This document shows positions 1 to 56,404 of a stretch of DNA of 56,404 nucleotides, one piece after another. The notes beneath the pieces were generated by a model. It made no database searches. It worked only from the letters and a program-made list of their open reading frames with translations, and had not been told where the DNA came from. Source of the DNA: Actinomycetes bacterium. GTDB taxonomy: Bacteria > Actinomycetota > CALGFH01. How positions within the stretch are numbered: the first letter of the stretch is position 1; every line of letters begins with the position of its first letter. Where the stretch lies: assembly GCA_045807325.1 (NCBI GenBank), contig JBJMHP010000348.1, forward strand, positions 1 to 56,404, written 5' to 3'. Made by a program: the position numbers and the translations under genes.

Positions 1-347
1 TGTCGCTCGGAGGAGGTGGTGAGGGGGCTGACCAGGTAGTCGGCGTACCCGCGGTGGGGGTACAGGTGCAGGCGCATGCCTGGCCGGAGATGGTCCACCC
101 GTCGCCACGAGCCAACGGTTCGGCGCTCGGGGACCGCGTACACCAGGTGGTCGGCGGTCGCCTCGATGAACGAGCCGTTGCGGAGGAGCACCCGGTACAC
201 ACGCTTGTCGCCGTTGGCCTTGACCGCCCGGACCCGGGTCTCACCGTGGGCGTCGTAGACGACCGTCCCCATCGCCCGGCGCTCGACCAGCTCACCAATG
301 GGCACCATGCCGGTGGGCGTGCTGACCAGGGCGTGGTACGGCTGGCA
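1..347 (-). mobile_element. Intein (N-terminal splicing region, partial) inserted in nrdJ at the conserved Q-x-S-A-C redox-cysteine motif
   Basis: After ..DPQCSA the reading frame leaves RNR-like sequence and continues CQPYHALVSTPTGMVPIGELVERRAMGTVVYDAHGETRVRAVKANGDKRVYRVLLRNGSFIEATADHLVYAV.. This shows a Cys1 plus block-A-like start and a T-x-x-H block-B-like motif (TADH). It continues past position 1. Confidence 0.7.
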
Positions 348-815
348 GGCCGAGCACTGGGGGTCCTCTTCGACGCCGACGTTGAACCAGACCGGGGAGT
401 TGAAGGCGGCCTTCTGGTTGACCAGCAGGTGGGTCAGCTCGCCCTGGAACGCCTCGGCGTCCTCGTCGGTGGCGAAGTAGCCGTCCTTGGCGCCCCAGCG
501 GGTGATGGTGCCGGCGACCCTGTCCACCATCTGGCGGACCGAGTGCTCACGCTGGGGCGTGCCGAGGGGCCCGCGGAAGTACTTCTGGGCGACGATGTTG
601 GTGGCGTTCTGCGACCAGGTGGCGGGGAACTCGAGGTCGCGCTGCTCGAAGGCGGTGGTGCCATCGCGCCAGTTGGTGATGACGGCGTCCCTGCGCTCCC
701 AGGTCAGCTCGTCGTAGGGGTGGGTTCCCTTGGTCGTGAACAGGCGGCTCACGCGAAGCCCGCCACGGCGGGCGGGGCCGTGCTCAACGGACAGGGCATC
801 CCGGGTCTTGGCCAC
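1..815 (-). CDS. nrdJ: Class II (adenosylcobalamin-dependent) ribonucleotide reductase NrdJ, 5' part. Runs off the window start and is interrupted by an intein from codon 157.
   Basis: Absent from the ORF track because no stop lies in the window. My minus-strand translation starts at GTG 815 with GGAGGT 9 nt upstream: VAKTRDALSVEHG..RVSRLFTTKGTHPYDELTWERRDAVITNW..NIVAQKYFRGPLGTPQREHSVRQMVDRV..NQKAAFNSPVWFNVGVEEDPQCSA. This matches the typical NrdJ N-terminus and NrdR boxes lie upstream. Confidence 0.85.
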   Translation of the reverse strand, partial: MAKTRDALSVEHGPARRGGLRVSRLFTTKGTHPYDELTWERRDAVITNWRDGTTAFEQRDLEFPATWSQNATNIVAQKYFRGPLGTPQREHSVRQMVDRVAGTITRWGAKDGYFATDEDAEAFQGELTHLLVNQKAAFNSPVWFNVGVEEDPQCSACQPYHALVSTPTGMVPIGELVERRAMGTVVYDAHGETRVRAVKANGDKRVYRVLLRNGSFIEATADHLVYAVPERRTVGSWRRVDHLRPGMRLHLYPHRGYADYLVSPLTTSSER

Positions 816-1000
816 GATGATTTGACCTCCTGCGACCCCCGTGCTGGCCGGGGTCGCGCACCTCCGTCCCCTGGAGAAGCGGCGCTGAGCGGTGCTGTGG
901 ACCGGGTCAGCGGGGCCGAGCGGGACGACGAACGGACAGATCCACGAACTACAGCGATGTGATTAAGCACCGATCCGGGGCTCGGGTCAAGCACCCTCGC

Positions 1001-1016
1001 ACACAAGATGTTGTGG
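1001..1016. promoter_or_regulatory. NrdR box 1
   Basis: ACACAAGATGTTGTGG, an imperfect 16-bp palindrome matching the acaCwAtATaTwgtgt-type NrdR box, in the nrdJ<>nrdR intergenic region. Confidence 0.7.
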
Positions 1017-1037
1017 AAAACTTGCCTCCTGGGACCG

Positions 1038-1043
1038 ATTATA
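1038..1043 (-). promoter_or_regulatory. Candidate -10 (TATAAT) of the nrdJ promoter
   Basis: The minus strand reads ..ACCACAACATATAGTGG-TATAAT-CGG. It is a perfect -10 hexamer flanked by the two NrdR boxes and implies a leader of roughly 220 nt to GTG 815. Confidence 0.4.
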
Positions 1044-1060
1044 CCACTATATGTTGTGGT
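1043..1060. promoter_or_regulatory. NrdR box 2
   Basis: ACCACTATATGTTGTGGT. Its centre is about 43 bp (about 4 helical turns) from box 1, and it abuts the minus-strand TATAAT. Confidence 0.7.
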
Positions 1061-1092
1061 GGCCGGCACCGGCCGGCCAAGGGAGGATCGCC

Positions 1093-1590
1093 GTGCGTTG
1101 CCCCTTCTGCGGGTCCGACGAGGACCGCGTGGTCGACTCCCGTCCGTCGGAGGACGGGGGGACGATCCGTCGCCGGCGTGCCTGTGCGGTCTGCGGTCGA
1201 CGCTTCACCACCTTCGAGCGGGTCGAGGAGGCGCCGCTGCTCGTCCTCAAGCGGGACGGCTCCAGGGAGCAGTTCGAGCTGGGCAAGCTGGTGTCCGGGC
1301 TCGAGAAGGCCTGCAAGAACCGACCGATCTCTCGAGACGAGATCCTACGCATCGCCAGTGACATCGAAGAGGCGGTCCGGGCCAGGGGCCAGCGCGAGGT
1401 CGAGAGCCAGGAGGTCGGCATCGAGCTCCTCAACGCCCTCCGCGAGCTCGACCCGGTCGCCTACATGCGCTTCGCCAGCGTCTACAAGGACTTCCAGGAC
1501 CCGGCCGACTTCGAGCGCGAGCTGGAGGACCTCGGCTCCCTCCGCAAGACCACCCCCCCGAAACCCCGCTCAAACGCGGGCGCGACCTAG
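1093..1590 (+). CDS. nrdR: Transcriptional repressor NrdR (zinc ribbon + ATP-cone)
   Basis: VRCPFCGSDEDRVVDSRPSEDGGTIRRRRACAVCGRRFTTFERVEE.. The GTG at 1093 is preceded by GGGAGGA. The track ORF from 1051 adds a non-homologous extension. Confidence 0.92.
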   Translation: MRCPFCGSDEDRVVDSRPSEDGGTIRRRRACAVCGRRFTTFERVEEAPLLVLKRDGSREQFELGKLVSGLEKACKNRPISRDEILRIASDIEEAVRARGQREVESQEVGIELLNALRELDPVAYMRFASVYKDFQDPADFERELEDLGSLRKTTPPKPRSNAGAT

Positions 1591-1853
1591 CGCTCCGGGA
1601 CGGGGATCGACAGCTCCTGTCCGGCCTGGAGCCCGCCGCGGAGGTCGTTGGCCTTGATCAGCCCGTCCACCACGGGCCTTGGGTCGCGTCCCGGAGCGAC
1701 CTGCCGGGCGATCGACCACAAAGTGTCCCCGGGCTCGACCACGTAGGTGACCCGCGGCGCCGGCCGATCGGGTCCGTCGCCGCGGGCCAGGCCGGGAGCG
1801 ACCAGGAGGAACACGGCCACGACGAGGCCGATGGCAAGCACCCGGGCACGCAT
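1587..1853 (-). CDS. Small membrane-anchored or secreted LysM-domain protein, in the ChiZ-like position divergent from lexA
   Basis: N-terminal hydrophobic segment RVLAIGLVVAVFLLVAPGLA followed by a LysM motif YVVEPGDTLWSIARQV..LIKANDL..LQAGQELSIP. It shares the SOS-box region with lexA. Confidence 0.75.
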   Translation of the reverse strand: MRARVLAIGLVVAVFLLVAPGLARGDGPDRPAPRVTYVVEPGDTLWSIARQVAPGRDPRPVVDGLIKANDLRGGLQAGQELSIPVPER

Positions 1854-1922
1854 GGGGTCAACCTCCCCTCCTCCCAGCCGGCCATGTCAGGGAACACCTG
1901 TTCGAGCCGCCATCCATCCTGC

Positions 1923-1938
1923 CCGAACACCCGTTCGG
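1923..1938. promoter_or_regulatory. LexA (SOS) box, strong
   Basis: CCGAACACCCGTTCGG, a perfect CGAAC-N4-GTTCG palindrome (actinobacterial/Gram-positive SOS box type), between the LysM gene and lexA. Confidence 0.75.
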
Positions 1939-1960
1939 TGTCAACCAGCTGCCCACAATA

Positions 1961-1976
1961 TCGAACTGGTGTTTGC
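1961..1976. promoter_or_regulatory. LexA (SOS) box, weaker second site
   Basis: TCGAACTGGTGTTTGC. The left half is perfect and the right half is degenerate. It lies about 70 nt upstream of the lexA ATG. Confidence 0.4.
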
Positions 1977-2046
1977 CTCACGCCTGCCTCGCTGCTAGAG
2001 TCCGGTTCATCAGGCGGCAGCGGACCAGGCGTCAGGGGGTACAGCG

Positions 2047-2679
2047 ATGGCGGACCAGCTCACCACCAGGCAACGACGCATCCTGGAGGTGATCAGCGAC
2101 GCGGTCGCAGACCGGGGCTACCCCCCATCCATCCGGGAGATCGGCGAGGCCGTCGGCCTGACCTCGACCTCCAGCGTCCACTCCCAGCTCGAGGCGCTCC
2201 AGCGCAAGGGCTTCATCCGTCGAGACCCGACCAAGCCCCGCGCCATCGAGGTCCACCTCAAGGAGCCGGTGGCGGCGATGCCCCGACCGCTGCCGACCTA
2301 CGTCCCGCTGATGAGCGCGCCCGTCGCCGCCGGTACCGGCACCCTGCCCGACGACATGGTCGAGGAGCTGCTGCCGCTGCCACGCGAGCTGGTCGGCCAG
2401 GGCCAGCTGTTCATGCTGCAGGTCCGAGGGGACTCGATGGTCGGCGCCGGCGTCCTCGACCGCGACTTCGTGGTCGTCCGTCGCCAGGACTCGGCCGACA
2501 ACGGCGACATGGTCGCCGCCCTCCTCCCCAACGACGAGTCGGAGGCGACCGTCAAGCACTTCGCACGCCGGGGCGGCCACGTCCAGCTCCTCCCCGACAA
2601 CCCCGCCTTCGACCCGATCGACGGCGACCAGGCCCAGATCCTCGGCAAGGTCGTCGCCGTCCTCCGCCGCCTCCGCTGA
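2047..2679 (+). CDS. lexA: LexA repressor
   Basis: LTTRQRRILEVISDAVADRGYPPSIREIGEAVGLTSTSSVHSQLEALQRKGFIRRD.., and a C-terminal S24 peptidase region GDSMVGAGVLDRDFVVV. Confidence 0.95.
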   Translation: MADQLTTRQRRILEVISDAVADRGYPPSIREIGEAVGLTSTSSVHSQLEALQRKGFIRRDPTKPRAIEVHLKEPVAAMPRPLPTYVPLMSAPVAAGTGTLPDDMVEELLPLPRELVGQGQLFMLQVRGDSMVGAGVLDRDFVVVRRQDSADNGDMVAALLPNDESEATVKHFARRGGHVQLLPDNPAFDPIDGDQAQILGKVVAVLRRLR

Positions 2680-2769
2680 CGCGCCGCCGCCCCGAACGAG
2701 CGGCTTGCGCCCCGGCGAGCCGTTCGCCCTCCGGGTTGTTCGCCTAGGGCCGTTTGAGGCCTGCCCAGA

Positions 2770-4269
2770 TCAGCTGCTCGGGTGCCCTGGGATCTCCGCG
2801 CTCGCGTAGTAGCGTTCGTCCTCGGGACCCGGGGTGGCGTGCTGCTCGGGCTTGGCCATCGGGGCCTCGTGGCCGTCCGCCGGGCCGAGCTCGTGGGGGG
2901 CGAGGGCATGGGCCAGGGAGGCGGAGGCGCGGAGGTGGAGGCGGGTGCCTTCGGGGAGGTGGTCGACGTCGAGGATCTCGGCCTCGCGGTGGGCGCGGTC
3001 GATCAGGTCGCCGCGGGCGTAGGGGACCACGGCGGTCAGCTCGACCTCGGGGCGGGGCAGGCGGTCGGCGGTGGCCGCGAGCAGGTCGTCGATCCCCTCG
3101 CCGGTGGCGGCCGAGATCATCGGGACCCCGGGGAACAGGCGGCTCAGCCGGGCCCGGGTGACCTCGTCGAGCAGGTCGGCCTTGTTGAGGACCAGCAGCT
3201 CGGGCACGTCGGCCGCGCCGACCTCGCCCAGGACGGACCGGACGGCGGCCATCTGGCCGGCCGGGTCGGGCTGGGCGGCGTCCACCAGGTGGACGATCAG
3301 GTCGGCCCTGGCGACCTCCTCGAGGGTCGACTTGAACGCCTCGACCAGGTCGTGGGGCAGCTTGGCGATGAACCCGACGGTGTCAGTGAAGGTCGCCGCC
3401 CGCCCGCCGGGCAGATCGAGCCGCCGGGTGGTGGGGTCGAGGGTCGAGAACAGCTTGTCCTCGACCAGCACCCCGGCCCCGGACAGGCGGTTCAGCAGGG
3501 TCGACTTGCCGGCGTTGGTGTAGCCGACCAGCGCCACGGCGGGGACGCCGGCGCGCTCGCGGCCGCGGCGCTTGACATCCCGGGTCCGGGCCATGTCGGC
3601 CAGGTCCCGGCGGAGCTTGGTGATGCGGCGGCGGATGCGGCGGCGGTCGACCTCCATCTTGGTCTCGCCGGGGCCGCGGGTGCCGATCGGCCCGCCCGAG
3701 CCCATGCCGCTGCCGACCCGGGTCAGGCTCTCGCCCCAGCCCCGCAGCCTGGGCAGCATGTAGTTGAGCTGAGCCAGCTCAACCTGGGCCTTGCCCTCTC
3801 GGCTGGTGGCGTGCTGGGCGAAGATGTCGAGGATCAGCACGGTGCGGTCGATCACCTTGGCGTCGACCAGCTCCTCCAGGTGCCGCAGCTGCCCGGGCGA
3901 CAGCTCGTCGTCCATGATGACGGTGTCGGCCCCGAGCGACCTGACGGCGGCGGCCAGCTCCTTGGCCTTGCCCTTGCCGATGAAGGTGCCGGCGTCCGGG
4001 CGGGCTCGGCGCTGGACCATTGTGTCGAGGACCTCGGCCCCGGCGGTCTCGGCCAGCCGGTGCAGCTCCTCGACCGAGCGCTCGGCCTGCTCCACCGACC
4101 CGTCGACGGCCACGCCGACGAGCACCACGCGCTCCAGGCGGAGCTTGCGCAGCTCGACGAGCTTGACCTCGTCGGTCGGACGGGCTGGGGTGGTGGTCGC
4201 CGGTCGGCCGTCGGCCCGTTGGGCGTGGGTCCTGGTATCAGTCATTGTGTGTTCGTTCATCATCTCCAC
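2770..4269 (-). CDS. hflX: GTPase HflX
   Basis: VALVGYTNAGKSTLLNRLSG..LFSTLDPTTRR..DTVGFI..LNKADL. N-terminal HflX domain RLERVVLVGV..ELHRLAETAGAEV. Confidence 0.92.
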   Translation of the reverse strand: MEMMNEHTMTDTRTHAQRADGRPATTTPARPTDEVKLVELRKLRLERVVLVGVAVDGSVEQAERSVEELHRLAETAGAEVLDTMVQRRARPDAGTFIGKGKAKELAAAVRSLGADTVIMDDELSPGQLRHLEELVDAKVIDRTVLILDIFAQHATSREGKAQVELAQLNYMLPRLRGWGESLTRVGSGMGSGGPIGTRGPGETKMEVDRRRIRRRITKLRRDLADMARTRDVKRRGRERAGVPAVALVGYTNAGKSTLLNRLSGAGVLVEDKLFSTLDPTTRRLDLPGGRAATFTDTVGFIAKLPHDLVEAFKSTLEEVARADLIVHLVDAAQPDPAGQMAAVRSVLGEVGAADVPELLVLNKADLLDEVTRARLSRLFPGVPMISAATGEGIDDLLAATADRLPRPEVELTAVVPYARGDLIDRAHREAEILDVDHLPEGTRLHLRASASLAHALAPHELGPADGHEAPMAKPEQHATPGPEDERYYASAEIPGHPSS

Positions 4270-4339
4270 CGTAGCGGGTCGCTCGCGATCCGTCCCGTCA
4301 TTTCGGCGACACGGGTCGGGCCGGGTCCGGGCGACACGC

Positions 4340-5506
4340 CTAACGGCCGACCAGGGCCTTGCGGACCCGTTCGCAGCCCTCGTCGAGCCGGCTGTCGGGG
4401 ATGGTGATGGACAGGCGGATGTAGCCCTCGCCGCTGGGGCCGTAGCCGGTGCCGGGTGCGACGACCACGCCGGCCTCGTCCAGGAGCCGGGCGGTGAAGT
4501 CGACGCTCGACTCCCCGGGCGGGGTGGGCAGCCACACGTACAGGGCGCCCTTGGGGGCGTCGACCTTCCAGCCGGCGTCCCAGAACACCTCCATGATCCG
4601 GTCGCGGCGGCGCCGGTAGGTCTCCAGCAGCCCGGGCAGGTGAGGCATGCCGCTCTCCAGGGCGGCCACCCCGGCCCGCTGCACGGCGTTGAAGATGCCC
4701 GAGTCGATGTTGGTCTTGACCCGGCCGAGGGCCTCGATGGCGACCGGGCTGCCGACCGCCCAGCCGATCCGCCAGCCGGTCATGTTGAAGATCTTGGACA
4801 GCGACCCGAACTCGATGGCCACCTCGGTGGCGCCCGGGACCTCCAGCACCGACGGGGCGACGAAGCCGTCGTAGGTGATCTCGGAGTAGGCGTTGTCGTA
4901 GGCCAGCAGCAGGTCACGCTCGGCCGCGAACCGGACCGCCGCCTCCAGCTGCTGGGCGGTGGCCACGGCGCCGGTCGGGTTGGACGGGTAGCAGAGCCAC
5001 AGCAGCTTGGCCTCCGGCGCCGTCGAGGGGTCGACAGCGGCGAAGTCCGGGAACCAGCCGTCCTCGGCGGTGAGGGGGAGGTGCACCGGCCGGCCGCCGG
5101 CCAGGATGGTCCCGACCTCGTAGACCGGGTAGCCGGGCTCGGTCACCAGCACCTGGTCGCCAGGGTCGACGAACGCCCATGGCAGGTGGGCGATCCCCTC
5201 CTTGGAGCCGATCAGGGGCAGCACCTGGGTGTCAGGGTCCAGCTCGACCCCGAAGCGGCGCCGGTAGAAGTCGGCGACCGCGCGCCGGAACGCCGGCAGC
5301 CCGAAGTAGCTCGGGTACTGGTGGGTCGAGGGGTCGCGGGCCGCCTGGGCCAGCTCCTCGACCACGAAGTCGGGGGTGGGCAGGTCGGGGTCGCCGACGC
5401 CGAAGGAGATGACGTCGACGCCCGCGGCCCTGCGCTCGGCCACCTTGCGGTCGATCTCGGCGAACAGGTACGGCGGGATGGCGTCGATGCGGCGTGCGGT
5501 GCGCAT
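4340..5506 (-). CDS. dapL: LL-diaminopimelate aminotransferase (DapL-type class I aminotransferase)
   Basis: IDAIPPYLFAEIDRKV..ISFGVGDPDLPTP..SLSKIFNMTGWRIGWAVG. I chose ATG 5506 because GAGGAGGAG lies 10 nt upstream. The track ORF starts at GTG 5542. Confidence 0.75.
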   Translation of the reverse strand: MRTARRIDAIPPYLFAEIDRKVAERRAAGVDVISFGVGDPDLPTPDFVVEELAQAARDPSTHQYPSYFGLPAFRRAVADFYRRRFGVELDPDTQVLPLIGSKEGIAHLPWAFVDPGDQVLVTEPGYPVYEVGTILAGGRPVHLPLTAEDGWFPDFAAVDPSTAPEAKLLWLCYPSNPTGAVATAQQLEAAVRFAAERDLLLAYDNAYSEITYDGFVAPSVLEVPGATEVAIEFGSLSKIFNMTGWRIGWAVGSPVAIEALGRVKTNIDSGIFNAVQRAGVAALESGMPHLPGLLETYRRRRDRIMEVFWDAGWKVDAPKGALYVWLPTPPGESSVDFTARLLDEAGVVVAPGTGYGPSGEGYIRLSITIPDSRLDEGCERVRKALVGR

Positions 5507-5728
5507 GAGCTGGGTGCTCCTCCTCGCGGAGAGGTCCGGCACGAACCAGGCGGATCCGAGCTGGCAGCCTACCGCCAGCGGCGTACCGACGCCGCGCCGC
5601 GGCCAGCGGGGTGGGGCAGGACCCGGTGACGGCGGCCCCGGCGGCCAGCCGCCCTCCGAGCGCCTCCGCTCAGGCGGTGCCGGCCCCGGGGCGCCGCCCG
5701 GTCGGCATGGCGCGCTGGGCGGCTGGGG

Positions 5729-6037
5729 TTACCGGACCCGGAGCTCGCCGTTGCCGATGCGGGCCAGGGACCCCTCGGTGCGGCGGCCCTCGGCCCGGTA
5801 GACGAAGTTGATGACCTCGCCGCTCTCGACCAGGGCGATGGCGTCACGCCCGGTCATGGCGTCCTGGATGGCGTCCTCCCCGCCCGGGCGGGCGACGAAC
5901 CGGACCAGCTCGGGCTGGGCCGGGAAGCGTTGGCCGTTGCCGGTGGTGTAGCCGAACAGCAGCCGGGCCAGCTCCGCCTTGGAGTCGAGCGGTCGATGCT
6001 CGGCGAGACGGTGGTCGAAGACCAGAACGTCGTACAT
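5729..6037 (-). CDS. Hypothetical protein (102 aa)
   Basis: Balanced, non-low-complexity translation (MYDVLVFDHRLAEHRPLDSKAELARLLFGYTTGNGQRF..). GAAGGGG lies upstream of the ATG. I recognised no family. Confidence 0.5.
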   Translation of the reverse strand: MYDVLVFDHRLAEHRPLDSKAELARLLFGYTTGNGQRFPAQPELVRFVARPGGEDAIQDAMTGRDAIALVESGEVINFVYRAEGRRTEGSLARIGNGELRVR

Positions 6038-6115
6038 GAAGACCGCCCCTTCTGGACAGTTTGCGGCAGTCTACGCCACGATACGGTGCAAACGGTGCAT
6101 GCCCGCAGCCGTGAC

Positions 6116-6177
6116 GGGGCTGTGCACAGCTGCCGGCATCCAAGGCCGCGCCGGGCTACCCTCCCGACTGGGGGCCC
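6116..6177 (-). repeat. Dispersed DnaA-box-containing repeat, copy E
   Basis: The minus strand reads gggcccccagtcGGGAGGGTAGCCcggcgcggccttggatgccggcaGCTGTGCACAGCccc. The box is a perfect 12-bp palindrome. It is intergenic, upstream of the 5729-6037 ORF. Confidence 0.7.
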
Positions 6178-6210
6178 GCGCACCGCGAGCGGTTGGTGAG
6201 GGCCGCCCGG

Positions 6211-7026
6211 TTACTGGACCGAGGCGAGGAAGTCGTCGGTCAGGGTGCCGTGGGCGACCTCGCGGGCCGGGCCGGTCATGCGGACGGTGCCACCGGGGGT
6301 CCAGTCGAGCTCCAGGCGGCCGCCGCGCAGCTCGACGACCAGCGGTCGGCCGGCCACGCCTCTGACCTGGGCGGCCACGGCGACCGCGCAGGCGCCAGTT
6401 CCGCAGGCCAGCGTCTCGCCGACCCCTCGCTCCCAGGTCCGCTGGCGGACGGTGGCCCGGTCGACCACCTGGGCGAACTCGACGTTGGTCTTGGCCGGAG
6501 CGAAGGTTGGGTGGTTCTCGAGCCTGGGGCCGAGGGTGGTCACCGCCGCCTTGTCGACGTCGTCCACGAACACCACGGCGTGCGGATTGCCCATGGACAG
6601 GCAGGTGGCGATGACCTGCTCGCCGTCTATCTCGAGGGTGCGCTCGTCATCCAGGGTGGGTGGCCCCATGTCGACGGTGACCCGGTCGATGCCACCGCGG
6701 TCGTCGGCGTGCAGCTTCAGGTGTTTGATCCCCGCCCGGGTCTCCAGGTCGAAGGTGGGGCCGACCAGGCCGCGGTCGCCCAGGTACTTGCCGACCACCC
6801 GGACCCCGTTGCCGCACATCTCGGCCAGCGAGCCGTCGGCGTTGCGGTAGTCCATGAAGAACGGCGTCTCGCCGCCCGGGGCGATGCGGATCAGGCCGTC
6901 CGCCCCGACCCCGAAGTGACGGTCGCAGACCGCCCGGGCCAGTTGCGGGGTGATCCGGTAGCGGTCGGTGAGGTCCTCGACGACCACGAAGTCGTTGCCG
7001 GTGCCGTGCGCCTTGACGAACTCCAC
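6211..7026 (-). CDS. dapF: Diaminopimelate epimerase
   Basis: MEFVKAHGTGNDFVVVED..MCGNGVRV..LACGTGACAVA, with both catalytic Cys motifs. Confidence 0.93.
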   Translation of the reverse strand: MEFVKAHGTGNDFVVVEDLTDRYRITPQLARAVCDRHFGVGADGLIRIAPGGETPFFMDYRNADGSLAEMCGNGVRVVGKYLGDRGLVGPTFDLETRAGIKHLKLHADDRGGIDRVTVDMGPPTLDDERTLEIDGEQVIATCLSMGNPHAVVFVDDVDKAAVTTLGPRLENHPTFAPAKTNVEFAQVVDRATVRQRTWERGVGETLACGTGACAVAVAAQVRGVAGRPLVVELRGGRLELDWTPGGTVRMTGPAREVAHGTLTDDFLASVQ

Positions 7027-7029
7027 GCG

Positions 7030-7980
7030 TCAACCCTTCCCGTACATTTCCAGGGCCCAGGCTACTCGGTCCGGCCCGGGAGGAAGGGTACTCCATCGCA
7101 CCCGAGGGTCCCTGCGGAACCAGGCCAGCTGGCGGCGGGCGTAGGCCCGGGTCCGTCTGACCACCGCCTCCAGCGCCTCGGCGACCGGTGTGCCCTGCTC
7201 CATGGCGTCGAGCAGCTCCTTGTAGCCAAGGGCCTGCCGGGCCGTCCGGGACAGCGGACGCTCGGCCAGCCGCCGGACCTCCTCGACCAGCCCCGCCTCG
7301 GCCATCGCCGCCACCCGCTCGGCCACCCTGGCCCGCAGCGGCTCGGGGCCGGGGTCGAGGCCGAGCACGGTCAGGCGGTAGCGCGAGACCGGGGTGTCCA
7401 TGGCCCCGCGGAACGACGAGAACGGCCGGCCGGTCAGCTCCATCACCTCCAGGGCCCGGACCGTGCGGCGCAGGTTGGCGGGCTGGATCCGGGCGGCCGC
7501 CGGCGGGTCGGCCGCGGCCAGCCGGCGGTACAGCTCGGGCAGGCCGACGCGGGCCGCCTCGGCCTCCAGCCGGACCCGGACGGCCTGGTCGGTCGGGGGG
7601 AACACGAAGTCGTCGACGACGGCGTGGAAGTAGAGGCCGGACCCGCCGACCAGCAGCGGCATCCTCCCCCGGCCCAGCACCTCGGCGATCGCGGCCCGGG
7701 CCAGCGGCTGGAACCGCGCCACCGAGAACTCCTCGCCCGGGTCGACCAGGTCGACCAGGTGATGCGGCACGCGCGCCCGCTCCTTCGGTGTCGGCTTGGC
7801 CGTCCCGATGTCCATCCTCCGGTACACCAGCATGGCGTCGGCGCTCACCACCTCGGCCCCGAGCCGCTCGGCCACCGCCAGGGCCAGCTCGGTCTTGCCC
7901 GCGGCCGTGGGTCCCACCAGGGCCAGGACCGGACCCGGCCGGGGGCCGGGCGGGGACGGGGGCTGTGTCGAGGAGCTCAT
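7030..7980 (-). CDS. miaA: tRNA dimethylallyltransferase MiaA
   Basis: LALVGPTAAGKTELALAVAERLGAEVVSADAMLVYRRMDIGTAKPT..VPHHLVD. I preferred ATG 7980 over the track's TTG 8004; the start is uncertain. Confidence 0.9.
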   Translation of the reverse strand: MSSSTQPPSPPGPRPGPVLALVGPTAAGKTELALAVAERLGAEVVSADAMLVYRRMDIGTAKPTPKERARVPHHLVDLVDPGEEFSVARFQPLARAAIAEVLGRGRMPLLVGGSGLYFHAVVDDFVFPPTDQAVRVRLEAEAARVGLPELYRRLAAADPPAAARIQPANLRRTVRALEVMELTGRPFSSFRGAMDTPVSRYRLTVLGLDPGPEPLRARVAERVAAMAEAGLVEEVRRLAERPLSRTARQALGYKELLDAMEQGTPVAEALEAVVRRTRAYARRQLAWFRRDPRVRWSTLPPGPDRVAWALEMYGKG

Positions 7981-8023
7981 GGCGCGGTCGGGCGGGCGGC
8001 GCAAGGGCCGGGTCGGGAGCCGG

Positions 8024-8893
8024 TCATGGCGCGGTCAGGAGGGCGACCAGGTAGCCCACGCCGTAGGGGGCGTCCTCGTAGAGAACCCGGCCGTGCAGGG
8101 CGGAACCGCTGTGAGCCGCGCCCTCGTCAGAGACGCGGCCGTGCAGGGGTGAGCCGCCGTTGGCCGCATCCTCCCCAGGGCCCTGGTCGCGCACGGCTGG
8201 ACCGGGGTCGCAGGCGCCGGCGAGGACCTGGAGTGGCACTCGGCCGGCGACGAGGAGCTCGGCGGCCTGGGCGGGGTCGAGGTCGAGGAGGCGTTCCGGC
8301 TTCCCGGTGCGGAACGTCTCCGCCACCGCGGCGTCGAACCTCGCTGCTTCGGGCCGGAATGCCCCCGGTGCGCGCTCGGTCCGGCATGCCGACAGGTCCC
8401 CCATCGCCACCAGGCCGACCTGCCCGCCGCCCGCCGCCCGACCCGCGTTCCGGGCCCGGTCGCCGGGGGCCAGCGCCCGGCCGATGGCGGCGGCCGCGCC
8501 CGGTCCGAGCGTGGGCGGGACGGTGGCGGCGAACAGCCGGCTTGGTGGCGCGTCCAGGTCGGCCAGGAGGTGGGCGGCGACGGCCAGCGACAGCGGCAGC
8601 TCGTCGAGCCGGGCGGGTGGGGGCAGGCCGGGCAGGTCGAGGTCGACCAGGGTCGGGAGGGTGACCTCGACGTCGGCGCCGTAGGGCCGGAACGAGCCGG
8701 GCGCGGAGGGCCCGGGCACGGCCCAGACCGGGCCGTCACCGACCAGGACCATGAGGTCGACGGTGGCCAGGACCGCGGCGAGGGCCTGGCCGCAGGCCGC
8801 CCGCAGCGGGTCCAGCTCGCCCGCGGCGGCCCCGGCCAGCTCGGGTACCAGCAGCGGCGGGTGCGGCACGACGGCGGCCGCGACCGGGGGCAT
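8024..8893 (-). CDS. Hypothetical protein, possibly class III extradiol dioxygenase subunit B-like (LigB/MEMO-like fold)
   Basis: The N-terminus MPPVAAAVVPHPPLLVPELAG resembles LigB-like family starts. It sits between miaB and miaA and carries a C-terminal 16-aa tandem duplication. Confidence 0.4.
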   Translation of the reverse strand: MPPVAAAVVPHPPLLVPELAGAAAGELDPLRAACGQALAAVLATVDLMVLVGDGPVWAVPGPSAPGSFRPYGADVEVTLPTLVDLDLPGLPPPARLDELPLSLAVAAHLLADLDAPPSRLFAATVPPTLGPGAAAAIGRALAPGDRARNAGRAAGGGQVGLVAMGDLSACRTERAPGAFRPEAARFDAAVAETFRTGKPERLLDLDPAQAAELLVAGRVPLQVLAGACDPGPAVRDQGPGEDAANGGSPLHGRVSDEGAAHSGSALHGRVLYEDAPYGVGYLVALLTAP

Positions 8894-8901
8894 GGCGGCC
8901 G

Positions 8902-10485
8902 TCAGCCGACCAGTGGGAGGGGCACCGCTCCGGCGGGTAGCGGCCTCGGCGGCGGGGCGTCCCCACAGGATCCGCTCGCCGGGCGCCGCGGGTGGTGGTG
9001 CAGCACCGGTCCTCCGACCAGGTGGTGCGGCGCCGCCTGCTCGACCCGGACCGTCACCAAGTCCCCGGGTGCCACCTCGGTGGCGTCGGCAGCCGGCCCG
9101 GCCACGTGCCTACCGGCCCCGGGGCCCCCGGCCGCCGAGTCGCGGAGGAGGCCACTGGCCCCAGGCTCCCCGAAACCCCCAGGACCCCCCACCGGCGCCG
9201 CTGGGAAGTGGCAGAGCTTGTTGGTGCGGGTGCGGCCGGACATGCGGGTCGGGTTGGTCTTGGAGATGGACTGCTCGACCAGGAGCTCGACCTCGGTGCC
9301 GACGAGGGCGCGGTTGGCCTCCAGGCTGATGCGCTCCTGCAGCTTGAGGAGGCGCTGGAAGCGGTCCTTGACCACGTCGGGGGGGACCTGGTCGGGCATG
9401 GTGGCGGCCTCGGTGCCGGGGCGTGGGGAGTACTGGAAGGTGAAGGCGGAGTCGAACCGGGCCTGCTCGACCAGGTCGAGGGTGTCGGCGAAGTCGGCCT
9501 CGGTCTCGCCGGGGAAGCCGACGATGATGTCGGTCGAGAAGGCGACCCCGGGGATGGCGGCGCGCAGGTTGGCCAGGATCTCCAGGTAGCGGCGGCGGCG
9601 GTAGCCGCGGCGCATGAGCCGCAGGACCCGGTCGGAGCCGGACTGGAGCGGGAAGTGGACGTGCTCGCACAGGGGCCGGCAGGTGGCCATGGCCTCGACC
9701 ACGTCGTCGCGGAAGTCCTTGGGGTTGGGGCTGGTGAACCGGAGGCGCTCCAGGCCCTCGACCCCGTCCAGGGCCCGCAGCAGGTCGCCGAACAGCTGGC
9801 GGTGCCCGGGCAGGTCGGTGCCGTAGGAGTTGACGTTCTGGCCGAGCAGGCTGATCTCGAGCATGCCGGCGTCGGCCAGGGCCTGGACCTCGGCGACCAC
9901 GTCGCCGACCCGGCGGCTGCGCTCCTTGCCGCGCAGGCTGGGGACGATGCAGAAGGTGCAGGTGTTGTTGCAGCCGACGCTGATGGCCACCCAGGCCGAC
10001 CAGTCGCTGGCCCGCCGGGCCGGCAGGGCCGACGGGAAGCGCTGCATCTCGTCGAAGAACTCGGCCTGGGCGGTGCCCTGGCCGCGGGCCCGACGCAGCA
10101 GGACGGGCAGGCTGTGCAGGTTGTGGGTGCCGAACACCACGTCCACCCAGGGCGCGCGCTCCAGCACCCGGTGCTGGTCCTTCTGGGCCAGGCAGCCGCC
10201 GACGGCGATGGTCAGCCCGCGGCTGGCCTTGGTGGTGGCCAGGTGGCCGAGGGTGCCGTAGAGCTTGTTGTCGGCGTTCTCGCGGACCGCGCAGGTGTTG
10301 AGCACGACCAGGTCGGCGTCGTCGAGCCCGGCCGCCGCCTCCAGGCCCTCGGCCTCGAGCAGTCCGGCCAGCCGTTCTGAGTCGTGCTCGTTCATCTGGC
10401 ACCCGAAGGTGCGGATCAGGTAGCGCTCGCGGACTGGCGCTCCCTCGCTGCCAGCCGCGGCCGCATGTGCGCCCGCCGTGCTCAT
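8902..10485 (-). CDS. miaB: tRNA (N6-isopentenyl adenosine(37)-C2)-methylthiotransferase MiaB
   Basis: [35 protein letters not shown] (radical-SAM CxxxCxxC) and a TRAM-like C-terminus. Confidence 0.92.
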
Positions 10486-10540
10486 GTGCCGGATGGTACT
10501 CGGGTGGCGACCCTGGCGGCCTGCCCCTACCGGTCCCGGC

Positions 10541-12115
10541 TCACTTGGCGTACTCGATGCTGCGGATCTCCCGGACCACGGTGATCTTGATCTGGCCGGG
10601 GTACTGGAGCTCCTGCTCGACCCGCTTGGCCATGTCGCGGGCCAGGACCTGGGCGGCGACGTCGTCGACGTCCTCGGGCTTGACCATGATCCGGACCTCG
10701 CGGCCGGCCTGCATGGCGAACACCTTGTCGACGCCGGGGTAGCTGCCGGCGATCTCCTCCAGGCGCTCCAGGCGCTTGACGTAGGACTCGAGCGTCTCCC
10801 GGCGCGCCCCGGGGCGGCCGCCGGAGATGGCGTCGGCGGCCTGGGTGAGCACGGCCTCGATGGTGCGCTGCTCGACCTCGCCGTGGTGGGCCTCGATGGC
10901 GTGGACGACCTCGGGCCGCTCCTTGAGCCGGCGGGCCAGCTCGGCCCCGATGATGGCGTGCGAGCCCTCGACCTCGTGGGTGAGTGCCTTGCCGATGTCG
11001 TGCAGGAACCCGCAGCGCTTGGCCAGGGCGACGTCCATGCCCAGCTCGGAGGCCATGATGCCGGCCAGGTGGGCGGTCTCGACCAGGTGGCGGAGCACGT
11101 TCTGGCCGTAGGAGGTGCGGTACTTGAGCCGCCCGAGCACGCGGACCAGCTCGGGATGCAGGTCGGTGATGCCGACCTCGAGGCAGGCGTCCTCGCCGGC
11201 CCGGCGCACCTCGCCCTCGACCTCCTGGCGGGCCCGGTCGTAGGTCTCCTCGATGCGGGCCGGGTGGATGCGGCCGTCGGAGACGAGCTTCTCCAGGGTG
11301 AGGCGGCCGATCTCGCGCCGGACGGGGTCGAAGCAGGACAGCAGGACCGCTTCGGGGGTGTCGTCGATGATCAGGTTGACGCCGGTGACCGCCTCGAAGG
11401 CGCGGATGTTGCGGCCCTCTCGGCCGATGATGCGGCCCTTCATGTCGTCCGAGGGCAGGGGGAGGACCGAGACGGTCGACTCGGAGGTCTGCTCGGAGGC
11501 GACCCGCTGGATGGCCAGGGTGACGATCTTGCGGGAGCGGCGGTCGGCCTCCTCCCGGGCCTGCTGCTCCAGGTCGCGGACCAGGCCCATGGCGTCCCGC
11601 TTGGCCTCCTCCTCGATGTGCTTGACGAGCATGGCCTTGGCCTCGGCGGCGGTCATGGCCGCGACCTGCTCGAGGCGGCGGCGGTGCTCCTCGGCGGCGG
11701 AGTCGAGCTCGGTCCGGGCCGCCTCGAGCGTCTGCTCCCGGTCGTGCAGGGTGACCTCGCGCCGGTCGAGCAGGGTCGCCTTGGCCTGAAGGGCCTCCTC
11801 GTGGCCGGCCAGGCGCTCCTGACGCTGCTGGATCTCGGCTTGCCGGGTCCTGGCCTCGACCTCTACCTCAGCCCGAAGCTTCGTCGCCTCGCTCTCGACG
11901 CCCTGGCGGAGCCGCAGGGCCTCGTCCCGGGCTTCCACGGCGGCCTCGCGGCGGGTGGTCTCGGCTTGGCGGCGGGCGTCGTCCAGCAACGCCTTGGCCT
12001 GCTGCTCGGCCGAGCCGAGCACCGTTGCGGACTGTTTGCGCTGGTAGGACGTTCCGACGAAAAAGCCGAGGACGATCCCGGCGAGCGCTCCGATGATGAG
12101 AACGACGGCCTCCAC
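10541..12115 (-). CDS. rny: Ribonuclease Y
   Basis: N-terminal TM helix [21 protein letters not shown], a coiled-coil region, a KH domain ([15 protein letters not shown]) and an HD domain (HDIGKA..EAHHGE). I chose GTG 12115 because AAAGGAGG lies 5 nt upstream. The track start is 12139. Confidence 0.9.
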
Positions 12116-12393
12116 GGTGGCCTCCTTTGCAACCCCCATCCGGCCGGGTGCCCGGCCGGCGAAAGCCGCCCGGCGGCGCTGCCGAGACCGTCTGGCCTAA
12201 GACGGCAACAGCGCCGAGCGGCGCCCGGCGCTGCAGAGACCCTGCGATTACGGTCCGAAGGTCGGGTCCGACGGAACGTTCGGGTGGGGATGTCGAGACG
12301 CCGCTCTTGTCCCCAAGCAGGAAGGTCCGGTGAACAGTCGGTGTACCAAGGTTAGGTAATCATAGGTTGGGCTCGGCGTCGCCGGGCCATCTC

Positions 12394-12422
12394 AGGGTAG
12401 GCCCGCGTGCCCTCCCGGTCAA
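12394..12422 (-). promoter_or_regulatory. Candidate sigma-70-type promoter for rny (TTGACC-N17-TACCCT)
   Basis: The minus strand reads ..ccTTGACCgggagggcacgcgggccTACCCTgag. It lies in the 413-bp recX-rny spacer and implies a leader of about 270 nt. Confidence 0.45.
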
Positions 12423-12528
12423 GGAAGGCCAGGTCAGAAGGGGTATCAACCCAGGAATCAGTCGGTCTAAGCGATCGTCTCAGTCAACCCCGACAAGCCC
12501 CTCTCTGCCTGTCCCCGCCAGTGAGACA

Positions 12529-13071
12529 CTAGTCGAAGCCCACCAGGTCCCTGGCGACCGACTCGGCGAGGTCGGGCGGATAGCCGCGGCGGGCCAGGTA
12601 GCTGGCCAATCGCCGGAGCTGGGTCGGGGCGGGGAGGCCGGCGAGCTGGGCCATGCGGGCCTGAGCGACCTGGCGGCAGCGGTCGGCGCTGTCCTCGGCC
12701 GGGGCGGCGGCCTGGGCGGCCCCTTCCGCCACCGCCGGGTCGACGCCGCGGTCGCGGAGCTCGGCGGCGATCGCGGGAGCGTCCAGGCCGTGCTCGGCCC
12801 GACCCTCGGCAACCGTCGTGGCCAGGGCCGCGTCGTCGACCAGGCCGACCCGTTCCAGCCGGTCGAGCGTCTCGGCGACCGCCGCCGCCTCAAACCCGCG
12901 ATCCTCCAGCCGCTGCCGCAGCTCGGCCCGGGTGCGTGCCCTGGTGGTGAGCAGCCGGAGGGCGGCGGCATGGGCGGCGTCCGCCGACGCCGCCCGCTCG
13001 CCGTCCAGCGGTGCCCCTCCTCCCGGCTGCACCCGCCTGGTCCCGACCGATGCCCGCCGCCCGACCACCAT
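12529..13071 (-). CDS. recX: RecA regulator RecX
   Basis: AHAAALRLLTTRARTRAELRQRLEDRGFEAAAVAETLDRLERVGLVDDAAL.. I chose ATG 13071. The track ORF extends into recA. Confidence 0.85.
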   Translation of the reverse strand: MVVGRRASVGTRRVQPGGGAPLDGERAASADAAHAAALRLLTTRARTRAELRQRLEDRGFEAAAVAETLDRLERVGLVDDAALATTVAEGRAEHGLDAPAIAAELRDRGVDPAVAEGAAQAAAPAEDSADRCRQVAQARMAQLAGLPAPTQLRRLASYLARRGYPPDLAESVARDLVGFD

Positions 13072-13108
13072 CAGCGCGCTCGCTCCGGCTCTCGTGGGGC
13101 CCGGTGGC

Positions 13109-14218
<1,110 letters not shown>

Positions 14219-14267
14219 CACAGTCCCCTCTGAAGTAGGCGGCCCAGGAACGTTCGGAGTGGCGAGC

Positions 14268-14296
14268 ACCGTACTACGAACACCTGTTCGGTACAA
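14268..14296 (-). promoter_or_regulatory. Candidate recA promoter (TTGTAC-N17-TACGGT)
   Basis: The minus strand reads ATCATTGTACcgaacaggtgttcgtagTACGGT, with the SOS box filling the spacer. Confidence 0.5.
14276..14291. promoter_or_regulatory. LexA (SOS) box upstream of recA
   Basis: ACGAACACCTGTTCGG, a perfect CGAAC-N4-GTTCG, about 60 nt upstream of the recA ATG. Confidence 0.8.
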
Positions 14297-14359
14297 TGAT
14301 CATATCCGGATCTGGGGACAATCCCTCGCAGCGGCCGCGTTACCCCTGGCCGTCGTGAT

Positions 14360-14962
14360 CTACCCGGCGAGGGGGAACTCGCGCAGGACCCGGTAGCGGG
14401 CGCCGCGGGGGCCGCCGAGGGTACTCCGGTAGCAGGCCAGCTCGCGTGCCTCCCAGGGCTGCCCGTCGGCGGCCGCGCCGGCGACCAGGTCGAGGGCCTC
14501 CTGGGGGACGGGCGCCGGGGTGGAGAAGCGGGCCAGGGTCAGGTGAGGATGCAGCGGCCGGTCCTCGAAGCGCAGGCCGGCCGCCTTGCAGGCGGCGGAG
14601 AGGGCGGCGGCCAGGCGGACCAGGACCTCGGCGTCGCCGCCGATGCCGGCCCACAGCACCCTGGCCCGGCGTCCTGGGGGGAACGTGCCGGCGCCCTCCA
14701 GGCGCAGCCGGGCCGGTGGGACGCCGGCGACGGCGGTCTCGCCGACCCGGACCACCTCGTCGGCCAGCTCGGGCCGGACCTGGCCGAGGAAGGCCAGGGT
14801 GAGGTGCCAGCCGCCGGGCGGGGTGACTCGGGCGCCGCTCAGCAGGGACCCCAGCCGGGGCAGGGTCGCCTCCAGCGGCGCCCGGGCCGGCCCCGGCACC
14901 GGCACGGCGAAGAACAGCCGCCCGCTGAGCAGGTCGGGGTCGGCGACGGTCGCGTCGGTCAC
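14360..14962 (-). CDS. thpR: RNA 2',3'-cyclic phosphodiesterase (ThpR/LigT, 2H family)
   Basis: Two H-x-T-x motifs (WHLTLAFLG and HPHLTLARF). RLFFAVPVP at the N-terminus. I chose GTG 14962. The upstream part of the track ORF is low-complexity shadow frame. Confidence 0.8.
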   Translation of the reverse strand: MTDATVADPDLLSGRLFFAVPVPGPARAPLEATLPRLGSLLSGARVTPPGGWHLTLAFLGQVRPELADEVVRVGETAVAGVPPARLRLEGAGTFPPGRRARVLWAGIGGDAEVLVRLAAALSAACKAAGLRFEDRPLHPHLTLARFSTPAPVPQEALDLVAGAAADGQPWEARELACYRSTLGGPRGARYRVLREFPLAG

Positions 14963-15007
14963 GCGAGGCCCCGGGATGGGCGTGCTGCTGTCCCAACCCC
15001 GACTGCT

Positions 15008-15070
15008 GGGGCCCCCGAACGGGAGGGTAGCCGACCGGGCCGGGGGGCGGAGGCGGTTGTCCACAGGGGC
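15008..15070 (+). repeat. Dispersed DnaA-box-containing repeat, copy A
   Basis: ggggcccccgaacGGGAGGGTAGCCgaccgggccggggggcggaggcgGTTGTCCACAGgggcc. It fills most of the cinA-thpR intergenic spacer. Confidence 0.75.
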
Positions 15071-15074
15071 CGAC

Positions 15075-16328
15075 TCACGCCAGGCCCTCCAGGCGGCGGC
15101 GGGCCAGGTCGAGGGCGACCGTGGTGGTCCAGAGGCGGATCTGGCTGCGGTCGCCGGGGGCGGTGAGGGTGCGGGTGGCGGTGCCGGCGGCGTCGGCGAC
15201 CCCGAGGCAGAGGGTGCCGACCCGGCGGCCGGACTGCTCGGTGGGGCCGGCGACGCCGGTGGCGGCCACACCGAGGTCGGCGCCGAAGGCCTTGCGGGCG
15301 CCCTCGGCCATGGCGGCGGCGACCGGCTCGCTGACCGGGCCGTCGGCGGCGAGCAGGTCGGGATCGACGCCGAGCCGGGACGCCTTGGCGTCGGTGGCGT
15401 AGGCGACCACGCCGCCAAGGTAGTAGTCGGAGGCGCCGGGGATGCCGGTGATGCGGCCGCCGAGGAGGCCGCCGGTGAGCGACTCGGCGGTGGCCAGGGT
15501 GAGGCCGCGCTCACCCAGCAGGCGGCCGACGACGGCCTCCAGGGTCTCGTCGTCGGTGCCGTAGACGATGTCGCCGAGCTCCTCGCGGACCCTGGCCTCC
15601 ACCGGGGCGATCTCGACCAGGGCCTGCTCCCGGGTGTGGCCGACGGCGGTGAGGCGCACCCGGACCTCCCCCGGGCTGGCCAGGTAGGCCATGGTGACCT
15701 GGCGGCCGGCCCCGACCTCCTCCCACGTCGGGGTGAGGCGCTCGGCCAGGCGTGACTCCCCCACCCCGGCGGTGCGAAGGGTCCGGGAGACGATCGCCCG
15801 GCCCTCCCCGGCCCTGGCCGCCAGGTCGGGCAGGACCACCTGCTCGAGCATGCCCTCCATCTCGCGGGGGACGCCGGGCACGGCGTAGACGGGCTTGCCG
15901 TCGATCTCCATGATCAGCCCGGGGGCGGTCCCCCGCGGGTTGTCGATGGTGCGGGCGCCCTGGGGCACGTCGGCCTGGCGCAGGTTCATCTCGGCCATCC
16001 GCTGGACGCCCATGCCGCCGAACCGCTCCCGCAGCCACGCCTCCAGCTCGGGCTGGCGCACCAGGGCCACACCGGCCACCTCGGCCAGGGCCTCCCGGGT
16101 CACGTCGTCCTGGGTCGGGCCCAGGCCGCCGGTCAGGAGGACCGCGTCGGCCCGGCCGAGAGCCTCGCCGATGGCCTCGGCGATGCGCTCGGTGTTGTCC
16201 CCGACCACGGTGTGGCGCAGGCAGTCCCAGCCGACGTCGGCCAGGCGCTGGCCGATCCAGGCGGCGTTGGTGTTGACGATCTGGCCGAGCAGCAGCTCGG
16301 TCCCGACCCCGATGATCTCGCAGCGCAC
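15075..16328 (-). CDS. cinA: Competence/damage-inducible protein CinA (MoCF-binding + nicotinamide-nucleotide amidase domains)
   Basis: MRCEIIGVGTELLLGQIVNTNAAWIGQRLADVG..LLTGGLGPTQDDVTREA.. and a C-terminal PncC-like TAESLTGGLLG. Confidence 0.9.
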   Translation of the reverse strand: MRCEIIGVGTELLLGQIVNTNAAWIGQRLADVGWDCLRHTVVGDNTERIAEAIGEALGRADAVLLTGGLGPTQDDVTREALAEVAGVALVRQPELEAWLRERFGGMGVQRMAEMNLRQADVPQGARTIDNPRGTAPGLIMEIDGKPVYAVPGVPREMEGMLEQVVLPDLAARAGEGRAIVSRTLRTAGVGESRLAERLTPTWEEVGAGRQVTMAYLASPGEVRVRLTAVGHTREQALVEIAPVEARVREELGDIVYGTDDETLEAVVGRLLGERGLTLATAESLTGGLLGGRITGIPGASDYYLGGVVAYATDAKASRLGVDPDLLAADGPVSEPVAAAMAEGARKAFGADLGVAATGVAGPTEQSGRRVGTLCLGVADAAGTATRTLTAPGDRSQIRLWTTTVALDLARRRLEGLA

Positions 16329-16367
16329 GCCCGCTCCCTTGCCGATGGACCGTCGACGGCGAGGATG

Positions 16368-17738
16368 CTACCCGGCCGGCCGGGCCAGAAGCTCCGGGCC
16401 CTGGGCGGCGGTGACCACCACCGGCAGGTACTCCCCCACCGTGATCCGTGACGCGCCCTCGACCCGGACCACGCCGTCGGCGTCGGGGGCCTCCCGGAAG
16501 CTGCGGCCCTCGACGGCGCCGTCGGCCTCGACCCGCTCGACCAGCACCTCCAGCCGCCGCCCCACCCAGGCCTCCTGGGCCTCGGCCAGGAGGCTATCCT
16601 GCAATCCCTGGGCCCGCTCGACCCGGGCCCTGGCGGTGGCCTCCGGGACGCGGTCGTCAAGCTCCAGGGCGGCGGTTCCGTCCTCGGGCGACCAGGCGAA
16701 GAACGCGACCCAGTCGAGGCGGGCCGCCTCCAGGAACGCCTCCAGCTGGCGCACGTCGGCGGCGCGCTCGCCCGGGAAGCCGAGGATGAAGTTGGAGCGG
16801 AAGGCGGCGTCGGGGTCGAGGGCGCGGATCCGCCCGACCAGGTCGAGGAAGGACCCGGCCGAGCCGCCGCGGCGCATGCGCCGCAGCACGGGGACGCTGG
16901 CGTGCTGCAGCGACAGGTCGAAGTAGCTGCAGACCACCGGGTTGGCCGCCATCTCCTCGAGCAGGCCGGGGGTGACTTCGTCGGGCTGGAGGTAGTTGAG
17001 GCGGACCCGGCGCAGGCCGTCGATCCCGGCCAGGTCGCGTAGCAGGTGGATGAGGGCCTCGCGGCCGCCCAGGTCCTTGCCGTAGCTGGTGGAGTTCTCG
17101 GCGACCAGGCAGACCTCGGAGACGCCCTGGCCGGCCAGCCAGGCGACCTCGTCCAGGATCTCGGTGGGCCGCCGGGAGCGGAACCGGCCCCGGAACGACG
17201 GGATGGCGCAGAACGAGCAGTCGCGGTCGCAGCCCTCGGCCAGCTTGACCAGGGCCACCGGCCCGCGGGCGGACGCCCTGGCCGGGAACGCGGCCCCGGC
17301 CGGGGTCGGGAACACCATCGGCAGGGGCCGCCGTCCAGGTGGGACCAGGGAAGCCGGACCGGGCCCGGCGGCTTCCCGGGAGCCGAGCAGCGACGGGAGC
17401 TTGCCGTAGTCGGAAAACGGGACGATGGCGTCGGCCTCGGGGAGCTCGACCCGCAGCTCCTCGGTGTAGCGTTCGGCCAGGCAGCCGGTGACCAGGACGG
17501 TGCGGGGCCGGCCCTGCTCCTTGAGGGCGGCCGCGTCCAGGATGGTCTCGATCGACTCGCGCTTGGCCGCCTCCACGAACGCGCAGGTGTTGACGACCAC
17601 GGCGTCGGCCTGCTCGGGGTCGGTCACGACCTGGTAGCCGGCGGCGGCGAGCAGGCCGGCGGCGTTCTGGGAGTCGACCTCGTTGCGGCCGCAGCCGAGG
17701 GTGACGATGGCCACGGTCGTCGGGGCGGGGTCGGGCAT
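16368..17738 (-). CDS. rimO: Ribosomal protein S12 methylthiotransferase RimO
   Basis: VAIVTLGCGRNEVDSQNAAGLL..EGCDRDCSFCAIP (radical SAM) and a TRAM C-terminus. Confidence 0.9.
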   Translation of the reverse strand: MPDPAPTTVAIVTLGCGRNEVDSQNAAGLLAAAGYQVVTDPEQADAVVVNTCAFVEAAKRESIETILDAAALKEQGRPRTVLVTGCLAERYTEELRVELPEADAIVPFSDYGKLPSLLGSREAAGPGPASLVPPGRRPLPMVFPTPAGAAFPARASARGPVALVKLAEGCDRDCSFCAIPSFRGRFRSRRPTEILDEVAWLAGQGVSEVCLVAENSTSYGKDLGGREALIHLLRDLAGIDGLRRVRLNYLQPDEVTPGLLEEMAANPVVCSYFDLSLQHASVPVLRRMRRGGSAGSFLDLVGRIRALDPDAAFRSNFILGFPGERAADVRQLEAFLEAARLDWVAFFAWSPEDGTAALELDDRVPEATARARVERAQGLQDSLLAEAQEAWVGRRLEVLVERVEADGAVEGRSFREAPDADGVVRVEGASRITVGEYLPVVVTAAQGPELLARPAG

Positions 17739-17775
17739 GGACTGGTCTCCTGGGAACGGCTGCCGACCCTTGACG

Positions 17776-19011
17776 CTACCAGCCGCCGCGGTCCGACACC
17801 GCGAAGCCGAGCAGGTCGGCGGCGAGCCCGATCACGGTCGTGGTGGTCCGCACGCCGAGCAGCTGCGGCCGGAGCCGGGCCCCGGCGGCCAGGTGGCGAT
17901 CGTACGGCAGACGCGCCACCCGCACCCCCTGGGAGGCAAGGGTCCTGGTCCCGCGCTTGAGGTCGACGGCCTCGGTGTGGGGGCTCTGGCTGGAGAGGAC
18001 GACGACGGTGCGCGGGAGCAGGGAGGCCGAGGTCTGGCGCAGCCGGGCGATGGCCTGGTGGGCGCTGAGCAGGCCGTCGACGGTGGCCGGGGCGACCAGG
18101 GCGAGGGCCTGGGCGTCCTCGAGGACGCCCAGGTTGAGGCGGCTGGCCGGGTCCGGTCCGCAGTCGGTCACCAGCACCGCGAAGAAGCGCGAGAGGGCGG
18201 CCACGGCCGCCCGGTACGCGGGGAGGTCGAGCCGGGGGGCGGGGTCCGCGCTGGTCGGGCCGGTCAGCAGCCACAGGCCGCTGTCGGTCCGGCCCAGGTG
18301 GGGGTCGGCGTCCTCGAAGGCCTGCGGCTGGGGGGCGGCGCGGCCGAAGCCGGCCACCGGGCGGGGCGAGGCCGCCCCGGCCACCAGGGCCAGGGAGCCC
18401 AGCTCGGGGGCGGCGTCGACGGCCAGGACCCGGTCGGGCCGGGCGGCGGCGAGGGCGGTCGCGACCAGCGCCGCCAGCGTGGTCTTGCCGGCGCCGCCCC
18501 GGCCGCTCAGCACGGCGATCCTTCGGATGGTGGTCACCGGCTGACGCAGCCGCTCGGCCCGGGTGGTGGCCTCGCGGACCTCCCGCGAGGCGCCCATGCC
18601 CAGCACCTCCCGCACACGCCGGGCGGCCTGTCTGGCCACCGGGTCCCGGTGGTGCCTGGGCCGGGTGAACTGCTCCGGATCGAGGTCGCCCGGCGCCAGC
18701 CCGCGGCGCCCGTCCTCCTCGGGCCCCGGGACCACGGACCCGGCCCCGGGGTCGGCCCCCTGGAGGGGGAGCGTAGCCGACCCGGGAGTGGGGCGTGCCG
18801 GGTTGTCCACAGCCGGGGCCGCATCGGCTCCCGCGGCCGGGTCGGCGCTCGGGGATGAGTCGGGACCCTGAGCCGCATCGGTGCCCCGGGACGGGGCGGC
18901 ACCCGGGGCTGGATCGGCGCCCGGCGCCGGTTCAGGACCCATCCCCAGGTCGCGGAGGACCGACGAACCCCAGTCCTGCTCGGGGGGGTCTGGTTCTCGC
19001 TCCGGGCGCAT
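17776..19011 (-). CDS. T7SS-associated ParA/MinD-like ATPase (EspI-like architecture): long Pro/Ala/Gly-rich N-terminus plus a deviant Walker A domain
   Basis: RRIAVLSGRGGAGKTTLAALVATALA..VLAVDAAPELG..VLVTDCGPD. The ATG at 19011 overlaps the eccD stop (TGATG). The true start is uncertain because repeat copy C lies in the N-terminal region. Confidence 0.7.
   Translation of the reverse strand: MRPEREPDPPEQDWGSSVLRDLGMGPEPAPGADPAPGAAPSRGTDAAQGPDSSPSADPAAGADAAPAVDNPARPTPGSATLPLQGADPGAGSVVPGPEEDGRRGLAPGDLDPEQFTRPRHHRDPVARQAARRVREVLGMGASREVREATTRAERLRQPVTTIRRIAVLSGRGGAGKTTLAALVATALAAARPDRVLAVDAAPELGSLALVAGAASPRPVAGFGRAAPQPQAFEDADPHLGRTDSGLWLLTGPTSADPAPRLDLPAYRAAVAALSRFFAVLVTDCGPDPASRLNLGVLEDAQALALVAPATVDGLLSAHQAIARLRQTSASLLPRTVVVLSSQSPHTEAVDLKRGTRTLASQGVRVARLPYDRHLAAGARLRPQLLGVRTTTTVIGLAADLLGFAVSDRGGW
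18754..18816 (+). repeat. Dispersed DnaA-box-containing repeat, copy C (more diverged 5' half)
   Basis: ggccccctggaGGGGGAGCGTAGCCgacccgggagtggggcgtgccgGGTTGTCCACAGccgggg. It lies in-frame inside the N-terminal low-complexity part of the ParA-like ORF (..APAVDNPARPTPGSATLPLQG..). Confidence 0.65.
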
Positions 19012-20333
19012 CAGAACGTGTCGAGGAGGCGGCCGTAGATGCCGAACACCCCGATCGCCAGCGGGACGGCGGCGACCACGGCCACCGTCTCCAAGCGGTC
19101 GGCGAGGCGGCGTGACCGGGCTCTGACGTGGTCGACCGGCTCCACGACGAGGGCGACCAGGGTCATGACCAGGAGGGCCAGGACGGCGGCGAGGGGGGCG
19201 GCGGTGCCGGCGCGGTCCTGCCAGACGGACAGCAGTCCCAGCAGGATCCAGGCGGCCGCCGCCAGCAGGGCGACGACCTCGGCGACCAGGGGGTAGATGC
19301 GGGCCCGGCCGGCCAGGACGACGGCGCAGGCGGCGGCCAGCAGGACCGTCCAGCGGGTGGGGGCGGTCAGCAGCTGGCGGCCGGCCAGGGCGGTGGAGGC
19401 GGCGGTGGCGACCACGGCGACCGAGAGGCTGCGGTGGGTCGCCTCGATGGCCGCGACCGCGTCCCGGCGGGCCACCTCGTCGCCGGCCGTGCGGCGGTCG
19501 TCGAGGCTGGTGAGCCCGGAGGCGGTGAGGGCGACCCGTGGCAGCAGCCCCAGCAGGACGACGGAGGCGACGGCCAGCACGGCGGCCAGCCGGTCGGGGG
19601 TGAGGCCGGCCGACAGGCCGGCGCCCCAGGCCGCGGCCAGGCCGAGACCGAGCCCGCCGCCGACCACCCCGACCCGGCCGAGGGGCGAGACCAGGCCGAG
19701 GAGCACGGTGGCGGCGGCGGCCACGGCCGCGGCCACCACCAGCCGTCCCACCAGGGGTTGGCCGGCCGCGCCCGTGGCCGTCCAGGCCGAGACCAGCCCG
19801 ACCGCGCCGCCCCCGAGGACCAGCGCGGTCCCGGGCGGCTCGCGCAGCTGGGCGGCCACCATCCCGCAGGCGGCCAGGGTGAGCGCGACCACGGCCAGCG
19901 CCTGGGCCGTCCGCGGGTCGCTCCAGGGGCCGCGGAGCAGCAGCCAGGCAACGGCCAGGCAGGCGGCGACCACCCCGGCGGTGAGGGTCCAGCGGCGGGC
20001 GGCCGGCCCCCACCGCCAGGGCCGCCGGTCGCGGTCGTCGGACACCTCCTCGATGACGTCGTGGACGACCGGCGCCGGCGGCGCGTCGTGCTGGGCGACC
20101 AGCCGCAGCACGGCCCCGTCCTGGACCTCGGCCTCGGCCAGGGTCGCGTCCAGGGCGAGCACCTGCCCGGCCGCCCCGACCAGCTGCCGGGCCCGCGGCG
20201 GCGCCTGGGCCTCGTCGCCCAGGAGGGCCAGCAGGTCCGGCATGAGCGAGCCGACCGGCTCGGTGGACGGCAGCACCAGGTCGACCCGCCGGCGTTCGCC
20301 GACCAGGGTGACCCGGCTGTAGGGGACGTTCAT
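19011..20333 (-). CDS. eccD: Type VII secretion integral membrane protein EccD
   Basis: YukD/ubiquitin-like N-terminus MNVPYSRVTLVGERRRVDLVLPSTEPVGSLMPDLLALLG..DGAVLRLV, followed by about 11 hydrophobic helices. I chose ATG 20333; the track ORF extension is low complexity. Confidence 0.85.
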   Translation of the reverse strand: MNVPYSRVTLVGERRRVDLVLPSTEPVGSLMPDLLALLGDEAQAPPRARQLVGAAGQVLALDATLAEAEVQDGAVLRLVAQHDAPPAPVVHDVIEEVSDDRDRRPWRWGPAARRWTLTAGVVAACLAVAWLLLRGPWSDPRTAQALAVVALTLAACGMVAAQLREPPGTALVLGGGAVGLVSAWTATGAAGQPLVGRLVVAAAVAAAATVLLGLVSPLGRVGVVGGGLGLGLAAAWGAGLSAGLTPDRLAAVLAVASVVLLGLLPRVALTASGLTSLDDRRTAGDEVARRDAVAAIEATHRSLSVAVVATAASTALAGRQLLTAPTRWTVLLAAACAVVLAGRARIYPLVAEVVALLAAAAWILLGLLSVWQDRAGTAAPLAAVLALLVMTLVALVVEPVDHVRARSRRLADRLETVAVVAAVPLAIGVFGIYGRLLDTF

Positions 20334-20349
20334 GGCCGCGCCACCGAGC

Positions 20350-20622
20350 TCACCGCCCCGTCCCGGGTGCCGGGGCGACGGCCCGGGGCACCGCCCTGGC
20401 CGCGGCCTGCTGGTCGAGCTGGTGCTGGAGGAACGACCAGCCGACGCAGCCGGCACACAGCACGGCGGCGAGCACGGCCCCGCCGGCGGCCCGGCGCAGG
20501 TTGTTGTTGCTGGCCTTACGGCGGGCCCGCAGTGAGCCGTGGAGCAGCGCGTCCGCCAGCCGCTGGCGGCGGACCGCCACCGACTCCAGCAGCTGGGCGT
20601 CGTAGTCTCGCTCCATGGGCAT
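20350..20622 (-). CDS. Small single-pass membrane protein, unknown function (T7SS locus)
   Basis: MPMERDYDAQLLESVAVRRQRLADALL.. followed by a TM segment AAGGAVLAAVLCAGCVGWSFL. It is tightly packed between the immunity-like ORF and eccD. Confidence 0.55.
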   Translation of the reverse strand: MPMERDYDAQLLESVAVRRQRLADALLHGSLRARRKASNNNLRRAAGGAVLAAVLCAGCVGWSFLQHQLDQQAAARAVPRAVAPAPGTGR

Positions 20623-20645
20623 CGCCCCCGAGGGGAAGGTCGGCG

Positions 20646-20963
20646 CTACTCGTAGACGTCGTGGAGCCGCATCTCGATGGTGGCCAGGACCTCGGCGAAC
20701 TCGAGGTCGCGGTCGTCGCCGCTGGGCGTGCGCAGCAGCTCCAGGCGCAGCTCGTCGGCGATCCTGGCCAGCCGCTCGGCCAGCCGGACCGCCTGGTCGC
20801 GGTCGAGCAGGTCGAAGTGGAGGCCGTCCAGGGCGATGGCCTGCCGGACGGCGTAGTTGTCGGCCTCGTCATCGGTGGCGGCGGCCAGCCGCTCCAGCAG
20901 CGTCCGGTAGGCCCACCTGGACAGCGTGGTCGGCTCGTTGTTGGGGATGACGATGACGGCCAC
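20646..20963 (-). CDS. Candidate immunity protein (105 aa, acidic) for the upstream toxin candidate
   Basis: GTG 20963 directly follows the toxin stop codon (TGA-GTG, zero gap). The protein is small, acidic and non-secreted-looking (..ATDDEADNYAVRQAIALDGLHFDLLDRDQ..DDRDLEFAEVLATIEMRLHDVYE). The call rests on context. Confidence 0.55.
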   Translation of the reverse strand: MAVIVIPNNEPTTLSRWAYRTLLERLAAATDDEADNYAVRQAIALDGLHFDLLDRDQAVRLAERLARIADELRLELLRTPSGDDRDLEFAEVLATIEMRLHDVYE

Positions 20964-22469
20964 TCAGAACCCGATCCGCACGATCTTGTCCTGCTCGGTC
21001 GCGGGCAGGCCGTCGAGGTGGCGGCGGACGGCGGCGATCTGGTCGGGCGTGAAGCCGGTCAGGTCGACCACGGTGTAGTCGTTCGACTTCAGCAGGTGCT
21101 GGTCGATCGAGCGCAGGAACACCCGCTCGTTCCAGTACCGGGACGCCTCGGGGGTGCCGACGGCGTCATAGGACCGGCCCAGGTCGTCGACGTACTCGGC
21201 GCCGACATGCGGGCTCTCGTGGAAGGTGCGGTCGGCGAAGTCCGGCTGGGCCTTGAGCCGGGCCGCGGTCGCCTGCTCGGCCGGGCTGAGCCGGGTGGCG
21301 TCGGGGATGCCCTCGGCCCGCAGCCGGTCCAGGTCGGCCACGGCGTCGCCGGCCCCGCCGGCGGCGTGGTCCAGGCCGCCGGTCTGGAGGTCGGGGGTGC
21401 TCTGGTCGAGCTGGGTGGTGAGCTCGTCGACGGTCGGCAGGTCGGGGTCGAGCTTGCCGGCATCCTCGAGCTGGTCGGCGAGCTTGCCGACGTCGTCGGG
21501 CAGCTTGCCGGCGTCCTCGGCGGCGTCGGCGACCTCGTCGACCTTCCCGGCCTTGTTGAACTTGCTCACCTTGGCGATCTTCAGGGCCTTCAGCGCCGCC
21601 AGCGGCAGGGTGACCACGTTCCACAGCACCGTGCCGAAGGCGCGGGCCGGGTCCTGGCTCCACATGTCCCAGGCCACCAGCGCCTTGCCCAGGTTCTTCC
21701 AGGCCTCCAGGGCCTCGCCGGGGGCGTACAGCCACTTGCCGGTCAGGCTCCACAGCCCGCCCCAGGACGAGCTGAAGGTGTCCCAGTCGAACGGGTTGAC
21801 GAAGCCGACCAGGCCCTTGAGGTCGTCCCAGACTCCGTCGACGAAGAAGCCCTTGACCACCGAGACGCCGCCGTTCCAGACGTCCTTCCACCAGGGCTCG
21901 TCCTTCTCCTCGGGGGCGCCCCACGGCCGCTCGGCGTTGGCCGGGATCTCGGTCGGGCCGTAGGTGTCGGGGCCGCTGCCGCCGGCGTGCCACTGGCGCC
22001 CCCCGAAGCGGGCGTTGATGGCGTTGGCGGCCCGCCGCTCGGCGTCCTGGAGGGCCAGCACCTGCTGGTCGACGGCGGCCAGGAGGCCGTTGTGCTGGTC
22101 GACCTTGGCGCCGTCCTCGCGCCAGTCGTCGTCGCCCTGCACGCTGGCCACGAACGACGACGCCTCGGCCTGGAGCTGCTCCAGGCGCTGGGCGATGGGA
22201 CGGACCTCGGCCGCGTAGCCGCTGAGGGTGCCGGCCACGCCCTCCAGGTCGCCGCCGAGGTCGCTGGCCCGGCTGCGGACCGGCTCGGTGGCCGCGAACA
22301 GCTGGGCCGCCTCCGGGGCCTCGTAGAAGGCGGACAGGCCCTGCCAGGTCGAGTGGACGTCGCTGCCGGCCTCGCGGACGCCCTGGCCGGCCGTGCGCAG
22401 GCTGGACGCGTCGACCTCGAGGACGTCGACGTCGCCTCGGAACTGGGGGATGGCGCCCGGGTTGATCAT
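20964..22469 (-). CDS. Putative T7SS-secreted polymorphic toxin with an N-terminal WXG100/LXG-like domain, a Trp-rich central region, an acidic repeat linker and a variable C-terminal domain
   Basis: The N-terminal roughly 110 aa are helical and carry W-x-G (HSTWQGLSAFYEAPEA). The centre reads PWWKDVWNGG..WDTFSSSWGGLWSLTGKW..AWDMW. The linker is a DAGKL-type repeat. The C-terminal roughly 130 aa I could not assign to any family. It lies between the WXG100 genes and an immunity-like ORF. Confidence 0.65.
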   Translation of the reverse strand: MINPGAIPQFRGDVDVLEVDASSLRTAGQGVREAGSDVHSTWQGLSAFYEAPEAAQLFAATEPVRSRASDLGGDLEGVAGTLSGYAAEVRPIAQRLEQLQAEASSFVASVQGDDDWREDGAKVDQHNGLLAAVDQQVLALQDAERRAANAINARFGGRQWHAGGSGPDTYGPTEIPANAERPWGAPEEKDEPWWKDVWNGGVSVVKGFFVDGVWDDLKGLVGFVNPFDWDTFSSSWGGLWSLTGKWLYAPGEALEAWKNLGKALVAWDMWSQDPARAFGTVLWNVVTLPLAALKALKIAKVSKFNKAGKVDEVADAAEDAGKLPDDVGKLADQLEDAGKLDPDLPTVDELTTQLDQSTPDLQTGGLDHAAGGAGDAVADLDRLRAEGIPDATRLSPAEQATAARLKAQPDFADRTFHESPHVGAEYVDDLGRSYDAVGTPEASRYWNERVFLRSIDQHLLKSNDYTVVDLTGFTPDQIAAVRRHLDGLPATEQDKIVRIGF

Positions 22470-22481
22470 GGCCGTCCCCGC

Positions 22482-22787
22482 CTACCTGCCGGCGTTGCGC
22501 TGGGCGTGCTCGGCCATGGCCAGGTCGCCGTTCAGGTACGCCCTGGTGGCGTCCACCGCCCCCTCCAGCACCCGGGAGGTCCGGTCGACCAGGAACTGGA
22601 AGGCCGGCTGGTTGTGGGCGGCGAAGTCGACCAGCGCCTGGCCGACGATCTGGCTGCCGCTGGCCGCGACCGCACCCTGGACGGCGGCCTCGTAGGCCTT
22701 GCCGTGGCGCTCGAACGCCCTGGCCTGCTCGACCGTCCGGGACACCACGCTGCGGACCCCGGCCGGGTCAATGTCCCACCTGCCCAT
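22482..22787 (-). CDS. Small helical T7SS accessory protein (WXG100-like fold candidate; chaperone or partner of the toxin)
   Basis: MGRWDIDPAGVRSVVSRTVEQARAFERHGKAYEAAV.. The ATG overlaps the stop of the upstream WXG100 gene (ATGA). From memory it resembles small DUF proteins found upstream of 'putative T7SS-secreted protein' genes in Streptomyces; this is unverified. Confidence 0.55.
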   Translation of the reverse strand: MGRWDIDPAGVRSVVSRTVEQARAFERHGKAYEAAVQGAVAASGSQIVGQALVDFAAHNQPAFQFLVDRTSRVLEGAVDATRAYLNGDLAMAEHAQRNAGR

Positions 22788-23095
22788 CAGCCGATGGCGT
22801 CGACCGCACTCCTGGCCTGGGCCAGGGTGCTCTGGGCGGTGCCGTCGTTCTGCTCGAGGGTGCCGCGGACCAGGGCGATGATCGAGCGGACCTCGGTGGC
22901 GGCGCTGTTCCAGCGGCGCTCCTTGCCGTGGTACTGGTCGGACACGCCGTCGGCCTGGAAGTCGGACATGGCCTGCTTCACGTCGGCGTCCCGCTGGCCG
23001 ATCAGCGCCTCCAGGCGGGCGATGACGGTCTGGAGATTTCCCTGGGCCTCCTGGGAGGCGCCAACGTCGTAGCTGCGTCGGTCGGCGTTCGCCAT
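22787..23095 (-). CDS. WXG100 family type VII secretion target (EsxB-like)
   Basis: 102 aa, helix-turn-helix composition, ..AMSDFQADGVSDQYHGKERRWNSAATEV.. It is paired with a second roughly 100-aa gene next to eccC. Confidence 0.75.
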   Translation of the reverse strand: MANADRRSYDVGASQEAQGNLQTVIARLEALIGQRDADVKQAMSDFQADGVSDQYHGKERRWNSAATEVRSIIALVRGTLEQNDGTAQSTLAQARSAVDAIG

Positions 23096-23110
23096 GGCTC
23101 CTCCTCTCGC

Positions 23111-23446
23111 TCAGCCGCGGGTGCCGAAGCGGGCGGCGTCGAAGTTGGCCGCCCCCAGCCCGGTCTTGGAGTTGTCGGCCATCTCGGTCTCGCCCTGGAT
23201 GAAGGCGGTGTCCATGCCGTGGACCCCGCCGAGGATGGCCGACAGGGACGAGTTCAGGTCGGCCGTGATCTCGTCGGAGCGGGCCTTGAACGAGTCGAAG
23301 GCGGCCTTGCCGGCCCCGTTGAACCTGCCCTCCAGCGGCTGGGCGGCCGCGATCAGCTGCTTGATGAGCGCACCCAGGTCGCCGCTGGCCCCCTGGGTCT
23401 GCCTGGTCAGCGTCGACAGCGTCTGGCTGCCCACGTCGAATCTCAC
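23111..23446 (-). CDS. WXG100 family type VII secretion target (EsxA-like)
   Basis: 111 aa from GTG 23446 with GAGAGGAGAG upstream. ..AAQPLEGRFNGAGKAAFDSFKARSDEI.. carries F-N-G in place of W-x-G. Confidence 0.75.
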   Translation of the reverse strand: MRFDVGSQTLSTLTRQTQGASGDLGALIKQLIAAAQPLEGRFNGAGKAAFDSFKARSDEITADLNSSLSAILGGVHGMDTAFIQGETEMADNSKTGLGAANFDAARFGTRG

Positions 23447-23491
23447 CGGGCTCTCCTCTCGCCGATGCGGGTTCTGGCGGAACGGCGGCAT

Positions 23492-23497
23492 ATCATA
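23492..23497 (-). promoter_or_regulatory. Candidate -10 (TATGAT) for the esx operon
   Basis: It is the only AT-rich patch in the esxA<>eccC divergent spacer and lies 45 nt upstream of GTG 23446. Confidence 0.3.
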
Positions 23498-23568
23498 AGC
23501 GACCTCCCCCGACAGGAAGCAATCGCCGCGAACGTGACATCTCCCCCCTACAGCTTCGGGCCGGGCCG

Positions 23569-26500
23569 TTGAGGCGGCTGGTGCACCGGCCGGCGCGGGT
23601 GGTCCGCCCGGCCGGCCAGGCCGGGCCGCTCGGGATCGAGGCCCCGCCGACCCTGCCCGAGGGCCGGTCCAGCAACCCGGTGCAGGCGCTGCTCCCGGTG
23701 GCCGGGGCGACCTCGTCGCTCGGCATGATGCTGGTCTTCCGCAACCCGGCCATGCTGGCCGTGGGAGCCCTGATCATGCTCGTGACGGTGTTCGGCGGGC
23801 TGGCCATGCTGCTGTCCCAGAGCGGCCAGGCGGCCCGCCAGCGCCGCCAGCAGCGCGACCGCTACCTCGAGTACCTGGAGGAGCTGCGCCAGCGGTCGGC
23901 GGCCGAGGAGCACCAGGAGCGGGCCGCGGCCACGGCCCTCGACCCGCCACCCGCGGCCCTGTTCGACGTCGTCCGCGACCCGGCCAGGCGCTGGGAGCGG
24001 CGCCGCGCCGACCCCGACTTCCTCCGGGTCAGGGTCGGGATGGGCCCGGTTCCGGCCCGGCCCCTGGTGCTGGCCGACGGCGGCAGCTCGCTGCGGCCCA
24101 CCGACCCGTTCATGCTCGCCGAGGCCCGGGCGGTGGAGCGGCGCTTCGCCACCACCCCGCAGATGCCGCTGACCGTGCCCCTGGACCGGGCCGGGAACGT
24201 GAGCGTTGTCGGCGACCGGGCCGAGGCGCTGGGGCTGGCCAGGGCCCTGCTGGTGCAGGCGGCGGCCTGGCACGCCCCCGACGACCTGGCGGTGGCGCTG
24301 GCCTGCCCGCCCGGGTGGCTGGACGACTGGTCGTGGGCCAAGTGGCTGCCGCACCTGCTCGACCCCGAACGCCGCCACGGCCAGACCGAGGGCCGCCGGG
24401 TCGCGCCCTCGCTCGGCGAGCTGGCCCGGGCGATGGCCGGGGACCTGTCGGCCAGGGCGACCTACGCCGCCGAGGCCCGGCGGGGCATGGCCGCCGGCCA
24501 GGCCCTGGCCCTGGCCCGCCGGCTGCTGGTCGTCCACGACGCCCACGGCCAGGTGGCCGACGAGCTGCCCTCCCCCGACCAGGCGGTCCCGGCCAGGGAC
24601 ATGGGCGTCACCGTCCTCCATCTGGTCGCCGACCGGCTGCACGAGCCCGAGGAGGTGGCCGTCCGGGTCACCCTGGAGGACGGGCAGGTGGCGGTCGAGG
24701 ACCTCCGCGGCCCCGGCCCGCCGCCGGCGGTGGCCGGCGTGGCCGACCAGGTCCCGACCGCCCTGGCCGAGGGGCTGGCCCGCATCCTGGCCCCGCTGCG
24801 GCTCTCGGCCTCCTCGGCCGTCGAGGACAACCCGCACGCCGGCCCGGTGAGCCTGCCGGACATGCTCGGCGTCGACGACCCGGCCGACCTCGACCTGGCA
24901 GCCCTGTGGGCGCCGCGCGGCGAGCGCGACGTCCTCCGGGTGCCGATCGGGGTGACCGACGCCGGGGAGCCGCTGCTGCTCGACCTCAAGGAGCCGGCCC
25001 AGCTGGGCATGGGCCCCCACGGCCTGTGTGTCGGGGCCACCGGCTCGGGCAAGAGCGAGCTGCTGCGCACCCTGGTCCTGGCCCTGGCCGCCACCCATCC
25101 CCCCGAGCGGCTGGGGATGGTGCTGATCGACTACAAGGGCGGGGCGACCTTCGCCCCCTTCGCCGCCCTCCCCCACGTGGCCGGGGTCATCACCAACCTG
25201 GCCGACGACGCCGGGCTGGTCGAGCGGGTCCACGCCAGCCTGGCCGGGGAGGTGCAGCGCCGCCAGCAGGCGCTGAAGGATGCCGGCAACCTGGCCCACA
25301 TCGCCGACTACGCGCAGCTGCGGGAGCGCGACCCGGAGCTGGCTCCCCTGCCCCACCTGCTGGTGATCATCGACGAGTTCGGCGAGCTGCTCACGGCCAA
25401 GCCGGAGTTCATCGAGCTGTTCCTGACCATCGGCCGCATCGGCCGCAGCATCGGCGTCCACCTGCTGCTGTCCAGCCAGCGCATCGAGGGCGGCAAGCTC
25501 AAGGGCCTCGACACCTACCTGTCGTACCGGCTGGGGCTGCGCACCTTCTCGGCCGCCGAGAGCCAGGTCACCCTGGACACCGCCGACGCCTTCCACCTGC
25601 CACCCCTGCCCGGCTTCGGCTACCTCAAGGTCGGGACCGTCACCTACGACCGGTTCAAGGCCGCCTACGTCTCCGGGCCCGTGCGGCCGCTCTCGGCGGC
25701 CGAGCAGGCCCCACCGGGCGCCCGGCCGGCCCCGTTCACCACCGCCAACCGCGGCGCCGACGACGGCGAGGACGGCCAGGCGGAGGAGACCGCCGTCCCG
25801 GCCCGGAGCGCCGAGCCGGGGCTCCACCAGGTCGTGGTGGCCCAGCTCCAGGGGGCGGCCGCCCCGGTGCACCGGGTCTGGCTGCCGCCGCTGCCGGCGG
25901 CGGTCGCCCTGGACGTGGCCGCCGGCGGGGTCGAGGTCGGCGACCGGGGGCTCCAGCTGGCCGGCCGGGCCGGCCCCATGCGGGTGCCGCTGGGGCTGCT
26001 GGACGACCCGGCCGCCCAGCGGCAGGGGCGGTGGCTGCTGGACCTGCGCACCGGGGGCGGCCACGTGGCCGTGATCGGCGGCCCCCAGTCGGGCAAGACG
26101 ACGCTGCTGCGCACCCTGGTCGCCGCCCTGGCCCTGACCCACACCCCCCGGGAGGTGGCCGTCTACGGGGTCGACCTGGTCGGCGGCGGGCTCCTCCCCC
26201 TGGCCGGGTTCCCGCAGGTCGGCGGGGTCACCGGCCGGTCCGACCGCGAGCGGGTGCGGCGGACCCTCGAGGAGGTCAGGGGCATGCTGGAGCACCGCGA
26301 GGAGGTGTTCCGGGATCGCGGCATCGACTCGGTGGAGAGCCTGCGTCGCCGCCACGCCGCCGGGGAGGTCCCGGAGCTGCCCATGGCCGAGGTGGTGCTG
26401 GTGGTCGACGGCCTCGGGCTGGTCCGCTCCGAGCACGAGGAACTGGAGCCGCTGGTCGCCGACCTGCTCCAGCGCGGCGGCGGCTACGGCATCCACCTGG

Positions 26501-27555
26501 TCGGGTCGCTGCTGCGCTGGAACGACCTGCGCATCGCCCTCCAGCCGGCCTTCGGCACCCGCTTGGAGCTGCGGCTGAACGACCCCGCCGACTCGGTGGT
26601 GGACCGGCGGCTGGCCGCGACCCTGCGCGACGACCAGCCGGGCCGGGTGCTGACCGACGCCAGGCTGTTCGCCCAGACGGCCCTGCCCCGGATCGACGGG
26701 GTGGCCGACGCCGCCGCCCTCGGCGACGTGGTCGGCCAGCTGGGCCGGGCGGCCCGCTCGGCCTGGCCGGGCGAGCCGGCGCCGAGGGTCCGGGTGCTGC
26801 CGGCCCGCCTGGGCGCCGACACCCTCCCCGGCCCGCGGGAGGCGCCCCGGCGGGTCCCGGTCGGGGTGGACGAGACCACCCTGCGGCCGCTGTTCCTCGA
26901 CCTGTTCGACGCCGACCAGCACCTGCTGGTGCTCGGCGACGGCGCGTGCGGCAAGACCAACCTGCTGCGGCTGGTCGCGGCCGGGCTGGCCGCCCGCCAC
27001 GGGGAGGAGGAGCTGGTGTTCGCCGTCATGGACCCGCGCCGGGGCCTGCGCGACGCCGTGCCCGAGGGCCTGCTCGGCGGGTATGCCGGCAACGGCAAGG
27101 TCTGCGGCGGCCTGGCCGCCGGGATCGCCAGGGAGCTCGACAAGCGCATGCCCGAGGAGGTCGCCGATCAGCAGGCCCTGGCCGACGGGGCCTGGTTCTC
27201 CGGGCCGCGGATCGTGGTCCTGGTCGACGACTACGACATGCTGACCGCGGCCGGGCAGCAGCCGTTGGCCCCGTTCCTGCCCTATGTGCCGTCGGCCCGC
27301 GACATCGGGCTCCACTTCGTGGTCGCCCGCCGGGTCGCCGGCGCCTCCCGGGCCCTCTACGACCCGTTCCTCCAGGCGCTACGGGAGAGCGGCACCAGCG
27401 GGCTGGTCATGGCCGGCGACCGGGGCGAGGGCCAGCTGTTCCCCGGCGTGTACGCCGGCGCCCAGCCGGCCGGCCGCGGCTGGTGGGTCCGGCGCGGCGA
27501 ACCGGTCCGCCTGGTCCAGACGGCCGTCGCCGAGGGCGTCCAGGCCCTGCTGTGA
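23569..27555 (+). CDS. eccC: Type VII secretion protein EccC (FtsK/SpoIIIE-family, three ATPase domains)
   Basis: The N-terminus RRLVHRPARVV..GPLGIEAPPTLPEG is followed by 2 TM helices. Walker A motifs are GATGSGKSELLRT, GGPQSGKTTLLRT and GDGACGKTNLL. The TTG 23569 start fits the length of EccC N-termini; GTG 23581 (GAGG upstream) is an alternative. Confidence 0.93.
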   Translation: MRRLVHRPARVVRPAGQAGPLGIEAPPTLPEGRSSNPVQALLPVAGATSSLGMMLVFRNPAMLAVGALIMLVTVFGGLAMLLSQSGQAARQRRQQRDRYLEYLEELRQRSAAEEHQERAAATALDPPPAALFDVVRDPARRWERRRADPDFLRVRVGMGPVPARPLVLADGGSSLRPTDPFMLAEARAVERRFATTPQMPLTVPLDRAGNVSVVGDRAEALGLARALLVQAAAWHAPDDLAVALACPPGWLDDWSWAKWLPHLLDPERRHGQTEGRRVAPSLGELARAMAGDLSARATYAAEARRGMAAGQALALARRLLVVHDAHGQVADELPSPDQAVPARDMGVTVLHLVADRLHEPEEVAVRVTLEDGQVAVEDLRGPGPPPAVAGVADQVPTALAEGLARILAPLRLSASSAVEDNPHAGPVSLPDMLGVDDPADLDLAALWAPRGERDVLRVPIGVTDAGEPLLLDLKEPAQLGMGPHGLCVGATGSGKSELLRTLVLALAATHPPERLGMVLIDYKGGATFAPFAALPHVAGVITNLADDAGLVERVHASLAGEVQRRQQALKDAGNLAHIADYAQLRERDPELAPLPHLLVIIDEFGELLTAKPEFIELFLTIGRIGRSIGVHLLLSSQRIEGGKLKGLDTYLSYRLGLRTFSAAESQVTLDTADAFHLPPLPGFGYLKVGTVTYDRFKAAYVSGPVRPLSAAEQAPPGARPAPFTTANRGADDGEDGQAEETAVPARSAEPGLHQVVVAQLQGAAAPVHRVWLPPLPAAVALDVAAGGVEVGDRGLQLAGRAGPMRVPLGLLDDPAAQRQGRWLLDLRTGGGHVAVIGGPQSGKTTLLRTLVAALALTHTPREVAVYGVDLVGGGLLPLAGFPQVGGVTGRSDRERVRRTLEEVRGMLEHREEVFRDRGIDSVESLRRRHAAGEVPELPMAEVVLVVDGLGLVRSEHEELEPLVADLLQRGGGYGIHLVGSLLRWNDLRIALQPAFGTRLELRLNDPADSVVDRRLAATLRDDQPGRVLTDARLFAQTALPRIDGVADAAALGDVVGQLGRAARSAWPGEPAPRVRVLPARLGADTLPGPREAPRRVPVGVDETTLRPLFLDLFDADQHLLVLGDGACGKTNLLRLVAAGLAARHGEEELVFAVMDPRRGLRDAVPEGLLGGYAGNGKVCGGLAAGIARELDKRMPEEVADQQALADGAWFSGPRIVVLVDDYDMLTAAGQQPLAPFLPYVPSARDIGLHFVVARRVAGASRALYDPFLQALRESGTSGLVMAGDRGEGQLFPGVYAGAQPAGRGWWVRRGEPVRLVQTAVAEGVQALL

Positions 27556-27920
27556 CCAGGGACGTGGTCGCCCTGCTGCCGACGGCGCCGGAGGTGGCCG
27601 ACGTGGCCGCCGCCCTGCGGGCGGCGGGCGAGCGGTTCGGGGTCCGCCCGGCCGCCGAGGGATCGGTGGTGCAGCTCTGCGACGACCAGGGGCGGCCGCT
27701 GGTCTCGATCGAGGTGCCGGTGCTGGTCCGGGTCCCCGGCGAGGTCGAGCGGCTGCTCGGGGCCGAGGTGGCCGGCCGGCTGCCCCCGCCGCCGCTGTGG
27801 TGGGTGGAGACCAGGGCCCCCAGCGCCCGCGAGGGCGCCGAACGGCTGGGCCGCCGCTTCGCCGAGGCCCTGGCCGCCCGCTGCGGCGGGATCGTCTGGC
27901 CTGCGGAGGGTCGCCGGTGA
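27552..27920 (+). CDS. Hypothetical protein (122 aa), translationally coupled to eccC
   Basis: The GTG overlaps the eccC stop (GTGA). The translation is coding-like: VTRDVVALLPTAPEVADVAAALRAAGERFGVRPAAEGSVVQLCDDQGRPLVSIEVPVLVRVPGEVERLLG..WWVETRAP.. It is hidden in the tail of a long alternative-frame track ORF. Confidence 0.55.
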   Translation: MTRDVVALLPTAPEVADVAAALRAAGERFGVRPAAEGSVVQLCDDQGRPLVSIEVPVLVRVPGEVERLLGAEVAGRLPPPPLWWVETRAPSAREGAERLGRRFAEALAARCGGIVWPAEGRR

Positions 27921-28924
27921 CCGCGGTCGCGGCCGGCCACCCGGCGGTCGACGTGCTCACCGACCGGGTCGCGGTGGTGCTCCAGGAGCGCCCGGTGGTG
28001 CCGCTGACCGCCTGGCTGGCCGACGCCGCCCGGACCTGCGCCGAGGCCGGCCGGGGCCTCCAGGTCGTGACCCCGCCGTCGGCCCGGCTGACCACGCCGC
28101 TGCGGTTCGCCCTCGACGGCCCCGACACCCGCTGGGTGGTCCGCGACCGGGGCGGCGGCACCTGCTACGACGGGCTGAGCGGCCGGCTGCTGCACTGGGA
28201 CGGCGCCGCCTTCGTCCCGACCCCGGCCGACGGGCCCGGCGGCCGGGCCCTGGCCCCGGAGTTCGCCGAGGCCGCCCCGCCGGCCGGCTGGCAGCTGGTC
28301 CTGGACGTCCGCGTGCGCCACCCGGCCACGGCCACCGCCCGCCTGGCCGGGGCCGTGGAGGCGCTGTGCGTGGCCCTCACCGGCGAGCCCCCGCGCGGCT
28401 GGGGCACGGCCGAGCCGGCCACCGAGCCCTGGGACCCCGGCCGCCTGACCGCCCTGGCCCGCCGGCGCGCCCCCGACCCGACCCTGCTGGTGGTGGTCGG
28501 CGGCACCGACCGCCAGGCGGTCGGCACCCTGCGGGTGACCCGGGCCGCCTCCGGGGTCGACGAGACCCTGACCCTGGTCGTCGGCCACCCCGACCAGGTG
28601 CCGGTGGACACCCTCCCGGAGGCGGCCGAGGCCGCCGCCGAGCGGGTCGCCCTGGTCTCGATGCTGGCCCAGCTCCGCCCGGGCCGGGCCGACACCACCT
28701 GGGAGCCGCGCCTCCGCGGCCTGCCCGTCCCGGTCGGCATGGCCGTCGGCCCCGAGGAGGTCGCCCGCCTCGGCCTCGACCACGCCCTGTCCGCCCCGGC
28801 ACCGGCGGCACGCCCCCTCGGCCACGACCGGCACCCGGCCGTCTGGTTCCACCTCGGCGACCCCACCACCCCGACCGGCTGGGAGCACCTCACCGCCGTC
28901 CTGCGGCACTTCGGCCCGGAGTAG
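27917..28924 (+). CDS. Hypothetical protein (335 aa), translationally coupled to the previous ORF
   Basis: The GTG overlaps the upstream stop (GTGA). Translation: ..VVLQERPVVPLTAWLADAARTCAEAGRGLQVVTPPSARLTTPLRFALDG..CYDGLSGRLLHWDGAAFVP.. No TM segments and no family recognised. Confidence 0.55.
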   Translation: MTAVAAGHPAVDVLTDRVAVVLQERPVVPLTAWLADAARTCAEAGRGLQVVTPPSARLTTPLRFALDGPDTRWVVRDRGGGTCYDGLSGRLLHWDGAAFVPTPADGPGGRALAPEFAEAAPPAGWQLVLDVRVRHPATATARLAGAVEALCVALTGEPPRGWGTAEPATEPWDPGRLTALARRRAPDPTLLVVVGGTDRQAVGTLRVTRAASGVDETLTLVVGHPDQVPVDTLPEAAEAAAERVALVSMLAQLRPGRADTTWEPRLRGLPVPVGMAVGPEEVARLGLDHALSAPAPAARPLGHDRHPAVWFHLGDPTTPTGWEHLTAVLRHFGPE

Positions 28925-28987
28925 CGCTCGGCGAGGGGCTGCCGCTCGGCGAGGGCGGCGGCTCGGAGGGGCTGGGCGCGGCGACCC

Positions 28988-30454
28988 TCAGGCGTCGGGC
29001 GACCCGGGTCTCGCCTCCAGGCGGCCGGACTGGGTCTGGCGGACGAAGGTGGCCTTGTCCCAGGTCTCGGGGATGGTGGTGGCGTCGATGTAGCTCATGC
29101 CCGAGCGGAGGCCGCCGACCAGCTCGTTGACGATGCCGGCGACGGGGCCCTTGAGGGGGAACTCCATCTCCTCGCCCTCGGGGACGTACTGGTCGAGGGC
29201 GTCGCCGCGGCCCTCGATCTCCAGGCGGGCGGCGGCCGCGCCCAGCGAGGCCATGCCCCGGAACACCTTGTACTCGCGGCCCTTGCGGCGGACGACCTCG
29301 CCCGGGCTCTCGGGGCGGCCGGCGAACAGGCCGCCGATCATGACCGTGCTGGCCCCGGCCGCGATCGCCTTGGCCACGTCGCCGGGGTGGCGGATGCCGC
29401 CGTCGGCGATCAGGGGCACGCCCTTGTCCCGGGCCACCTCGGCGCAGTCGAGGACGGCGGTCAGCTGGGGCACGCCGACCCCGGCGACCAGGCGGGTGGT
29501 GCAGGCGAACCCGGGTCCGATGCCGACCTTGACCGCGTCCGCGCCGGCCTGGGCCAGGTCGGCGAAGCCGTCGGCGGTGGCCACGTTGCCGGCCACGACC
29601 TCGGCCTCCGGCCAGGTGGCCTTCAGCTCCCGGACGGCCTCGATGGTGTGGTCGGCGTGGCCGTGGGCGACGTCCACGACCAGGGCGTCCACGTCGGCCT
29701 CGAGCAGGGCCTGGGCCCTTGCCAGGTACCCGCCGCGCACGCCGACGGCGGCCGCGACCCGCAGCCGGCCCTGGCCGTCGCGGGTCGCCTGGGGCCAGCG
29801 CTCCCGCAGGCCGATGTCGCGCAGGGTGATCAGGCCGGCCAGCCGGCCGTCGTCGCCGACCAGGGGCAGCTTCTCGATCCGGTGGCGGTCCAGCAGCTTG
29901 CGGGCCTCGTCCAGGTCGATGCCGGGCCGGGCGGTGATCAGCCGCTCGGCCGGGGTCATGGCCGAGGCCACGGTGTCGCCCCACGGGGCTCCCGCCTGGT
30001 CCCCTCCTCGCCCCGCCCGACCGGCGTCGGCCCGCATGTCCCGGGCGGTCAGGATGCCGACCGGGCGGCGCTCGGCGTCGACCACCACCAGGCTGGTCAC
30101 GCCCAGGCGCCTGGCCTCGGCGGCGGCCTCGGCCACGGTCCGCCCCGGCCCGATGGTGTAGGGCCGCTCGATCACCCGGCCCAGGTAGCGCTTGACCCGC
30201 CGCACCTCCTCAGCCTGGGCGTCTGTGGGCAGGAACCGGTGGATCACCCCGAGCCCACCCAGCTCGGCCATGGCGATGGCCATGGGGGCGGTGGTCACGG
30301 TGTCCATGTTGGCCGAGACGATGGGGATGGCCAGCTCCACCCCGCGGGTGAAGCGCGAGCGGGTCGAGACGTGCCGTCGGGAGCGGATGCTGGAGCGGCG
30401 CGGCACCAGCAGGACGTCCTCGAAGGTCAGGGCGAGGCGTGGTTGGTCGGTCAT
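28988..30454 (-). CDS. IMP dehydrogenase/GMP reductase family protein with a CBS pair (GuaB1-like)
   Basis: [23 protein letters not shown].., a CBS region, the catalytic loop [20 protein letters not shown], and [17 protein letters not shown]. Confidence 0.85.
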
Positions 30455-30464
30455 GGGCCCCAGG

Positions 30465-31196
30465 CTAGCCGAGCGACCGGCTGCCCGGCGTGAACGACTG
30501 GCGCCAGACGCCGCCCGAGGTGTCGGCCACGCCGAGGTTGTGGCCGTTGACGGTCAGGCTGACCCCGGCCGGGTAGCCGAGCACCAGGTCCAGGCTGCGC
30601 CGGGCCTTGAAGGTGCGGCGCTCGCGGGGCCCTGGGGTGCCCTCGAAGGCGACGCGGCCGTCGGTGGTGACCCGGGTCCAGGAGGCGCCGGAGTAGCGCA
30701 GGGTGACGGTCACGTCCTTGGGGGCCGGCCGGGCGGTGGTGGCCGGAGCCGGCTTGGCCGCGGTGGTGGCCGGGGTGGTCACGAACGGCGGCTGGGCGTC
30801 GCTCTGGTCGGGCCCCGGCCGCAGCAGCCCCCACAGGGACACGAGCAGGATGATGGAGACGAAGGCGATGGCCACGCCCAGCCAGTTGGGGCCGCGCCGG
30901 CCGGTCCTGAGGCCCCCGATGGCCTTGGGGGCGTGCTCGAACAGCGGCGCCTCGGGCCGCTCCTGGGCCCGGTAGGCCTCCAGCAGCGGGGCCGGGTCGA
31001 CGCCCAGGTAGCCGGCGTAGGAGCGCAGGAACCCCTTGGCGTAGACGCTGCCGCCCAGCTCGCCGAAGCGCTCCTGCTCGAGCGCCTCCAGGTAGCTCGA
31101 CCTGATCCGGGTCGCCAACGCGGCTTCGTCGAGCGACTTGCCCTGCGCTTCCCGGGCCGAGCGCAGCGCTTCGCCGATGGTGCTCAGCGGGGTCAC
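30465..31196 (-). CDS. Helix-turn-helix domain protein, RodZ-like (HTH + TM + C-terminal DUF4115-like region)
   Basis: IGEALRSAREAQGKSLDEAALATRIRSSYLEALEQERF..VYAKGFLRSYAGYLGVD, and a TM segment WLGVAIAFVSIILLVSLWGLL. It lies downstream of ftsK, as is common in Actinobacteria. Confidence 0.75.
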   Translation of the reverse strand: MTPLSTIGEALRSAREAQGKSLDEAALATRIRSSYLEALEQERFGELGGSVYAKGFLRSYAGYLGVDPAPLLEAYRAQERPEAPLFEHAPKAIGGLRTGRRGPNWLGVAIAFVSIILLVSLWGLLRPGPDQSDAQPPFVTTPATTAAKPAPATTARPAPKDVTVTLRYSGASWTRVTTDGRVAFEGTPGPRERRTFKARRSLDLVLGYPAGVSLTVNGHNLGVADTSGGVWRQSFTPGSRSLG

Positions 31197-31281
31197 CCCT
31201 TCGTCCGCCCATATCGGGGCAATGCGGAGAATCGACTCGTCAGATGACCGGATTTTCGCCCACCCTGAGGGCTACGGCAAC

Positions 31282-33714
31282 CTACTCGCCCAGGATCTCG
31301 CCGTAGGTTTCCTCGCGGCCCCGGACCTGCTCCAGCTCCTCCACGGTCATCAGCACGTCCCGGGGCTTGGAGCCCTCGGACGGGCCGACCACGCCCCGCT
31401 CCTCGAGCTGGTCCATGATCCGGCGGGCCCGGGAGAACCCGACCTTCATCTTGGACTGGAGCATCGAGGTGGAGCCGAGCCCGGAGCGGACGATGATCTC
31501 CATGGCCTGGGTGAGCAGGGGGTCCTCGTCGCCGTCGTCGTCCTCGGAGGCGGCCCGGCCCTCGGCCACCACCCCCGGCTGGTAGGCGGCCTGCCGCTGG
31601 GCCTTGCAGTAGGCGACGACCGCCTCCACCTCCTTCTCGGTGATGAAGGCGCCCTGGACCCGGCGCGGCTTGGAGGTGCCGCCGGGCAGGTACAGCATGT
31701 CGCCGTGGCCGACCAGCTTGTCGGCCCCGCCGGCGTCGAGGATGACCCGCGAGTCCTGGGCGCTGGCCACCATGAAGGCGATCCGGCTGGGGATGTTGGC
31801 CTTGATGAGCCCGGTGACCACGTCCACCGACGGCCGCTGGGTGGCCACCACCAGGTGGATGCCGACCGCCCTGGCCATCTGGGCGATCCGGCAGATGGCG
31901 TCCTCGACGTCGCGCGGGGCGACCATCATGAGGTCGGACAGCTCGTCGATCACGACCACGATGTAGGGCAGGGTCGGGCGCTGCCGCTCCCCGTCGGGCC
32001 GGCCCTCGTCGTCCAGGCCGGCCGAGGGCAGCGGCGGCAGGGTCCCCTCGGTGGCCGCCTTGTTGTAGGCGGCGATGTTGCGCACCCCGGCGATGGCCAG
32101 GGTCTCCAGGCGCAGCTCCATCTCCCGGACCGCCCAGGCCAGGGCCTCCGAGGCCCGCTTGGGGTGGGTGACCACCGGGGTGATCAGATGGGGCACGTTC
32201 TCGTAGTGGGTGAGCTCGACCCGCTTGGGGTCGATCAGGATGAGCCGCACCTGGTCGGGCGGGTTGCGCATGAGCAGGCTGGTGACCAGCACGTTCAGGC
32301 ACACCGACTTGCCGGCCCCGGTTGAACCGGCAATGAGGACGTGGGGCATGTCGGCCAGGTTGACGGTCACCGGCTCGCCGCCGATGTCCTTGCCCAGGGC
32401 GACCGTGAGGGGGTGGCGGCCGTCGTCCCTGCCGGTGTCGCCGAGGATGTCGCCGAGGGTGACCAGCTCCCGGTCGCGGTTGGGGACCTCGATGCCGATC
32501 GCCGACTTGCCGGGGATGGGGGCGATGATGCGCACGTCCGGGGAGGCCAGGGCGTAGGCGATGTCGTGCGACAGCCCGATCACCCTGGACACCTTGGTCG
32601 CCGGGCCGAGCTCGACCTCGTAGCGGGTCACGGTGGGGCCGCGGGTGTAGCGGGGCACCTTGGCGTCGACCTCGAACTGCTCCAGGGTGCGCTCCAGGAT
32701 CTTCTGGGTCTCGTCGAGGCGGCGGGGGTCGACCGGGCGGGTGCGGCCCTGGCGCAGCAACGACGCCGGTGGGGTGGTGTAGGCGCCGCCCGCCTTGGCC
32801 TGGAGGGTCATGGCCATCTGGACCGCGTCCCCGGCGCCCGGCAGGTCGGCCGGGCTGGTCGGCGGGGGCGGGGCCTTGAGGGCGGCCGCCTCGTCGCGCT
32901 CCTCGGCGGTCTCCGCCGCGTGCTCGGCGCCCGGCTGGCCGGGCACGACCTCGACGGTGTCGTCGGCGTCGGGGGCCGGCTCGGCCCGCCGGCGGCCGCG
33001 GCGCCGGGGCGGGGCCTCGCCGGAGTCGACCGGCTCGACCACCTCGGGCGGGGCCGACGGCGGCGGGGGCGGCCGCGGCGGCGCGGTCAGGGTCGACCCG
33101 ACCACCCGGCCCATGGAGGCGATCCCCCGGCCGACGGCCGCCACCGAGGTCCGGGTGCTGACCAGGGTGCCGAGGAACAGCAGGGCGGTGAACAGCGTGC
33201 CCGCCCCCCAGGTGGACAGCAGCCTGGCCAGCGGGGCGGCGATGATGGCCCCGACCAGCCCGCCGGAGTCCTGCAGGACCGCCGGGGCCGAGTCGGCCGG
33301 CGGCGCCCCCCTGGCCAGGTGGAGCAGGCCGAGCCCGCCGACCAGGACGGCCAGCAGCCCGATGGTGACCCGCCCGGCGACCATGTCGTCCTTGGCCGCC
33401 GGCCGCCAGAACAGCGCCAGGGCCAGCCCACCGACCAGCAGCGGCACGGCGTAGGCGCCGTAGCCGAACAGGTTGCCGAACAGCAGGGCCATGAACGCCC
33501 CGAGCCGGCCCCCGTCCTCGAACCAGATCCCCAGGGCCATCACCACCGCCAGCAGGACCAGGAACACGCCCTGGATGTCGCCCTTGTGCGGCGAAAGCGC
33601 CTTGCGGGAGCGCTGCCCGACCCGCGGGGTGCGGGTGGTGGTGGCCGCCGGCCGCCGCTTGCGGGCGGGCGCCGCCCGGCGGGTCTGGGGTCGGCGGGTC
33701 CGCGCCTTGGCCAT
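31282..33714 (-). CDS. ftsK: DNA translocase FtsK
   Basis: N-terminal TM helices, a Pro-rich linker, HVLIAGSTGAGKSVCLN..VVVIDELSDLM.., and a gamma domain MLQSKMKVGFSRARRIMDQLEERGVVGP. Confidence 0.95.
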   Translation of the reverse strand: MAKARTRRPQTRRAAPARKRRPAATTTRTPRVGQRSRKALSPHKGDIQGVFLVLLAVVMALGIWFEDGGRLGAFMALLFGNLFGYGAYAVPLLVGGLALALFWRPAAKDDMVAGRVTIGLLAVLVGGLGLLHLARGAPPADSAPAVLQDSGGLVGAIIAAPLARLLSTWGAGTLFTALLFLGTLVSTRTSVAAVGRGIASMGRVVGSTLTAPPRPPPPPSAPPEVVEPVDSGEAPPRRRGRRRAEPAPDADDTVEVVPGQPGAEHAAETAEERDEAAALKAPPPPTSPADLPGAGDAVQMAMTLQAKAGGAYTTPPASLLRQGRTRPVDPRRLDETQKILERTLEQFEVDAKVPRYTRGPTVTRYEVELGPATKVSRVIGLSHDIAYALASPDVRIIAPIPGKSAIGIEVPNRDRELVTLGDILGDTGRDDGRHPLTVALGKDIGGEPVTVNLADMPHVLIAGSTGAGKSVCLNVLVTSLLMRNPPDQVRLILIDPKRVELTHYENVPHLITPVVTHPKRASEALAWAVREMELRLETLAIAGVRNIAAYNKAATEGTLPPLPSAGLDDEGRPDGERQRPTLPYIVVVIDELSDLMMVAPRDVEDAICRIAQMARAVGIHLVVATQRPSVDVVTGLIKANIPSRIAFMVASAQDSRVILDAGGADKLVGHGDMLYLPGGTSKPRRVQGAFITEKEVEAVVAYCKAQRQAAYQPGVVAEGRAASEDDDGDEDPLLTQAMEIIVRSGLGSTSMLQSKMKVGFSRARRIMDQLEERGVVGPSEGSKPRDVLMTVEELEQVRGREETYGEILGE

Positions 33715-33718
33715 CCCG

Positions 33719-35404
33719 CTACACCTCCATCACGGTGGGGATGATGACCGGGCGGCGCTGGGTGCGCTCCTTGAACAGGGCCGAGGCGGTCGAGCGCATG
33801 TGCTGCTTGAGGATCATGGGGTCGGTGACGCCGTCGCCGGCGGTGCGCTCCAGGGCCTCGAGGACCCGCGCCTTGGCCTCCTCGATCAGGTCGCCGGACT
33901 CCGGCTCGTAGACGAAGCCGCGGGTCACGATGTCCGGGCCGGCCAGGACCTTGCCGGTCTGGGACTCGATGGTGACCAGCACGTGCACGAACCCCTCGCC
34001 GCCGAGCTTGCGCCGGTCGCGCAGCACGGCGTCGCCGACGTCGCCGATGCCGAGCCCGTCGACCATCACCATGCCGGCCCGGATCTGGCCGGCCCGGTGG
34101 GCCTTGCCGTTGGCCAGCTCGATCACGTCGCCGTCCTCGCAGACGAAGATGTTCTCGCGGGGCACGCCGGTGGTGGCGGCCAGGCGGGCGTGCTGGGCCA
34201 GGTGCCGGTACTCGCCGTGGACGGGCAGGAAGTTGCGCGGCCGCAGGGTGGCCAGCAGCAGGGTCAGCTCCCCCTGGGCGGCGTGGCCGGAGACGTGCAC
34301 GCGGGCGTTGCCCTTGTGGTAGACCTCGGCCCCGAGCCGGGCCAGGTCGTTGATGGTGCGGTAGACGGCGGCCTCGTTGCCCGGGATCAGCGAGGACGAC
34401 AGCACCACGGTGTCGCCCGGCTCGATCCGGACCCACTTGTGGTCGCGGCCGGCCATCAGGGTCAGGGCCGAGAACGGCTCGCCCTGGGAGCCGGTGGACA
34501 GCACCACGGTGCCGGCCGGGTCGAAGGACTGGAGGTCCTCCATGGGGATCAGCAGGCCGGCCGGGACGCGCAGGTAGCCCAGGTCGGCCGCGACCCGCAT
34601 GTTGCGGATCATGCTCCGGCCGACCAGGGCGAGCTTGCGGCCGAGGCGGGCGGCGGTGTCCATGATCTGCTGGACCCGGTGGACGTGGCTGGCGAAGCAG
34701 GCGACCACGATGCGCCGCCGGGCCGCCCCGAAGATGTCCTCCAGGGCCCGGCCGACCTCGACCTCGGAGACGATGAAGCCGGGCTGATCGGCGTTGGTGG
34801 AGTCCGACAGGAGCAGGTCGATCCCCTCGGCGGCCAGCCGGGCCAGGCCGCCCAGGTCGGTCGGGCGGTGGTCGATCGGGGTCAGGTCCAGCTTCCAGTC
34901 GCCGGTGTGCACGATCGTGCCCGCCGGGGTGCGCAGGGCCACCGCCACCCCGTCGGGGATGGAGTGCGACATGGCGTAGAACTCGAGGTCGAACGGGCCC
35001 AGGCTGGTCCGCTGGCCGCCCGCGACCTCGACCAGCGACGGGTTGAGCTGGTGCTCCTCGAGCTTGGCCGAGAGCATGGCCAGCGACAGGCGGGTGCCGT
35101 AGACGGGCACGTCGAAGTCGCGCAGGAAGTACGGCAGGGCGCCCATGTGGTCCTCGTGGGCGTGCGTCAGGACGACCCCGACCACCCGCTGCGGTTCCTG
35201 AGCCAACCACGTGAAGTCCGGCAGGATGATGTCCACCCCGGGCTGGTCGGCGTCGGGGAAGGCCAGGCCGCAGTCGATCAGCAGCCGGGCCCCGTCCACC
35301 TCGACCACCGCGCAGTTGCGGCCGATCTCCCCCAGCCCACCGAGGAACGCGACCCGGGTGGCGCCGGGCGGCGCCGGCGGGATCCTCTGGTCGAGCTCAG
35401 TCAC
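33719..35404 (-). CDS. rnj: Ribonuclease J
   Basis: VAFLGGLGEIGRNCAVVE..VLTHAHEDHMGALPY (metallo-beta-lactamase/beta-CASP). Confidence 0.93.
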   Translation of the reverse strand: MTELDQRIPPAPPGATRVAFLGGLGEIGRNCAVVEVDGARLLIDCGLAFPDADQPGVDIILPDFTWLAQEPQRVVGVVLTHAHEDHMGALPYFLRDFDVPVYGTRLSLAMLSAKLEEHQLNPSLVEVAGGQRTSLGPFDLEFYAMSHSIPDGVAVALRTPAGTIVHTGDWKLDLTPIDHRPTDLGGLARLAAEGIDLLLSDSTNADQPGFIVSEVEVGRALEDIFGAARRRIVVACFASHVHRVQQIMDTAARLGRKLALVGRSMIRNMRVAADLGYLRVPAGLLIPMEDLQSFDPAGTVVLSTGSQGEPFSALTLMAGRDHKWVRIEPGDTVVLSSSLIPGNEAAVYRTINDLARLGAEVYHKGNARVHVSGHAAQGELTLLLATLRPRNFLPVHGEYRHLAQHARLAATTGVPRENIFVCEDGDVIELANGKAHRAGQIRAGMVMVDGLGIGDVGDAVLRDRRKLGGEGFVHVLVTIESQTGKVLAGPDIVTRGFVYEPESGDLIEEAKARVLEALERTAGDGVTDPMILKQHMRSTASALFKERTQRRPVIIPTVMEV

Positions 35405-36290
35405 GAGGGGTCAACCCGGCTCCTGCCAGCAGGCCGCGGGCGAAGTCGACCTGGTCACCGGTGGCGTCGACCAGGGGCGGGCGCAGCGGCCCGGCGGGCA
35501 GGCCGAGCAGGTTCATGCACGCCTTGAGCAGGATCGGGCTGGAGGTGGCGAACAGGCCCTCGAACAGGTCCAGGTGGCGCAGGTGCAGGTCGCGGGCGGC
35601 GGCGGTGTCGCAGCGCTCGAAGGCCCGCACCAGCTCCTGGATGGCCGGTCCGACCAGGTGGGAGGCCACGCTGACCACGCCGACCCCGCCGACGGCGAGC
35701 AGCGGCAGGAGGTTCTTGTCGTCGCCCGAGTACTGCTGCATCTGGCCGCCGGTCTCGCGGTACAGGCGGCTGGCCGCGGCCATGTCGCCGACCGCGTCCT
35801 TGACCGCGACGACGTTGTCCAGCCGCTCGAACAGCCGGACCATCGTCGGCACCTCGATCGTGCAGGCGGTCCGGCCGGGGATGTTGTAGAGCATGCAGGG
35901 CAGGCCGGTGGAGGAGGCGATGGCCGAGAAGTGGGCGATCAGGCCGGACTGGGGCGGCTTGCTGTAGTAGGGCGTGACCAGCAGCAGCGACCCCACCCCG
36001 GCCTTCTCGGCCAGCTGGGTGAGCTCGACCGACTCGGCGGTGGAGTAGGTCGAGGTGCCGGCCATGACCCGGTCGCCGCCGGCGACCTCCACGACCGCGC
36101 CCCACAGGCGGAGCTTCTCGTCGGCGGTCAGCGTGGGCGACTCGCCGGTGGTGCCGGCCACGACCAGGGTGTCGGTGCCGTTGTCGAGCAGGTGGCGGGC
36201 CAGGCGCTGGGCGCCGGGGACGTCCAGGTTGCCGTCTGGGCTGAACGGGGTGGCCATGGCGGTGAGCACACGGCCGAAGCGACCTGGCAT
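35397..36290 (-). CDS. dapA: 4-hydroxy-tetrahydrodipicolinate synthase
   Basis: FGRVLTAMATPFSPDGNLD..LVVAGTTGESPTL..YYSKPPQSGL..LYNIPGRT. Confidence 0.93.
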   Translation of the reverse strand: MPGRFGRVLTAMATPFSPDGNLDVPGAQRLARHLLDNGTDTLVVAGTTGESPTLTADEKLRLWGAVVEVAGGDRVMAGTSTYSTAESVELTQLAEKAGVGSLLLVTPYYSKPPQSGLIAHFSAIASSTGLPCMLYNIPGRTACTIEVPTMVRLFERLDNVVAVKDAVGDMAAASRLYRETGGQMQQYSGDDKNLLPLLAVGGVGVVSVASHLVGPAIQELVRAFERCDTAAARDLHLRHLDLFEGLFATSSPILLKACMNLLGLPAGPLRPPLVDATGDQVDFARGLLAGAGLTPRD

Positions 36291-36437
36291 GGCGGGTCCT
36301 CCGTGCGACGGGTACGCGGCACGACGGCCGGCAGCCCCACCCCGCCGGCAGCCACCACGGATTCTACTCGGGCATCCACACCGAACCGGGGATCTTCCCG
36401 CCGCCGGACCGGCTGCGCGGAGTCGTTAGCGGGTCGT

Positions 36438-36443
36438 TACCCT
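36438..36443 (+). promoter_or_regulatory. Candidate -10 (TACCCT) for the orphan WXG-like gene
   Basis: cgtTACCCTcca, about 70 nt upstream of ATG 36517. It is the same hexamer as the rny candidate -10. Confidence 0.25.
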
Positions 36444-36516
36444 CCATTTGCTTTCGTTTGGCTCCGTAAGCTACCGTCTACGCCAGCTTACGCATGCTGG
36501 CAAAGAGGTGAGGCGG

Positions 36517-36819
36517 ATGCCCGAGCTATTGGTGATCCCGAGCGAGCTGGAGCGGGCCGCCGGCCGCCTCCAGGCCAGCGCCGACCAGGTCCGCTCGGTG
36601 GTCGGGACCCTGCTGCCGACGGTCGGCGGCGTCGGCGCCGCCCTCGGCGACGCCGCCCTGGCCGACCGGTTCCAGACCCTGTGGAGCCGCTGGGCCAGCG
36701 AGCTCGGCGTCCTCGCCGACGACCTCACCGGCGCCGCCGGCCGCCTCCAGGCCGCCGCCGCCGAGTACCGGACCACCGACCGTTCCGCCGTTCCCCCCAC
36801 CGACGTCCATGCGCGGTAG
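36517..36819 (+). CDS. Orphan WXG100/EspC-like small helical protein (100 aa)
   Basis: MPELLVIPSELERAAGRLQASADQVRSVVGTLLP..DRFQTLWSRWASELGVLADDLTGAAGRLQAAAAEYRTTD. AAAGAGGTGAGG lies upstream of ATG 36517. The length and heptad-like pattern fit T7SS substrate or partner families. Confidence 0.5.
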   Translation: MPELLVIPSELERAAGRLQASADQVRSVVGTLLPTVGGVGAALGDAALADRFQTLWSRWASELGVLADDLTGAAGRLQAAAAEYRTTDRSAVPPTDVHAR

Positions 36820-36833
36820 CGCGGACGCGACAC

Positions 36834-36853
36834 GGTAGCTGCACAGGCCCCCC
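36834..36853 (+). repeat. Collapsed or partial copy of the dispersed repeat
   Basis: GGTAGC-TGCACAGgcccccc. The two conserved ends of the repeat are joined without the variable spacer, about 80 bp upstream of full copy B. Confidence 0.35.
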
Positions 36854-36919
36854 GACCCGGGCCCGGACCCCCGACCGGGCCCGGGCCCCCCCTGTCCGCT
36901 CCCCCTCCCCACCGCGGCT

Positions 36920-36982
36920 GGGCCCCCGGTTCGGGAGGGTAGCGAGCCGCGGTGGCCCGGTCTCGTCACTGTCCACAGCCCC
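36920..36982 (+). repeat. Dispersed DnaA-box-containing repeat, copy B
   Basis: gggcccccggttcGGGAGGGTAGCGagccgcggtggcccggtctcgtcaCTGTCCACAGcccc. It is intergenic, about 75 nt upstream of the alkA-like ATG. Confidence 0.75.
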
Positions 36983-37055
36983 GTCGGGCCGTTCCCTCTG
37001 CGCCTGTGGGCCGAGCCTCTCGTGCTTGTCGGTTGGGCGTGCCAAGATCCGGGCG

Positions 37056-37970
37056 ATGACCGCCGCGCAGCATCCGATCGAGACCGTCGTCCGGCCGCGC
37101 CTGCCGATGGACCTCCGGCTGACGCTGGCCCCGCTCCGGCGTGGGCGCAGCGACCCGACCATCATGGTCGACCGGACGGGTGCCTGGTGGCGGGCGACCA
37201 GGACGCCGCAGGGACCGGCCACGGCCCGCTACCGCGCCGAGGGCGACGGGATCCGGGTCGAGGCCTGGGGGCCGGGGGCCGAGTGGTGCCTGGAGGCGGC
37301 GCCCGAGCTCCTGGGGGCGCGCGACTCCCTCGAGGGGTTCTCCCCCACCGGCCTGGTCGGCGAGCTGCACCGCCACTTCCCCGGCCTGCGCATCTCCCGC
37401 TCCCAGGCGGTGTTCGAGGCGCTGCTCCCCTCGATCCTCGAGCAGAAGGTCACCGGCCGCGAGGCCCACACCGCCTTCGCGGCGATCGTGCGGGCCTGGG
37501 GCGAACCGGCCCCGGGGCCGGTCCCGCTGCGGCTGCAGCCGTCCCCGGAGGCCCTGGCCCTCACCCCCTACTGGGCCTTCCACCCGCTCGGGGTGGAGCG
37601 CAAGCGCACCGCCGCCATCCAGATGGCGGCCAGCCGAGCCCGCCGGGTCGAGGAGACGGCGGCCATGACCCTGCCCGACGCCCACCGCCGACTCCAGGCC
37701 CTCCCCGGGGTCGGGCCCTGGACCTCGGCCGAGGTCGCGATCGTGGCCCTCGGCGACGCCGACGCCGTCTCGGTGGGCGACTTCCACCTCCCCCACCTCG
37801 TCAGCTACGCCCTCGCCGGCGAGCCCCGGGGCACCGACGAGCGCATGCTCGAGCTCCTCGCCCCCTGGCCCGGCCACCGCGGCCGGGTCCTGCGCCTCCT
37901 CACCCGCTCCGGCCGCTACCCCGCCCGCCGCGGCCCCCGCATGGCCGTCCGCGCGTTCACGCGAATCTGA
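37056..37970 (+). CDS. DNA-3-methyladenine glycosylase 2 family protein (AlkA-like, HhH-GPD)
   Basis: ..FEALLPSILEQKVTGREAHTAFAAIVRAWG..LQALPGVGPWTSAEVAIVALGDADAVSVGDFHLPH.. I chose ATG 37056 inside a long composite track ORF. Confidence 0.8.
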   Translation: MTAAQHPIETVVRPRLPMDLRLTLAPLRRGRSDPTIMVDRTGAWWRATRTPQGPATARYRAEGDGIRVEAWGPGAEWCLEAAPELLGARDSLEGFSPTGLVGELHRHFPGLRISRSQAVFEALLPSILEQKVTGREAHTAFAAIVRAWGEPAPGPVPLRLQPSPEALALTPYWAFHPLGVERKRTAAIQMAASRARRVEETAAMTLPDAHRRLQALPGVGPWTSAEVAIVALGDADAVSVGDFHLPHLVSYALAGEPRGTDERMLELLAPWPGHRGRVLRLLTRSGRYPARRGPRMAVRAFTRI

Positions 37971-38002
37971 ATCGGGAACCCGGATCCGACCGGGAGCACG
38001 GC

Positions 38003-38333
38003 TTACATCCCGTGGAGGAACCGCAGGCTCTCCTCGACGGAACGCAGCACGGCCGCGGGCCCATGGCCGAAGGGATGTTGGCCGAGTCGCCCGGTCGTCA
38101 GGGAGCGGATCTGTTCGCACATGACGAAGCCGATGTCGCGCAGCCTCCGTCCGGTGGGCGAACCTCGACAGGGGATGCCCCGCCTGCGGAGGGAACCGCG
38201 ACCACCAGATCCGCTGGACCTTGATTGATCGGGTCCGCCGAGACGATGAGGACCGGTCGTTCACCAGGTTGCTCGCGCCCCGGGTCGGCCCGAGCTCGGC
38301 GAGCCAGACCTCGCCACGGCGAACGGCCCTCAC
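38003..38333 (-). pseudogene. MazF/PemK-family toxin pseudogene (two frameshifts)
   Basis: Homology is spread over three frames: MRAVRRGEVWLAELGPTRGA | EQPGERPVLIVSADPINQGPADLVVAVPSAGGASPVEV | LRDIGFVMCEQIRSLTTGRLGQHPFGHGPAAVLRSVEESLRFLHGM*. Upstream only an 11-codon antitoxin tail (MAQAADGLDDW, 38330-38365) remains, overlapping by GTGA. Confidence 0.7.
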
Positions 38334-38389
38334 CAGTCATCGAGCCCGTCGGCGGCCTGCGCCATGGCGGAATTCGTCTACAGCGCCGT

Positions 38390-39187
38390 CTACATCGTTG
38401 TGACGCGACCCGGTTGGCAGGTGGGGCACCAGTAGGTGACCCGTTCGCCGTCGTAGCTGGGCTGGTCGGCCTTGCGGATGGGGGTGCCGCAGCGGCGGCA
38501 GGGCCTGCCGGTGCGGCCGGCGACCCAGTGGGTGCGGCCGGGGCGGGTGTCGCCGGTGGTGATCTGGCTGCCGGTGGTGCGGTTGGCCTCCATCAGGCGC
38601 TTGAGGAGGTCGACCATGGCGGGCAGGTCCTCGACCTTGCCGACCGGGGTCCAGGGGTCGACGCCGGACAGGAAGCAGACCTCGGACTTGTAGATGTTGC
38701 CGGGGCCGGCGATGGCCCGCTGGTCGAGCAGGGCGGTGCCAATGGCCCGGTCGGGGTCGGCACGCAGGCGCCGGACGGCCTCGGCCGGGTCCCAGTCGGG
38801 GCCGAGCACGTCCGGGCCGAGATGGCCGAGGACCTCCTGCTCGCTCGCGGTGGGCAGCAGCTCGCAGATGCCCAGCCGGAACCCGACCGCGACCCAGGGC
38901 TCGGTGCGGAGCACGGCCCGGACCTGGAAGTCGGGGCCGCGCCAGCGTTCCCGGGGCCGGTACAGGTGCCAGGCGCCCTCCATCTTGAAGTGGGTGTGCA
39001 GGGTGGTGCCGGCGTCGGTGCGCAGCAGCAGGTGCTTGCCGCGGGCGGTCACCTCGCGGACGACCTGGCCGCTGAGGTCGGCGGTGGCGAACCGGGGGAC
39101 GCGGAAGTCGGTGGCGACCAGCCGCTGGCCGGCCAGGGCGGTGTGCATGCGGGTGGCGGCCAGCAGGACCGTGTCCCCCTCGGGCAC
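38390..39187 (-). CDS. nei: Fpg/Nei family DNA glycosylase (endonuclease VIII-like)
   Basis: The MPEGDTV N-terminus carries the catalytic Pro2/Glu3. H2TH region. C-terminal zinc finger CRRCGTPI..YWCPTCQ. It lies immediately downstream of lhr, as in mycobacteria. Confidence 0.88.
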   Translation of the reverse strand: MPEGDTVLLAATRMHTALAGQRLVATDFRVPRFATADLSGQVVREVTARGKHLLLRTDAGTTLHTHFKMEGAWHLYRPRERWRGPDFQVRAVLRTEPWVAVGFRLGICELLPTASEQEVLGHLGPDVLGPDWDPAEAVRRLRADPDRAIGTALLDQRAIAGPGNIYKSEVCFLSGVDPWTPVGKVEDLPAMVDLLKRLMEANRTTGSQITTGDTRPGRTHWVAGRTGRPCRRCGTPIRKADQPSYDGERVTYWCPTCQPGRVTTM

Positions 39188-39196
39188 CGGGGCCGC

Positions 39197-42100
39197 CTAG
39201 CCGCGCAGCCGGAGGCCCCGGGCGGTGGGCCGGAACCCGGCCTCAGTGAGCGCCCGGGCCAGGGGGCTGTCGAACACCGTCCCGCCATCGGCCTTCTCGA
39301 CCGCCAGCCGGCCCAGGGCGCCGTCGCGCACGGCCAGGGCGAGGGCGTCGGCCGCCCTGGCCAGCCGGTCGGGGTCGTCGGTGAAGGTGAGCAGGGTCCG
39401 GCCGCCGCGCTCCACGTACAGGACCAGCCCGCCGTCGACCAGGATCACCACCGCCCCGGCCTTCCGCCCCGGCCGGTGGCCAGGGCGCTCCCCGGTGCTC
39501 CCGGGGGCGGGGCGCTCCGGCCAGGCCAGGGCGGCCCCGTACGGGTTCGCCGGGTCGGCCGCGGCCAGCACCTGGGTCTGAGGGGAGGACGGCGGGTCGG
39601 TCAGGGCCCGCAGGCGGTCGACGGCCCCCGGGACGGCGAACTGGGCCCCGCCCAGCCCGTCGACGAAGTACCCGCGCCGGCAACGGCCGGAGTCCTCCAT
39701 CGCCTTCAGCACCGGGTACACGCCGGCGAACCCGCCCGGGATCCGCTCGGCCACCACCGTCCCCCTGGTCAGGATCCCGTGCCGGTCCAGCAGCTGCTCG
39801 GCCACCGCGTGCAGCCGCCGGGTCGGGTCCACCTCCGCGGGCCGGGAGGCGGGGCTGTGGACAACCGAGGCCCCGGCCTCCCCCACCGGGCTACCCTCCC
39901 GAACCGGGGGTCCCGGCACGGCAGGGCGAGGCTCGGGTGTGCCCGGTGTTGGGCGCCCCGACGCGGCGTCCTCGGGCTCCCGCGCGAGCGCGGGACCCAC
40001 GGACGCGGGGCCCACGGACCCCCCCGATCCCACGGACGCAGGGCCCACGGACCCCACGGCGGCCGGGGTGAGGCTCCAGCGCCCGGCGGCCGCCGCCGGG
40101 GCGGCGCGGGTTGGCCGGGCCGGGGCGCGGCGGCCGTAGCGGCGGGTGGGGGCTCGGCGGCGGGCGGCGGGGCGGGACCCGCCGCTGACCAGGGCCCGGA
40201 GGGGGGCCAGGGTGTCGTTGGTGACCTGGCCGGCCCAGACCAGCTCCCAGATGGCCAGCAGCAGCTCGCTGTCGTTGTCCGCGGCGACGGCGTCCGAGAG
40301 CTGGCGGAAGAACATCGCCCCCCGTCCGGCCAGGGCGTCGCGGACCCGGACGGCCAGCGGGGACAGCTCGACCGGCAGCGGCTCCGGCAGCAGGAGCGGA
40401 GCACCCTCGGCCAGGTACAGGCCCACCCAGCCGTCGTCGGAGCCGAGCGCCCCGGCCCCGGCCCAGACGACCTCGCCGGAGGCGCACAGCTCGTCCAGCA
40501 GGCCCGGGTGGTAGCCGGGGAGGCGGGCGGCCAGGATCTGGCGCTCCAGGGCCGAGGCGGGCACGGCCGCCCCCTGGAGCTGCTCGACCACCCGGAACAG
40601 GGCGTCGGCGTCGGCCGAGCGGGGCCCGGTCGGCCCGATCCCCTGCCAGGCGCCGAGGAAGCGGGCCATCGCCTCCTGGGGGACGGGCTCGACCTCGCGG
40701 CGCAGGGCGGCCAGGGAGCGGCGCCGCAGCCGGCGCAGCACCTCGGCGTCCAGCCACTCCCGGCCCGACCCGCCCGGACGGAACTCACCCTCCACGACCC
40801 GCCCGGCCGCCTCCAGCCGGGCCAGGGTCTGGTCCACCACGGCCACGCCCAGCCCGAGCCGGCGGGCCGGGTCGGCCGAGACGAACGGCCCGTGGGTGCG
40901 GGCGTAGCGGGCCAGCAGGTCGCCGACCGGGTCGGCCACCGGCTCCAGGAACGCCTGGGGGACCCCGACCGGCGGGGCCGCCCCGAGCCCGTCGCGCAGC
41001 CGGGCCACGTCCTCGATGGCCACCCAGCGCTCCTGGCCGCCGACTCGCAACCGCACCGCCCGCCGCGAGCCCTCCAGCTCGGCCAGCCAGCCAGGAGCGG
41101 CGTCGGGGGCGACACTGCGGGCGGCCACCTCCTGCACGGTCAGGTCGCCGAGCAGCCGCAGGGCGTCGTGCAGCCCGTCGGGGTCCCGGACCTTGCGGTC
41201 GGGGGTGAGCAGCTGCAGCTCCAGCTCCAGGTCGGCCAGGGCGGCCTGGTCGATCAGGTCGCGCAGCTCCTCACGGCCCAGCAGCTCGGCCAGGACGGAC
41301 CGGTCCAGCGACAGGGCCTGGGCCCGCCGCTCGGCCAGGGGGGTGTCGCCCTCGTACATGAAGGCGGCCACGTACCCGAACTGCAGCGAGCTGGCGAACG
41401 GCGACGGGAACGGGGTGTCGACCTCGACCACCCGGACCTCCCGGCTGGCCACACTGGCCATCAGGTCCTTGAGCCCGGGCAGGTCGAACACGTCCTGGAG
41501 GCACTCGCGCATCGTCTCCAGCACCACCGGGAACGACCCGTACTTGGAGGCCACCTGGAGCAGCCCGGCGCTGCGCTGGCGCTGCTGCCACAGGGGCGTG
41601 CGCCGGTCGGGGCGGCGCCGGGGCAGCAGCAGGGCCCGGGCCGCGCACTCCCGGAAGCGGCTGGCGAACAGGGCCGACGAGCCGACCTCGCCCACCACCA
41701 GGTCCTCGATCTCGTCGGGGTCGAACAGGATCGACTCGGCCGCCGGGGCCTCGTCGACCTCGGGGAGGCGCACCACCACCCCGTCGTCGGTGTACATGGT
41801 CTGGACCTCGAGGCCGAGGCGCTCCCGGACCCTGGCCTCGATGGCCTGGGACCAGGGGGCGTGGACCTGGGCGCCGAAGGGCGAGTGGACACAGACCCGC
41901 CAGTCGCCGAGCTCGTCGCGGAACCGCTCGACCACGATGGTGCGGTCGTCGGGCAGGACCCCGGTCGCCTCGCGCTGCTCGTCCAGGTAGGCGGCCAGGT
42001 TCCGGGCGGCGAAGTCGTCCAGCCCGGCCGCGGTCAGCCGCTCGGCGCGGGCGTCGGCGTCCAGGCCCGCCTGCTCGCGCAGGAACCCGCCGAGGGCGCG

Positions 42101-43876
42101 GCCCAGCTCGACCGGGCGCCCGAGCATGTCGCCGTGCCAGAACGGCAGCTTGCCCGGCTGGCCGGGGGCCGGCGAGACCAGCACCCGGTCGTGGGTGATG
42201 TCCTCGATCCGCCAGCTGGAGGCGCCCAGGGTGAACACCTCGCCGACCCGGGACTCGTAGACCATCTCCTCGTCCAGCTCGCCGACCCGGGTGGCCCGCT
42301 CGCCAACCAGGTAGACGCCGAACAGCCCCCGGTCGGGGATGGTGCCGCCGGAGGTGACGGCCAGGCGCTGGGCGCCCGGCCGGCCGACCAGCCGGCCCTC
42401 GACCCGGTCCCAGTTGAGCCGGGGCCGCAGCTCGGCGAACTCGTCGGATGGGTAGCGGCCCGACAGCATGTCCAGGACGCTGTCGAGGGCGCTGCGGGGC
42501 AGCTCGGCGAAGGGGGCGGCCCGGCGGACCAGGGCCTCGAGGTCGTCGATGGTCCAGTCGTCCATGGCCACCATGGCCACGACCTGCTGGGCGAGCACGT
42601 CCAGGGGGTTGCGGGGGTAGCGCATGGCCTCGATCGCCCCGGCCCGCATGCGCTCGACCACGACCGCGCTCTCGACCAGGTCGCCGCGGAACTTGGGGAA
42701 GACGATGCCCCGGCTGACCGCGCCCACCTGGTGGCCGGCCCGGCCGATGCGCTGGAGGCCGGACGCGACCGAGCTGGGCGCCTCCACCTGGATGACCAGG
42801 TCGACGGCGCCCATGTCGATGCCCAGCTCCAGCGAGCTGGTGGCGACCACCGCGGGCAGCCGGCCGGCCTTGAGGTCCTCCTCGATCTCGGTGCGCTGCT
42901 CGCGGCTGACCGAGCCGTGGTGGGCTCGGGCCAGCTCCTCACCGGCCAGCTCGTTGAGGTTGGCGCAGAGCCGCTCGGCCAGGCGGCGGGAGTTGGCGAA
43001 CACGATCGTGGAGCGGTGGGCCCGGATCAGCTCGACCAGCCGCTCGTCGATGTGGGGCCAGATCGAGGATCGCTCGGGCAGGCCGGCGGCGGATCCGCTG
43101 GCCGGGTCGTCCGAGACCTCGCCGATGGCCGCCATGTCCTCGACCGGGACGACCACCGACAGGTCGAAGGCCTTCTCGCTCGGCGGGGCCACCACCGTGA
43201 CCGGGCGGGGGCCGCCGAGGAACCGGGCCACCTCGTCCAGGGGCCGCACGGTGGCCGACAGGCCGATGCGGCGGGCCGGCCGCTCCAGCAGCTCGTCCAG
43301 GCGCTCCAGGCTGAGGGCCAGGTGCGCCCCCCGCTTGGTCGCCACGACCGAGTGGACCTCGTCGACGATCACCGTGTCGACGTGGGCCAGGGCCTCGCGG
43401 GCCCTGGAGGTGAGCAGCAGGAACAGCGACTCGGGGGTGGTGATGAGGATGTCGGGCGGGTGGGTCGGGAAGCGGCGGCGGGCATCGGCCGGGGTGTCGC
43501 CGGTGCGCATCCCGGTGGTGATGTCGGGCAGGTGCAGGTCGAGGCGGGCCGCGGCCGCCCGCAGCCCGGCCAGGGGGGTCCGGAGGTTGCGCTCGATGTC
43601 GGCGGCCAGGGCCTTGAGCGGGGAGACGTACAGGACCCGCAGGCGCTCGCGCTCGGGCACCGGCGGGGCGGTGGCCAGCCGGTCGATGGCCGACAGGAAC
43701 GCGGCCAGCGTCTTGCCCGACCCGGTGGGGGCGACCACCAGCACGTCCTGCTCGGAGGCGAGGGCGTCCCAGGCGCCGACCTGGGCCTGGGTGGGGGCGG
43801 CGAAGGCACCCTCGAACCAGTCCCTGGTGAGAATGGAGAACCGCCCGAGCCCGCCGGGCGAAGGTGTCGTTGCCAT
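39197..43876 (-). CDS. lhr: ATP-dependent helicase Lhr (large helicase-related), full length with an expanded internal linker
   Basis: WFEGAFAAPTQAQVGAWDALASEQDVLVVAPTGSGKTLAAF..DEVH..SATV..HHGSVSREQR. The C-terminal domain shows ..DPTRRLHAVAEQLLDRHGILTRG.. Confidence 0.92.
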   Translation of the reverse strand: MATTPSPGGLGRFSILTRDWFEGAFAAPTQAQVGAWDALASEQDVLVVAPTGSGKTLAAFLSAIDRLATAPPVPERERLRVLYVSPLKALAADIERNLRTPLAGLRAAAARLDLHLPDITTGMRTGDTPADARRRFPTHPPDILITTPESLFLLLTSRAREALAHVDTVIVDEVHSVVATKRGAHLALSLERLDELLERPARRIGLSATVRPLDEVARFLGGPRPVTVVAPPSEKAFDLSVVVPVEDMAAIGEVSDDPASGSAAGLPERSSIWPHIDERLVELIRAHRSTIVFANSRRLAERLCANLNELAGEELARAHHGSVSREQRTEIEEDLKAGRLPAVVATSSLELGIDMGAVDLVIQVEAPSSVASGLQRIGRAGHQVGAVSRGIVFPKFRGDLVESAVVVERMRAGAIEAMRYPRNPLDVLAQQVVAMVAMDDWTIDDLEALVRRAAPFAELPRSALDSVLDMLSGRYPSDEFAELRPRLNWDRVEGRLVGRPGAQRLAVTSGGTIPDRGLFGVYLVGERATRVGELDEEMVYESRVGEVFTLGASSWRIEDITHDRVLVSPAPGQPGKLPFWHGDMLGRPVELGRALGGFLREQAGLDADARAERLTAAGLDDFAARNLAAYLDEQREATGVLPDDRTIVVERFRDELGDWRVCVHSPFGAQVHAPWSQAIEARVRERLGLEVQTMYTDDGVVVRLPEVDEAPAAESILFDPDEIEDLVVGEVGSSALFASRFRECAARALLLPRRRPDRRTPLWQQRQRSAGLLQVASKYGSFPVVLETMRECLQDVFDLPGLKDLMASVASREVRVVEVDTPFPSPFASSLQFGYVAAFMYEGDTPLAERRAQALSLDRSVLAELLGREELRDLIDQAALADLELELQLLTPDRKVRDPDGLHDALRLLGDLTVQEVAARSVAPDAAPGWLAELEGSRRAVRLRVGGQERWVAIEDVARLRDGLGAAPPVGVPQAFLEPVADPVGDLLARYARTHGPFVSADPARRLGLGVAVVDQTLARLEAAGRVVEGEFRPGGSGREWLDAEVLRRLRRRSLAALRREVEPVPQEAMARFLGAWQGIGPTGPRSADADALFRVVEQLQGAAVPASALERQILAARLPGYHPGLLDELCASGEVVWAGAGALGSDDGWVGLYLAEGAPLLLPEPLPVELSPLAVRVRDALAGRGAMFFRQLSDAVAADNDSELLLAIWELVWAGQVTNDTLAPLRALVSGGSRPAARRRAPTRRYGRRAPARPTRAAPAAAAGRWSLTPAAVGSVGPASVGSGGSVGPASVGPALAREPEDAASGRPTPGTPEPRPAVPGPPVREGSPVGEAGASVVHSPASRPAEVDPTRRLHAVAEQLLDRHGILTRGTVVAERIPGGFAGVYPVLKAMEDSGRCRRGYFVDGLGGAQFAVPGAVDRLRALTDPPSSPQTQVLAAADPANPYGAALAWPERPAPGSTGERPGHRPGRKAGAVVILVDGGLVLYVERGGRTLLTFTDDPDRLARAADALALAVRDGALGRLAVEKADGGTVFDSPLARALTEAGFRPTARGLRLRG
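39851..39913 (-). repeat. Dispersed DnaA-box-containing repeat, copy D (in-frame inside lhr)
   Basis: The minus strand reads gggacccccggttcGGGAGGGTAGCCcggtgggggaggccggggcctcGGTTGTCCACAGcccc. It is translated as ..GPPVREGSPVGEAGASVVHSP.. within the Lhr linker. Confidence 0.75.
39990..40062 (-). repeat. Short tandem repeat in the lhr linker (encodes SVGPASVG-type repeats)
   Basis: Four tandem copies of (g/c)cccacggac(g/c). Protein: AAVGSVGPASVGSGGSVGPASVGPA. Confidence 0.6.
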
Positions 43877-43885
43877 CCCTCCATG

Positions 43886-44242
43886 CTAGGCCTGAGGCCC
43901 GACAGCGTGGGCCGGCGGGGGTTCAGGCGGTGCCGTCGGGCCCGGGGCGAGCAGCCGGCGGGCCGCCGCCCCGGCCAGGGCACCCAGGAGGGCCGGGATC
44001 AGGGCGATGAGCGCCCCGACGTTGCCGTGCACCACGATGCCCAGGACCGGGATCCACAGCCCCACGGCCAGCGCCCACAGCCAGGCGCGCGACGGGCGGG
44101 TCGCGCCGAAGCCGGCCGCGGCCGCGAACACCGCCGCGGCCGACACCCCGGTGTCGTCCCAGCCCGGGCTGAGGTCGACCAGGGCGACGGCCAGCCCGAG
44201 GGCGAGGGCACCCAGCAGCAACAGCCAGTCGGAGGTCTTCAT
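43886..44242 (-). CDS. Small integral membrane protein (about 4 TM), unknown function
   Basis: MKTSDWLLLLGALALGLAVALVDL..AAVFAAAAGFG..WLWALAVGLWIPVLGIVV..GALIALIPALLGALAGA. It ends 9 nt before the lhr start. Confidence 0.55.
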   Translation of the reverse strand: MKTSDWLLLLGALALGLAVALVDLSPGWDDTGVSAAAVFAAAAGFGATRPSRAWLWALAVGLWIPVLGIVVHGNVGALIALIPALLGALAGAAARRLLAPGPTAPPEPPPAHAVGPQA

Positions 44243-44368
44243 CGGTGCTTGATATGCGCTGATGGGGGCCACGAATGCAAGCCAGAGAGGTTGAGCCAGT
44301 CCAGCAGGGGCGTGGGCCGGCCGGCGCTCCGGCGGCCTTGATGTCGGCGGTGGTCAGGATGCTGGCAC

Positions 44369-44388
44369 TTATACGATCGTTCGTCTAA
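44369..44388. promoter_or_regulatory. Candidate TetR operator (imperfect 20-bp palindrome)
   Basis: TTATACGATCGTTCGTCTAA pairs at 8 of 10 positions and its core ACGATCGT is perfect. It lies in the divergent spacer between the membrane protein/lhr operon and tetR. Confidence 0.35.
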
Positions 44389-44425
44389 ACTGTCAGGTGC
44401 CATTGACACAGGAAGTGAGAAAGCC

Positions 44426-45025
44426 ATGGAGCGGCGGCAGCGGGCACCGGGCGAGCGGTCCCGCCGGCGGATCCTCGGGCAGGCGGCCAGCCTGGCCACG
44501 GTCGAGGGGCTGGAGGGGCTGTCCATCGGGCGGCTCGCCGAGGCCATGGGGATGCCCAAGAGCAGCGTCTACGTGCTGTTCGGCTCCAAGGAGCAGTTGC
44601 AGCTGGCCACCATCGACGCGGCCGGGACCAGCTTCCTCGCGGAGGTCGTCACCCCCGCCCTGCGCACCGGGAAGCCTGGGCGCGAGCGGCTCGAGACCCT
44701 GTGCGAGGGGTTCCTGGGCTACGTGCAGCGACGGGTGTTCCCCGGCGGGTGCTTCTTCGTGGCCACCGCGGCCGAGCTCGGCGCCCGCCCTGGGCGGGTC
44801 CGCGACCGGGTCGCCACCTACCAGCGGGAGTGGCGTGACCTGCTGGAGCAGACCGCCCGGGAGGCCGCCCAGGCCGGCGAGCTGGCCGACGGGACCGACC
44901 CGGCCCAGCTGGCCTTCGAGCTGTCGACCATCCTGGCCGGGACCAGCATCGTCGCTGTCCTGCACGACGACGACACCGCCATCGACTATGCCCGCCGCGC
45001 CGTCGCCGCGCGGCTGGGCGGGTGA
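44426..45025 (+). CDS. TetR/AcrR family transcriptional regulator
   Basis: RRRILGQAASLATVEGLEGLSIGRLAEAMGMPKSSVYVLFGSKEQLQLATI (TetR HTH). Confidence 0.88.
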   Translation: MERRQRAPGERSRRRILGQAASLATVEGLEGLSIGRLAEAMGMPKSSVYVLFGSKEQLQLATIDAAGTSFLAEVVTPALRTGKPGRERLETLCEGFLGYVQRRVFPGGCFFVATAAELGARPGRVRDRVATYQREWRDLLEQTAREAAQAGELADGTDPAQLAFELSTILAGTSIVAVLHDDDTAIDYARRAVAARLGG

Positions 45026-45095
45026 GCTGAGCGGGGTGTCGGCGATGGCAAACTGGACACGGCGAGGATCTCAGGCCGAAGGTGGTGCTGTGTAG

Positions 45096-48000
45096 ATGGG
45101 TTGGTTCGAACGACCGGAGTTCGGCGCCAACGTCGGGCTGATTGACGAGATCTACCGTCAGTACCTGGACAACCCCGAGTCGGTGAGCCCTGCCTGGCGG
45201 GACTTCTTCGCCGAGAACGAGCCCGAGGACGACGGCACCCAGGCGCCCGAGGACACCGCCGAGGGCCGGGTCGAGGCCGAGGGCGGCCAGGCGCAGCAGG
45301 AGCAGGCGCCGGCCCCACCGGCCCGGCAGGAGGCACCCAAGGCAGAGGCCGAGCCGGAAGCCGAGGCGCCCAAGGCCAAGTCCCCAGCCCCCGCCAAGGC
45401 CGAGGCCAAGCCGGAGCCCCAGGAGAAGGGCACGCCGGCCCCCGAGGGCGACGGCAAGGCGGCAGCCGCGGAGCTGGTCCCGCTCCGTGGGGCGGCGGCC
45501 CGGATCGTGCAGGCGATGGAGGCCAGCCGGGAGGTGCCGACGGCGACGTCGGTGCGGACCGTGCCGGCGCGGCTGCTGGAGGTCAACCGCAGCGTGCTCA
45601 ACGGGCACCTGCGTCGGCGTCAGGGCGGCAAGGTCAGCTTCACCCACATCATCGCCTACGCCGTGGTCAAGGCCCTGGAGGCCGTCCCGGTCATGACCAC
45701 CATGTACCGGGAGGTCGACGGCAAGCCCAACGCCGCCCGGCCGGCCCACGTCAACCTCGGCCTGGCCGTCGACACCCGCCGCCCCGACGGGTCGCGGACC
45801 CTGCTGGTGCCCAACATCAAGCAGGCCGACACCCTCGACTTCGCCGCCTTCGTGCGTGCCTACGAGGAGATCATCGCCAAGGTCAAGGCGAACAAGCTGA
45901 CCGTCCAGGACTTCGCCGACACCACCCTGACCATCACCAACCCGGGCACCATCGGCACCGTGCTGTCGGTCCCCCGCCTGATGGCCGGCCAGTCGGCCAT
46001 CATCGGCGTGGGCGCGATCGACTACCCGGCCGAGTACCAGGGCGCCGACCCCGACACCCTGGCCGCCGCCGGGATCGGCAAGGTCGTCACCCTGACCTCG
46101 ACGTATGACCACCGGGTCATCCAGGGGGCCGAGAGCGGCGAGTTCCTGGCCCGGATGCACCGGCTGCTGCTGGGCGAGGACGACTTCTACGCCGACCTGT
46201 TCCGCTCCATGACCGTCCCGTACGTGCCCGTGCAGTGGCGCAAGGACGAGAAGCCGCCCGAGGACACCCTGGAGGCCATCGAGAAGCAGGCCCGGGTACT
46301 CCAGCTGATCAACATGTACCGGGTCAGGGGCCACCTGATCGCCAACCTGGACCCGCTCAAGGCCAAGCCGCCCAAGATGCACCCCGAGCTCGACCCGGCC
46401 ACCTACGGGTTCACCATCTGGGACCTGGAGCGCCGCTTCGTCACCGGCGGACTGGCCGGCCAACGCGAGCTGCCGCTTGGCGAGATCCTCCACATCCTGC
46501 GCGACGCCTACTGCCGCACCGGCACCGTCGAGTACATGCACAACGCCCAGACCGACGAGAAGCAGTGGATCCAGGAGCACGTCGAGGGCGTCCCCCAGGA
46601 GCTGTCCAAGGAGGACCAGCTCCAGATCCTGCACAAGCTCAGCGAGGCCGACGCCTTCGAGCGGTTCCTGCACAACAAGTACACCGGCCACAAGCGCTTC
46701 AGCCTGGAGGGCGGCGAGAGCCTGATCCCCATGCTGGACGCGGTCCTGGACCAGGCCGCCGACGACGACATGGAGGGCACGGTCGTCGGCATGAGCCACC
46801 GGGGACGGCTCAACGTGCTGGCCAACACCGTCGGCAAGAGCTACGGGGAGATCTTCGGCGAGTTCGAGGGCAACCTCGACCCGACCCTCACCCAGGGCTC
46901 GGGCGACGTGAAGTACCACCTGGGGGCGGTGGGCAAGCACGTGGCCCGCTCGGGCAAGGAGGTGCGGGTCGAGGTCGCCTCCAACCCCAGCCACCTGGAG
47001 GCGGTCAACCCGGTGGTCGAGGGGATCGCCCGGGCCCGCCAGGACCTGCTCGACCGGGGCGAGGAGGCCCCGGTCCTGCCCATCCTGATCCACGGCGACG
47101 CCGCCTTCGCCGGCCAGGGGGTGGTGGCCGAGACCCTCAACCTGTCCCAGCTACGCGGCTACCGCACCGGCGGCACCGTCCACATCGTGGTCAACAACCA
47201 GGTCGGCTTCACCACCAGCCCCGACTACGGCCGCTCCTCCACCTACGCCACCGACGTGGCCAAGATGATCCAGGCGCCGATCTTCCACGTGAACGGCGAC
47301 GACCCCGAGGCCTGCGTCCGCGTGGCCCGGCTGGCCTTCGACTTCCGCCAGGCGTTCAAGAAGGACGTCGTCATCGACATGTGGTGCTACCGGCGCTACG
47401 GCCACAACGAGGCCGACGAGCCGTCGTTCACCCAGCCGCTGATGTACGAGCGGATCAAGAACCGCCGGCCGGTGCGCAAGCTCTACACCGAGGCCCTGGT
47501 CAACCGGGGCGACCTGTCGATCGAGGAGGCCGAGCAGTTCCTGGAGGCCTTCCGCCGGCGGCTCCAGCAGGCCTTCGACGACACCCACGACGAGGAGGGC
47601 GGCCAGGTGGCCAAGGTCGAGCTGGAGCGCCCGGCCCCGATGGCCACCGACCCGGCCGTCGACACCGCCGTGGACCGCCGGACCCTCGACCAGCTGCTGG
47701 TCAAGCTCACCACCGTGCCCGAGGGCTTCAACGTCCACCCCAAGCTGACCAGGTGGCTGGAGCAGCGGGCCGGGGCCCTGGAGCGCAACGCCGTCGACTG
47801 GGCCCTCGGCGAGGCCCTGGCCTTCGGGTCCCTGCTCACCGAGGGCCGCACCATCCGGCTGTCCGGCCAGGACACCCGGCGGGGCACCTTCAGCCAGCGC
47901 CACTCGGTCCTGGTCGACCAGCAGACCGGCGACCAGTACACGCCCCTGGCCAACCTGGGCGAGGGCCAGGGCAAGTTCTTCGTCTACGACAGCCTGCTGA

Positions 48001-48818
48001 GCGAGTTCGCGGCCGTGGGCTTCGAGTACGGCTACTCCGTCGCCAATCCTGAGGCCCTGGTGCTGTGGGAGGCCCAGTTCGGCGACTTCGTCAACGGCGC
48101 CCAGATCATCGTCGACCAGTTCATCTCGGCCGCCGAGGACAAGTGGGACCAGCGCTCCGGCCTGGTCCTGCTGCTCCCCCACGGCTTCGAGGGCCAGGGC
48201 CCCGAGCACTCCAGCGCCCGCCTGGAGCGGTTCCTTGACCTCGCCGCCGAGGACAACATGCAGGTCACCTACCCCTCCACCCCGGCCCAGTACTTCCACC
48301 TGCTGCGCCGCCAGGCCCTGCGGGCCAACCGCAAGCCGCTGGTCGTGATGACCCCCAAGTCGCTGCTGCGGCTGCCCGCGGCCCGCTCCACGGCCGAGCA
48401 GCTCACCGCCGGCCAGTTCTCCGAGGTCCTGCCCGACCCGGCCCAGCCGTCGCCCGACCAGGTGCGCCGGGTCATGCTGTGCAGCGGCAAGGTCTACTAC
48501 GAGCTGGCCAAGCGGCGCGCCGACGGCGACCTCGACCAGGTGGCCCTGATCCGGGTCGAGCAGCTGTACCCGTTCCCGGCCGCGGCCCTGCGGGCCCAGC
48601 TGGACGCCTACCCCGAGGCCGAGCGCGTCCTCTGGGTCCAGGAGGAGCCGGAGAACATGGGCGCCTGGCGCTACGTGCGGCTCAAGGCCGACGAGGAGCT
48701 CGGGGTGCGGCTGGAGCCGGTCACCCGCGACGAGGGGGCCGCCCCGGCCGCCGGCAGCCCAACCCTGCACGCCCAGGAGCAGCAGGAGCTACTCGACCGC
48801 GCGTTTGCCGGCCTATAG
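45096..48818 (+). CDS. kgd: Multifunctional 2-oxoglutarate decarboxylase/dehydrogenase E1o with a fused E2-like acyltransferase domain (Kgd/OdhA type)
   Basis: FGANVGLIDEIYRQYLDNPESVSPAWRDFF, an Ala/Pro/Glu linker, an E2-like catalytic region ..STYDHRVIQGAESGEFL.., then E1o: YRVRGHLIANLDPL..FSLEGGESLIP..GDVKYHLG..HGDAAFAGQGVV.. Confidence 0.93.
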   Translation: MGWFERPEFGANVGLIDEIYRQYLDNPESVSPAWRDFFAENEPEDDGTQAPEDTAEGRVEAEGGQAQQEQAPAPPARQEAPKAEAEPEAEAPKAKSPAPAKAEAKPEPQEKGTPAPEGDGKAAAAELVPLRGAAARIVQAMEASREVPTATSVRTVPARLLEVNRSVLNGHLRRRQGGKVSFTHIIAYAVVKALEAVPVMTTMYREVDGKPNAARPAHVNLGLAVDTRRPDGSRTLLVPNIKQADTLDFAAFVRAYEEIIAKVKANKLTVQDFADTTLTITNPGTIGTVLSVPRLMAGQSAIIGVGAIDYPAEYQGADPDTLAAAGIGKVVTLTSTYDHRVIQGAESGEFLARMHRLLLGEDDFYADLFRSMTVPYVPVQWRKDEKPPEDTLEAIEKQARVLQLINMYRVRGHLIANLDPLKAKPPKMHPELDPATYGFTIWDLERRFVTGGLAGQRELPLGEILHILRDAYCRTGTVEYMHNAQTDEKQWIQEHVEGVPQELSKEDQLQILHKLSEADAFERFLHNKYTGHKRFSLEGGESLIPMLDAVLDQAADDDMEGTVVGMSHRGRLNVLANTVGKSYGEIFGEFEGNLDPTLTQGSGDVKYHLGAVGKHVARSGKEVRVEVASNPSHLEAVNPVVEGIARARQDLLDRGEEAPVLPILIHGDAAFAGQGVVAETLNLSQLRGYRTGGTVHIVVNNQVGFTTSPDYGRSSTYATDVAKMIQAPIFHVNGDDPEACVRVARLAFDFRQAFKKDVVIDMWCYRRYGHNEADEPSFTQPLMYERIKNRRPVRKLYTEALVNRGDLSIEEAEQFLEAFRRRLQQAFDDTHDEEGGQVAKVELERPAPMATDPAVDTAVDRRTLDQLLVKLTTVPEGFNVHPKLTRWLEQRAGALERNAVDWALGEALAFGSLLTEGRTIRLSGQDTRRGTFSQRHSVLVDQQTGDQYTPLANLGEGQGKFFVYDSLLSEFAAVGFEYGYSVANPEALVLWEAQFGDFVNGAQIIVDQFISAAEDKWDQRSGLVLLLPHGFEGQGPEHSSARLERFLDLAAEDNMQVTYPSTPAQYFHLLRRQALRANRKPLVVMTPKSLLRLPAARSTAEQLTAGQFSEVLPDPAQPSPDQVRRVMLCSGKVYYELAKRRADGDLDQVALIRVEQLYPFPAAALRAQLDAYPEAERVLWVQEEPENMGAWRYVRLKADEELGVRLEPVTRDEGAAPAAGSPTLHAQEQQELLDRAFAGL

Positions 48819-48858
48819 GGTATCGGCACCCCTGATCCGCGACCGAGGAGGTGCCGCC

Positions 48859-49230
48859 ATGAAGGTGCGGGACGTGGCGAGCAGCGCGGTGGTGGCGGTG
48901 GGGCCGGCCCAGTCGCTGCGGGAGGCGGCCCAGCTCATGGCCAAGCACCGGGTGGGCTCGGCCGTGGTCCAGGACGCCGAGATGCTGATCGGCATCCTGA
49001 CCGAGCGCGACGTGCTGGGCGCGGTCGCGGCCGCCAACGACCCCGAGGCCGTCAGCGTGGAGCAGATCATGACCGCCGACGTGGTCACCGTCGGGCCCGA
49101 CTGGGACCTGATCGAGGCGGCCAGGGTCATGGCCCGCCGGCGCATCCGCCACCTGGTGGTCTACGAGGGCGGCCAGCTCCTCGGGGTGCTGAGCGTCCGC
49201 GACGTCCTCCCCGCCGTGCTGCCGGAGTAG
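48859..49230 (+). CDS. CBS domain-containing protein
   Basis: MKVRDVASSAVVAVGPAQSLREAAQLMAKHRVGSAVV..GILTERDVL..IMTADVVTV..RRRIRHLVV. GAGGAGG lies upstream of ATG 48859. Confidence 0.85.
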   Translation: MKVRDVASSAVVAVGPAQSLREAAQLMAKHRVGSAVVQDAEMLIGILTERDVLGAVAAANDPEAVSVEQIMTADVVTVGPDWDLIEAARVMARRRIRHLVVYEGGQLLGVLSVRDVLPAVLPE

Positions 49231-49254
49231 CCCGGCGCGCTCGGGCGGCCGCGC

Positions 49255-49839
49255 TCAGGAGGGGACCAGGCCCAGGATGCGCCAGCTGCCGTCGCGCCGG
49301 ACCAGGTTGCAGCGGTAGAGGGCGGCGCTGGCCCGGGTCGCCCTGACCTGGCGGCCCGACCCGGTCACCAGCCGGGCCGGGGAGCGGCCGACGCGGGCGA
49401 TCACCACCCAGGTGCCGTCGCCCGCCCGGTGGGCTTCGAACACCTTGACCGGCAGGCGCAGGCCGTCCAGGCGGCGGCCGGAGCTGCGCAGCCGGGCGAT
49501 CTCGGCCCGGTCCCTGGCCAGGCCGGCCGCGCCCGGGGCGTAGACCGACTCCAGCAGCCGCCGGTCGCGCTCGCGCAGGGCGATCTCGCGCAGCAGCATC
49601 AACTCCCGGAACCGGTCGACGATCAGCTGCCTGACCAGCGCCGCCGGGGTCGCGGTGACGTCCGAGGTGCCGCCGCCCGGCTCCTGGGCCTGGTCGGCCG
49701 CCGACGCCGCCTCCCGGGTCGCGACCACGCCCAGGGAGCCGGCCACGAACAGGCTCACCAGCACGACGGCGACAAAGGTCAAGCCGACGGCGCTTTCCGC
49801 GCTCGACCGGCTGGGCGACGGATCCGGATCGGTCTGCAT
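49255..49839 (-). CDS. Hypothetical membrane-anchored protein (N-terminal TM plus a roughly 130-aa C-terminal domain)
   Basis: MQTDPDPSPS..VGLTFVAVVLVSLFVAGSLGVV.., then LIVDRFRELMLLREIALRERDRRLLESVY..WVVIARV..YRCNLVRRDGSWRILGLV. I chose ATG 49839; the track ORF extension is shadow frame. Confidence 0.55.
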   Translation of the reverse strand: MQTDPDPSPSRSSAESAVGLTFVAVVLVSLFVAGSLGVVATREAASAADQAQEPGGGTSDVTATPAALVRQLIVDRFRELMLLREIALRERDRRLLESVYAPGAAGLARDRAEIARLRSSGRRLDGLRLPVKVFEAHRAGDGTWVVIARVGRSPARLVTGSGRQVRATRASAALYRCNLVRRDGSWRILGLVPS

Positions 49840-49868
49840 GCCAGGAAAGAATGCACAGGGGTCAAGGC

Positions 49869-49897
49869 ATGCTACGACGCGGGCAAACCCCTGACAA
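49869..49897 (-). promoter_or_regulatory. Candidate promoter (TTGTCA-N17-TAGCAT)
   Basis: The minus strand reads cgaTTGTCAggggtttgcccgcgtcgTAGCATgcc, about 30 nt upstream of ATG 49839. Confidence 0.4.
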
Positions 49898-49937
49898 TCG
49901 CTCGGGGTCGCCGATCTGGCTGAACAGGCGCGGCCGA

Positions 49938-51599
49938 CTACCCGGCGCCGGCCGGCCCGGCGCCGCCGGGAGCGGTCCGGCGGGCGGCCAGGCGCTGCTC
50001 GGCGGCCAGCCGGCCGAGCCCGACCTCGTCGTGGACCACGAACCGCATCGCCCCGGCGATGCCCCGGTGCCCGGCCTCTTCGGCCACCAGCCGGTGCATC
50101 TCCTGGGCGACCCACCGGTAGGCCGGGTGGCCCTGGGGGGTGGAGCGCAGCTCGGCCAGGTGCATGAGCTCGCGGGCGTTCATGGTCATGGCGAACCGGA
50201 CCCGGTGGGCCAGGGCGACGGCATAGGGCGCCTGGGCCGGGAACCGGGCCGCCAGGGCCGCATAGAGCCCGGCCGAGGCGGCCATGGCGGCCTGGAACCG
50301 CCCGGCCAGCCCGGCCTCGGCGACGTCGCCGGGCACGTCGTAGCCGAGCCCGGGGGTGAGCGGCTGCCACACGATCGTGCACATCCGGTGCCGCTGCAGA
50401 TCTCTGAAGGCGCCGTAGTCCGCGACAACGTCGAAGGTGTAGACGGCCCGCTCGAAGGCCCGCCCGGGCCGGTGGCGGCGGTTGCGCCGCTCGCCCACGT
50501 AGGCGGCCAGCAGCCGGACCCGCTCCTCCCGGCCGAGCCGGGCCACCCGGGCGGCGACCTCGGCCTCGCCGGTCCCCGTGTCGGGATAGGCGATGGCCAC
50601 AAGGACCTTGTCCTCGCCGGCCGGGTCGAACTCGGTGAGCCGGACCGACGGGCCCGGCTGGACGGCCGGGGGGGCGTCGCCGAGCACGGCCTCGACCACC
50701 TTGGCCGTCTCGGAGGCCGTCTCGGCCAGGTAGCGGGACCAGGCCACCCCCCGGTCCTCGCGGTCGACCCGGTGCAGGAACGCCGGGATCACCTTGCGCA
50801 GCTCCTCCAGCAGCAGGTCGGCGTAGCTGCGGGCCTCGGGCAGGGCCGAGGCCCGCAGGCGCAGCAGCAGCGCCTCATAGGCCTGCCCGGTGGCGAAGAT
50901 GCCCAGGTTGGAGGTGGTGGCGGCCGGCAGCAGGCCGCGCAGGCCGTCCAGGGCCCTGGCCTTGACGGCCCGCCGCCAGGCGGCCTCGCTCGACCCGGGC
51001 TCCTGGGGCACGACGCCGGCCAGGTGCTCGGTGAGGGCCGGGAGCAGCTCGGCGTAGGTGGCGAACAGCCCGTCCAGGACCTGCCGGTACTCAAGGCCGA
51101 GGTCGCTGGCGGCCACGTCCGGGTCCAGGTGGTAGCGCCAGCGGCCGCCCGGGCGGTCGGCGTAGGAGACATAGCGGGTCGACTGCTCCAGGTAGGCGGC
51201 CAGCCGGCCCCACTCCAGCTGCTTGGTGAGCAGGTTGGACGCCTGCTCGCAGGCCACATGGGCCCCGCCCAGCTGGGCCACGCTGTCGTCGCCGTAGTCG
51301 TCGAAGACGCGCTGGTACAGCGCGGTCGCCCTGGCCTGACCGACCGGGGGGGCGCTTGTCGCCCCCCCGGACCCCCCCGCCCCCGGCGACTCCACGTCGT
51401 CGGCGAACTCGTCCAGGAACAGCCGGCGCAGGGTCTTGCCCGAGCGTGAGTAGCGGGCGAACAGGGCCCCCTTGGTCGTCTCGGGCAGGTTACGCAGGGC
51501 GAACACCGGCCGGTCGAGGTTGGTGACATAGGGGGCCAGGCGGGCCCGCTCGTCGTCGGTGAGCTCCTCCGCCCAGTACTGCGGCTGGGATCGATTCAT
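49938..51599 (-). CDS. thyX: FAD-dependent thymidylate synthase ThyX, long (about 550 aa) two-lobe form
   Basis: N-terminal half ..NLPETTKGALFARYSRS.. C-terminal half ..RNRRHRPGRAFE..YGAFRDLQRHRMCT..MNARELMHLAELRSTPQGHPAYR (ThyX RHR / ELRS-type motifs). I chose ATG 51599 (GAGGGGG upstream). The alternative ATG 51638 overlaps the dapB stop (ATGA). Confidence 0.8.
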   Translation of the reverse strand: MNRSQPQYWAEELTDDERARLAPYVTNLDRPVFALRNLPETTKGALFARYSRSGKTLRRLFLDEFADDVESPGAGGSGGATSAPPVGQARATALYQRVFDDYGDDSVAQLGGAHVACEQASNLLTKQLEWGRLAAYLEQSTRYVSYADRPGGRWRYHLDPDVAASDLGLEYRQVLDGLFATYAELLPALTEHLAGVVPQEPGSSEAAWRRAVKARALDGLRGLLPAATTSNLGIFATGQAYEALLLRLRASALPEARSYADLLLEELRKVIPAFLHRVDREDRGVAWSRYLAETASETAKVVEAVLGDAPPAVQPGPSVRLTEFDPAGEDKVLVAIAYPDTGTGEAEVAARVARLGREERVRLLAAYVGERRNRRHRPGRAFERAVYTFDVVADYGAFRDLQRHRMCTIVWQPLTPGLGYDVPGDVAEAGLAGRFQAAMAASAGLYAALAARFPAQAPYAVALAHRVRFAMTMNARELMHLAELRSTPQGHPAYRWVAQEMHRLVAEEAGHRGIAGAMRFVVHDEVGLGRLAAEQRLAARRTAPGGAGPAGAG

Positions 51600-51634
51600 C
51601 GGGGGACCCCCTCGGGGTTCCCCAGACCCCTCCG

Positions 51635-52432
51635 TCATGCCAGCCCCAGCAGCGGCTCGAGGCCGACGGTGAGGCCGGGCCTGGTGCCGACCTCGCGCAC
51701 GGCCAGCAGCACCCCGGGCATGAACGACGAACGGTCGAGCGAGTCGTGGCGCAGGGTAAGGACCTCCCCCTGGCCGCCGAAGATGACCTCCTGGTGGGCC
51801 ACCAGCCCGGGCAGGCGGACCGAGTGGACCCGCACCCCGTCGACCTCGCCGCCCCTGACGCCGCCCACCGACTCCTGGCCGACTCCCGGGACCGGCGGCT
51901 GCTGGCGGGCGGCGGCGATGGCCCTGGCCGTGCGCAGGGCGGTCCCGGACGGGGCGTCGGCCTTGCCCTGGTGGTGGAGCTCGATGACCTCGGCGGACGG
52001 GTAGAAGCGACCCGCCACGGCCGCGAAGTGCATGGCCAGCACGGCCCCGAGGGCGAAGTTGGGCGCCCAGACGACGTTGCCGTGCTCGGCCTTGCCGGCC
52101 AGGTTGGCCAGGTCGTCCAGCAGCTCGGCGGGCAGCCCGGTGGTCCCCGAGACCAGGTGGACGCCCTCGGGCACCAGCCCCTCGACGGCCGCGGCGGTCG
52201 CCTCGGGCCGGGAGAAGTCGACCACCACCTCGGCCTCGGCGGCAATCAGCTCCGACAGGCTCTCGGCCACCAGCAGGCCCTCGGGCGCGCCGGGCACCAG
52301 CTCGGCCAGCGGGCGGCCGACCCGGGTGGCCCGGCCGACCGCGGCGGCCAGCTCCAGGTCGGGCGTGGCCAGCACCGCCTCGCAGGTCGCCCGCCCCATC
52401 CGGCCCGTCGCCCCCAGCACCCCGACCCGCAC
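51635..52432 (-). CDS. dapB: 4-hydroxy-tetrahydrodipicolinate reductase
   Basis: MRVGVLGATGRMGRATCEAV..VDFSRPEA..ELHHQGKADAPSGTA. Confidence 0.92.
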   Translation of the reverse strand: MRVGVLGATGRMGRATCEAVLATPDLELAAAVGRATRVGRPLAELVPGAPEGLLVAESLSELIAAEAEVVVDFSRPEATAAAVEGLVPEGVHLVSGTTGLPAELLDDLANLAGKAEHGNVVWAPNFALGAVLAMHFAAVAGRFYPSAEVIELHHQGKADAPSGTALRTARAIAAARQQPPVPGVGQESVGGVRGGEVDGVRVHSVRLPGLVAHQEVIFGGQGEVLTLRHDSLDRSSFMPGVLLAVREVGTRPGLTVGLEPLLGLA

Positions 52433-52526
52433 CCGCCGCCTCCTTCGCGTCCCCTGCCGACCGCGTGCAGGATAGCCGGTCGCCGTGACCCGCTTGGGAA
52501 CGGGCCGGATTGGTTACGCTGTTGCC

Positions 52527-53210
52527 ATGCTGGACCTGGTCGACAACGAGGCCGTGGTGCTGGCCGTGCTCGGCGACCGCTACCGGCTGCCGGTGGACCG
52601 GCTGGCCACCGGCCGGGTCGCCGTGGCCGAGGCGGCCGACCCGCGCATGCCCGTGCGGGCCCTTCACCGTGGGGGCGGGGCCGTGGTCGCGGTCGACCCG
52701 GCCTGGAGCGGGCTGCTCGCGGAGCACCTGGACGGCCCGGCGTCGCTCGACCCGGCCCTTGACGCGGTGGGCCGGGCCGCCGGCGGCCAGCACTGGTCGT
52801 GGGTGGCCCGCACCGGGGTGGCCATCCCGCCCCCGACGGCCGAGGTCACGGTGCTCGACGCCACCGACCCGCGGCTGCCCGAGTGGGTCCTCGGCCACTT
52901 CAGCGGCGAGGCCTGGGTGGTGCTCGGCGACGACGGCCAGGTGCTGTCGACCGCGGTGCTCAAGCGCTACGACGACCGGCTGCGGGAGATCTCGGTCGGC
53001 ACCGCCGAGGCGGCCCGCGGCCGCGGCCTGGCCAAGGCGGTGACGGCCGCCGCCGCCCGGGCGGTGCTGGCCGAGGGCCGGGCCGTCCTCTACAACCACG
53101 ACCCCGAGAACCACACCTCGGCCCGGGTCGCCGAGGCCGTCGGCCTGCACGAGTTCGGCCGCTGCCACGCCGTCGTCCTGGAGAAGCCGCAAGCCTCGAC
53201 CTCGAGCTGA
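52527..53210 (+). CDS. GNAT family N-acetyltransferase, probably leaderless
   Basis: The C-terminal region ..REISVGTAEAARGRGLAKAVTAAAARAVLAEGRAVLYNHDPENHTSARVAEAVGLHEFG carries the R-x-x-G-x-A acetyl-CoA motif. TACGCT (52515-52520) lies 6 nt before ATG 52527, which is leaderless geometry. The track ORF starts at 52485. Confidence 0.65.
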   Translation: MLDLVDNEAVVLAVLGDRYRLPVDRLATGRVAVAEAADPRMPVRALHRGGGAVVAVDPAWSGLLAEHLDGPASLDPALDAVGRAAGGQHWSWVARTGVAIPPPTAEVTVLDATDPRLPEWVLGHFSGEAWVVLGDDGQVLSTAVLKRYDDRLREISVGTAEAARGRGLAKAVTAAAARAVLAEGRAVLYNHDPENHTSARVAEAVGLHEFGRCHAVVLEKPQASTSS

Positions 53211-53217
53211 GGTGCGG

Positions 53218-54711
53218 TCAGGGGATGGCCGCCACCACCCCGGCCGCCCGCAGCAGGTCGACCATGGCGAAGTCGCCGCCCGACCCGTAGGTCGGCGTCC
53301 AGTCCGGGTCCTGGCGCAGGTAGGACTGGCGGTCGCCGCGGATGAGCCCGACGATCACCTCGGCCACGATCCGCCCGCCGACCGGTCCCAGGCGCTCGCC
53401 GCCGGCGGTCACCTGGGCCTCGCGTAGCACGTAGAACCACAGCGGGGTGCGCCGCTCCAGGTGCAGCGGCTCCAGATCCTGGAGGTCGGCCGGGGTCAGC
53501 TCGGGCAGCTGCATGGCCCTGGCCACCCGCTGGCCCGACGGCACCCCCATGGTCAGGTTGCGTAGCAGGTTGCGGGTGGCCAGCGAGGTCGGCTCGCCCG
53601 GGGGCTGGCCGAGGAGGTGGAACAGGACCGATGAGAGCTTGGTGTCGATCTTCTTGTTGGGCCGCACCCGGCCGTCGCCGAAGTCGAAGAAGGTCTGCCA
53701 GTCGATGAACCGCCGGGGGGCGCGCCGGCCGCCGCGCAGGTCGGCCGGGTCGGCCGGGTCGGTGGCGGCCGGGTCGAAGATCAGGGCGAAGAACTGCTGG
53801 GTCGGGTCGGTGGCGCTGGTGGCGAAGTTGGCCCGGTAGCTGGGGCGGACCTGGGAGTGGCCGAAGCGGTAGGCGGCCACCGAGAACTCGACCGGGATGA
53901 AGGGGTCGTTGCGCCACTTGAAGTGCCGGGGGCCGTTGGCGAGCACGTCGTCGACCAGGGCCTGGCCGACGGTGGTGGGGAGGAACTCGTGGATGACCAT
54001 CCACTGGTAGTGCCAGCGGACCACCCGCTGCGCCTCGGTGAACAGCTCCTGGCGGGTGTAGCCGGGGCCGAGGTCGGCCTTGACGTCGGCCAGGACCCGG
54101 TTGTGGAAGCGCAGGACGGCCAGATGGAGCTGGGACACGATCAGGTTCTCGTCGTTGCGGGGGTCGGCGACCAGGGCGACGAGCTGGCGGTTGCGGGGCA
54201 CGTCGGTCCGGGTCGAGCCGTCGATCGAGACGGCCCCCGACCCGGGGATGTCCTCGACCAGCAGGCTGGTCTGGCCGCCGTCGACGGCCTGGTCGTACAG
54301 GTGGGGCGATGCCACCGGCCCGCCGCCGTAGACGCTGTCCAGGTCCAGGGCGGGGATGCGGAAGTTCCGGATCGCCTCCGGGTCCTGGCGGCGGGCCAGA
54401 CTGGAGGTGGGGTCGAAGGTCATGTCGTGGTCGAGAAACTGGCCGACGAAGGTGAAGCCGGCCGTGATGGCCGGGTTGTTCGGGTTGTTGAGGCTCTTGG
54501 CCGGGTCGGTGACCAGCGTGATCGGGTCCGACAGGTCGTCGGCGGGGTCCATTGGCCCGCCGGCCGCACCCAGGGTGGCCAGGGCGTCACGGATCGTCGG
54601 GGTGTCGGCGGCGAACGGCGGCAGGGTGGGGAACAGCCGGCCGAACCGGCCCTGGGCGTAGAACACGGACCGTGGCGTCGTCTCGCCCAGGCTGGCATGA
54701 CCATGCGGCAT
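53218..54711 (-). CDS. Haem peroxidase family protein (peroxidase-cyclooxygenase / animal haem peroxidase-like superfamily)
   Basis: ..AGFTFVGQFLDHDMTFD..DLDSVYGGGP..DPRNDENLIVSQLHLAVLRFHN..EAQRVVRWHYQWMVIHEFLP..FSVAAYRFGHSQVRP. These are the distal and proximal His motifs of the family. Confidence 0.8.
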   Translation of the reverse strand: MPHGHASLGETTPRSVFYAQGRFGRLFPTLPPFAADTPTIRDALATLGAAGGPMDPADDLSDPITLVTDPAKSLNNPNNPAITAGFTFVGQFLDHDMTFDPTSSLARRQDPEAIRNFRIPALDLDSVYGGGPVASPHLYDQAVDGGQTSLLVEDIPGSGAVSIDGSTRTDVPRNRQLVALVADPRNDENLIVSQLHLAVLRFHNRVLADVKADLGPGYTRQELFTEAQRVVRWHYQWMVIHEFLPTTVGQALVDDVLANGPRHFKWRNDPFIPVEFSVAAYRFGHSQVRPSYRANFATSATDPTQQFFALIFDPAATDPADPADLRGGRRAPRRFIDWQTFFDFGDGRVRPNKKIDTKLSSVLFHLLGQPPGEPTSLATRNLLRNLTMGVPSGQRVARAMQLPELTPADLQDLEPLHLERRTPLWFYVLREAQVTAGGERLGPVGGRIVAEVIVGLIRGDRQSYLRQDPDWTPTYGSGGDFAMVDLLRAAGVVAAIP

Positions 54712-54789
54712 GGCCGACCCCCTCGCCTCGCACCGATGCCCTTATCGTTGCATGGCGGGCAAACGGAACGGACGGGCGGCGTCGGCGGG

Positions 54790-55197
54790 TCAGCGCTCCA
54801 CGGCGGCGTTGCCGGCGCGGCGGGGGGCCGGGTCGCCGGGGGCGGCCGTCCAGTCCTCGACCGCGGCCTCGGCGACCGGGGCGCCACGGCCGTCGAAACG
54901 CCCGGCGATCGGGGCCGGGCCGGCCTCGGCCAGGTCGACCGCCTCGGCGGCCGTCTTGGCCACCTGGAACAGGGTGCCCTCGCCCAGCGGGGCGAACCCC
55001 TGGGCGACCATGTCCTCCACCATGGCCAGGAACGGGTCCCAGTAACCGGCCACGTTGACGAGCACGATCGGCCGGTCATGGAGGCGCAGCTGCCGCAGGG
55101 TGAGCACCTCCAGCAGCTCCTCCAGGGTGCCGAACCCGCCCGGGAGGGCCACGAAGGCGTCGGCGCGGGCGTCCATCTCCGCCTTGCGCTCATGCAA
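54790..55197 (-). pseudogene. LOG family (TIGR00730-type cytokinin riboside 5'-monophosphate phosphoribohydrolase-like) gene fragment lacking the N-terminal roughly 95 aa
   Basis: Homology starts abruptly at (L)HERKAEMDARADAFVALPGGFGTLEELLEVLTLRQL..PIVLVN..YWDPFL. The upstream in-frame sequence (..ADQRAGETEGAPQSALAPA) is unrelated, and only 58 bp separate it from the ATPase stop. Confidence 0.65.
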
Positions 55198-55255
55198 GGC
55201 AGGTGCTAGTGCCGATTGCGGCGCTCCCTCTGTCTCGCCTGCGCGTTGATCTGCC

Positions 55256-56404
55256 TCAACCGGTCTCAGGGGCGCGGCTCGGCCCTCCCGGTGGGATCCG
55301 CCGGGAAGCCCGCAGCCGACTGACGAGCTTCTCGGCCTCGATGGCCCAGAAGGCGACCGTAGAGGCGACCAGCACGATGGCCAGCTCGGCCAGGGTCAGG
55401 GGCTGGAGGTCCAGGGCGGTCTGGGCGGGGGGCCAGTAGAGGAGGCCGAGCTGGACCAGCAGGGTGCCCAGCACCGTCCAACCGAGGAACCGGTTGCTGC
55501 CCAAGCCGAGGCGGAACACCGACTGGCGTTCGGAGCGCACGGCCAGGGCGTTGCCCAGCTGGAGCAGGGCCAGGCTGGTGAAGATCATGGTCTGCCAGGG
55601 CCGCCCGGTGGCCTGCCCCCAGATGCCCAACCCGAGGCTGACGGTGCCAGTCAGCAGGCCCATGGCTAACACGTGCTGCCACAGCCCGCGGGCGAAGATG
55701 CTCTCACCGGGGCGGCGGGGTGGCCGGCCCATGGTGTCGGGTTCGGCTTGTTCCACGCCCAGGGCCAGGCCGGGGAGGCCGTGGGTGACCAGGTTGATCC
55801 ACAGGATCTGGGCCGGCAACAGGGCCAGGGGCAGCCCGAACAGGGGGGCTGCGAGCATGACCCAGATCTCGGCCGACCCGCCGGTGAGCCCGTAGCGGAC
55901 GAAGCGGCGCAGGTTGTCGTAGATGCGGCGGCCTTCGCGCACCGCCTTGACGATGGTGGCGAAGTTGTCGTCGGCCAGGACCATGTCGGCGGCCTGCTTG
56001 GAGACCTCGGTGCCGGCCTGGCCCATGGCCACGCCGATGTCGGCCCGGCGCAGGGCGGGGGCGTCATTGACGCCGTCGCCGGTCATGGCCACCACCTGCC
56101 CGCGGGCCTTCCAGGCCTCGACGATGTCGAGCTTCTGTTCGGGGGTGGTGCGGGCGTACACGGCGATGTCGGTGACGTGCTCGGCCAGATACCCACTACC
56201 TTGCTGGGCGAGGTCGGCGCCGCTGAGGACCTGGTGGCCGTCCAGGATGCCGAGGCGGGCGGCGATGGCCCGGGCGGTGGCCGGGTGGTCGCCGGTGATC
56301 ATGATGGGGTGGATGCCGGCCTGTTGGGCGGCGGCGACGGCCTGGGCGGCTTCGGGTCGGGGTGGGTCGGCCATGGCCACCAGCCCGTACAGGACCAGCT
56401 CGGC
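55256..56404 (-). CDS. Cation-transporting P-type ATPase (type II-like), C-terminal part; the gene continues beyond the window end
   Basis: ..PIMITGDHPATARAIA..VYARTTPEQKLDIVEAWK..VAMTGDGVNDAPALRRADIGVAMG..DDNFATIV.., followed by C-terminal TM helices. The reading frame stays open to 56404. Confidence 0.88.
   Translation of the reverse strand, partial: AELVLYGLVAMADPPRPEAAQAVAAAQQAGIHPIMITGDHPATARAIAARLGILDGHQVLSGADLAQQGSGYLAEHVTDIAVYARTTPEQKLDIVEAWKARGQVVAMTGDGVNDAPALRRADIGVAMGQAGTEVSKQAADMVLADDNFATIVKAVREGRRIYDNLRRFVRYGLTGGSAEIWVMLAAPLFGLPLALLPAQILWINLVTHGLPGLALGVEQAEPDTMGRPPRRPGESIFARGLWQHVLAMGLLTGTVSLGLGIWGQATGRPWQTMIFTSLALLQLGNALAVRSERQSVFRLGLGSNRFLGWTVLGTLLVQLGLLYWPPAQTALDLQPLTLAELAIVLVASTVAFWAIEAEKLVSRLRASRRIPPGGPSRAPETG

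Follow-up and report, generated by a model that had tools for sequence, protein, structure and literature searches.

Known small interspersed repeats of bacteria (REP, MITE, RPE, Correia, ERIC) are recognised by a hairpin or by ends that are inverted copies of each other. The Rickettsia palindromic elements (RPE) are lineage-restricted palindromes of about 100 bp with predicted hairpins, and they are also found in-frame within genes. The actinobacterial MIRU-VNTR repeats are 40–100 bp long and the unit itself stands in a head-to-tail array. E. coli boxC, of about 56 bp and few copies, is GC-rich and without dyad symmetry; to our knowledge it has neither a bipartite invariant core nor in-gene copies.

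The element described here was found in five copies (A to E) in a 56,404-nt stretch of DNA of 74% G+C (the window). It is a small bacterial interspersed repeat that does not have the structure by which REP, RPE, MIRU or boxC is defined. With RPE it shares a length of about 100 bp, confinement to one lineage and placement both between genes and in-frame in conserved genes, to which a tolerated peptide segment is added. In contrast to RPE, it has no fold and possesses an invariant bipartite core, a spacer of fixed length and flanking tandem repeats. REP and REPIN sequences are similar in being GC-rich, in their tens to hundreds of copies, in their position at gene 3′ ends with promoters avoided, in long vertical persistence and in the tetranucleotide GTAG. 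However, the imperfect palindrome, inverted doublets and strictly extragenic placement of REP were not seen here, and no linked RAYT (Y1 transposase) gene was found among 544 neighbouring ORFs. The first-pass annotation of the window had favoured a REP- or MITE-like element; this likeness is not sustained, since palindrome or hairpin and terminal inverted repeats are absent and sites with and without the element show no clear target duplication.

A likeness to MIRU, also drawn at first pass, extends to the actinobacterial host, the length of 40–100 bp, the frequent position between co-directional genes along the direction of transcription, the association with VNTRs and the sharing of stop codons with ORFs. 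It does not extend to structure: the core is present in single copy and is not tandemly repeated, the repeats being confined to the flanks. Copies also lie within genes, and no sequence relationship to MIRU was found. BoxC resembles the element as a GC-rich dispersed repeat in which dyad symmetry is absent. DnaA-box clusters (datA, DARS and those of Streptomyces and B. subtilis) resemble it in placing a consensus high-affinity box away from the origin, and some copies of the element carry arrays of the box. Those clusters, however, are few unique loci with several boxes each, whereas the element forms a mobile family of about 100 copies with one DnaA box and, at a fixed distance, an unrelated second box. 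The combination of a bipartite core that includes a DnaA box, an absent fold and flanking tandem repeats is unusual.

Layout of the window copies and of the family profile

The five copies are real, each at the position and in the orientation originally reported for it in the 56,404-nt window. As a test against chance background, the pattern GGGAGSGTAGC-N{15,40}-TGTSCACAG has exactly five matches in the window and none in 100 shuffles. An nhmmer model of 94 copies from other genomes, built without the window, picks out these five copies and nothing else at E<10, with E-values of 9e-17 (D), 5e-15 (A), 9e-12 (E), 5e-10 (B) and 3e-9 (C). All five pattern matches are exactly 46 bp long, which fixes the spacer from GTAGC to TGT at 26 nt; the variable spacer of 25–30 nt first described is thus replaced by one of exactly 26 nt in 5/5 window copies. 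The initial length of ~60 bp was too short, as the profile carries D, E and A a further ~45–58 nt upstream; B and C are without this upstream module. The letters of box 2 had been read correctly, as TTGTCCACA in A, C and D, CTGTCCACA in B and GCTGTGCACAGC in E. A sixth, collapsed copy had been placed at 36834–36853. Its letters are present, but as a copy of the element it gives no profile match even at E<10 and the orthologous stretch at locus L019 reads differently; it was treated as a chance resemblance.

Copies E, A and D are full length. Copy E occupies 6114–6215 on the minus strand (profile E=9.4e-12; core 6120–6165), with box 1 at 6155–6165 and the box 2 variant TGTGCACAG at 6120–6128 on the same strand. 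It lies in sense orientation in the intergenic stretch that separates the dapF stop codon from the next minus-strand gene, and its orthologue is conserved at L024. Copy A, at 14976–15067 on the plus strand (profile E=4.6e-15; core 15021–15066), carries the DnaA-box 9-mer TTGTCCACA at 15057–15065; it is intergenic and antisense, with the cinA stop codon (15075) on one side and, on the other, the next minus-strand gene, which starts at ~14964, and the spacer of its orthologue at L072 is 27 nt. Copy D, at 39849–39951 on the minus strand (profile E=8.9e-17; core 39855–39900), lies in sense orientation and in-frame in lhr, in the WH3–WH4 interval. Directly 5′ of it, in the orientation of the element, Tandem Repeats Finder (TRF) detects a 15-nt repeat of 4.1 units at 39989–40059.

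The two remaining copies are shorter. Copy C, at 18751–18814 on the plus strand (profile E=2.7e-9; core 18767–18812), belongs to the short GGGAGCGTAGC subfamily, which is without the upstream module. It is intergenic and antisense, just 5′ of a ParA/CbiA-like minus-strand gene, and an 18-nt tandem repeat of 6.6 units (18813–18930, TRF) begins at its 3′ edge. Copy B is 5′-truncated and occupies 36908–36984 on the plus strand (profile E=4.6e-10; core 36933–36978; box 2 CTGTCCACA). This copy is intergenic and in sense orientation between a WXG100 gene and the next plus-strand gene, with an 18-nt tandem repeat of 2.3 units and 91% matches directly 5′ of it (36849–36890, TRF) and orthologues at L100, L019, L022 and L105. 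The earlier count of three intergenic copies and two translated in-frame is therefore revised: by codon-position GC, E, A, C and B lie between genes, and D alone is truly in-frame within one. A long ORF runs across C, and its coding signal, by the same measure, is gone beyond ~18750.

The anatomy of the element was taken from a profile of 99 copies, in which the first G of box 1 is position 0. The element measures ~70–105 bp, the core ~62–70 bp, or ~100 bp together with the C-rich upstream module. Its consensus reads GGSSCCC-N5-GGGAGGGTAGCC, then 24 bp of fixed length and free sequence, then G-Y-TGTCCACA-G-CCCC. The C-rich module, at about −58 to −20 with consensus CCCGGGCRCGCCGGAACCYCACCCGCCGG, contains indels and is followed by GG(G/C)(C/G)CCC at −12 to −6, variable positions at −5 to −2 and C at −1. 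Box 1, GGGAGGGTAGCC, spans 0 to +11. The spacer is G-rich (50% G) with partial preferences for R at +13, GGA at about +19 to +21 and G at +26, +28 and +35. A pyrimidine at +36 precedes box 2, TGTCCACAG at +37 to +45; CCCC follows at +46 to +49, and conservation ends sharply beyond it. A second subfamily, GGGGGAGCGTAGCC, has no upstream module and includes window copy C. No terminal inverted repeats are present, the left end (CCCGGGC...) and the right end (...CACAGCCCC) not being complementary. As a separate observation, box 1 contains GGAGG.

Box 2 had been annotated as the consensus high-GC actinobacterial DnaA box, and the match stands: for both M. tuberculosis and S. coelicolor, TTGTCCACA is listed as the DnaA box of high affinity (PMC4285127). 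The 9-mer is perfect in A, C and D and matches at 8/9 positions in B, and 4/5 of the DnaA-box matches with an intact TCCACA core in the window lie within elements. Since nothing in its sequence distinguishes box 2 from the DnaA boxes of actinobacteria, DnaA is one candidate binder of the core.

Distribution, age and insertion

The proposal that these copies belong to a genuine dispersed repeat family, and do not represent a single-purpose promoter, is borne out. The family numbers more than 220 copies, spread over about seven MAGs of uncultured Actinomycetota and over soil metagenomes. A scan with GGGAGGGTAGC-N{22,30}-TGTCCACAG of one genome per bacterial species gave at least 101 loci. Although gaps of 22–30 nt were allowed, the gap is 26 nt in 105 of the 109 pattern matches listed (window included). 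Nearly all listed genome loci come from six or seven uncultured Actinomycetota or Actinomycetes MAGs, among them SMAG_U5946, U6696, U8966, CMU.bins.340, ERR671912_bin.21 and MFD00962.bin.2.98. Such bins may be contaminated; two short element-bearing contigs are binned as Acidimicrobiales and Gemmatimonadales. Matches in SAR202 and Paractinoplanes have other spacings and look like chance. The Paractinoplanes match (L027, 44-bp spacing), the sole one in a cultured organism among those listed, lies 5′ of an ordinary ORF with only 2–3 DnaA boxes; it was treated as a chance match, and an origin of the repeat from oriC was rejected. A second scan, of soil metagenomes, was selected on box 1 and GGSSCCC only, leaving box 2 free, and gave at least 120 further loci.

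No relevant match was obtained in the plasmids, phages and viral contigs scanned, and an origin from any of these was set aside. In the blocks of sequence fetched around the loci, copies additional to the ascertained one occur about once per 50–90 kb, so that the window, with five copies in 56 kb, is dense. The first-pass statement that no element of this composition had been described agrees with our searches. Rfam gave no match at gathering scores across the whole window, relaxing the cut-off to E≤10 brought up nothing beyond noise around copies D and E, and a full-text literature search with the box sequences returned unrelated papers only. The element is a previously undescribed family of short interspersed repeats, confined to a single soil lineage of uncultured Actinomycetota.

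The copies are old. All five window copies have orthologues at the same sites in MAGs ~79–90% identical to the window. When copies were compared at their variable positions, the nearest relative lay within the same genome for only 14 of 95; nearest relatives are mostly in other genomes, which gives no sign of recent bursts within genomes, and these were rejected. The boxes have changed far less than the spacer. In 790 kb, 105 of 116 profile matches keep all 20 box positions, and spacer identity is 69% between orthologous pairs against 49% between random pairs while the orthologous boxes are intact, a comparison biased by the selection of both members of each pair on the boxes. Box conservation is thus partly measured on box-selected copies, and the unbiased test is that of box 2 in the metagenome set, which was selected on box 1. 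There, among the copies listed, T, G, T, C, C, A, C and A at +37 to +44 are kept in 88–100%, G at +45 in 74%, CCCC at +46 to +49 in 80–88% and G at +35 in 93%; TCCACA stands at +39 to +44 in 116 of the 121 copies listed, 7 of them shifted by 1 nt. Since twenty positions would not have stayed intact by chance at the rate at which the spacer changes, we take the boxes, together with the distance between them, to be under purifying selection where the copies sit.

It was clearly insertion that brought the copies to their sites. Compared with M. smegmatis Lhr (PDB 7LHL), the Lhr of the window carries a 73-residue insertion at residue 1294, in the WH3–WH4 interval, with both sides aligning. The 3′ half of the insertion is copy D and the other half is the adjoining tandem repeat at 39989–40059. 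The insertion is absent from Lhr homologues that are at least 90% identical on both sides (P0008/P0017, P0009 and P0011). Homologue P0003 carries the element, and P0007, with the flanks of P0003, has a different short sequence at the site. Four more pairs of filled and empty sites were found (L091/L108, L074/L143, L144/L141 and L149/L193), none with inverted ends. Across such pairs the right boundary is constant at +48 to +52 and the left boundary varies from about −22 to −95; this asymmetry, with the right end constant and the left end variable, offers a clue to how the element may be mobilised. In the five filled/empty comparisons there is no clear target duplication, at most 2–3 ambiguous C being shared, and the junction regions are divergent. 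At L031 and L082 the element occupies the same intergenic region in opposite orientations. Copies within genes occupy loops or linkers, the conserved genes concerned being lhr, smc (at L005 the core lies within the match to the SMC hinge) and a probable transporter.

Coding context, absence of a fold and flanking tandem repeats

Coding regions were called by a codon-position GC heuristic. Where both flanks are coding on the strand of the element, they share a frame in 16/23 and 9/13 cases (25/36 together), figures in which some orthologous loci count more than once, and most of these frames are open across the element. In-frame copies use two different frames; the third meets the TAG of box 1, which in 13 cases is the stop codon of the upstream gene. 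Many copies begin directly past a stop codon. Among 544 neighbouring ORFs there is no recurring gene family, and neither a linked transposase nor another associated gene was found in this set. Autonomous or split copies are likewise absent from ~1.4 Mb of flanks.

A conserved RNA structure in the spacer, which the first pass had raised, was not found. RNAalifold on 40 or 99 copies gave about −4.5 kcal/mol with five invariant pairs and 0 compensatory changes. In a comparison of self and cross duplexes, the two halves of a copy paired with no better energy than halves of different copies. An all-against-all positional scan detected covariation solely at 1-nt register shifts upstream of box 1 and none in the core, and MFE z-scores against dinucleotide shuffles were −0.15 for the forward strand and +0.04 for the reverse strand. 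On these four analyses an RNA or single-stranded DNA structure was rejected. A G-quadruplex was also rejected, the motif being present in 35–43% of copies against 31–32% after shuffling of the spacer. An arrangement GGUAGCCG...GGAA...GGCUG, which we take to resemble helix 45 of 16S rRNA, has no covariation support. The absence of a fold on either strand sets the element apart from REP, RPE, MITE and IS200-type derivatives.

Tandem repeats accompany the core at its flanks. TRF was applied to 1.4 Mb of locus sequence, and repeats with a period of at least 9 nt lying within 100 nt of an element were counted. Such a repeat adjoins 55% of 224 elements, as against 15% of random positions in the same loci (maximum 22% in 200 trials). 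Coverage by tandem repeats is 30–35% at −100 to −40 and 15–20% at +40 to +100, falls to 0.2% at 0 to +20, and returns to a background of ~2% by ~200 nt on either side. Upstream arrays end at −50 to −10, in some copies abutting box 1, and downstream arrays begin near +40 with units that often include CCACAGCCCC. Most of the periods are divisible by three. Such repeats adjoin 3/5 window copies (C, B and D). The core itself is essentially never duplicated, L034 being the sole locus at which its right part is repeated.

Two filled/empty comparisons bear on the order of events. At L149 a 26-nt unit of the host, including the stop codon of the gene, is present four times, and the empty site L193 has a single copy; and the repeat beside copy D is absent from relatives without the element (window lhr against L102/L105). 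This suggests that repeats arise beside an existing core. The association could be partly passive, with elements surviving only in repeat-prone linkers and spacers.

Possible roles of the core

We propose, with a probability of roughly 0.4, that the element is an inserted and now mostly vertically inherited module of duplex DNA that binds protein and has slippage-prone flanks. A protein-read site in duplex DNA is what the fixed but free spacer, the lack of a fold, the conservation irrespective of frame or coding status and the unduplicated core with repeated flanks would together point to. The core would be a double-stranded site for a sequence-specific protein or complex making two contacts ~35 bp apart. 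Copies would have inserted in an ancestor and then been inherited mostly vertically under purifying selection on the boxes. Once bound, the core may act as a local obstacle or as a hot spot for nicking and repair, and slippage of replication or repair there could generate the flanking tandem duplications.

The element might instead be a purely selfish, non-autonomous transposable element without host function, whose boxes serve a transposase or recombinase encoded elsewhere. Presence/absence differences among close relatives, the opposite orientations at L031 and L082 and the tolerated insertion into genes all fit this account, and the constant right end with a varying left end resembles one-ended or 5′-truncating mobilisation. 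We nevertheless regard it as doubtful. There are no inverted ends, clear target duplications or end hairpins, no linked or split autonomous copy occurs in the ~1.4 Mb of flanks, and none was seen on the plasmids, phages and viral contigs scanned; moreover, the copies are old and divergent yet orthologous boxes are intact, and selection on the element alone should not maintain fixed old copies. As the first pass had suggested, the copies may also be distributed DnaA sites, whose high-affinity boxes would titrate or position the initiator away from oriC, as do datA, DARS and DnaA-box clusters. The sequence of box 2 is TGTCCACA in ~90% of copies; in the set where box 2 was unselected, variation follows that of actinobacterial DnaA boxes, falling at positions 1–3 (T/C, T/C, G/A, including TATCCACA) with TCCACA kept; most intact DnaA boxes of the window lie in elements, as given above; and a minority of copies have 2–9 tandem box 2 units. 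Against a role as DnaA sites, conservation outruns the 9-mer to G+35, G+45 and the CCCC that follows, position 1 of the box is C slightly more often than T (about half of copies), most copies have a single box, and box 1 with its fixed 26-nt spacing has no known role in DnaA recognition. On balance such a function seems unlikely, and slightly more so its extension to a module that propagates through the chromosome of one actinobacterial lineage, each copy bringing a high-affinity DnaA box and, at a fixed 35 bp from it, a second protein site; the copies would then form a network that titrates DnaA or blocks replication.

Orientation brings in two further accounts. Among the loci listed, the upstream gene is co-oriented with the element in 41 cases and opposed in 11 (genome set), and in 41 and 24 cases (metagenome set), or 82 sense against 35 when combined (~70% sense). 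In-gene copies identified by an ORF test are also mostly sense (24 against 9). The moderate bias relative to the upstream gene would not be expected of a pure duplex-DNA site, nor do stop codons explain it, the antisense strand of the boxes being open in all frames; for this reason an RNA-level role is kept as a minority view. The boxes would then be single-stranded sites in mRNA or a 3′ UTR that are recognised by a trans-acting RNA, an RNase or another RNA-binding protein, a role to which the many copies directly past a stop codon and the GGAGG of box 1 would also be suited. This we consider improbable: ~30% of copies are antisense with equally intact boxes (A and C in the window), structure, covariation, a terminator, a fixed distance to a start codon and an Rfam match are all absent, and the bias in the listed metagenome loci is weak, with 32 downstream genes co-oriented against 36 opposed. 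A promoter, in which the reverse-strand TACCCT of box 1 is a −10 or box 2 an outward −35, is the least credible, and a sigma-70-type promoter was rejected. TACCCT does lie opposite box 1, as well as at 12394–12399 and 36438–36443, as originally noted; GCTACCCT fits TANNNT; the hexamer faces the start of a minus-strand gene in copies A and C; and a −10-like hexamer stands 3′ of box 2 at individual loci such as L042 and L026. As a general −10, however, TACCCT would in ~70% of classifiable copies drive antisense transcription into the 3′ end of the gene upstream, so that the orientation is wrong for most copies. The partner hexamer is not conserved, neither as a −35 at 16–19 nt nor downstream of box 2. 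Intervals between divergent genes are nearly devoid of copies (0 in the genome set and 2 in the metagenome set, listed loci), copies lie inside lhr and smc, and the conserved positions far exceed what a promoter needs. Of ten TACCCT in the window four are in elements, and the other six compare with 5.3 expected by chance.

The duplex-DNA module remains the preferred reading, and two boxes kept at a fixed distance over speciation point to a stretch of DNA that is read by a protein and has a role in the cell. If DnaA binds box 2, the element would be a new way to distribute initiator-binding sites. If such a DnaA network is real, the timing of initiation would be influenced and variable tandem repeats would be created beside its sites, including inside smc and lhr. 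At a practical level, MAG assemblies break at the element, and it adds to the spurious ORFs called in these genomes of 74% GC. About 100 bp of repeat DNA can reside in-frame in the SMC hinge and in Lhr, and the tie between a conserved core and the local generation of tandem repeats may offer strain markers for this uncultured soil group.

Opposite orientations and tandem repeats around the element

The element occupies the same intergenic region in two metagenome-assembled genomes (MAGs), in opposite orientations (loci L031, 5970-6015, minus strand, and L082, 4767-4812). At L031 the element's own 38-nt upstream module is present in 3.2 tandem copies, which reach as far as box 1. L034 is the sole locus seen in which part of the core is itself in tandem; here, at 6382-6500, the unit GTAG-spacer-TGTCCACAGCCACC (approximately 41 nt, two-thirds of the core counted from its right end) is present about three times.

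In the window, copy D lies in-frame in lhr and forms the 3' half of a 73-aa insertion relative to M. smegmatis Lhr. The non-element half (39952-40057) consists of 12-15-nt tandem units (GTCCGTGGGYCCCGC), which encode VGSVGPAS-like repeats and are absent from close relatives. A separate 48-nt tandem repeat (8059-8167; 2.3 copies, 75% matches) has no element copy nearby.

In the region 740-900 of L027 (Paractinoplanes lichenicola), TTGTCCACAGG occurs twice, 33 nt apart, together with repeated GGGTCTGCGG motifs and a 65-nt sequence duplicated in tandem. They lie upstream of an ORF starting near 969. L027 does not belong to the family (44-bp spacing), nor is it oriC.

The TACCCT hexamer

TACCCT, the hexamer read opposite box 1, also occurs at 36438-36443 in the window, a few nucleotides 5' of the WXG100 ORF (first listed start codon, 36448). 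This position fits a candidate leaderless-type promoter for the ORF; the first-pass annotation had proposed the hexamer as a -10 candidate from sequence. Outside the elements, TACCCT is not enriched in the window.

Contig ends and binning

Element copies lie less than 100 nt from a contig end at five loci (L009, L024, L045, L067 and L080). This placement at the termini of several MAG contigs suggests that the repeat disrupts short-read assembly of the genomes that carry it. Typical 46-bp cores were also found on short contigs (<2 kb) assigned to unrelated phyla, an Acidimicrobiales MAG (L039) and a Gemmatimonadales MAG (L048); mis-binning is a more likely explanation for these two than true occurrence.

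Box 1 as a stop codon

The TAG within box 1 (GGGAGGGTAGCC), at core position +7, terminates the upstream gene at thirteen loci, L091, L050 and L084 among them. The C-terminus of the encoded protein is therefore supplied by the element at these loci.

Follow-up and report, generated by a model that had tools for sequence, protein, structure and literature searches.

The gene for the putative toxin (20964..22469, minus strand; from the list of open-reading frames) lies inside the window, the 56,404-nucleotide stretch of actinomycete DNA that was analysed as a whole, and encodes a protein of 501 amino acids with 131 homologues at E <= 1e-3. Downstream of it is a candidate immunity gene (20646..20963, minus strand), which starts with GTG and encodes an acidic protein of 105 amino acids (pI 4.5), and upstream of it is the gene for a 101-aa DUF6507 protein (22482..22787, minus strand; Pfam PF20117, E 5.8e-32). 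The GC content of the window is 69-79% and long spurious ORFs occur in other frames, among them one of 1314 amino acids on the plus strand (19128-23072). Since the 501-aa and 105-aa ORFs have homologues (best E-values 3e-283 and 2e-58) and the third ORF a Pfam match, the three minus-strand ORFs, all found where the original prediction had placed them, are genuine genes and not chance ORFs of high-GC DNA. The TGA of the toxin gene directly abuts the GTG of the 105-aa ORF, so that the zero-gap junction expected for a toxin and its immunity gene was observed. An ATGA coupling of the DUF6507 gene to the toxin gene had also been proposed, but the two genes are separated by 12 nt, a spacer with GGGGA in it; a 1-nt overlap, TGATG, joins the DUF6507 gene to the ESAT-6-like gene (22787-23095) on its other side.

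This ESAT-6-like WXG100 gene (22787..23095, minus strand) encodes 102 amino acids and matches NCBIfam NF035935 (ESAT6_3, E 2.5e-46), with orthologues assigned to PF28026 in the five syntenic loci L008-L012. It is preceded by a second WXG100-like gene (23111..23446, minus strand; weak WXG100 match, E 1e-3), for which the listed ORF reaches 23491; its orthologue in L011 has 111 amino acids, shows 95% identity and begins to align at residue 16, and the true length of the protein is likely to be 111 amino acids as well. On the other side of the toxin and candidate immunity genes are a conserved 90-aa membrane protein (20350..20622, minus strand; hydropathy peak 1.88, weak match to the EccB N-terminus) and EccD with its YukD ubiquitin-like and EccD membrane domains (19011..20333, minus strand; TIGR03920, E 1.2e-38; PF08817, PF19053). 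The membrane protein, 64-87% identical to its copies in L009-L012, is part of the secretion locus and lies outside the toxin-immunity cassette. A CbiA/MinD/ParA-like ATPase follows (17776..18900, minus strand; PF01656, E 2e-11); a Pro/Arg/Gly-rich region may lengthen its ORF in the upstream direction as far as 20013, and a CbiA-type gene is called close to EccD and/or EccC in L008-L010. The 1328-aa EccC translocase ATPase (23569..27555, plus strand) is transcribed divergently from the toxin operon and is 84% identical to an L011 gene with two FtsK_SpoIIIE domains. Next to its 3′ end are a 122-aa ORF and a DUF6177 protein (27552..28924, plus strand; PF19674, E 3e-120). EccC has the same two genes beside it in L008 and L012. 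This is probably true of L011 as well; there the partner gene is cut off by the end of the contig, and no Pfam family was called for it. With EccC, EccD, the CbiA/MinD-like ATPase and DUF6177, the locus is of the esx type. Among the cluster ORFs scanned, no match to EccB, EccE or MycP reached the curated cut-off, and an EspG-type chaperone was not seen in the locus. The clustering of the toxin gene with EccC, EccD and two WXG100-like genes is retained in L008-L012, and the order WXG, ESAT6-like, DUF6507, toxin, with EccD, the CbiA-type ATPase and EccC nearby, is kept in Micromonospora, Streptomyces and Couchioplanes.

The delivery region and its proposed export partner

The conserved front of the toxin, ~375 amino acids long, is made up of a helical bundle, a Trp-rich middle and an acidic linker, as had been read from the sequence originally. 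The bundle (residues 1-190; 21900..22469, minus strand) is a WXG100/PPE-like export domain modelled by AF2 at pLDDT > 90, with helices at residues 14-45, 62-110 and 120-155. The best PDB matches of this model in Foldseek were EsxA (probability 1.0, target TM 0.73-0.84) and PPE (0.9-0.98), all at E >= 0.2. A W42-Q43-G44 motif is present at the end of helix 1 (22338..22346, minus strand; within HSTWQGLSAFY), and of 102 family members 69 have W and 33 have F at position 42, all have Q43, and 87 have G44. At the sequence level, the whole 501-aa protein matched no Pfam or NCBIfam model, its N-terminus matched none at E <= 0.1, including LXG, WXG100 (PF06013) and T7SS_signal (PF21725), and no such family covered the N-termini of 66 members of the toxin family at E <= 0.01.

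The middle region (residues 191-300; 21570..21899, minus strand) is Gly-rich and contains 10.9% Trp, with the highest 19-residue hydropathy of 1.52 around residues 281-299. AF2 confidence is low in this region; W183, G184, A266, D268, W270 and A277 are invariant across the toxin family. We infer from this composition and conservation a role in membrane interaction or in entry into the target cell. The linker (residues 301-382; 21324..21569, minus strand) is acidic (pI 4.05) and disordered, with AGKL repeats at residues 320 and 337 and pLDDT < 50 over much of its length. In the closest relatives, homology to the N-terminal part stops at residues 366-386 and homology confined to the C-terminal part starts at 370-393, placing the recombination junction within this linker.

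The DUF6507 gene is found immediately 5′ of the toxin gene in all six loci compared (L008-L012 and L035), in keeping with the small upstream helper of the original prediction. Its product carries the export-arm motif YxxxD/E as Y84-L-N-G-D88 (22524..22538, minus strand), and Y84, G87, D88, L89, M91 and A92 are invariant in the six loci, from the lineage of the window to Streptomyces. DUF6507 thus appears to be a PE/Lap-like export partner that would form a complex with the toxin and probably supplies its export signal. The arrangement resembles that of the mycobacterial PE-PPE and EsxA-EsxB pairs. Residues 1-155 of the toxin superpose on PPE proteins (~150 columns) and on the hairpins of EsxA, and in PE-PPE, too, one chain has WxG while the other, a partner of ~100 amino acids, has YxxxD/E close to its C-terminus, an export arm described previously (PMC10801868). 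It differs in that PE/PPE and Esx proteins lack both an enzymatic toxin domain and an immunity gene and share no sequence-level relationship with the window toxin, and in that no EspG-type chaperone was seen here. The LXG toxins of the Bacillota T7SSb with their Lap factors, such as TelA-LapA3-LapA4 (PMC10801868), are similar in their helical WXG-like front with a turn motif, swappable C-terminal domain (CT), small helical partner with an acidic export motif encoded directly upstream, and immunity gene directly downstream. In contrast to these, the window toxin has no LXG Pfam match, a single partner, from a different family (DUF6507), with canonical YxxxD in place of FxxxD or NKxxDD, a conserved Trp-rich middle domain, and an EccC/EccD machine of the T7SSa type. 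The features of a T7SS substrate are therefore present, namely a helical bundle with a WxG-type turn, YxxxD on the partner and location in an EccC cluster, and export by this route would be expected.

Exchange of the C-terminal domain together with the downstream gene

Conserved N-termini paired with swapped C-termini, the pattern by which the original prediction was to be checked, were found in 109 actinomycete homologues of the N-terminal region, the C-termini of which fall into 28 clusters. Homology to the front breaks at query residues ~287-386 across these proteins, while homologues of the CT alone begin at residues 370-393, apart from a few shorter fragments that begin later, and only P0001-P0004 share both halves of the window toxin. 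Six known toxin domains from Pfam were present among the CTs: YwqJ deaminase, CdiA_C, ADP-ribosyltransferase, EndoU, RelA/SpoT and nucleotidyltransferase. The nearest relatives of the front (P0005-P0022, ~76% identical) bear RelA/SpoT CTs, the same type as in AaEAS of Amycolatopsis azurea, a T7SS-associated exported alarmone synthetase with an LXG-fronted RelA/SpoT domain and a CT that is toxic in E. coli (PMC12691689). As described, the AaEAS gene, which encodes a WXG/LXG-type front, lies between a gene for a targeting factor on its upstream side and a small immunity ORF on its downstream side (PMC12691689), as in the window; its warhead is a (p)ppGpp synthetase, whereas that of the window toxin is a predicted nuclease.

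The CT of the window toxin (residues 383-501; 20967..21323, minus strand) was itself found in 744 cluster representatives, and in nearly all of the 150 carriers listed, which range from ~100 to 3417 amino acids, it forms the very C-terminal end. Carriers come from several phyla and include RHS-repeat proteins, an eCIS-core protein, an ALF-repeat protein, and proteins with PF21725 or WXG100_2 fronts. In the actinomycete toxins fronted by PF21725 (T7SS_signal), the identical CT-immunity cassette is present at 71-72% identity to that of the window, behind a front that also has a WxG turn, an AL..YA.E helix motif and a hydrophobic segment ahead of the toxin domain. The two kinds of front are not detectably homologous (hhalign probability only 13%), and the PF21725 loci lie outside esx clusters, with a weak DUF6317 gene nearby instead of DUF6507. 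Comparison across homologues shows the 501-aa protein to be modular, with a delivery region of ~375 amino acids and an exchangeable CT of ~119 amino acids joined at the acidic disordered linker.

The 105-aa ORF, which has 39 homologues and no detected Pfam or PDB relative, follows the CT from one delivery context to another. Its homologue lies directly 3′ of the CT behind unrelated N-termini in L001 (50% identity) and L002-L005 (72% identity), as well as immediately after the CT in 13 of the 22 loci compared across phyla; none of the other ORFs in these 22 loci scores as a homologue. In the sister esx loci L011 and L012, the flanking genes are without exception 70-95% identical to those of the window, but both the CT and the 105-aa ORF have been replaced, in one case by a RelA/SpoT CT followed by an HD_4 hydrolase-type gene. 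The identities of the CT and the small ORF diverge together (Mantel r = 0.85, p <= 2e-4), a correlation expected in part because neighbouring genes share ancestry. An orphan homologue is also found in L006, beside SMI1_KNR4 genes. By these comparisons, the CT travels with the 105-aa ORF, the two forming a single unit of inheritance and exchange, and the downstream gene that the original prediction called for, cognate to the CT and co-varying with it, is at hand as an immunity candidate. A conserved front with variable CTs, a downstream gene that changes with the CT, one cassette in several delivery systems and an orphan immunity gene are features of a polymorphic toxin system in the definition used here (Zhang et al. 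2012, PMC3482391), and at the level of sequence they are found.

Predicted fold and active site of the warhead

The CT, which had initially been judged unassignable to any toxin family, was modelled alone by AF2 at a pLDDT of 91 as a mixed alpha/beta fold with four to five strands (H22-32, E42-44, E52-54, E59-63, H66-86, E91-95 and onward). The sole significant Foldseek match of this model in the PDB was 5j4a_A (E 5.6e-5, probability 1.0, TM 0.69/0.74, rmsd 2.2 A), the CdiA-CT/CdiI structure of Burkholderia pseudomallei E479 (PF18664, CdiA_C_tRNase), which has a PD-(D/E)XK-type fold. A divergent profile of the CT also matched 5j4a_A (E 7.9e-4) and yielded a residue alignment. The active-site residues of E479 are E204, D229, D243, H275 and D285 (PMC9086364); the profile alignment pairs the first four with E398, E425, D435 and H458, reproducing the published spacing, and position 285 with D469. 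All five positions are thus acidic or His in the window CT and are 98-100% conserved across 165 CTs; the equivalent of D229 is Glu in the window toxin and E or D throughout the family. The 5J4A chain carries Ala at position 285, taken to be an inactivating mutation of the crystallised protein. The His that stands in place of the canonical catalytic Lys is at the same position in the warhead and in E479 (PMC9086364). In the window CT this residue, H458, is the His of the RSIDQH motif.

Taken together, the model and the profile alignment point to a distant CdiA-CT E479-like PD-(D/E)XK nuclease with E398, E425, D435, H458 (with K461) and D469 as predicted catalytic residues. The two systems also share the order of C-terminal warhead and small immunity gene. 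They differ in delivery, for which E479 has the CdiB/CdiA two-partner system and the window toxin, from a Gram-positive organism, a T7SS-type front, and in their immunity proteins: in a sequence comparison of the 105-aa family profile with the PDB, no 5J4A chain was matched at E <= 10, and there is thus no detectable sequence similarity to CdiI E479. The acidic pI of the warhead (5.3) is unusual for an enzyme acting on nucleic acids and counts against the nuclease reading.

An enzyme of the same architecture with another target, a DNase or an RNase that does not cleave the T-loop of tRNA as E479 does, is possible but clearly the less probable reading. The PD-(D/E)XK group of CdiA-CTs includes Zn-dependent DNases (TA271, YPIII) and tRNases with different cut sites (PMC9086364), the identity to 5J4A is only 18%, and D428 and K461 are invariant in the CT family and absent from the published list of E479 active-site residues, so that chemistry or substrate may differ from E479. 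Against this, no DNase-type CdiA-CT was among the top 50 structural matches, 5J4A was the only significant one, and the His-for-Lys replacement is shared. The window CT has no match to PF18664, and those of several other members fall below the gathering threshold of 26.5 bits (22.8 bits for P0133, the best member, and 20.6 bits for L031); these matches are weak and confined to the C-terminal half of the model, but they are collinear, and they too favour the E479-like assignment.

Proposed role of the cassette

A T7SS-exported effector that is not used to kill other bacteria, but for kin recognition, for the death of mycelial cells during development, or against eukaryotic or phage targets, seems unlikely. 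Besides virulence, the T7SS of actinomycetes has been linked to development, and the host is uncultured. A review of July 2026 also gives antibacterial T7SS toxins for Bacillota only (PMC13460014). However, an obligatory immunity gene that co-varies implies a target that the producer has in its own cytoplasm; the CT cassette is also found in antibacterial delivery contexts (Rhs and ALF-repeat umbrella-type proteins), and its polymorphism between close relatives is a signature of conflict between strains. Still less credible is an intracellular toxin-antitoxin or addiction module that sits in the esx operon by chance and is neither exported nor used on other cells. The tight coupling of toxin and antidote genes and the small, acidic 105-aa protein, like many antitoxins, would fit such a module, but its toxin would have no use for a conserved WXG/PPE-like front of ~375 amino acids. 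In addition, the toxin gene is always preceded by DUF6507, with its YxxxD, and Esx genes beside EccC and EccD, the same CT terminates Rhs, eCIS, ALF-repeat and other T7SS-fronted proteins, and an orphan immunity gene among SMI1_KNR4 genes is typical of polymorphic toxin systems. A HEPN-type RNase using RSIDQH as its Rx4H motif, which the original prediction had mentioned, was rejected as almost certainly wrong: the motif fits Rx4-6H in the window sequence and H458 is 98% conserved, but residue 453 is Arg in just 44 of 165 CTs (27%) and D, A or others elsewhere, the fold is mixed alpha/beta and not an all-helical bundle, and the one significant structural match is a PD-(D/E)XK toxin.

The effector operon of this actinomycete esx-type (type VII) locus is thus likely to contain a polymorphic toxin-immunity cassette, with a nuclease as the proposed mechanism. 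In the producer, the 105-aa protein would bind the CT, occlude its active site and so neutralise it. DUF6507 would pack on the WXG/PPE-like N-terminal helices of the toxin and bring its YxxxD next to the [W/F]QG turn, forming a bipartite export signal for EccC-type translocases as in PE-PPE, EsxAB and LXG-Lap complexes, and the complex would then leave through the EccC/EccD machine, with the help of the two small WXG100 proteins whose genes lie upstream. The Trp-rich middle may help the toxin to reach or cross the envelope of the target cell. In a neighbour that has no immunity gene, the CT would act as a toxic, metal-dependent PD-(D/E)XK nuclease, most probably a tRNase like CdiA-CT E479, which cleaves the T-loop of tRNA in a Mg-dependent manner, and translation would stop.

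The original prediction of an uncharacterised effector-immunity pair holds in that the pair is supported, and those of its refuting conditions that computation can address were all decided in its favour. Pairs of this kind were already known, since a computational catalogue of 2012 had listed WXG-fronted T7SS polymorphic toxins from Actinobacteria (PMC3482391). The cassette adds a well-supported new case to a known type of bacterial weapon and is not a new type.

Gene layout of the toxin cassette

The window has a GC content of 69-79% and carries long ORFs in many frames, including a 1314-aa plus-strand ORF that spans the whole region. The three minus-strand ORFs of the original prediction, whose coordinates were confirmed, are real genes, with homologues or a Pfam match for each: the 501-aa toxin ORF (20964-22469) has 131 homologues at E <= 1e-3, the 105-aa ORF behind it (20646-20963) has 39, the best at 99% identity, and the 101-aa ORF ahead of it (22482-22787) matches Pfam DUF6507 with an E-value of 6e-32. 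The 105-aa ORF begins with a GTG immediately after the toxin TGA, the zero-gap junction that had been proposed. The ATGA coupling proposed for DUF6507 and the toxin was not found; these genes are separated instead by a 12-nt gap with GGGGA, and a 1-nt TGATG overlap joins the ESAT-6-like gene to DUF6507.

Genes reading in the same direction are, in order, WXG100-like, ESAT-6-like (NCBIfam ESAT6_3, 2.5e-46), DUF6507, toxin, 105-aa ORF, 90-aa membrane protein, EccD and a CbiA/MinD-like ATPase; EccC, a 122-aa ORF and DUF6177 are transcribed divergently from this operon. The WXG100-like ORF was listed at 23111-23491 as 126 aa, and its true start is probably the 16th codon (GTG), giving 111 aa; the orthologues in three comparison loci (L011, L012 and L035) have this length, and their alignment begins at residue 16. 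Elsewhere in the window no further copy of the toxin, its C-terminal domain or the immunity gene was found. The host is uncultured, and the exact toxin protein is recorded only in one 4-kb read-assembly contig. The reading of these ORFs as a toxin-immunity-helper cassette is supported by the analysis, and we regard the cassette as real and well supported.

Exchange of the C-terminus and its predicted immunity gene

Homology limits within the toxin were mapped by BLASTP of all retrieved proteins on it. The match of N-terminal homologues ends between query residues 287 and 386, with the closest (~75% identical) ending at 366-386, and the match of proteins sharing only the C-terminal domain (CT, or warhead, residues 383-501) starts at residues 370-393, or later in a few shorter fragments. 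Both halves are common only to four near-identical proteins (P0001-P0004, 85-93%). When 109 N-terminal family members were clustered by their last 170 residues, 28 unrelated groups resulted, which bears out the proposal of conserved N-termini with exchanged C-termini; the Pfam domains in these groups include YwqJ deaminase, CdiA_C, ADP-ribosyltransferase, EndoU, RelA/SpoT and nucleotidyltransferase. Curated models are lacking for the delivery region, the warhead family and the immunity family: Pfam and NCBIfam gave nothing meaningful for the 501-aa or the 105-aa protein, none of 66 family members had a Pfam model over the N-terminal region that they share, and the 105-aa protein had no Pfam, NCBIfam or PDB relative. 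Several Streptomyces family members (e.g. P0060, P0065 and P0093), with an ADP-ribosyltransferase or unknown CT, are named 'protein phosphatase' in NCBI records, which looks like a propagated annotation error.

Two metagenomic sister loci, L011 and L012, contain the same esx locus as the window, with identities to it of 83-84% for EccC, 88-95% for the 111-aa WXG gene, 86-92% for the ESAT-6-like gene, 70-75% for DUF6507, 75-79% for toxin residues 1-370, 75-87% for the 90-aa membrane protein and 75% for EccD. The CT and the 105-aa ORF have no match in either locus. The joint exchange of C-terminus and immunity gene between retained flanks, which had been anticipated for homologous loci, is a natural cassette swap. 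The L011 toxin ends in a RelA/SpoT domain, and the slot behind it (L011:8244-9121) holds a 95-aa ORF and a 197-aa HD_4 (PF13328) hydrolase-type gene. It is plausible that the HD_4 gene provides an enzymatic antidote, degrading the alarmone product rather than binding the toxin, because an alarmone hydrolase is the kind of antidote that an alarmone-synthetase toxin would need.

The distribution of the 105-aa ORF is that of a cognate immunity gene for the CT. In the non-esx loci L002-L005, a 72%-identical 105-aa copy follows, with zero gap, a toxin that has a PF21725 front and a 71%-identical CT, and in a Demequinaceae genome the ORF behind a CT of 67% identity, borne on a third kind of N-terminus, is a 50%-identical copy. 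When 22 CT-carrying genome loci were scanned with an HMM of the 105-aa family, 13 ORFs matched (E 1e-44 to 8e-4), every one of which starts no more than a few nucleotides from the CT stop or, in one case, overlaps the toxin 3' end; the other ORFs of at least 50 aa in those loci had no HMM score even at E < 10. The remaining 9 loci have an ORF of 86-161 aa in the same position. An orphan 105-aa copy (70% identical; L006:6001-7006) has no toxin upstream and adjoins two SMI1_KNR4 immunity-type gene fragments, a setting that looks like an immunity-gene island. Pairwise identities of the CT and the small ORF are correlated over 13 pairs (Mantel r = 0.85, p <= 2e-4), which reports co-inheritance and not binding because neighbouring genes share ancestry, and the small ORF diverges faster than the CT.

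An exhaustive CT profile search returned 744 cluster representatives at E <= 1e-3, with 429 at <= 1e-10. Among 150 of the 744 that were listed, the CT lies at the extreme C-terminus in nearly all, in proteins of ~100 to 3417 aa. Carriers include RHS-repeat proteins, an eCIS-core protein and PF21725 (T7SS_signal)-fronted proteins. Among the species-representative genomes scanned, those with the CT belong to Actinomycetota, Bacteroidota, Planctomycetota, Acidobacteriota and Myxococcota. A 1230-aa protein of Amycolatopsis bartoniae DSM 45807 (NZ_CP174150.1; L022:689-4706) combines eight ALF repeats with the CT at its C-terminus, and an immunity homologue (HMM E 9e-17) comes after it. ALF repeats characterise the UmbC proteins of umbrella toxins; if they mark UmbC here, a cultured strain would carry the same warhead on umbrella-type particles. 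In Streptomyces sp. HPF1205 (L031:1866-4686), a 506-aa protein joins the same CT to a WXG100_2 (PF25547) front, a third, unrelated T7SS-type front for the cassette, with a WXG100/EspC-like ORF before the toxin and an immunity homologue after it. A 370-aa protein from a 2.3-kb JGI contig (P0046) has a MerR-type HTH N-terminus fused to an 88%-identical CT copy, which could be a mis-assembly, a gene-call chimera or a real fusion.

Predicted fold and active site of the warhead

An AlphaFold2 model of the CT alone, built from 21 sequences, reached a pLDDT of 91 and a pTM of 0.83 and has the element order alpha, three beta strands, alpha, beta, alpha, beta. Its single significant Foldseek match in the PDB was 5J4A chain A, the CdiA-CT toxin of Burkholderia pseudomallei E479 (E 5.6e-5, probability 1.0, TM 0.69/0.74, rmsd 2.2 A over 119 columns). 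PDB sequence searches with single sequences and close profiles found nothing for the toxin, the CT or the 105-aa protein, and only a deliberately divergent profile of 18 CTs reached the same chain, as its top hit (E 7.9e-4) over almost the whole domain. PF18664 (CdiA_C_tRNase) gave weak, collinear matches in several family members, the best at 22.8 bits against a cut-off of 26.5 bits, and since these fall below the Pfam threshold the CT is called a distant relative and not a PF18664 member. P0039, a retrieved homologue with PF18451 (CdiA_C), was tried as a bridge to a solved structure and had no PDB match.

The E479 toxin is an Mg-dependent tRNase of the PD-(D/E)XK family that cuts the tRNA T-loop, with an active site of E204, D229, D243, H275 and D285 in which His275 takes the place of the canonical Lys (PMC9086364). 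In the 5J4A chain, E, D, D and H occur at spacings of 25, 14 and 32, exactly as in the published numbering, and the profile alignment pairs them with E398, E425, D435 and H458 of the window toxin; E479 position 285 (H275+10) pairs with D469. Chain A of 5J4A itself has an Ala (chain index 130) where the published numbering places the catalytic D285, presumably an inactivating substitution in the crystallised variant. The active-site positions are 98-100% conserved in 165 CTs, position 425 being always E or D, and D428, K461 and R404 are also near-invariant. The Rx4H-like motif RSIDQH had suggested a HEPN RNase, an idea that is ruled out because only 27% of sequences have the Arg and the fold is alpha/beta; by alignment, the conserved His of this motif is the equivalent of His275. 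The warhead is best described as a distant relative of E479 that probably works like it, with tRNA, other RNA or DNA as its possible substrate.

Proposed export partner, secretion cluster and significance

In the full-length toxin model, confidence is high (pLDDT above 90) for residues 1-190 alone; these form three long helices (14-45, 62-110 and 120-155), the first ending in the W-Q-G that had been noted (residues 42-44). In the family, position 42 of this [W/F]-Q-G turn is aromatic and position 43 is Gln in 102/102 sequences, and G44 is kept in 87/102. The best PDB matches of the front were all T7SS substrates, namely EsxA hairpins (probability 1.0, target TM 0.73-0.84) and PPE proteins (probability 0.9-0.98, about 150 columns); with Foldseek E-values of 0.2 or worse, they are supportive rather than decisive for a T7SS-substrate fold. 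The N-terminal profile found only low-complexity PDB matches, in the linker, the N-terminus matched no curated T7SS-substrate model, and hhalign gave the front a probability of 13% against PF21725 fronts. Also as predicted, the toxin centre is Trp-rich (10.9% over residues 191-300) and the linker is acidic, with AGKL repeats. The Trp-rich region is conserved family-wide. Its model is poor, it contains only one helix of borderline hydrophobicity, and any part that it plays in envelope interaction or entry is a guess.

The gene directly ahead of the toxin encodes DUF6507 in Micromonospora sp. WMMD961 (GCA_029626145.1, L008), Streptomyces sp. JH14 (GCA_029428675.1, L009), Couchioplanes azureus (GCA_042646925.1, L010) and both sister loci; near its C-terminus DUF6507 has an invariant A-Y-x-x-G-D-L-x-M-A. 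A literature search for DUF6507 found no papers. An analogous motif, FxxxD, is present in the Lap1 proteins that serve LXG toxins (PMC10801868), and from this analogy, the [W/F]QG front and the invariant DUF6507 motif we infer that DUF6507 and the toxin may form a PE-PPE-like or Lap-LXG-like heterodimer presenting a composite export signal.

The surrounding cluster (17776-28924) encodes EccC, EccD, DUF6177 (E 3e-120), the 122-aa ORF, the 90-aa membrane protein and the CbiA/MinD-like ATPase, the ORF of which continues through a long N-terminal region rich in Pro, Arg and Gly. The cluster ORFs scanned gave no match to EccB, EccE or MycP that reached the curated cut-off. Micromonospora, Streptomyces and Couchioplanes share this reduced gene set, which may represent a distinct T7SS subtype. 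A second FtsK/SpoIIIE-type ATPase on the minus strand (31639-32583), 28% identical to part of EccC, is probably a housekeeping FtsK because recA, cinA-like and miaB/rimO-like genes are nearby (13109-17738).

T7SS polymorphic toxins with WXG, LXG or LDXD fronts have been listed in both Firmicutes and Actinobacteria (Zhang et al. 2012, PMC3482391), and LXG-Lap systems have been characterised in Bacillota (PMC10801868, PMC9600955). In 2025, the C-terminal domain of AaEAS (WP_005154424.1), an Amycolatopsis 'LXG'-fronted RelA/SpoT toxin with a targeting factor upstream and an immunity ORF downstream, was found to be toxic in E. coli (PMC12691689), and a July 2026 review cites antibacterial T7SS toxins for Bacillota only (PMC13460014). 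Such toxins are well established experimentally only in Bacillota, and the actinomycete evidence is mostly computational (PMC3482391), together with one toxin domain tested in E. coli (PMC12691689). The kind is already known, and the novelty is specific, not categorical. It lies in the three families without curated models (delivery region, warhead and immunity), in the tie of the warhead to the E479 tRNase fold with its active site intact, and in a concrete functional prediction for DUF6507, currently of 'unknown function', with a canonical YxxxD. Toxin, immunity and export functions are assigned here from sequence, models and gene context.

The locus is a clean, testable example with all parts defined and gives a handle on T7SS-mediated antagonism in actinomycetes. 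Its warhead family comprises at least 744 sequence clusters in several phyla and is traceable to a solved tRNase toxin, and naming the four families (DUF6507, delivery region, warhead and immunity) would improve the annotation of many Streptomyces and Micromonospora genomes. Cultured strains with the same delivery system or the same warhead make the predictions directly testable. More broadly, we tentatively propose, at somewhat below even confidence, that DUF6507 and the un-modelled ~300-aa front are the actinomycete (EccC/EccD-type) counterpart of Lap-LXG, a PE-PPE-like heterodimer with a [W/F]QG + YxxxD signal that would carry exchangeable antibacterial warheads through a reduced T7SS (EccC, EccD, MinD-like ATPase and DUF6177), with the Trp-rich middle as a new target-cell entry module. 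If this is true, a widespread esx-type locus found in soil actinomycetes (Streptomyces, Micromonospora, Couchioplanes and uncultured lineages) would serve mainly as a weapon against other bacteria.
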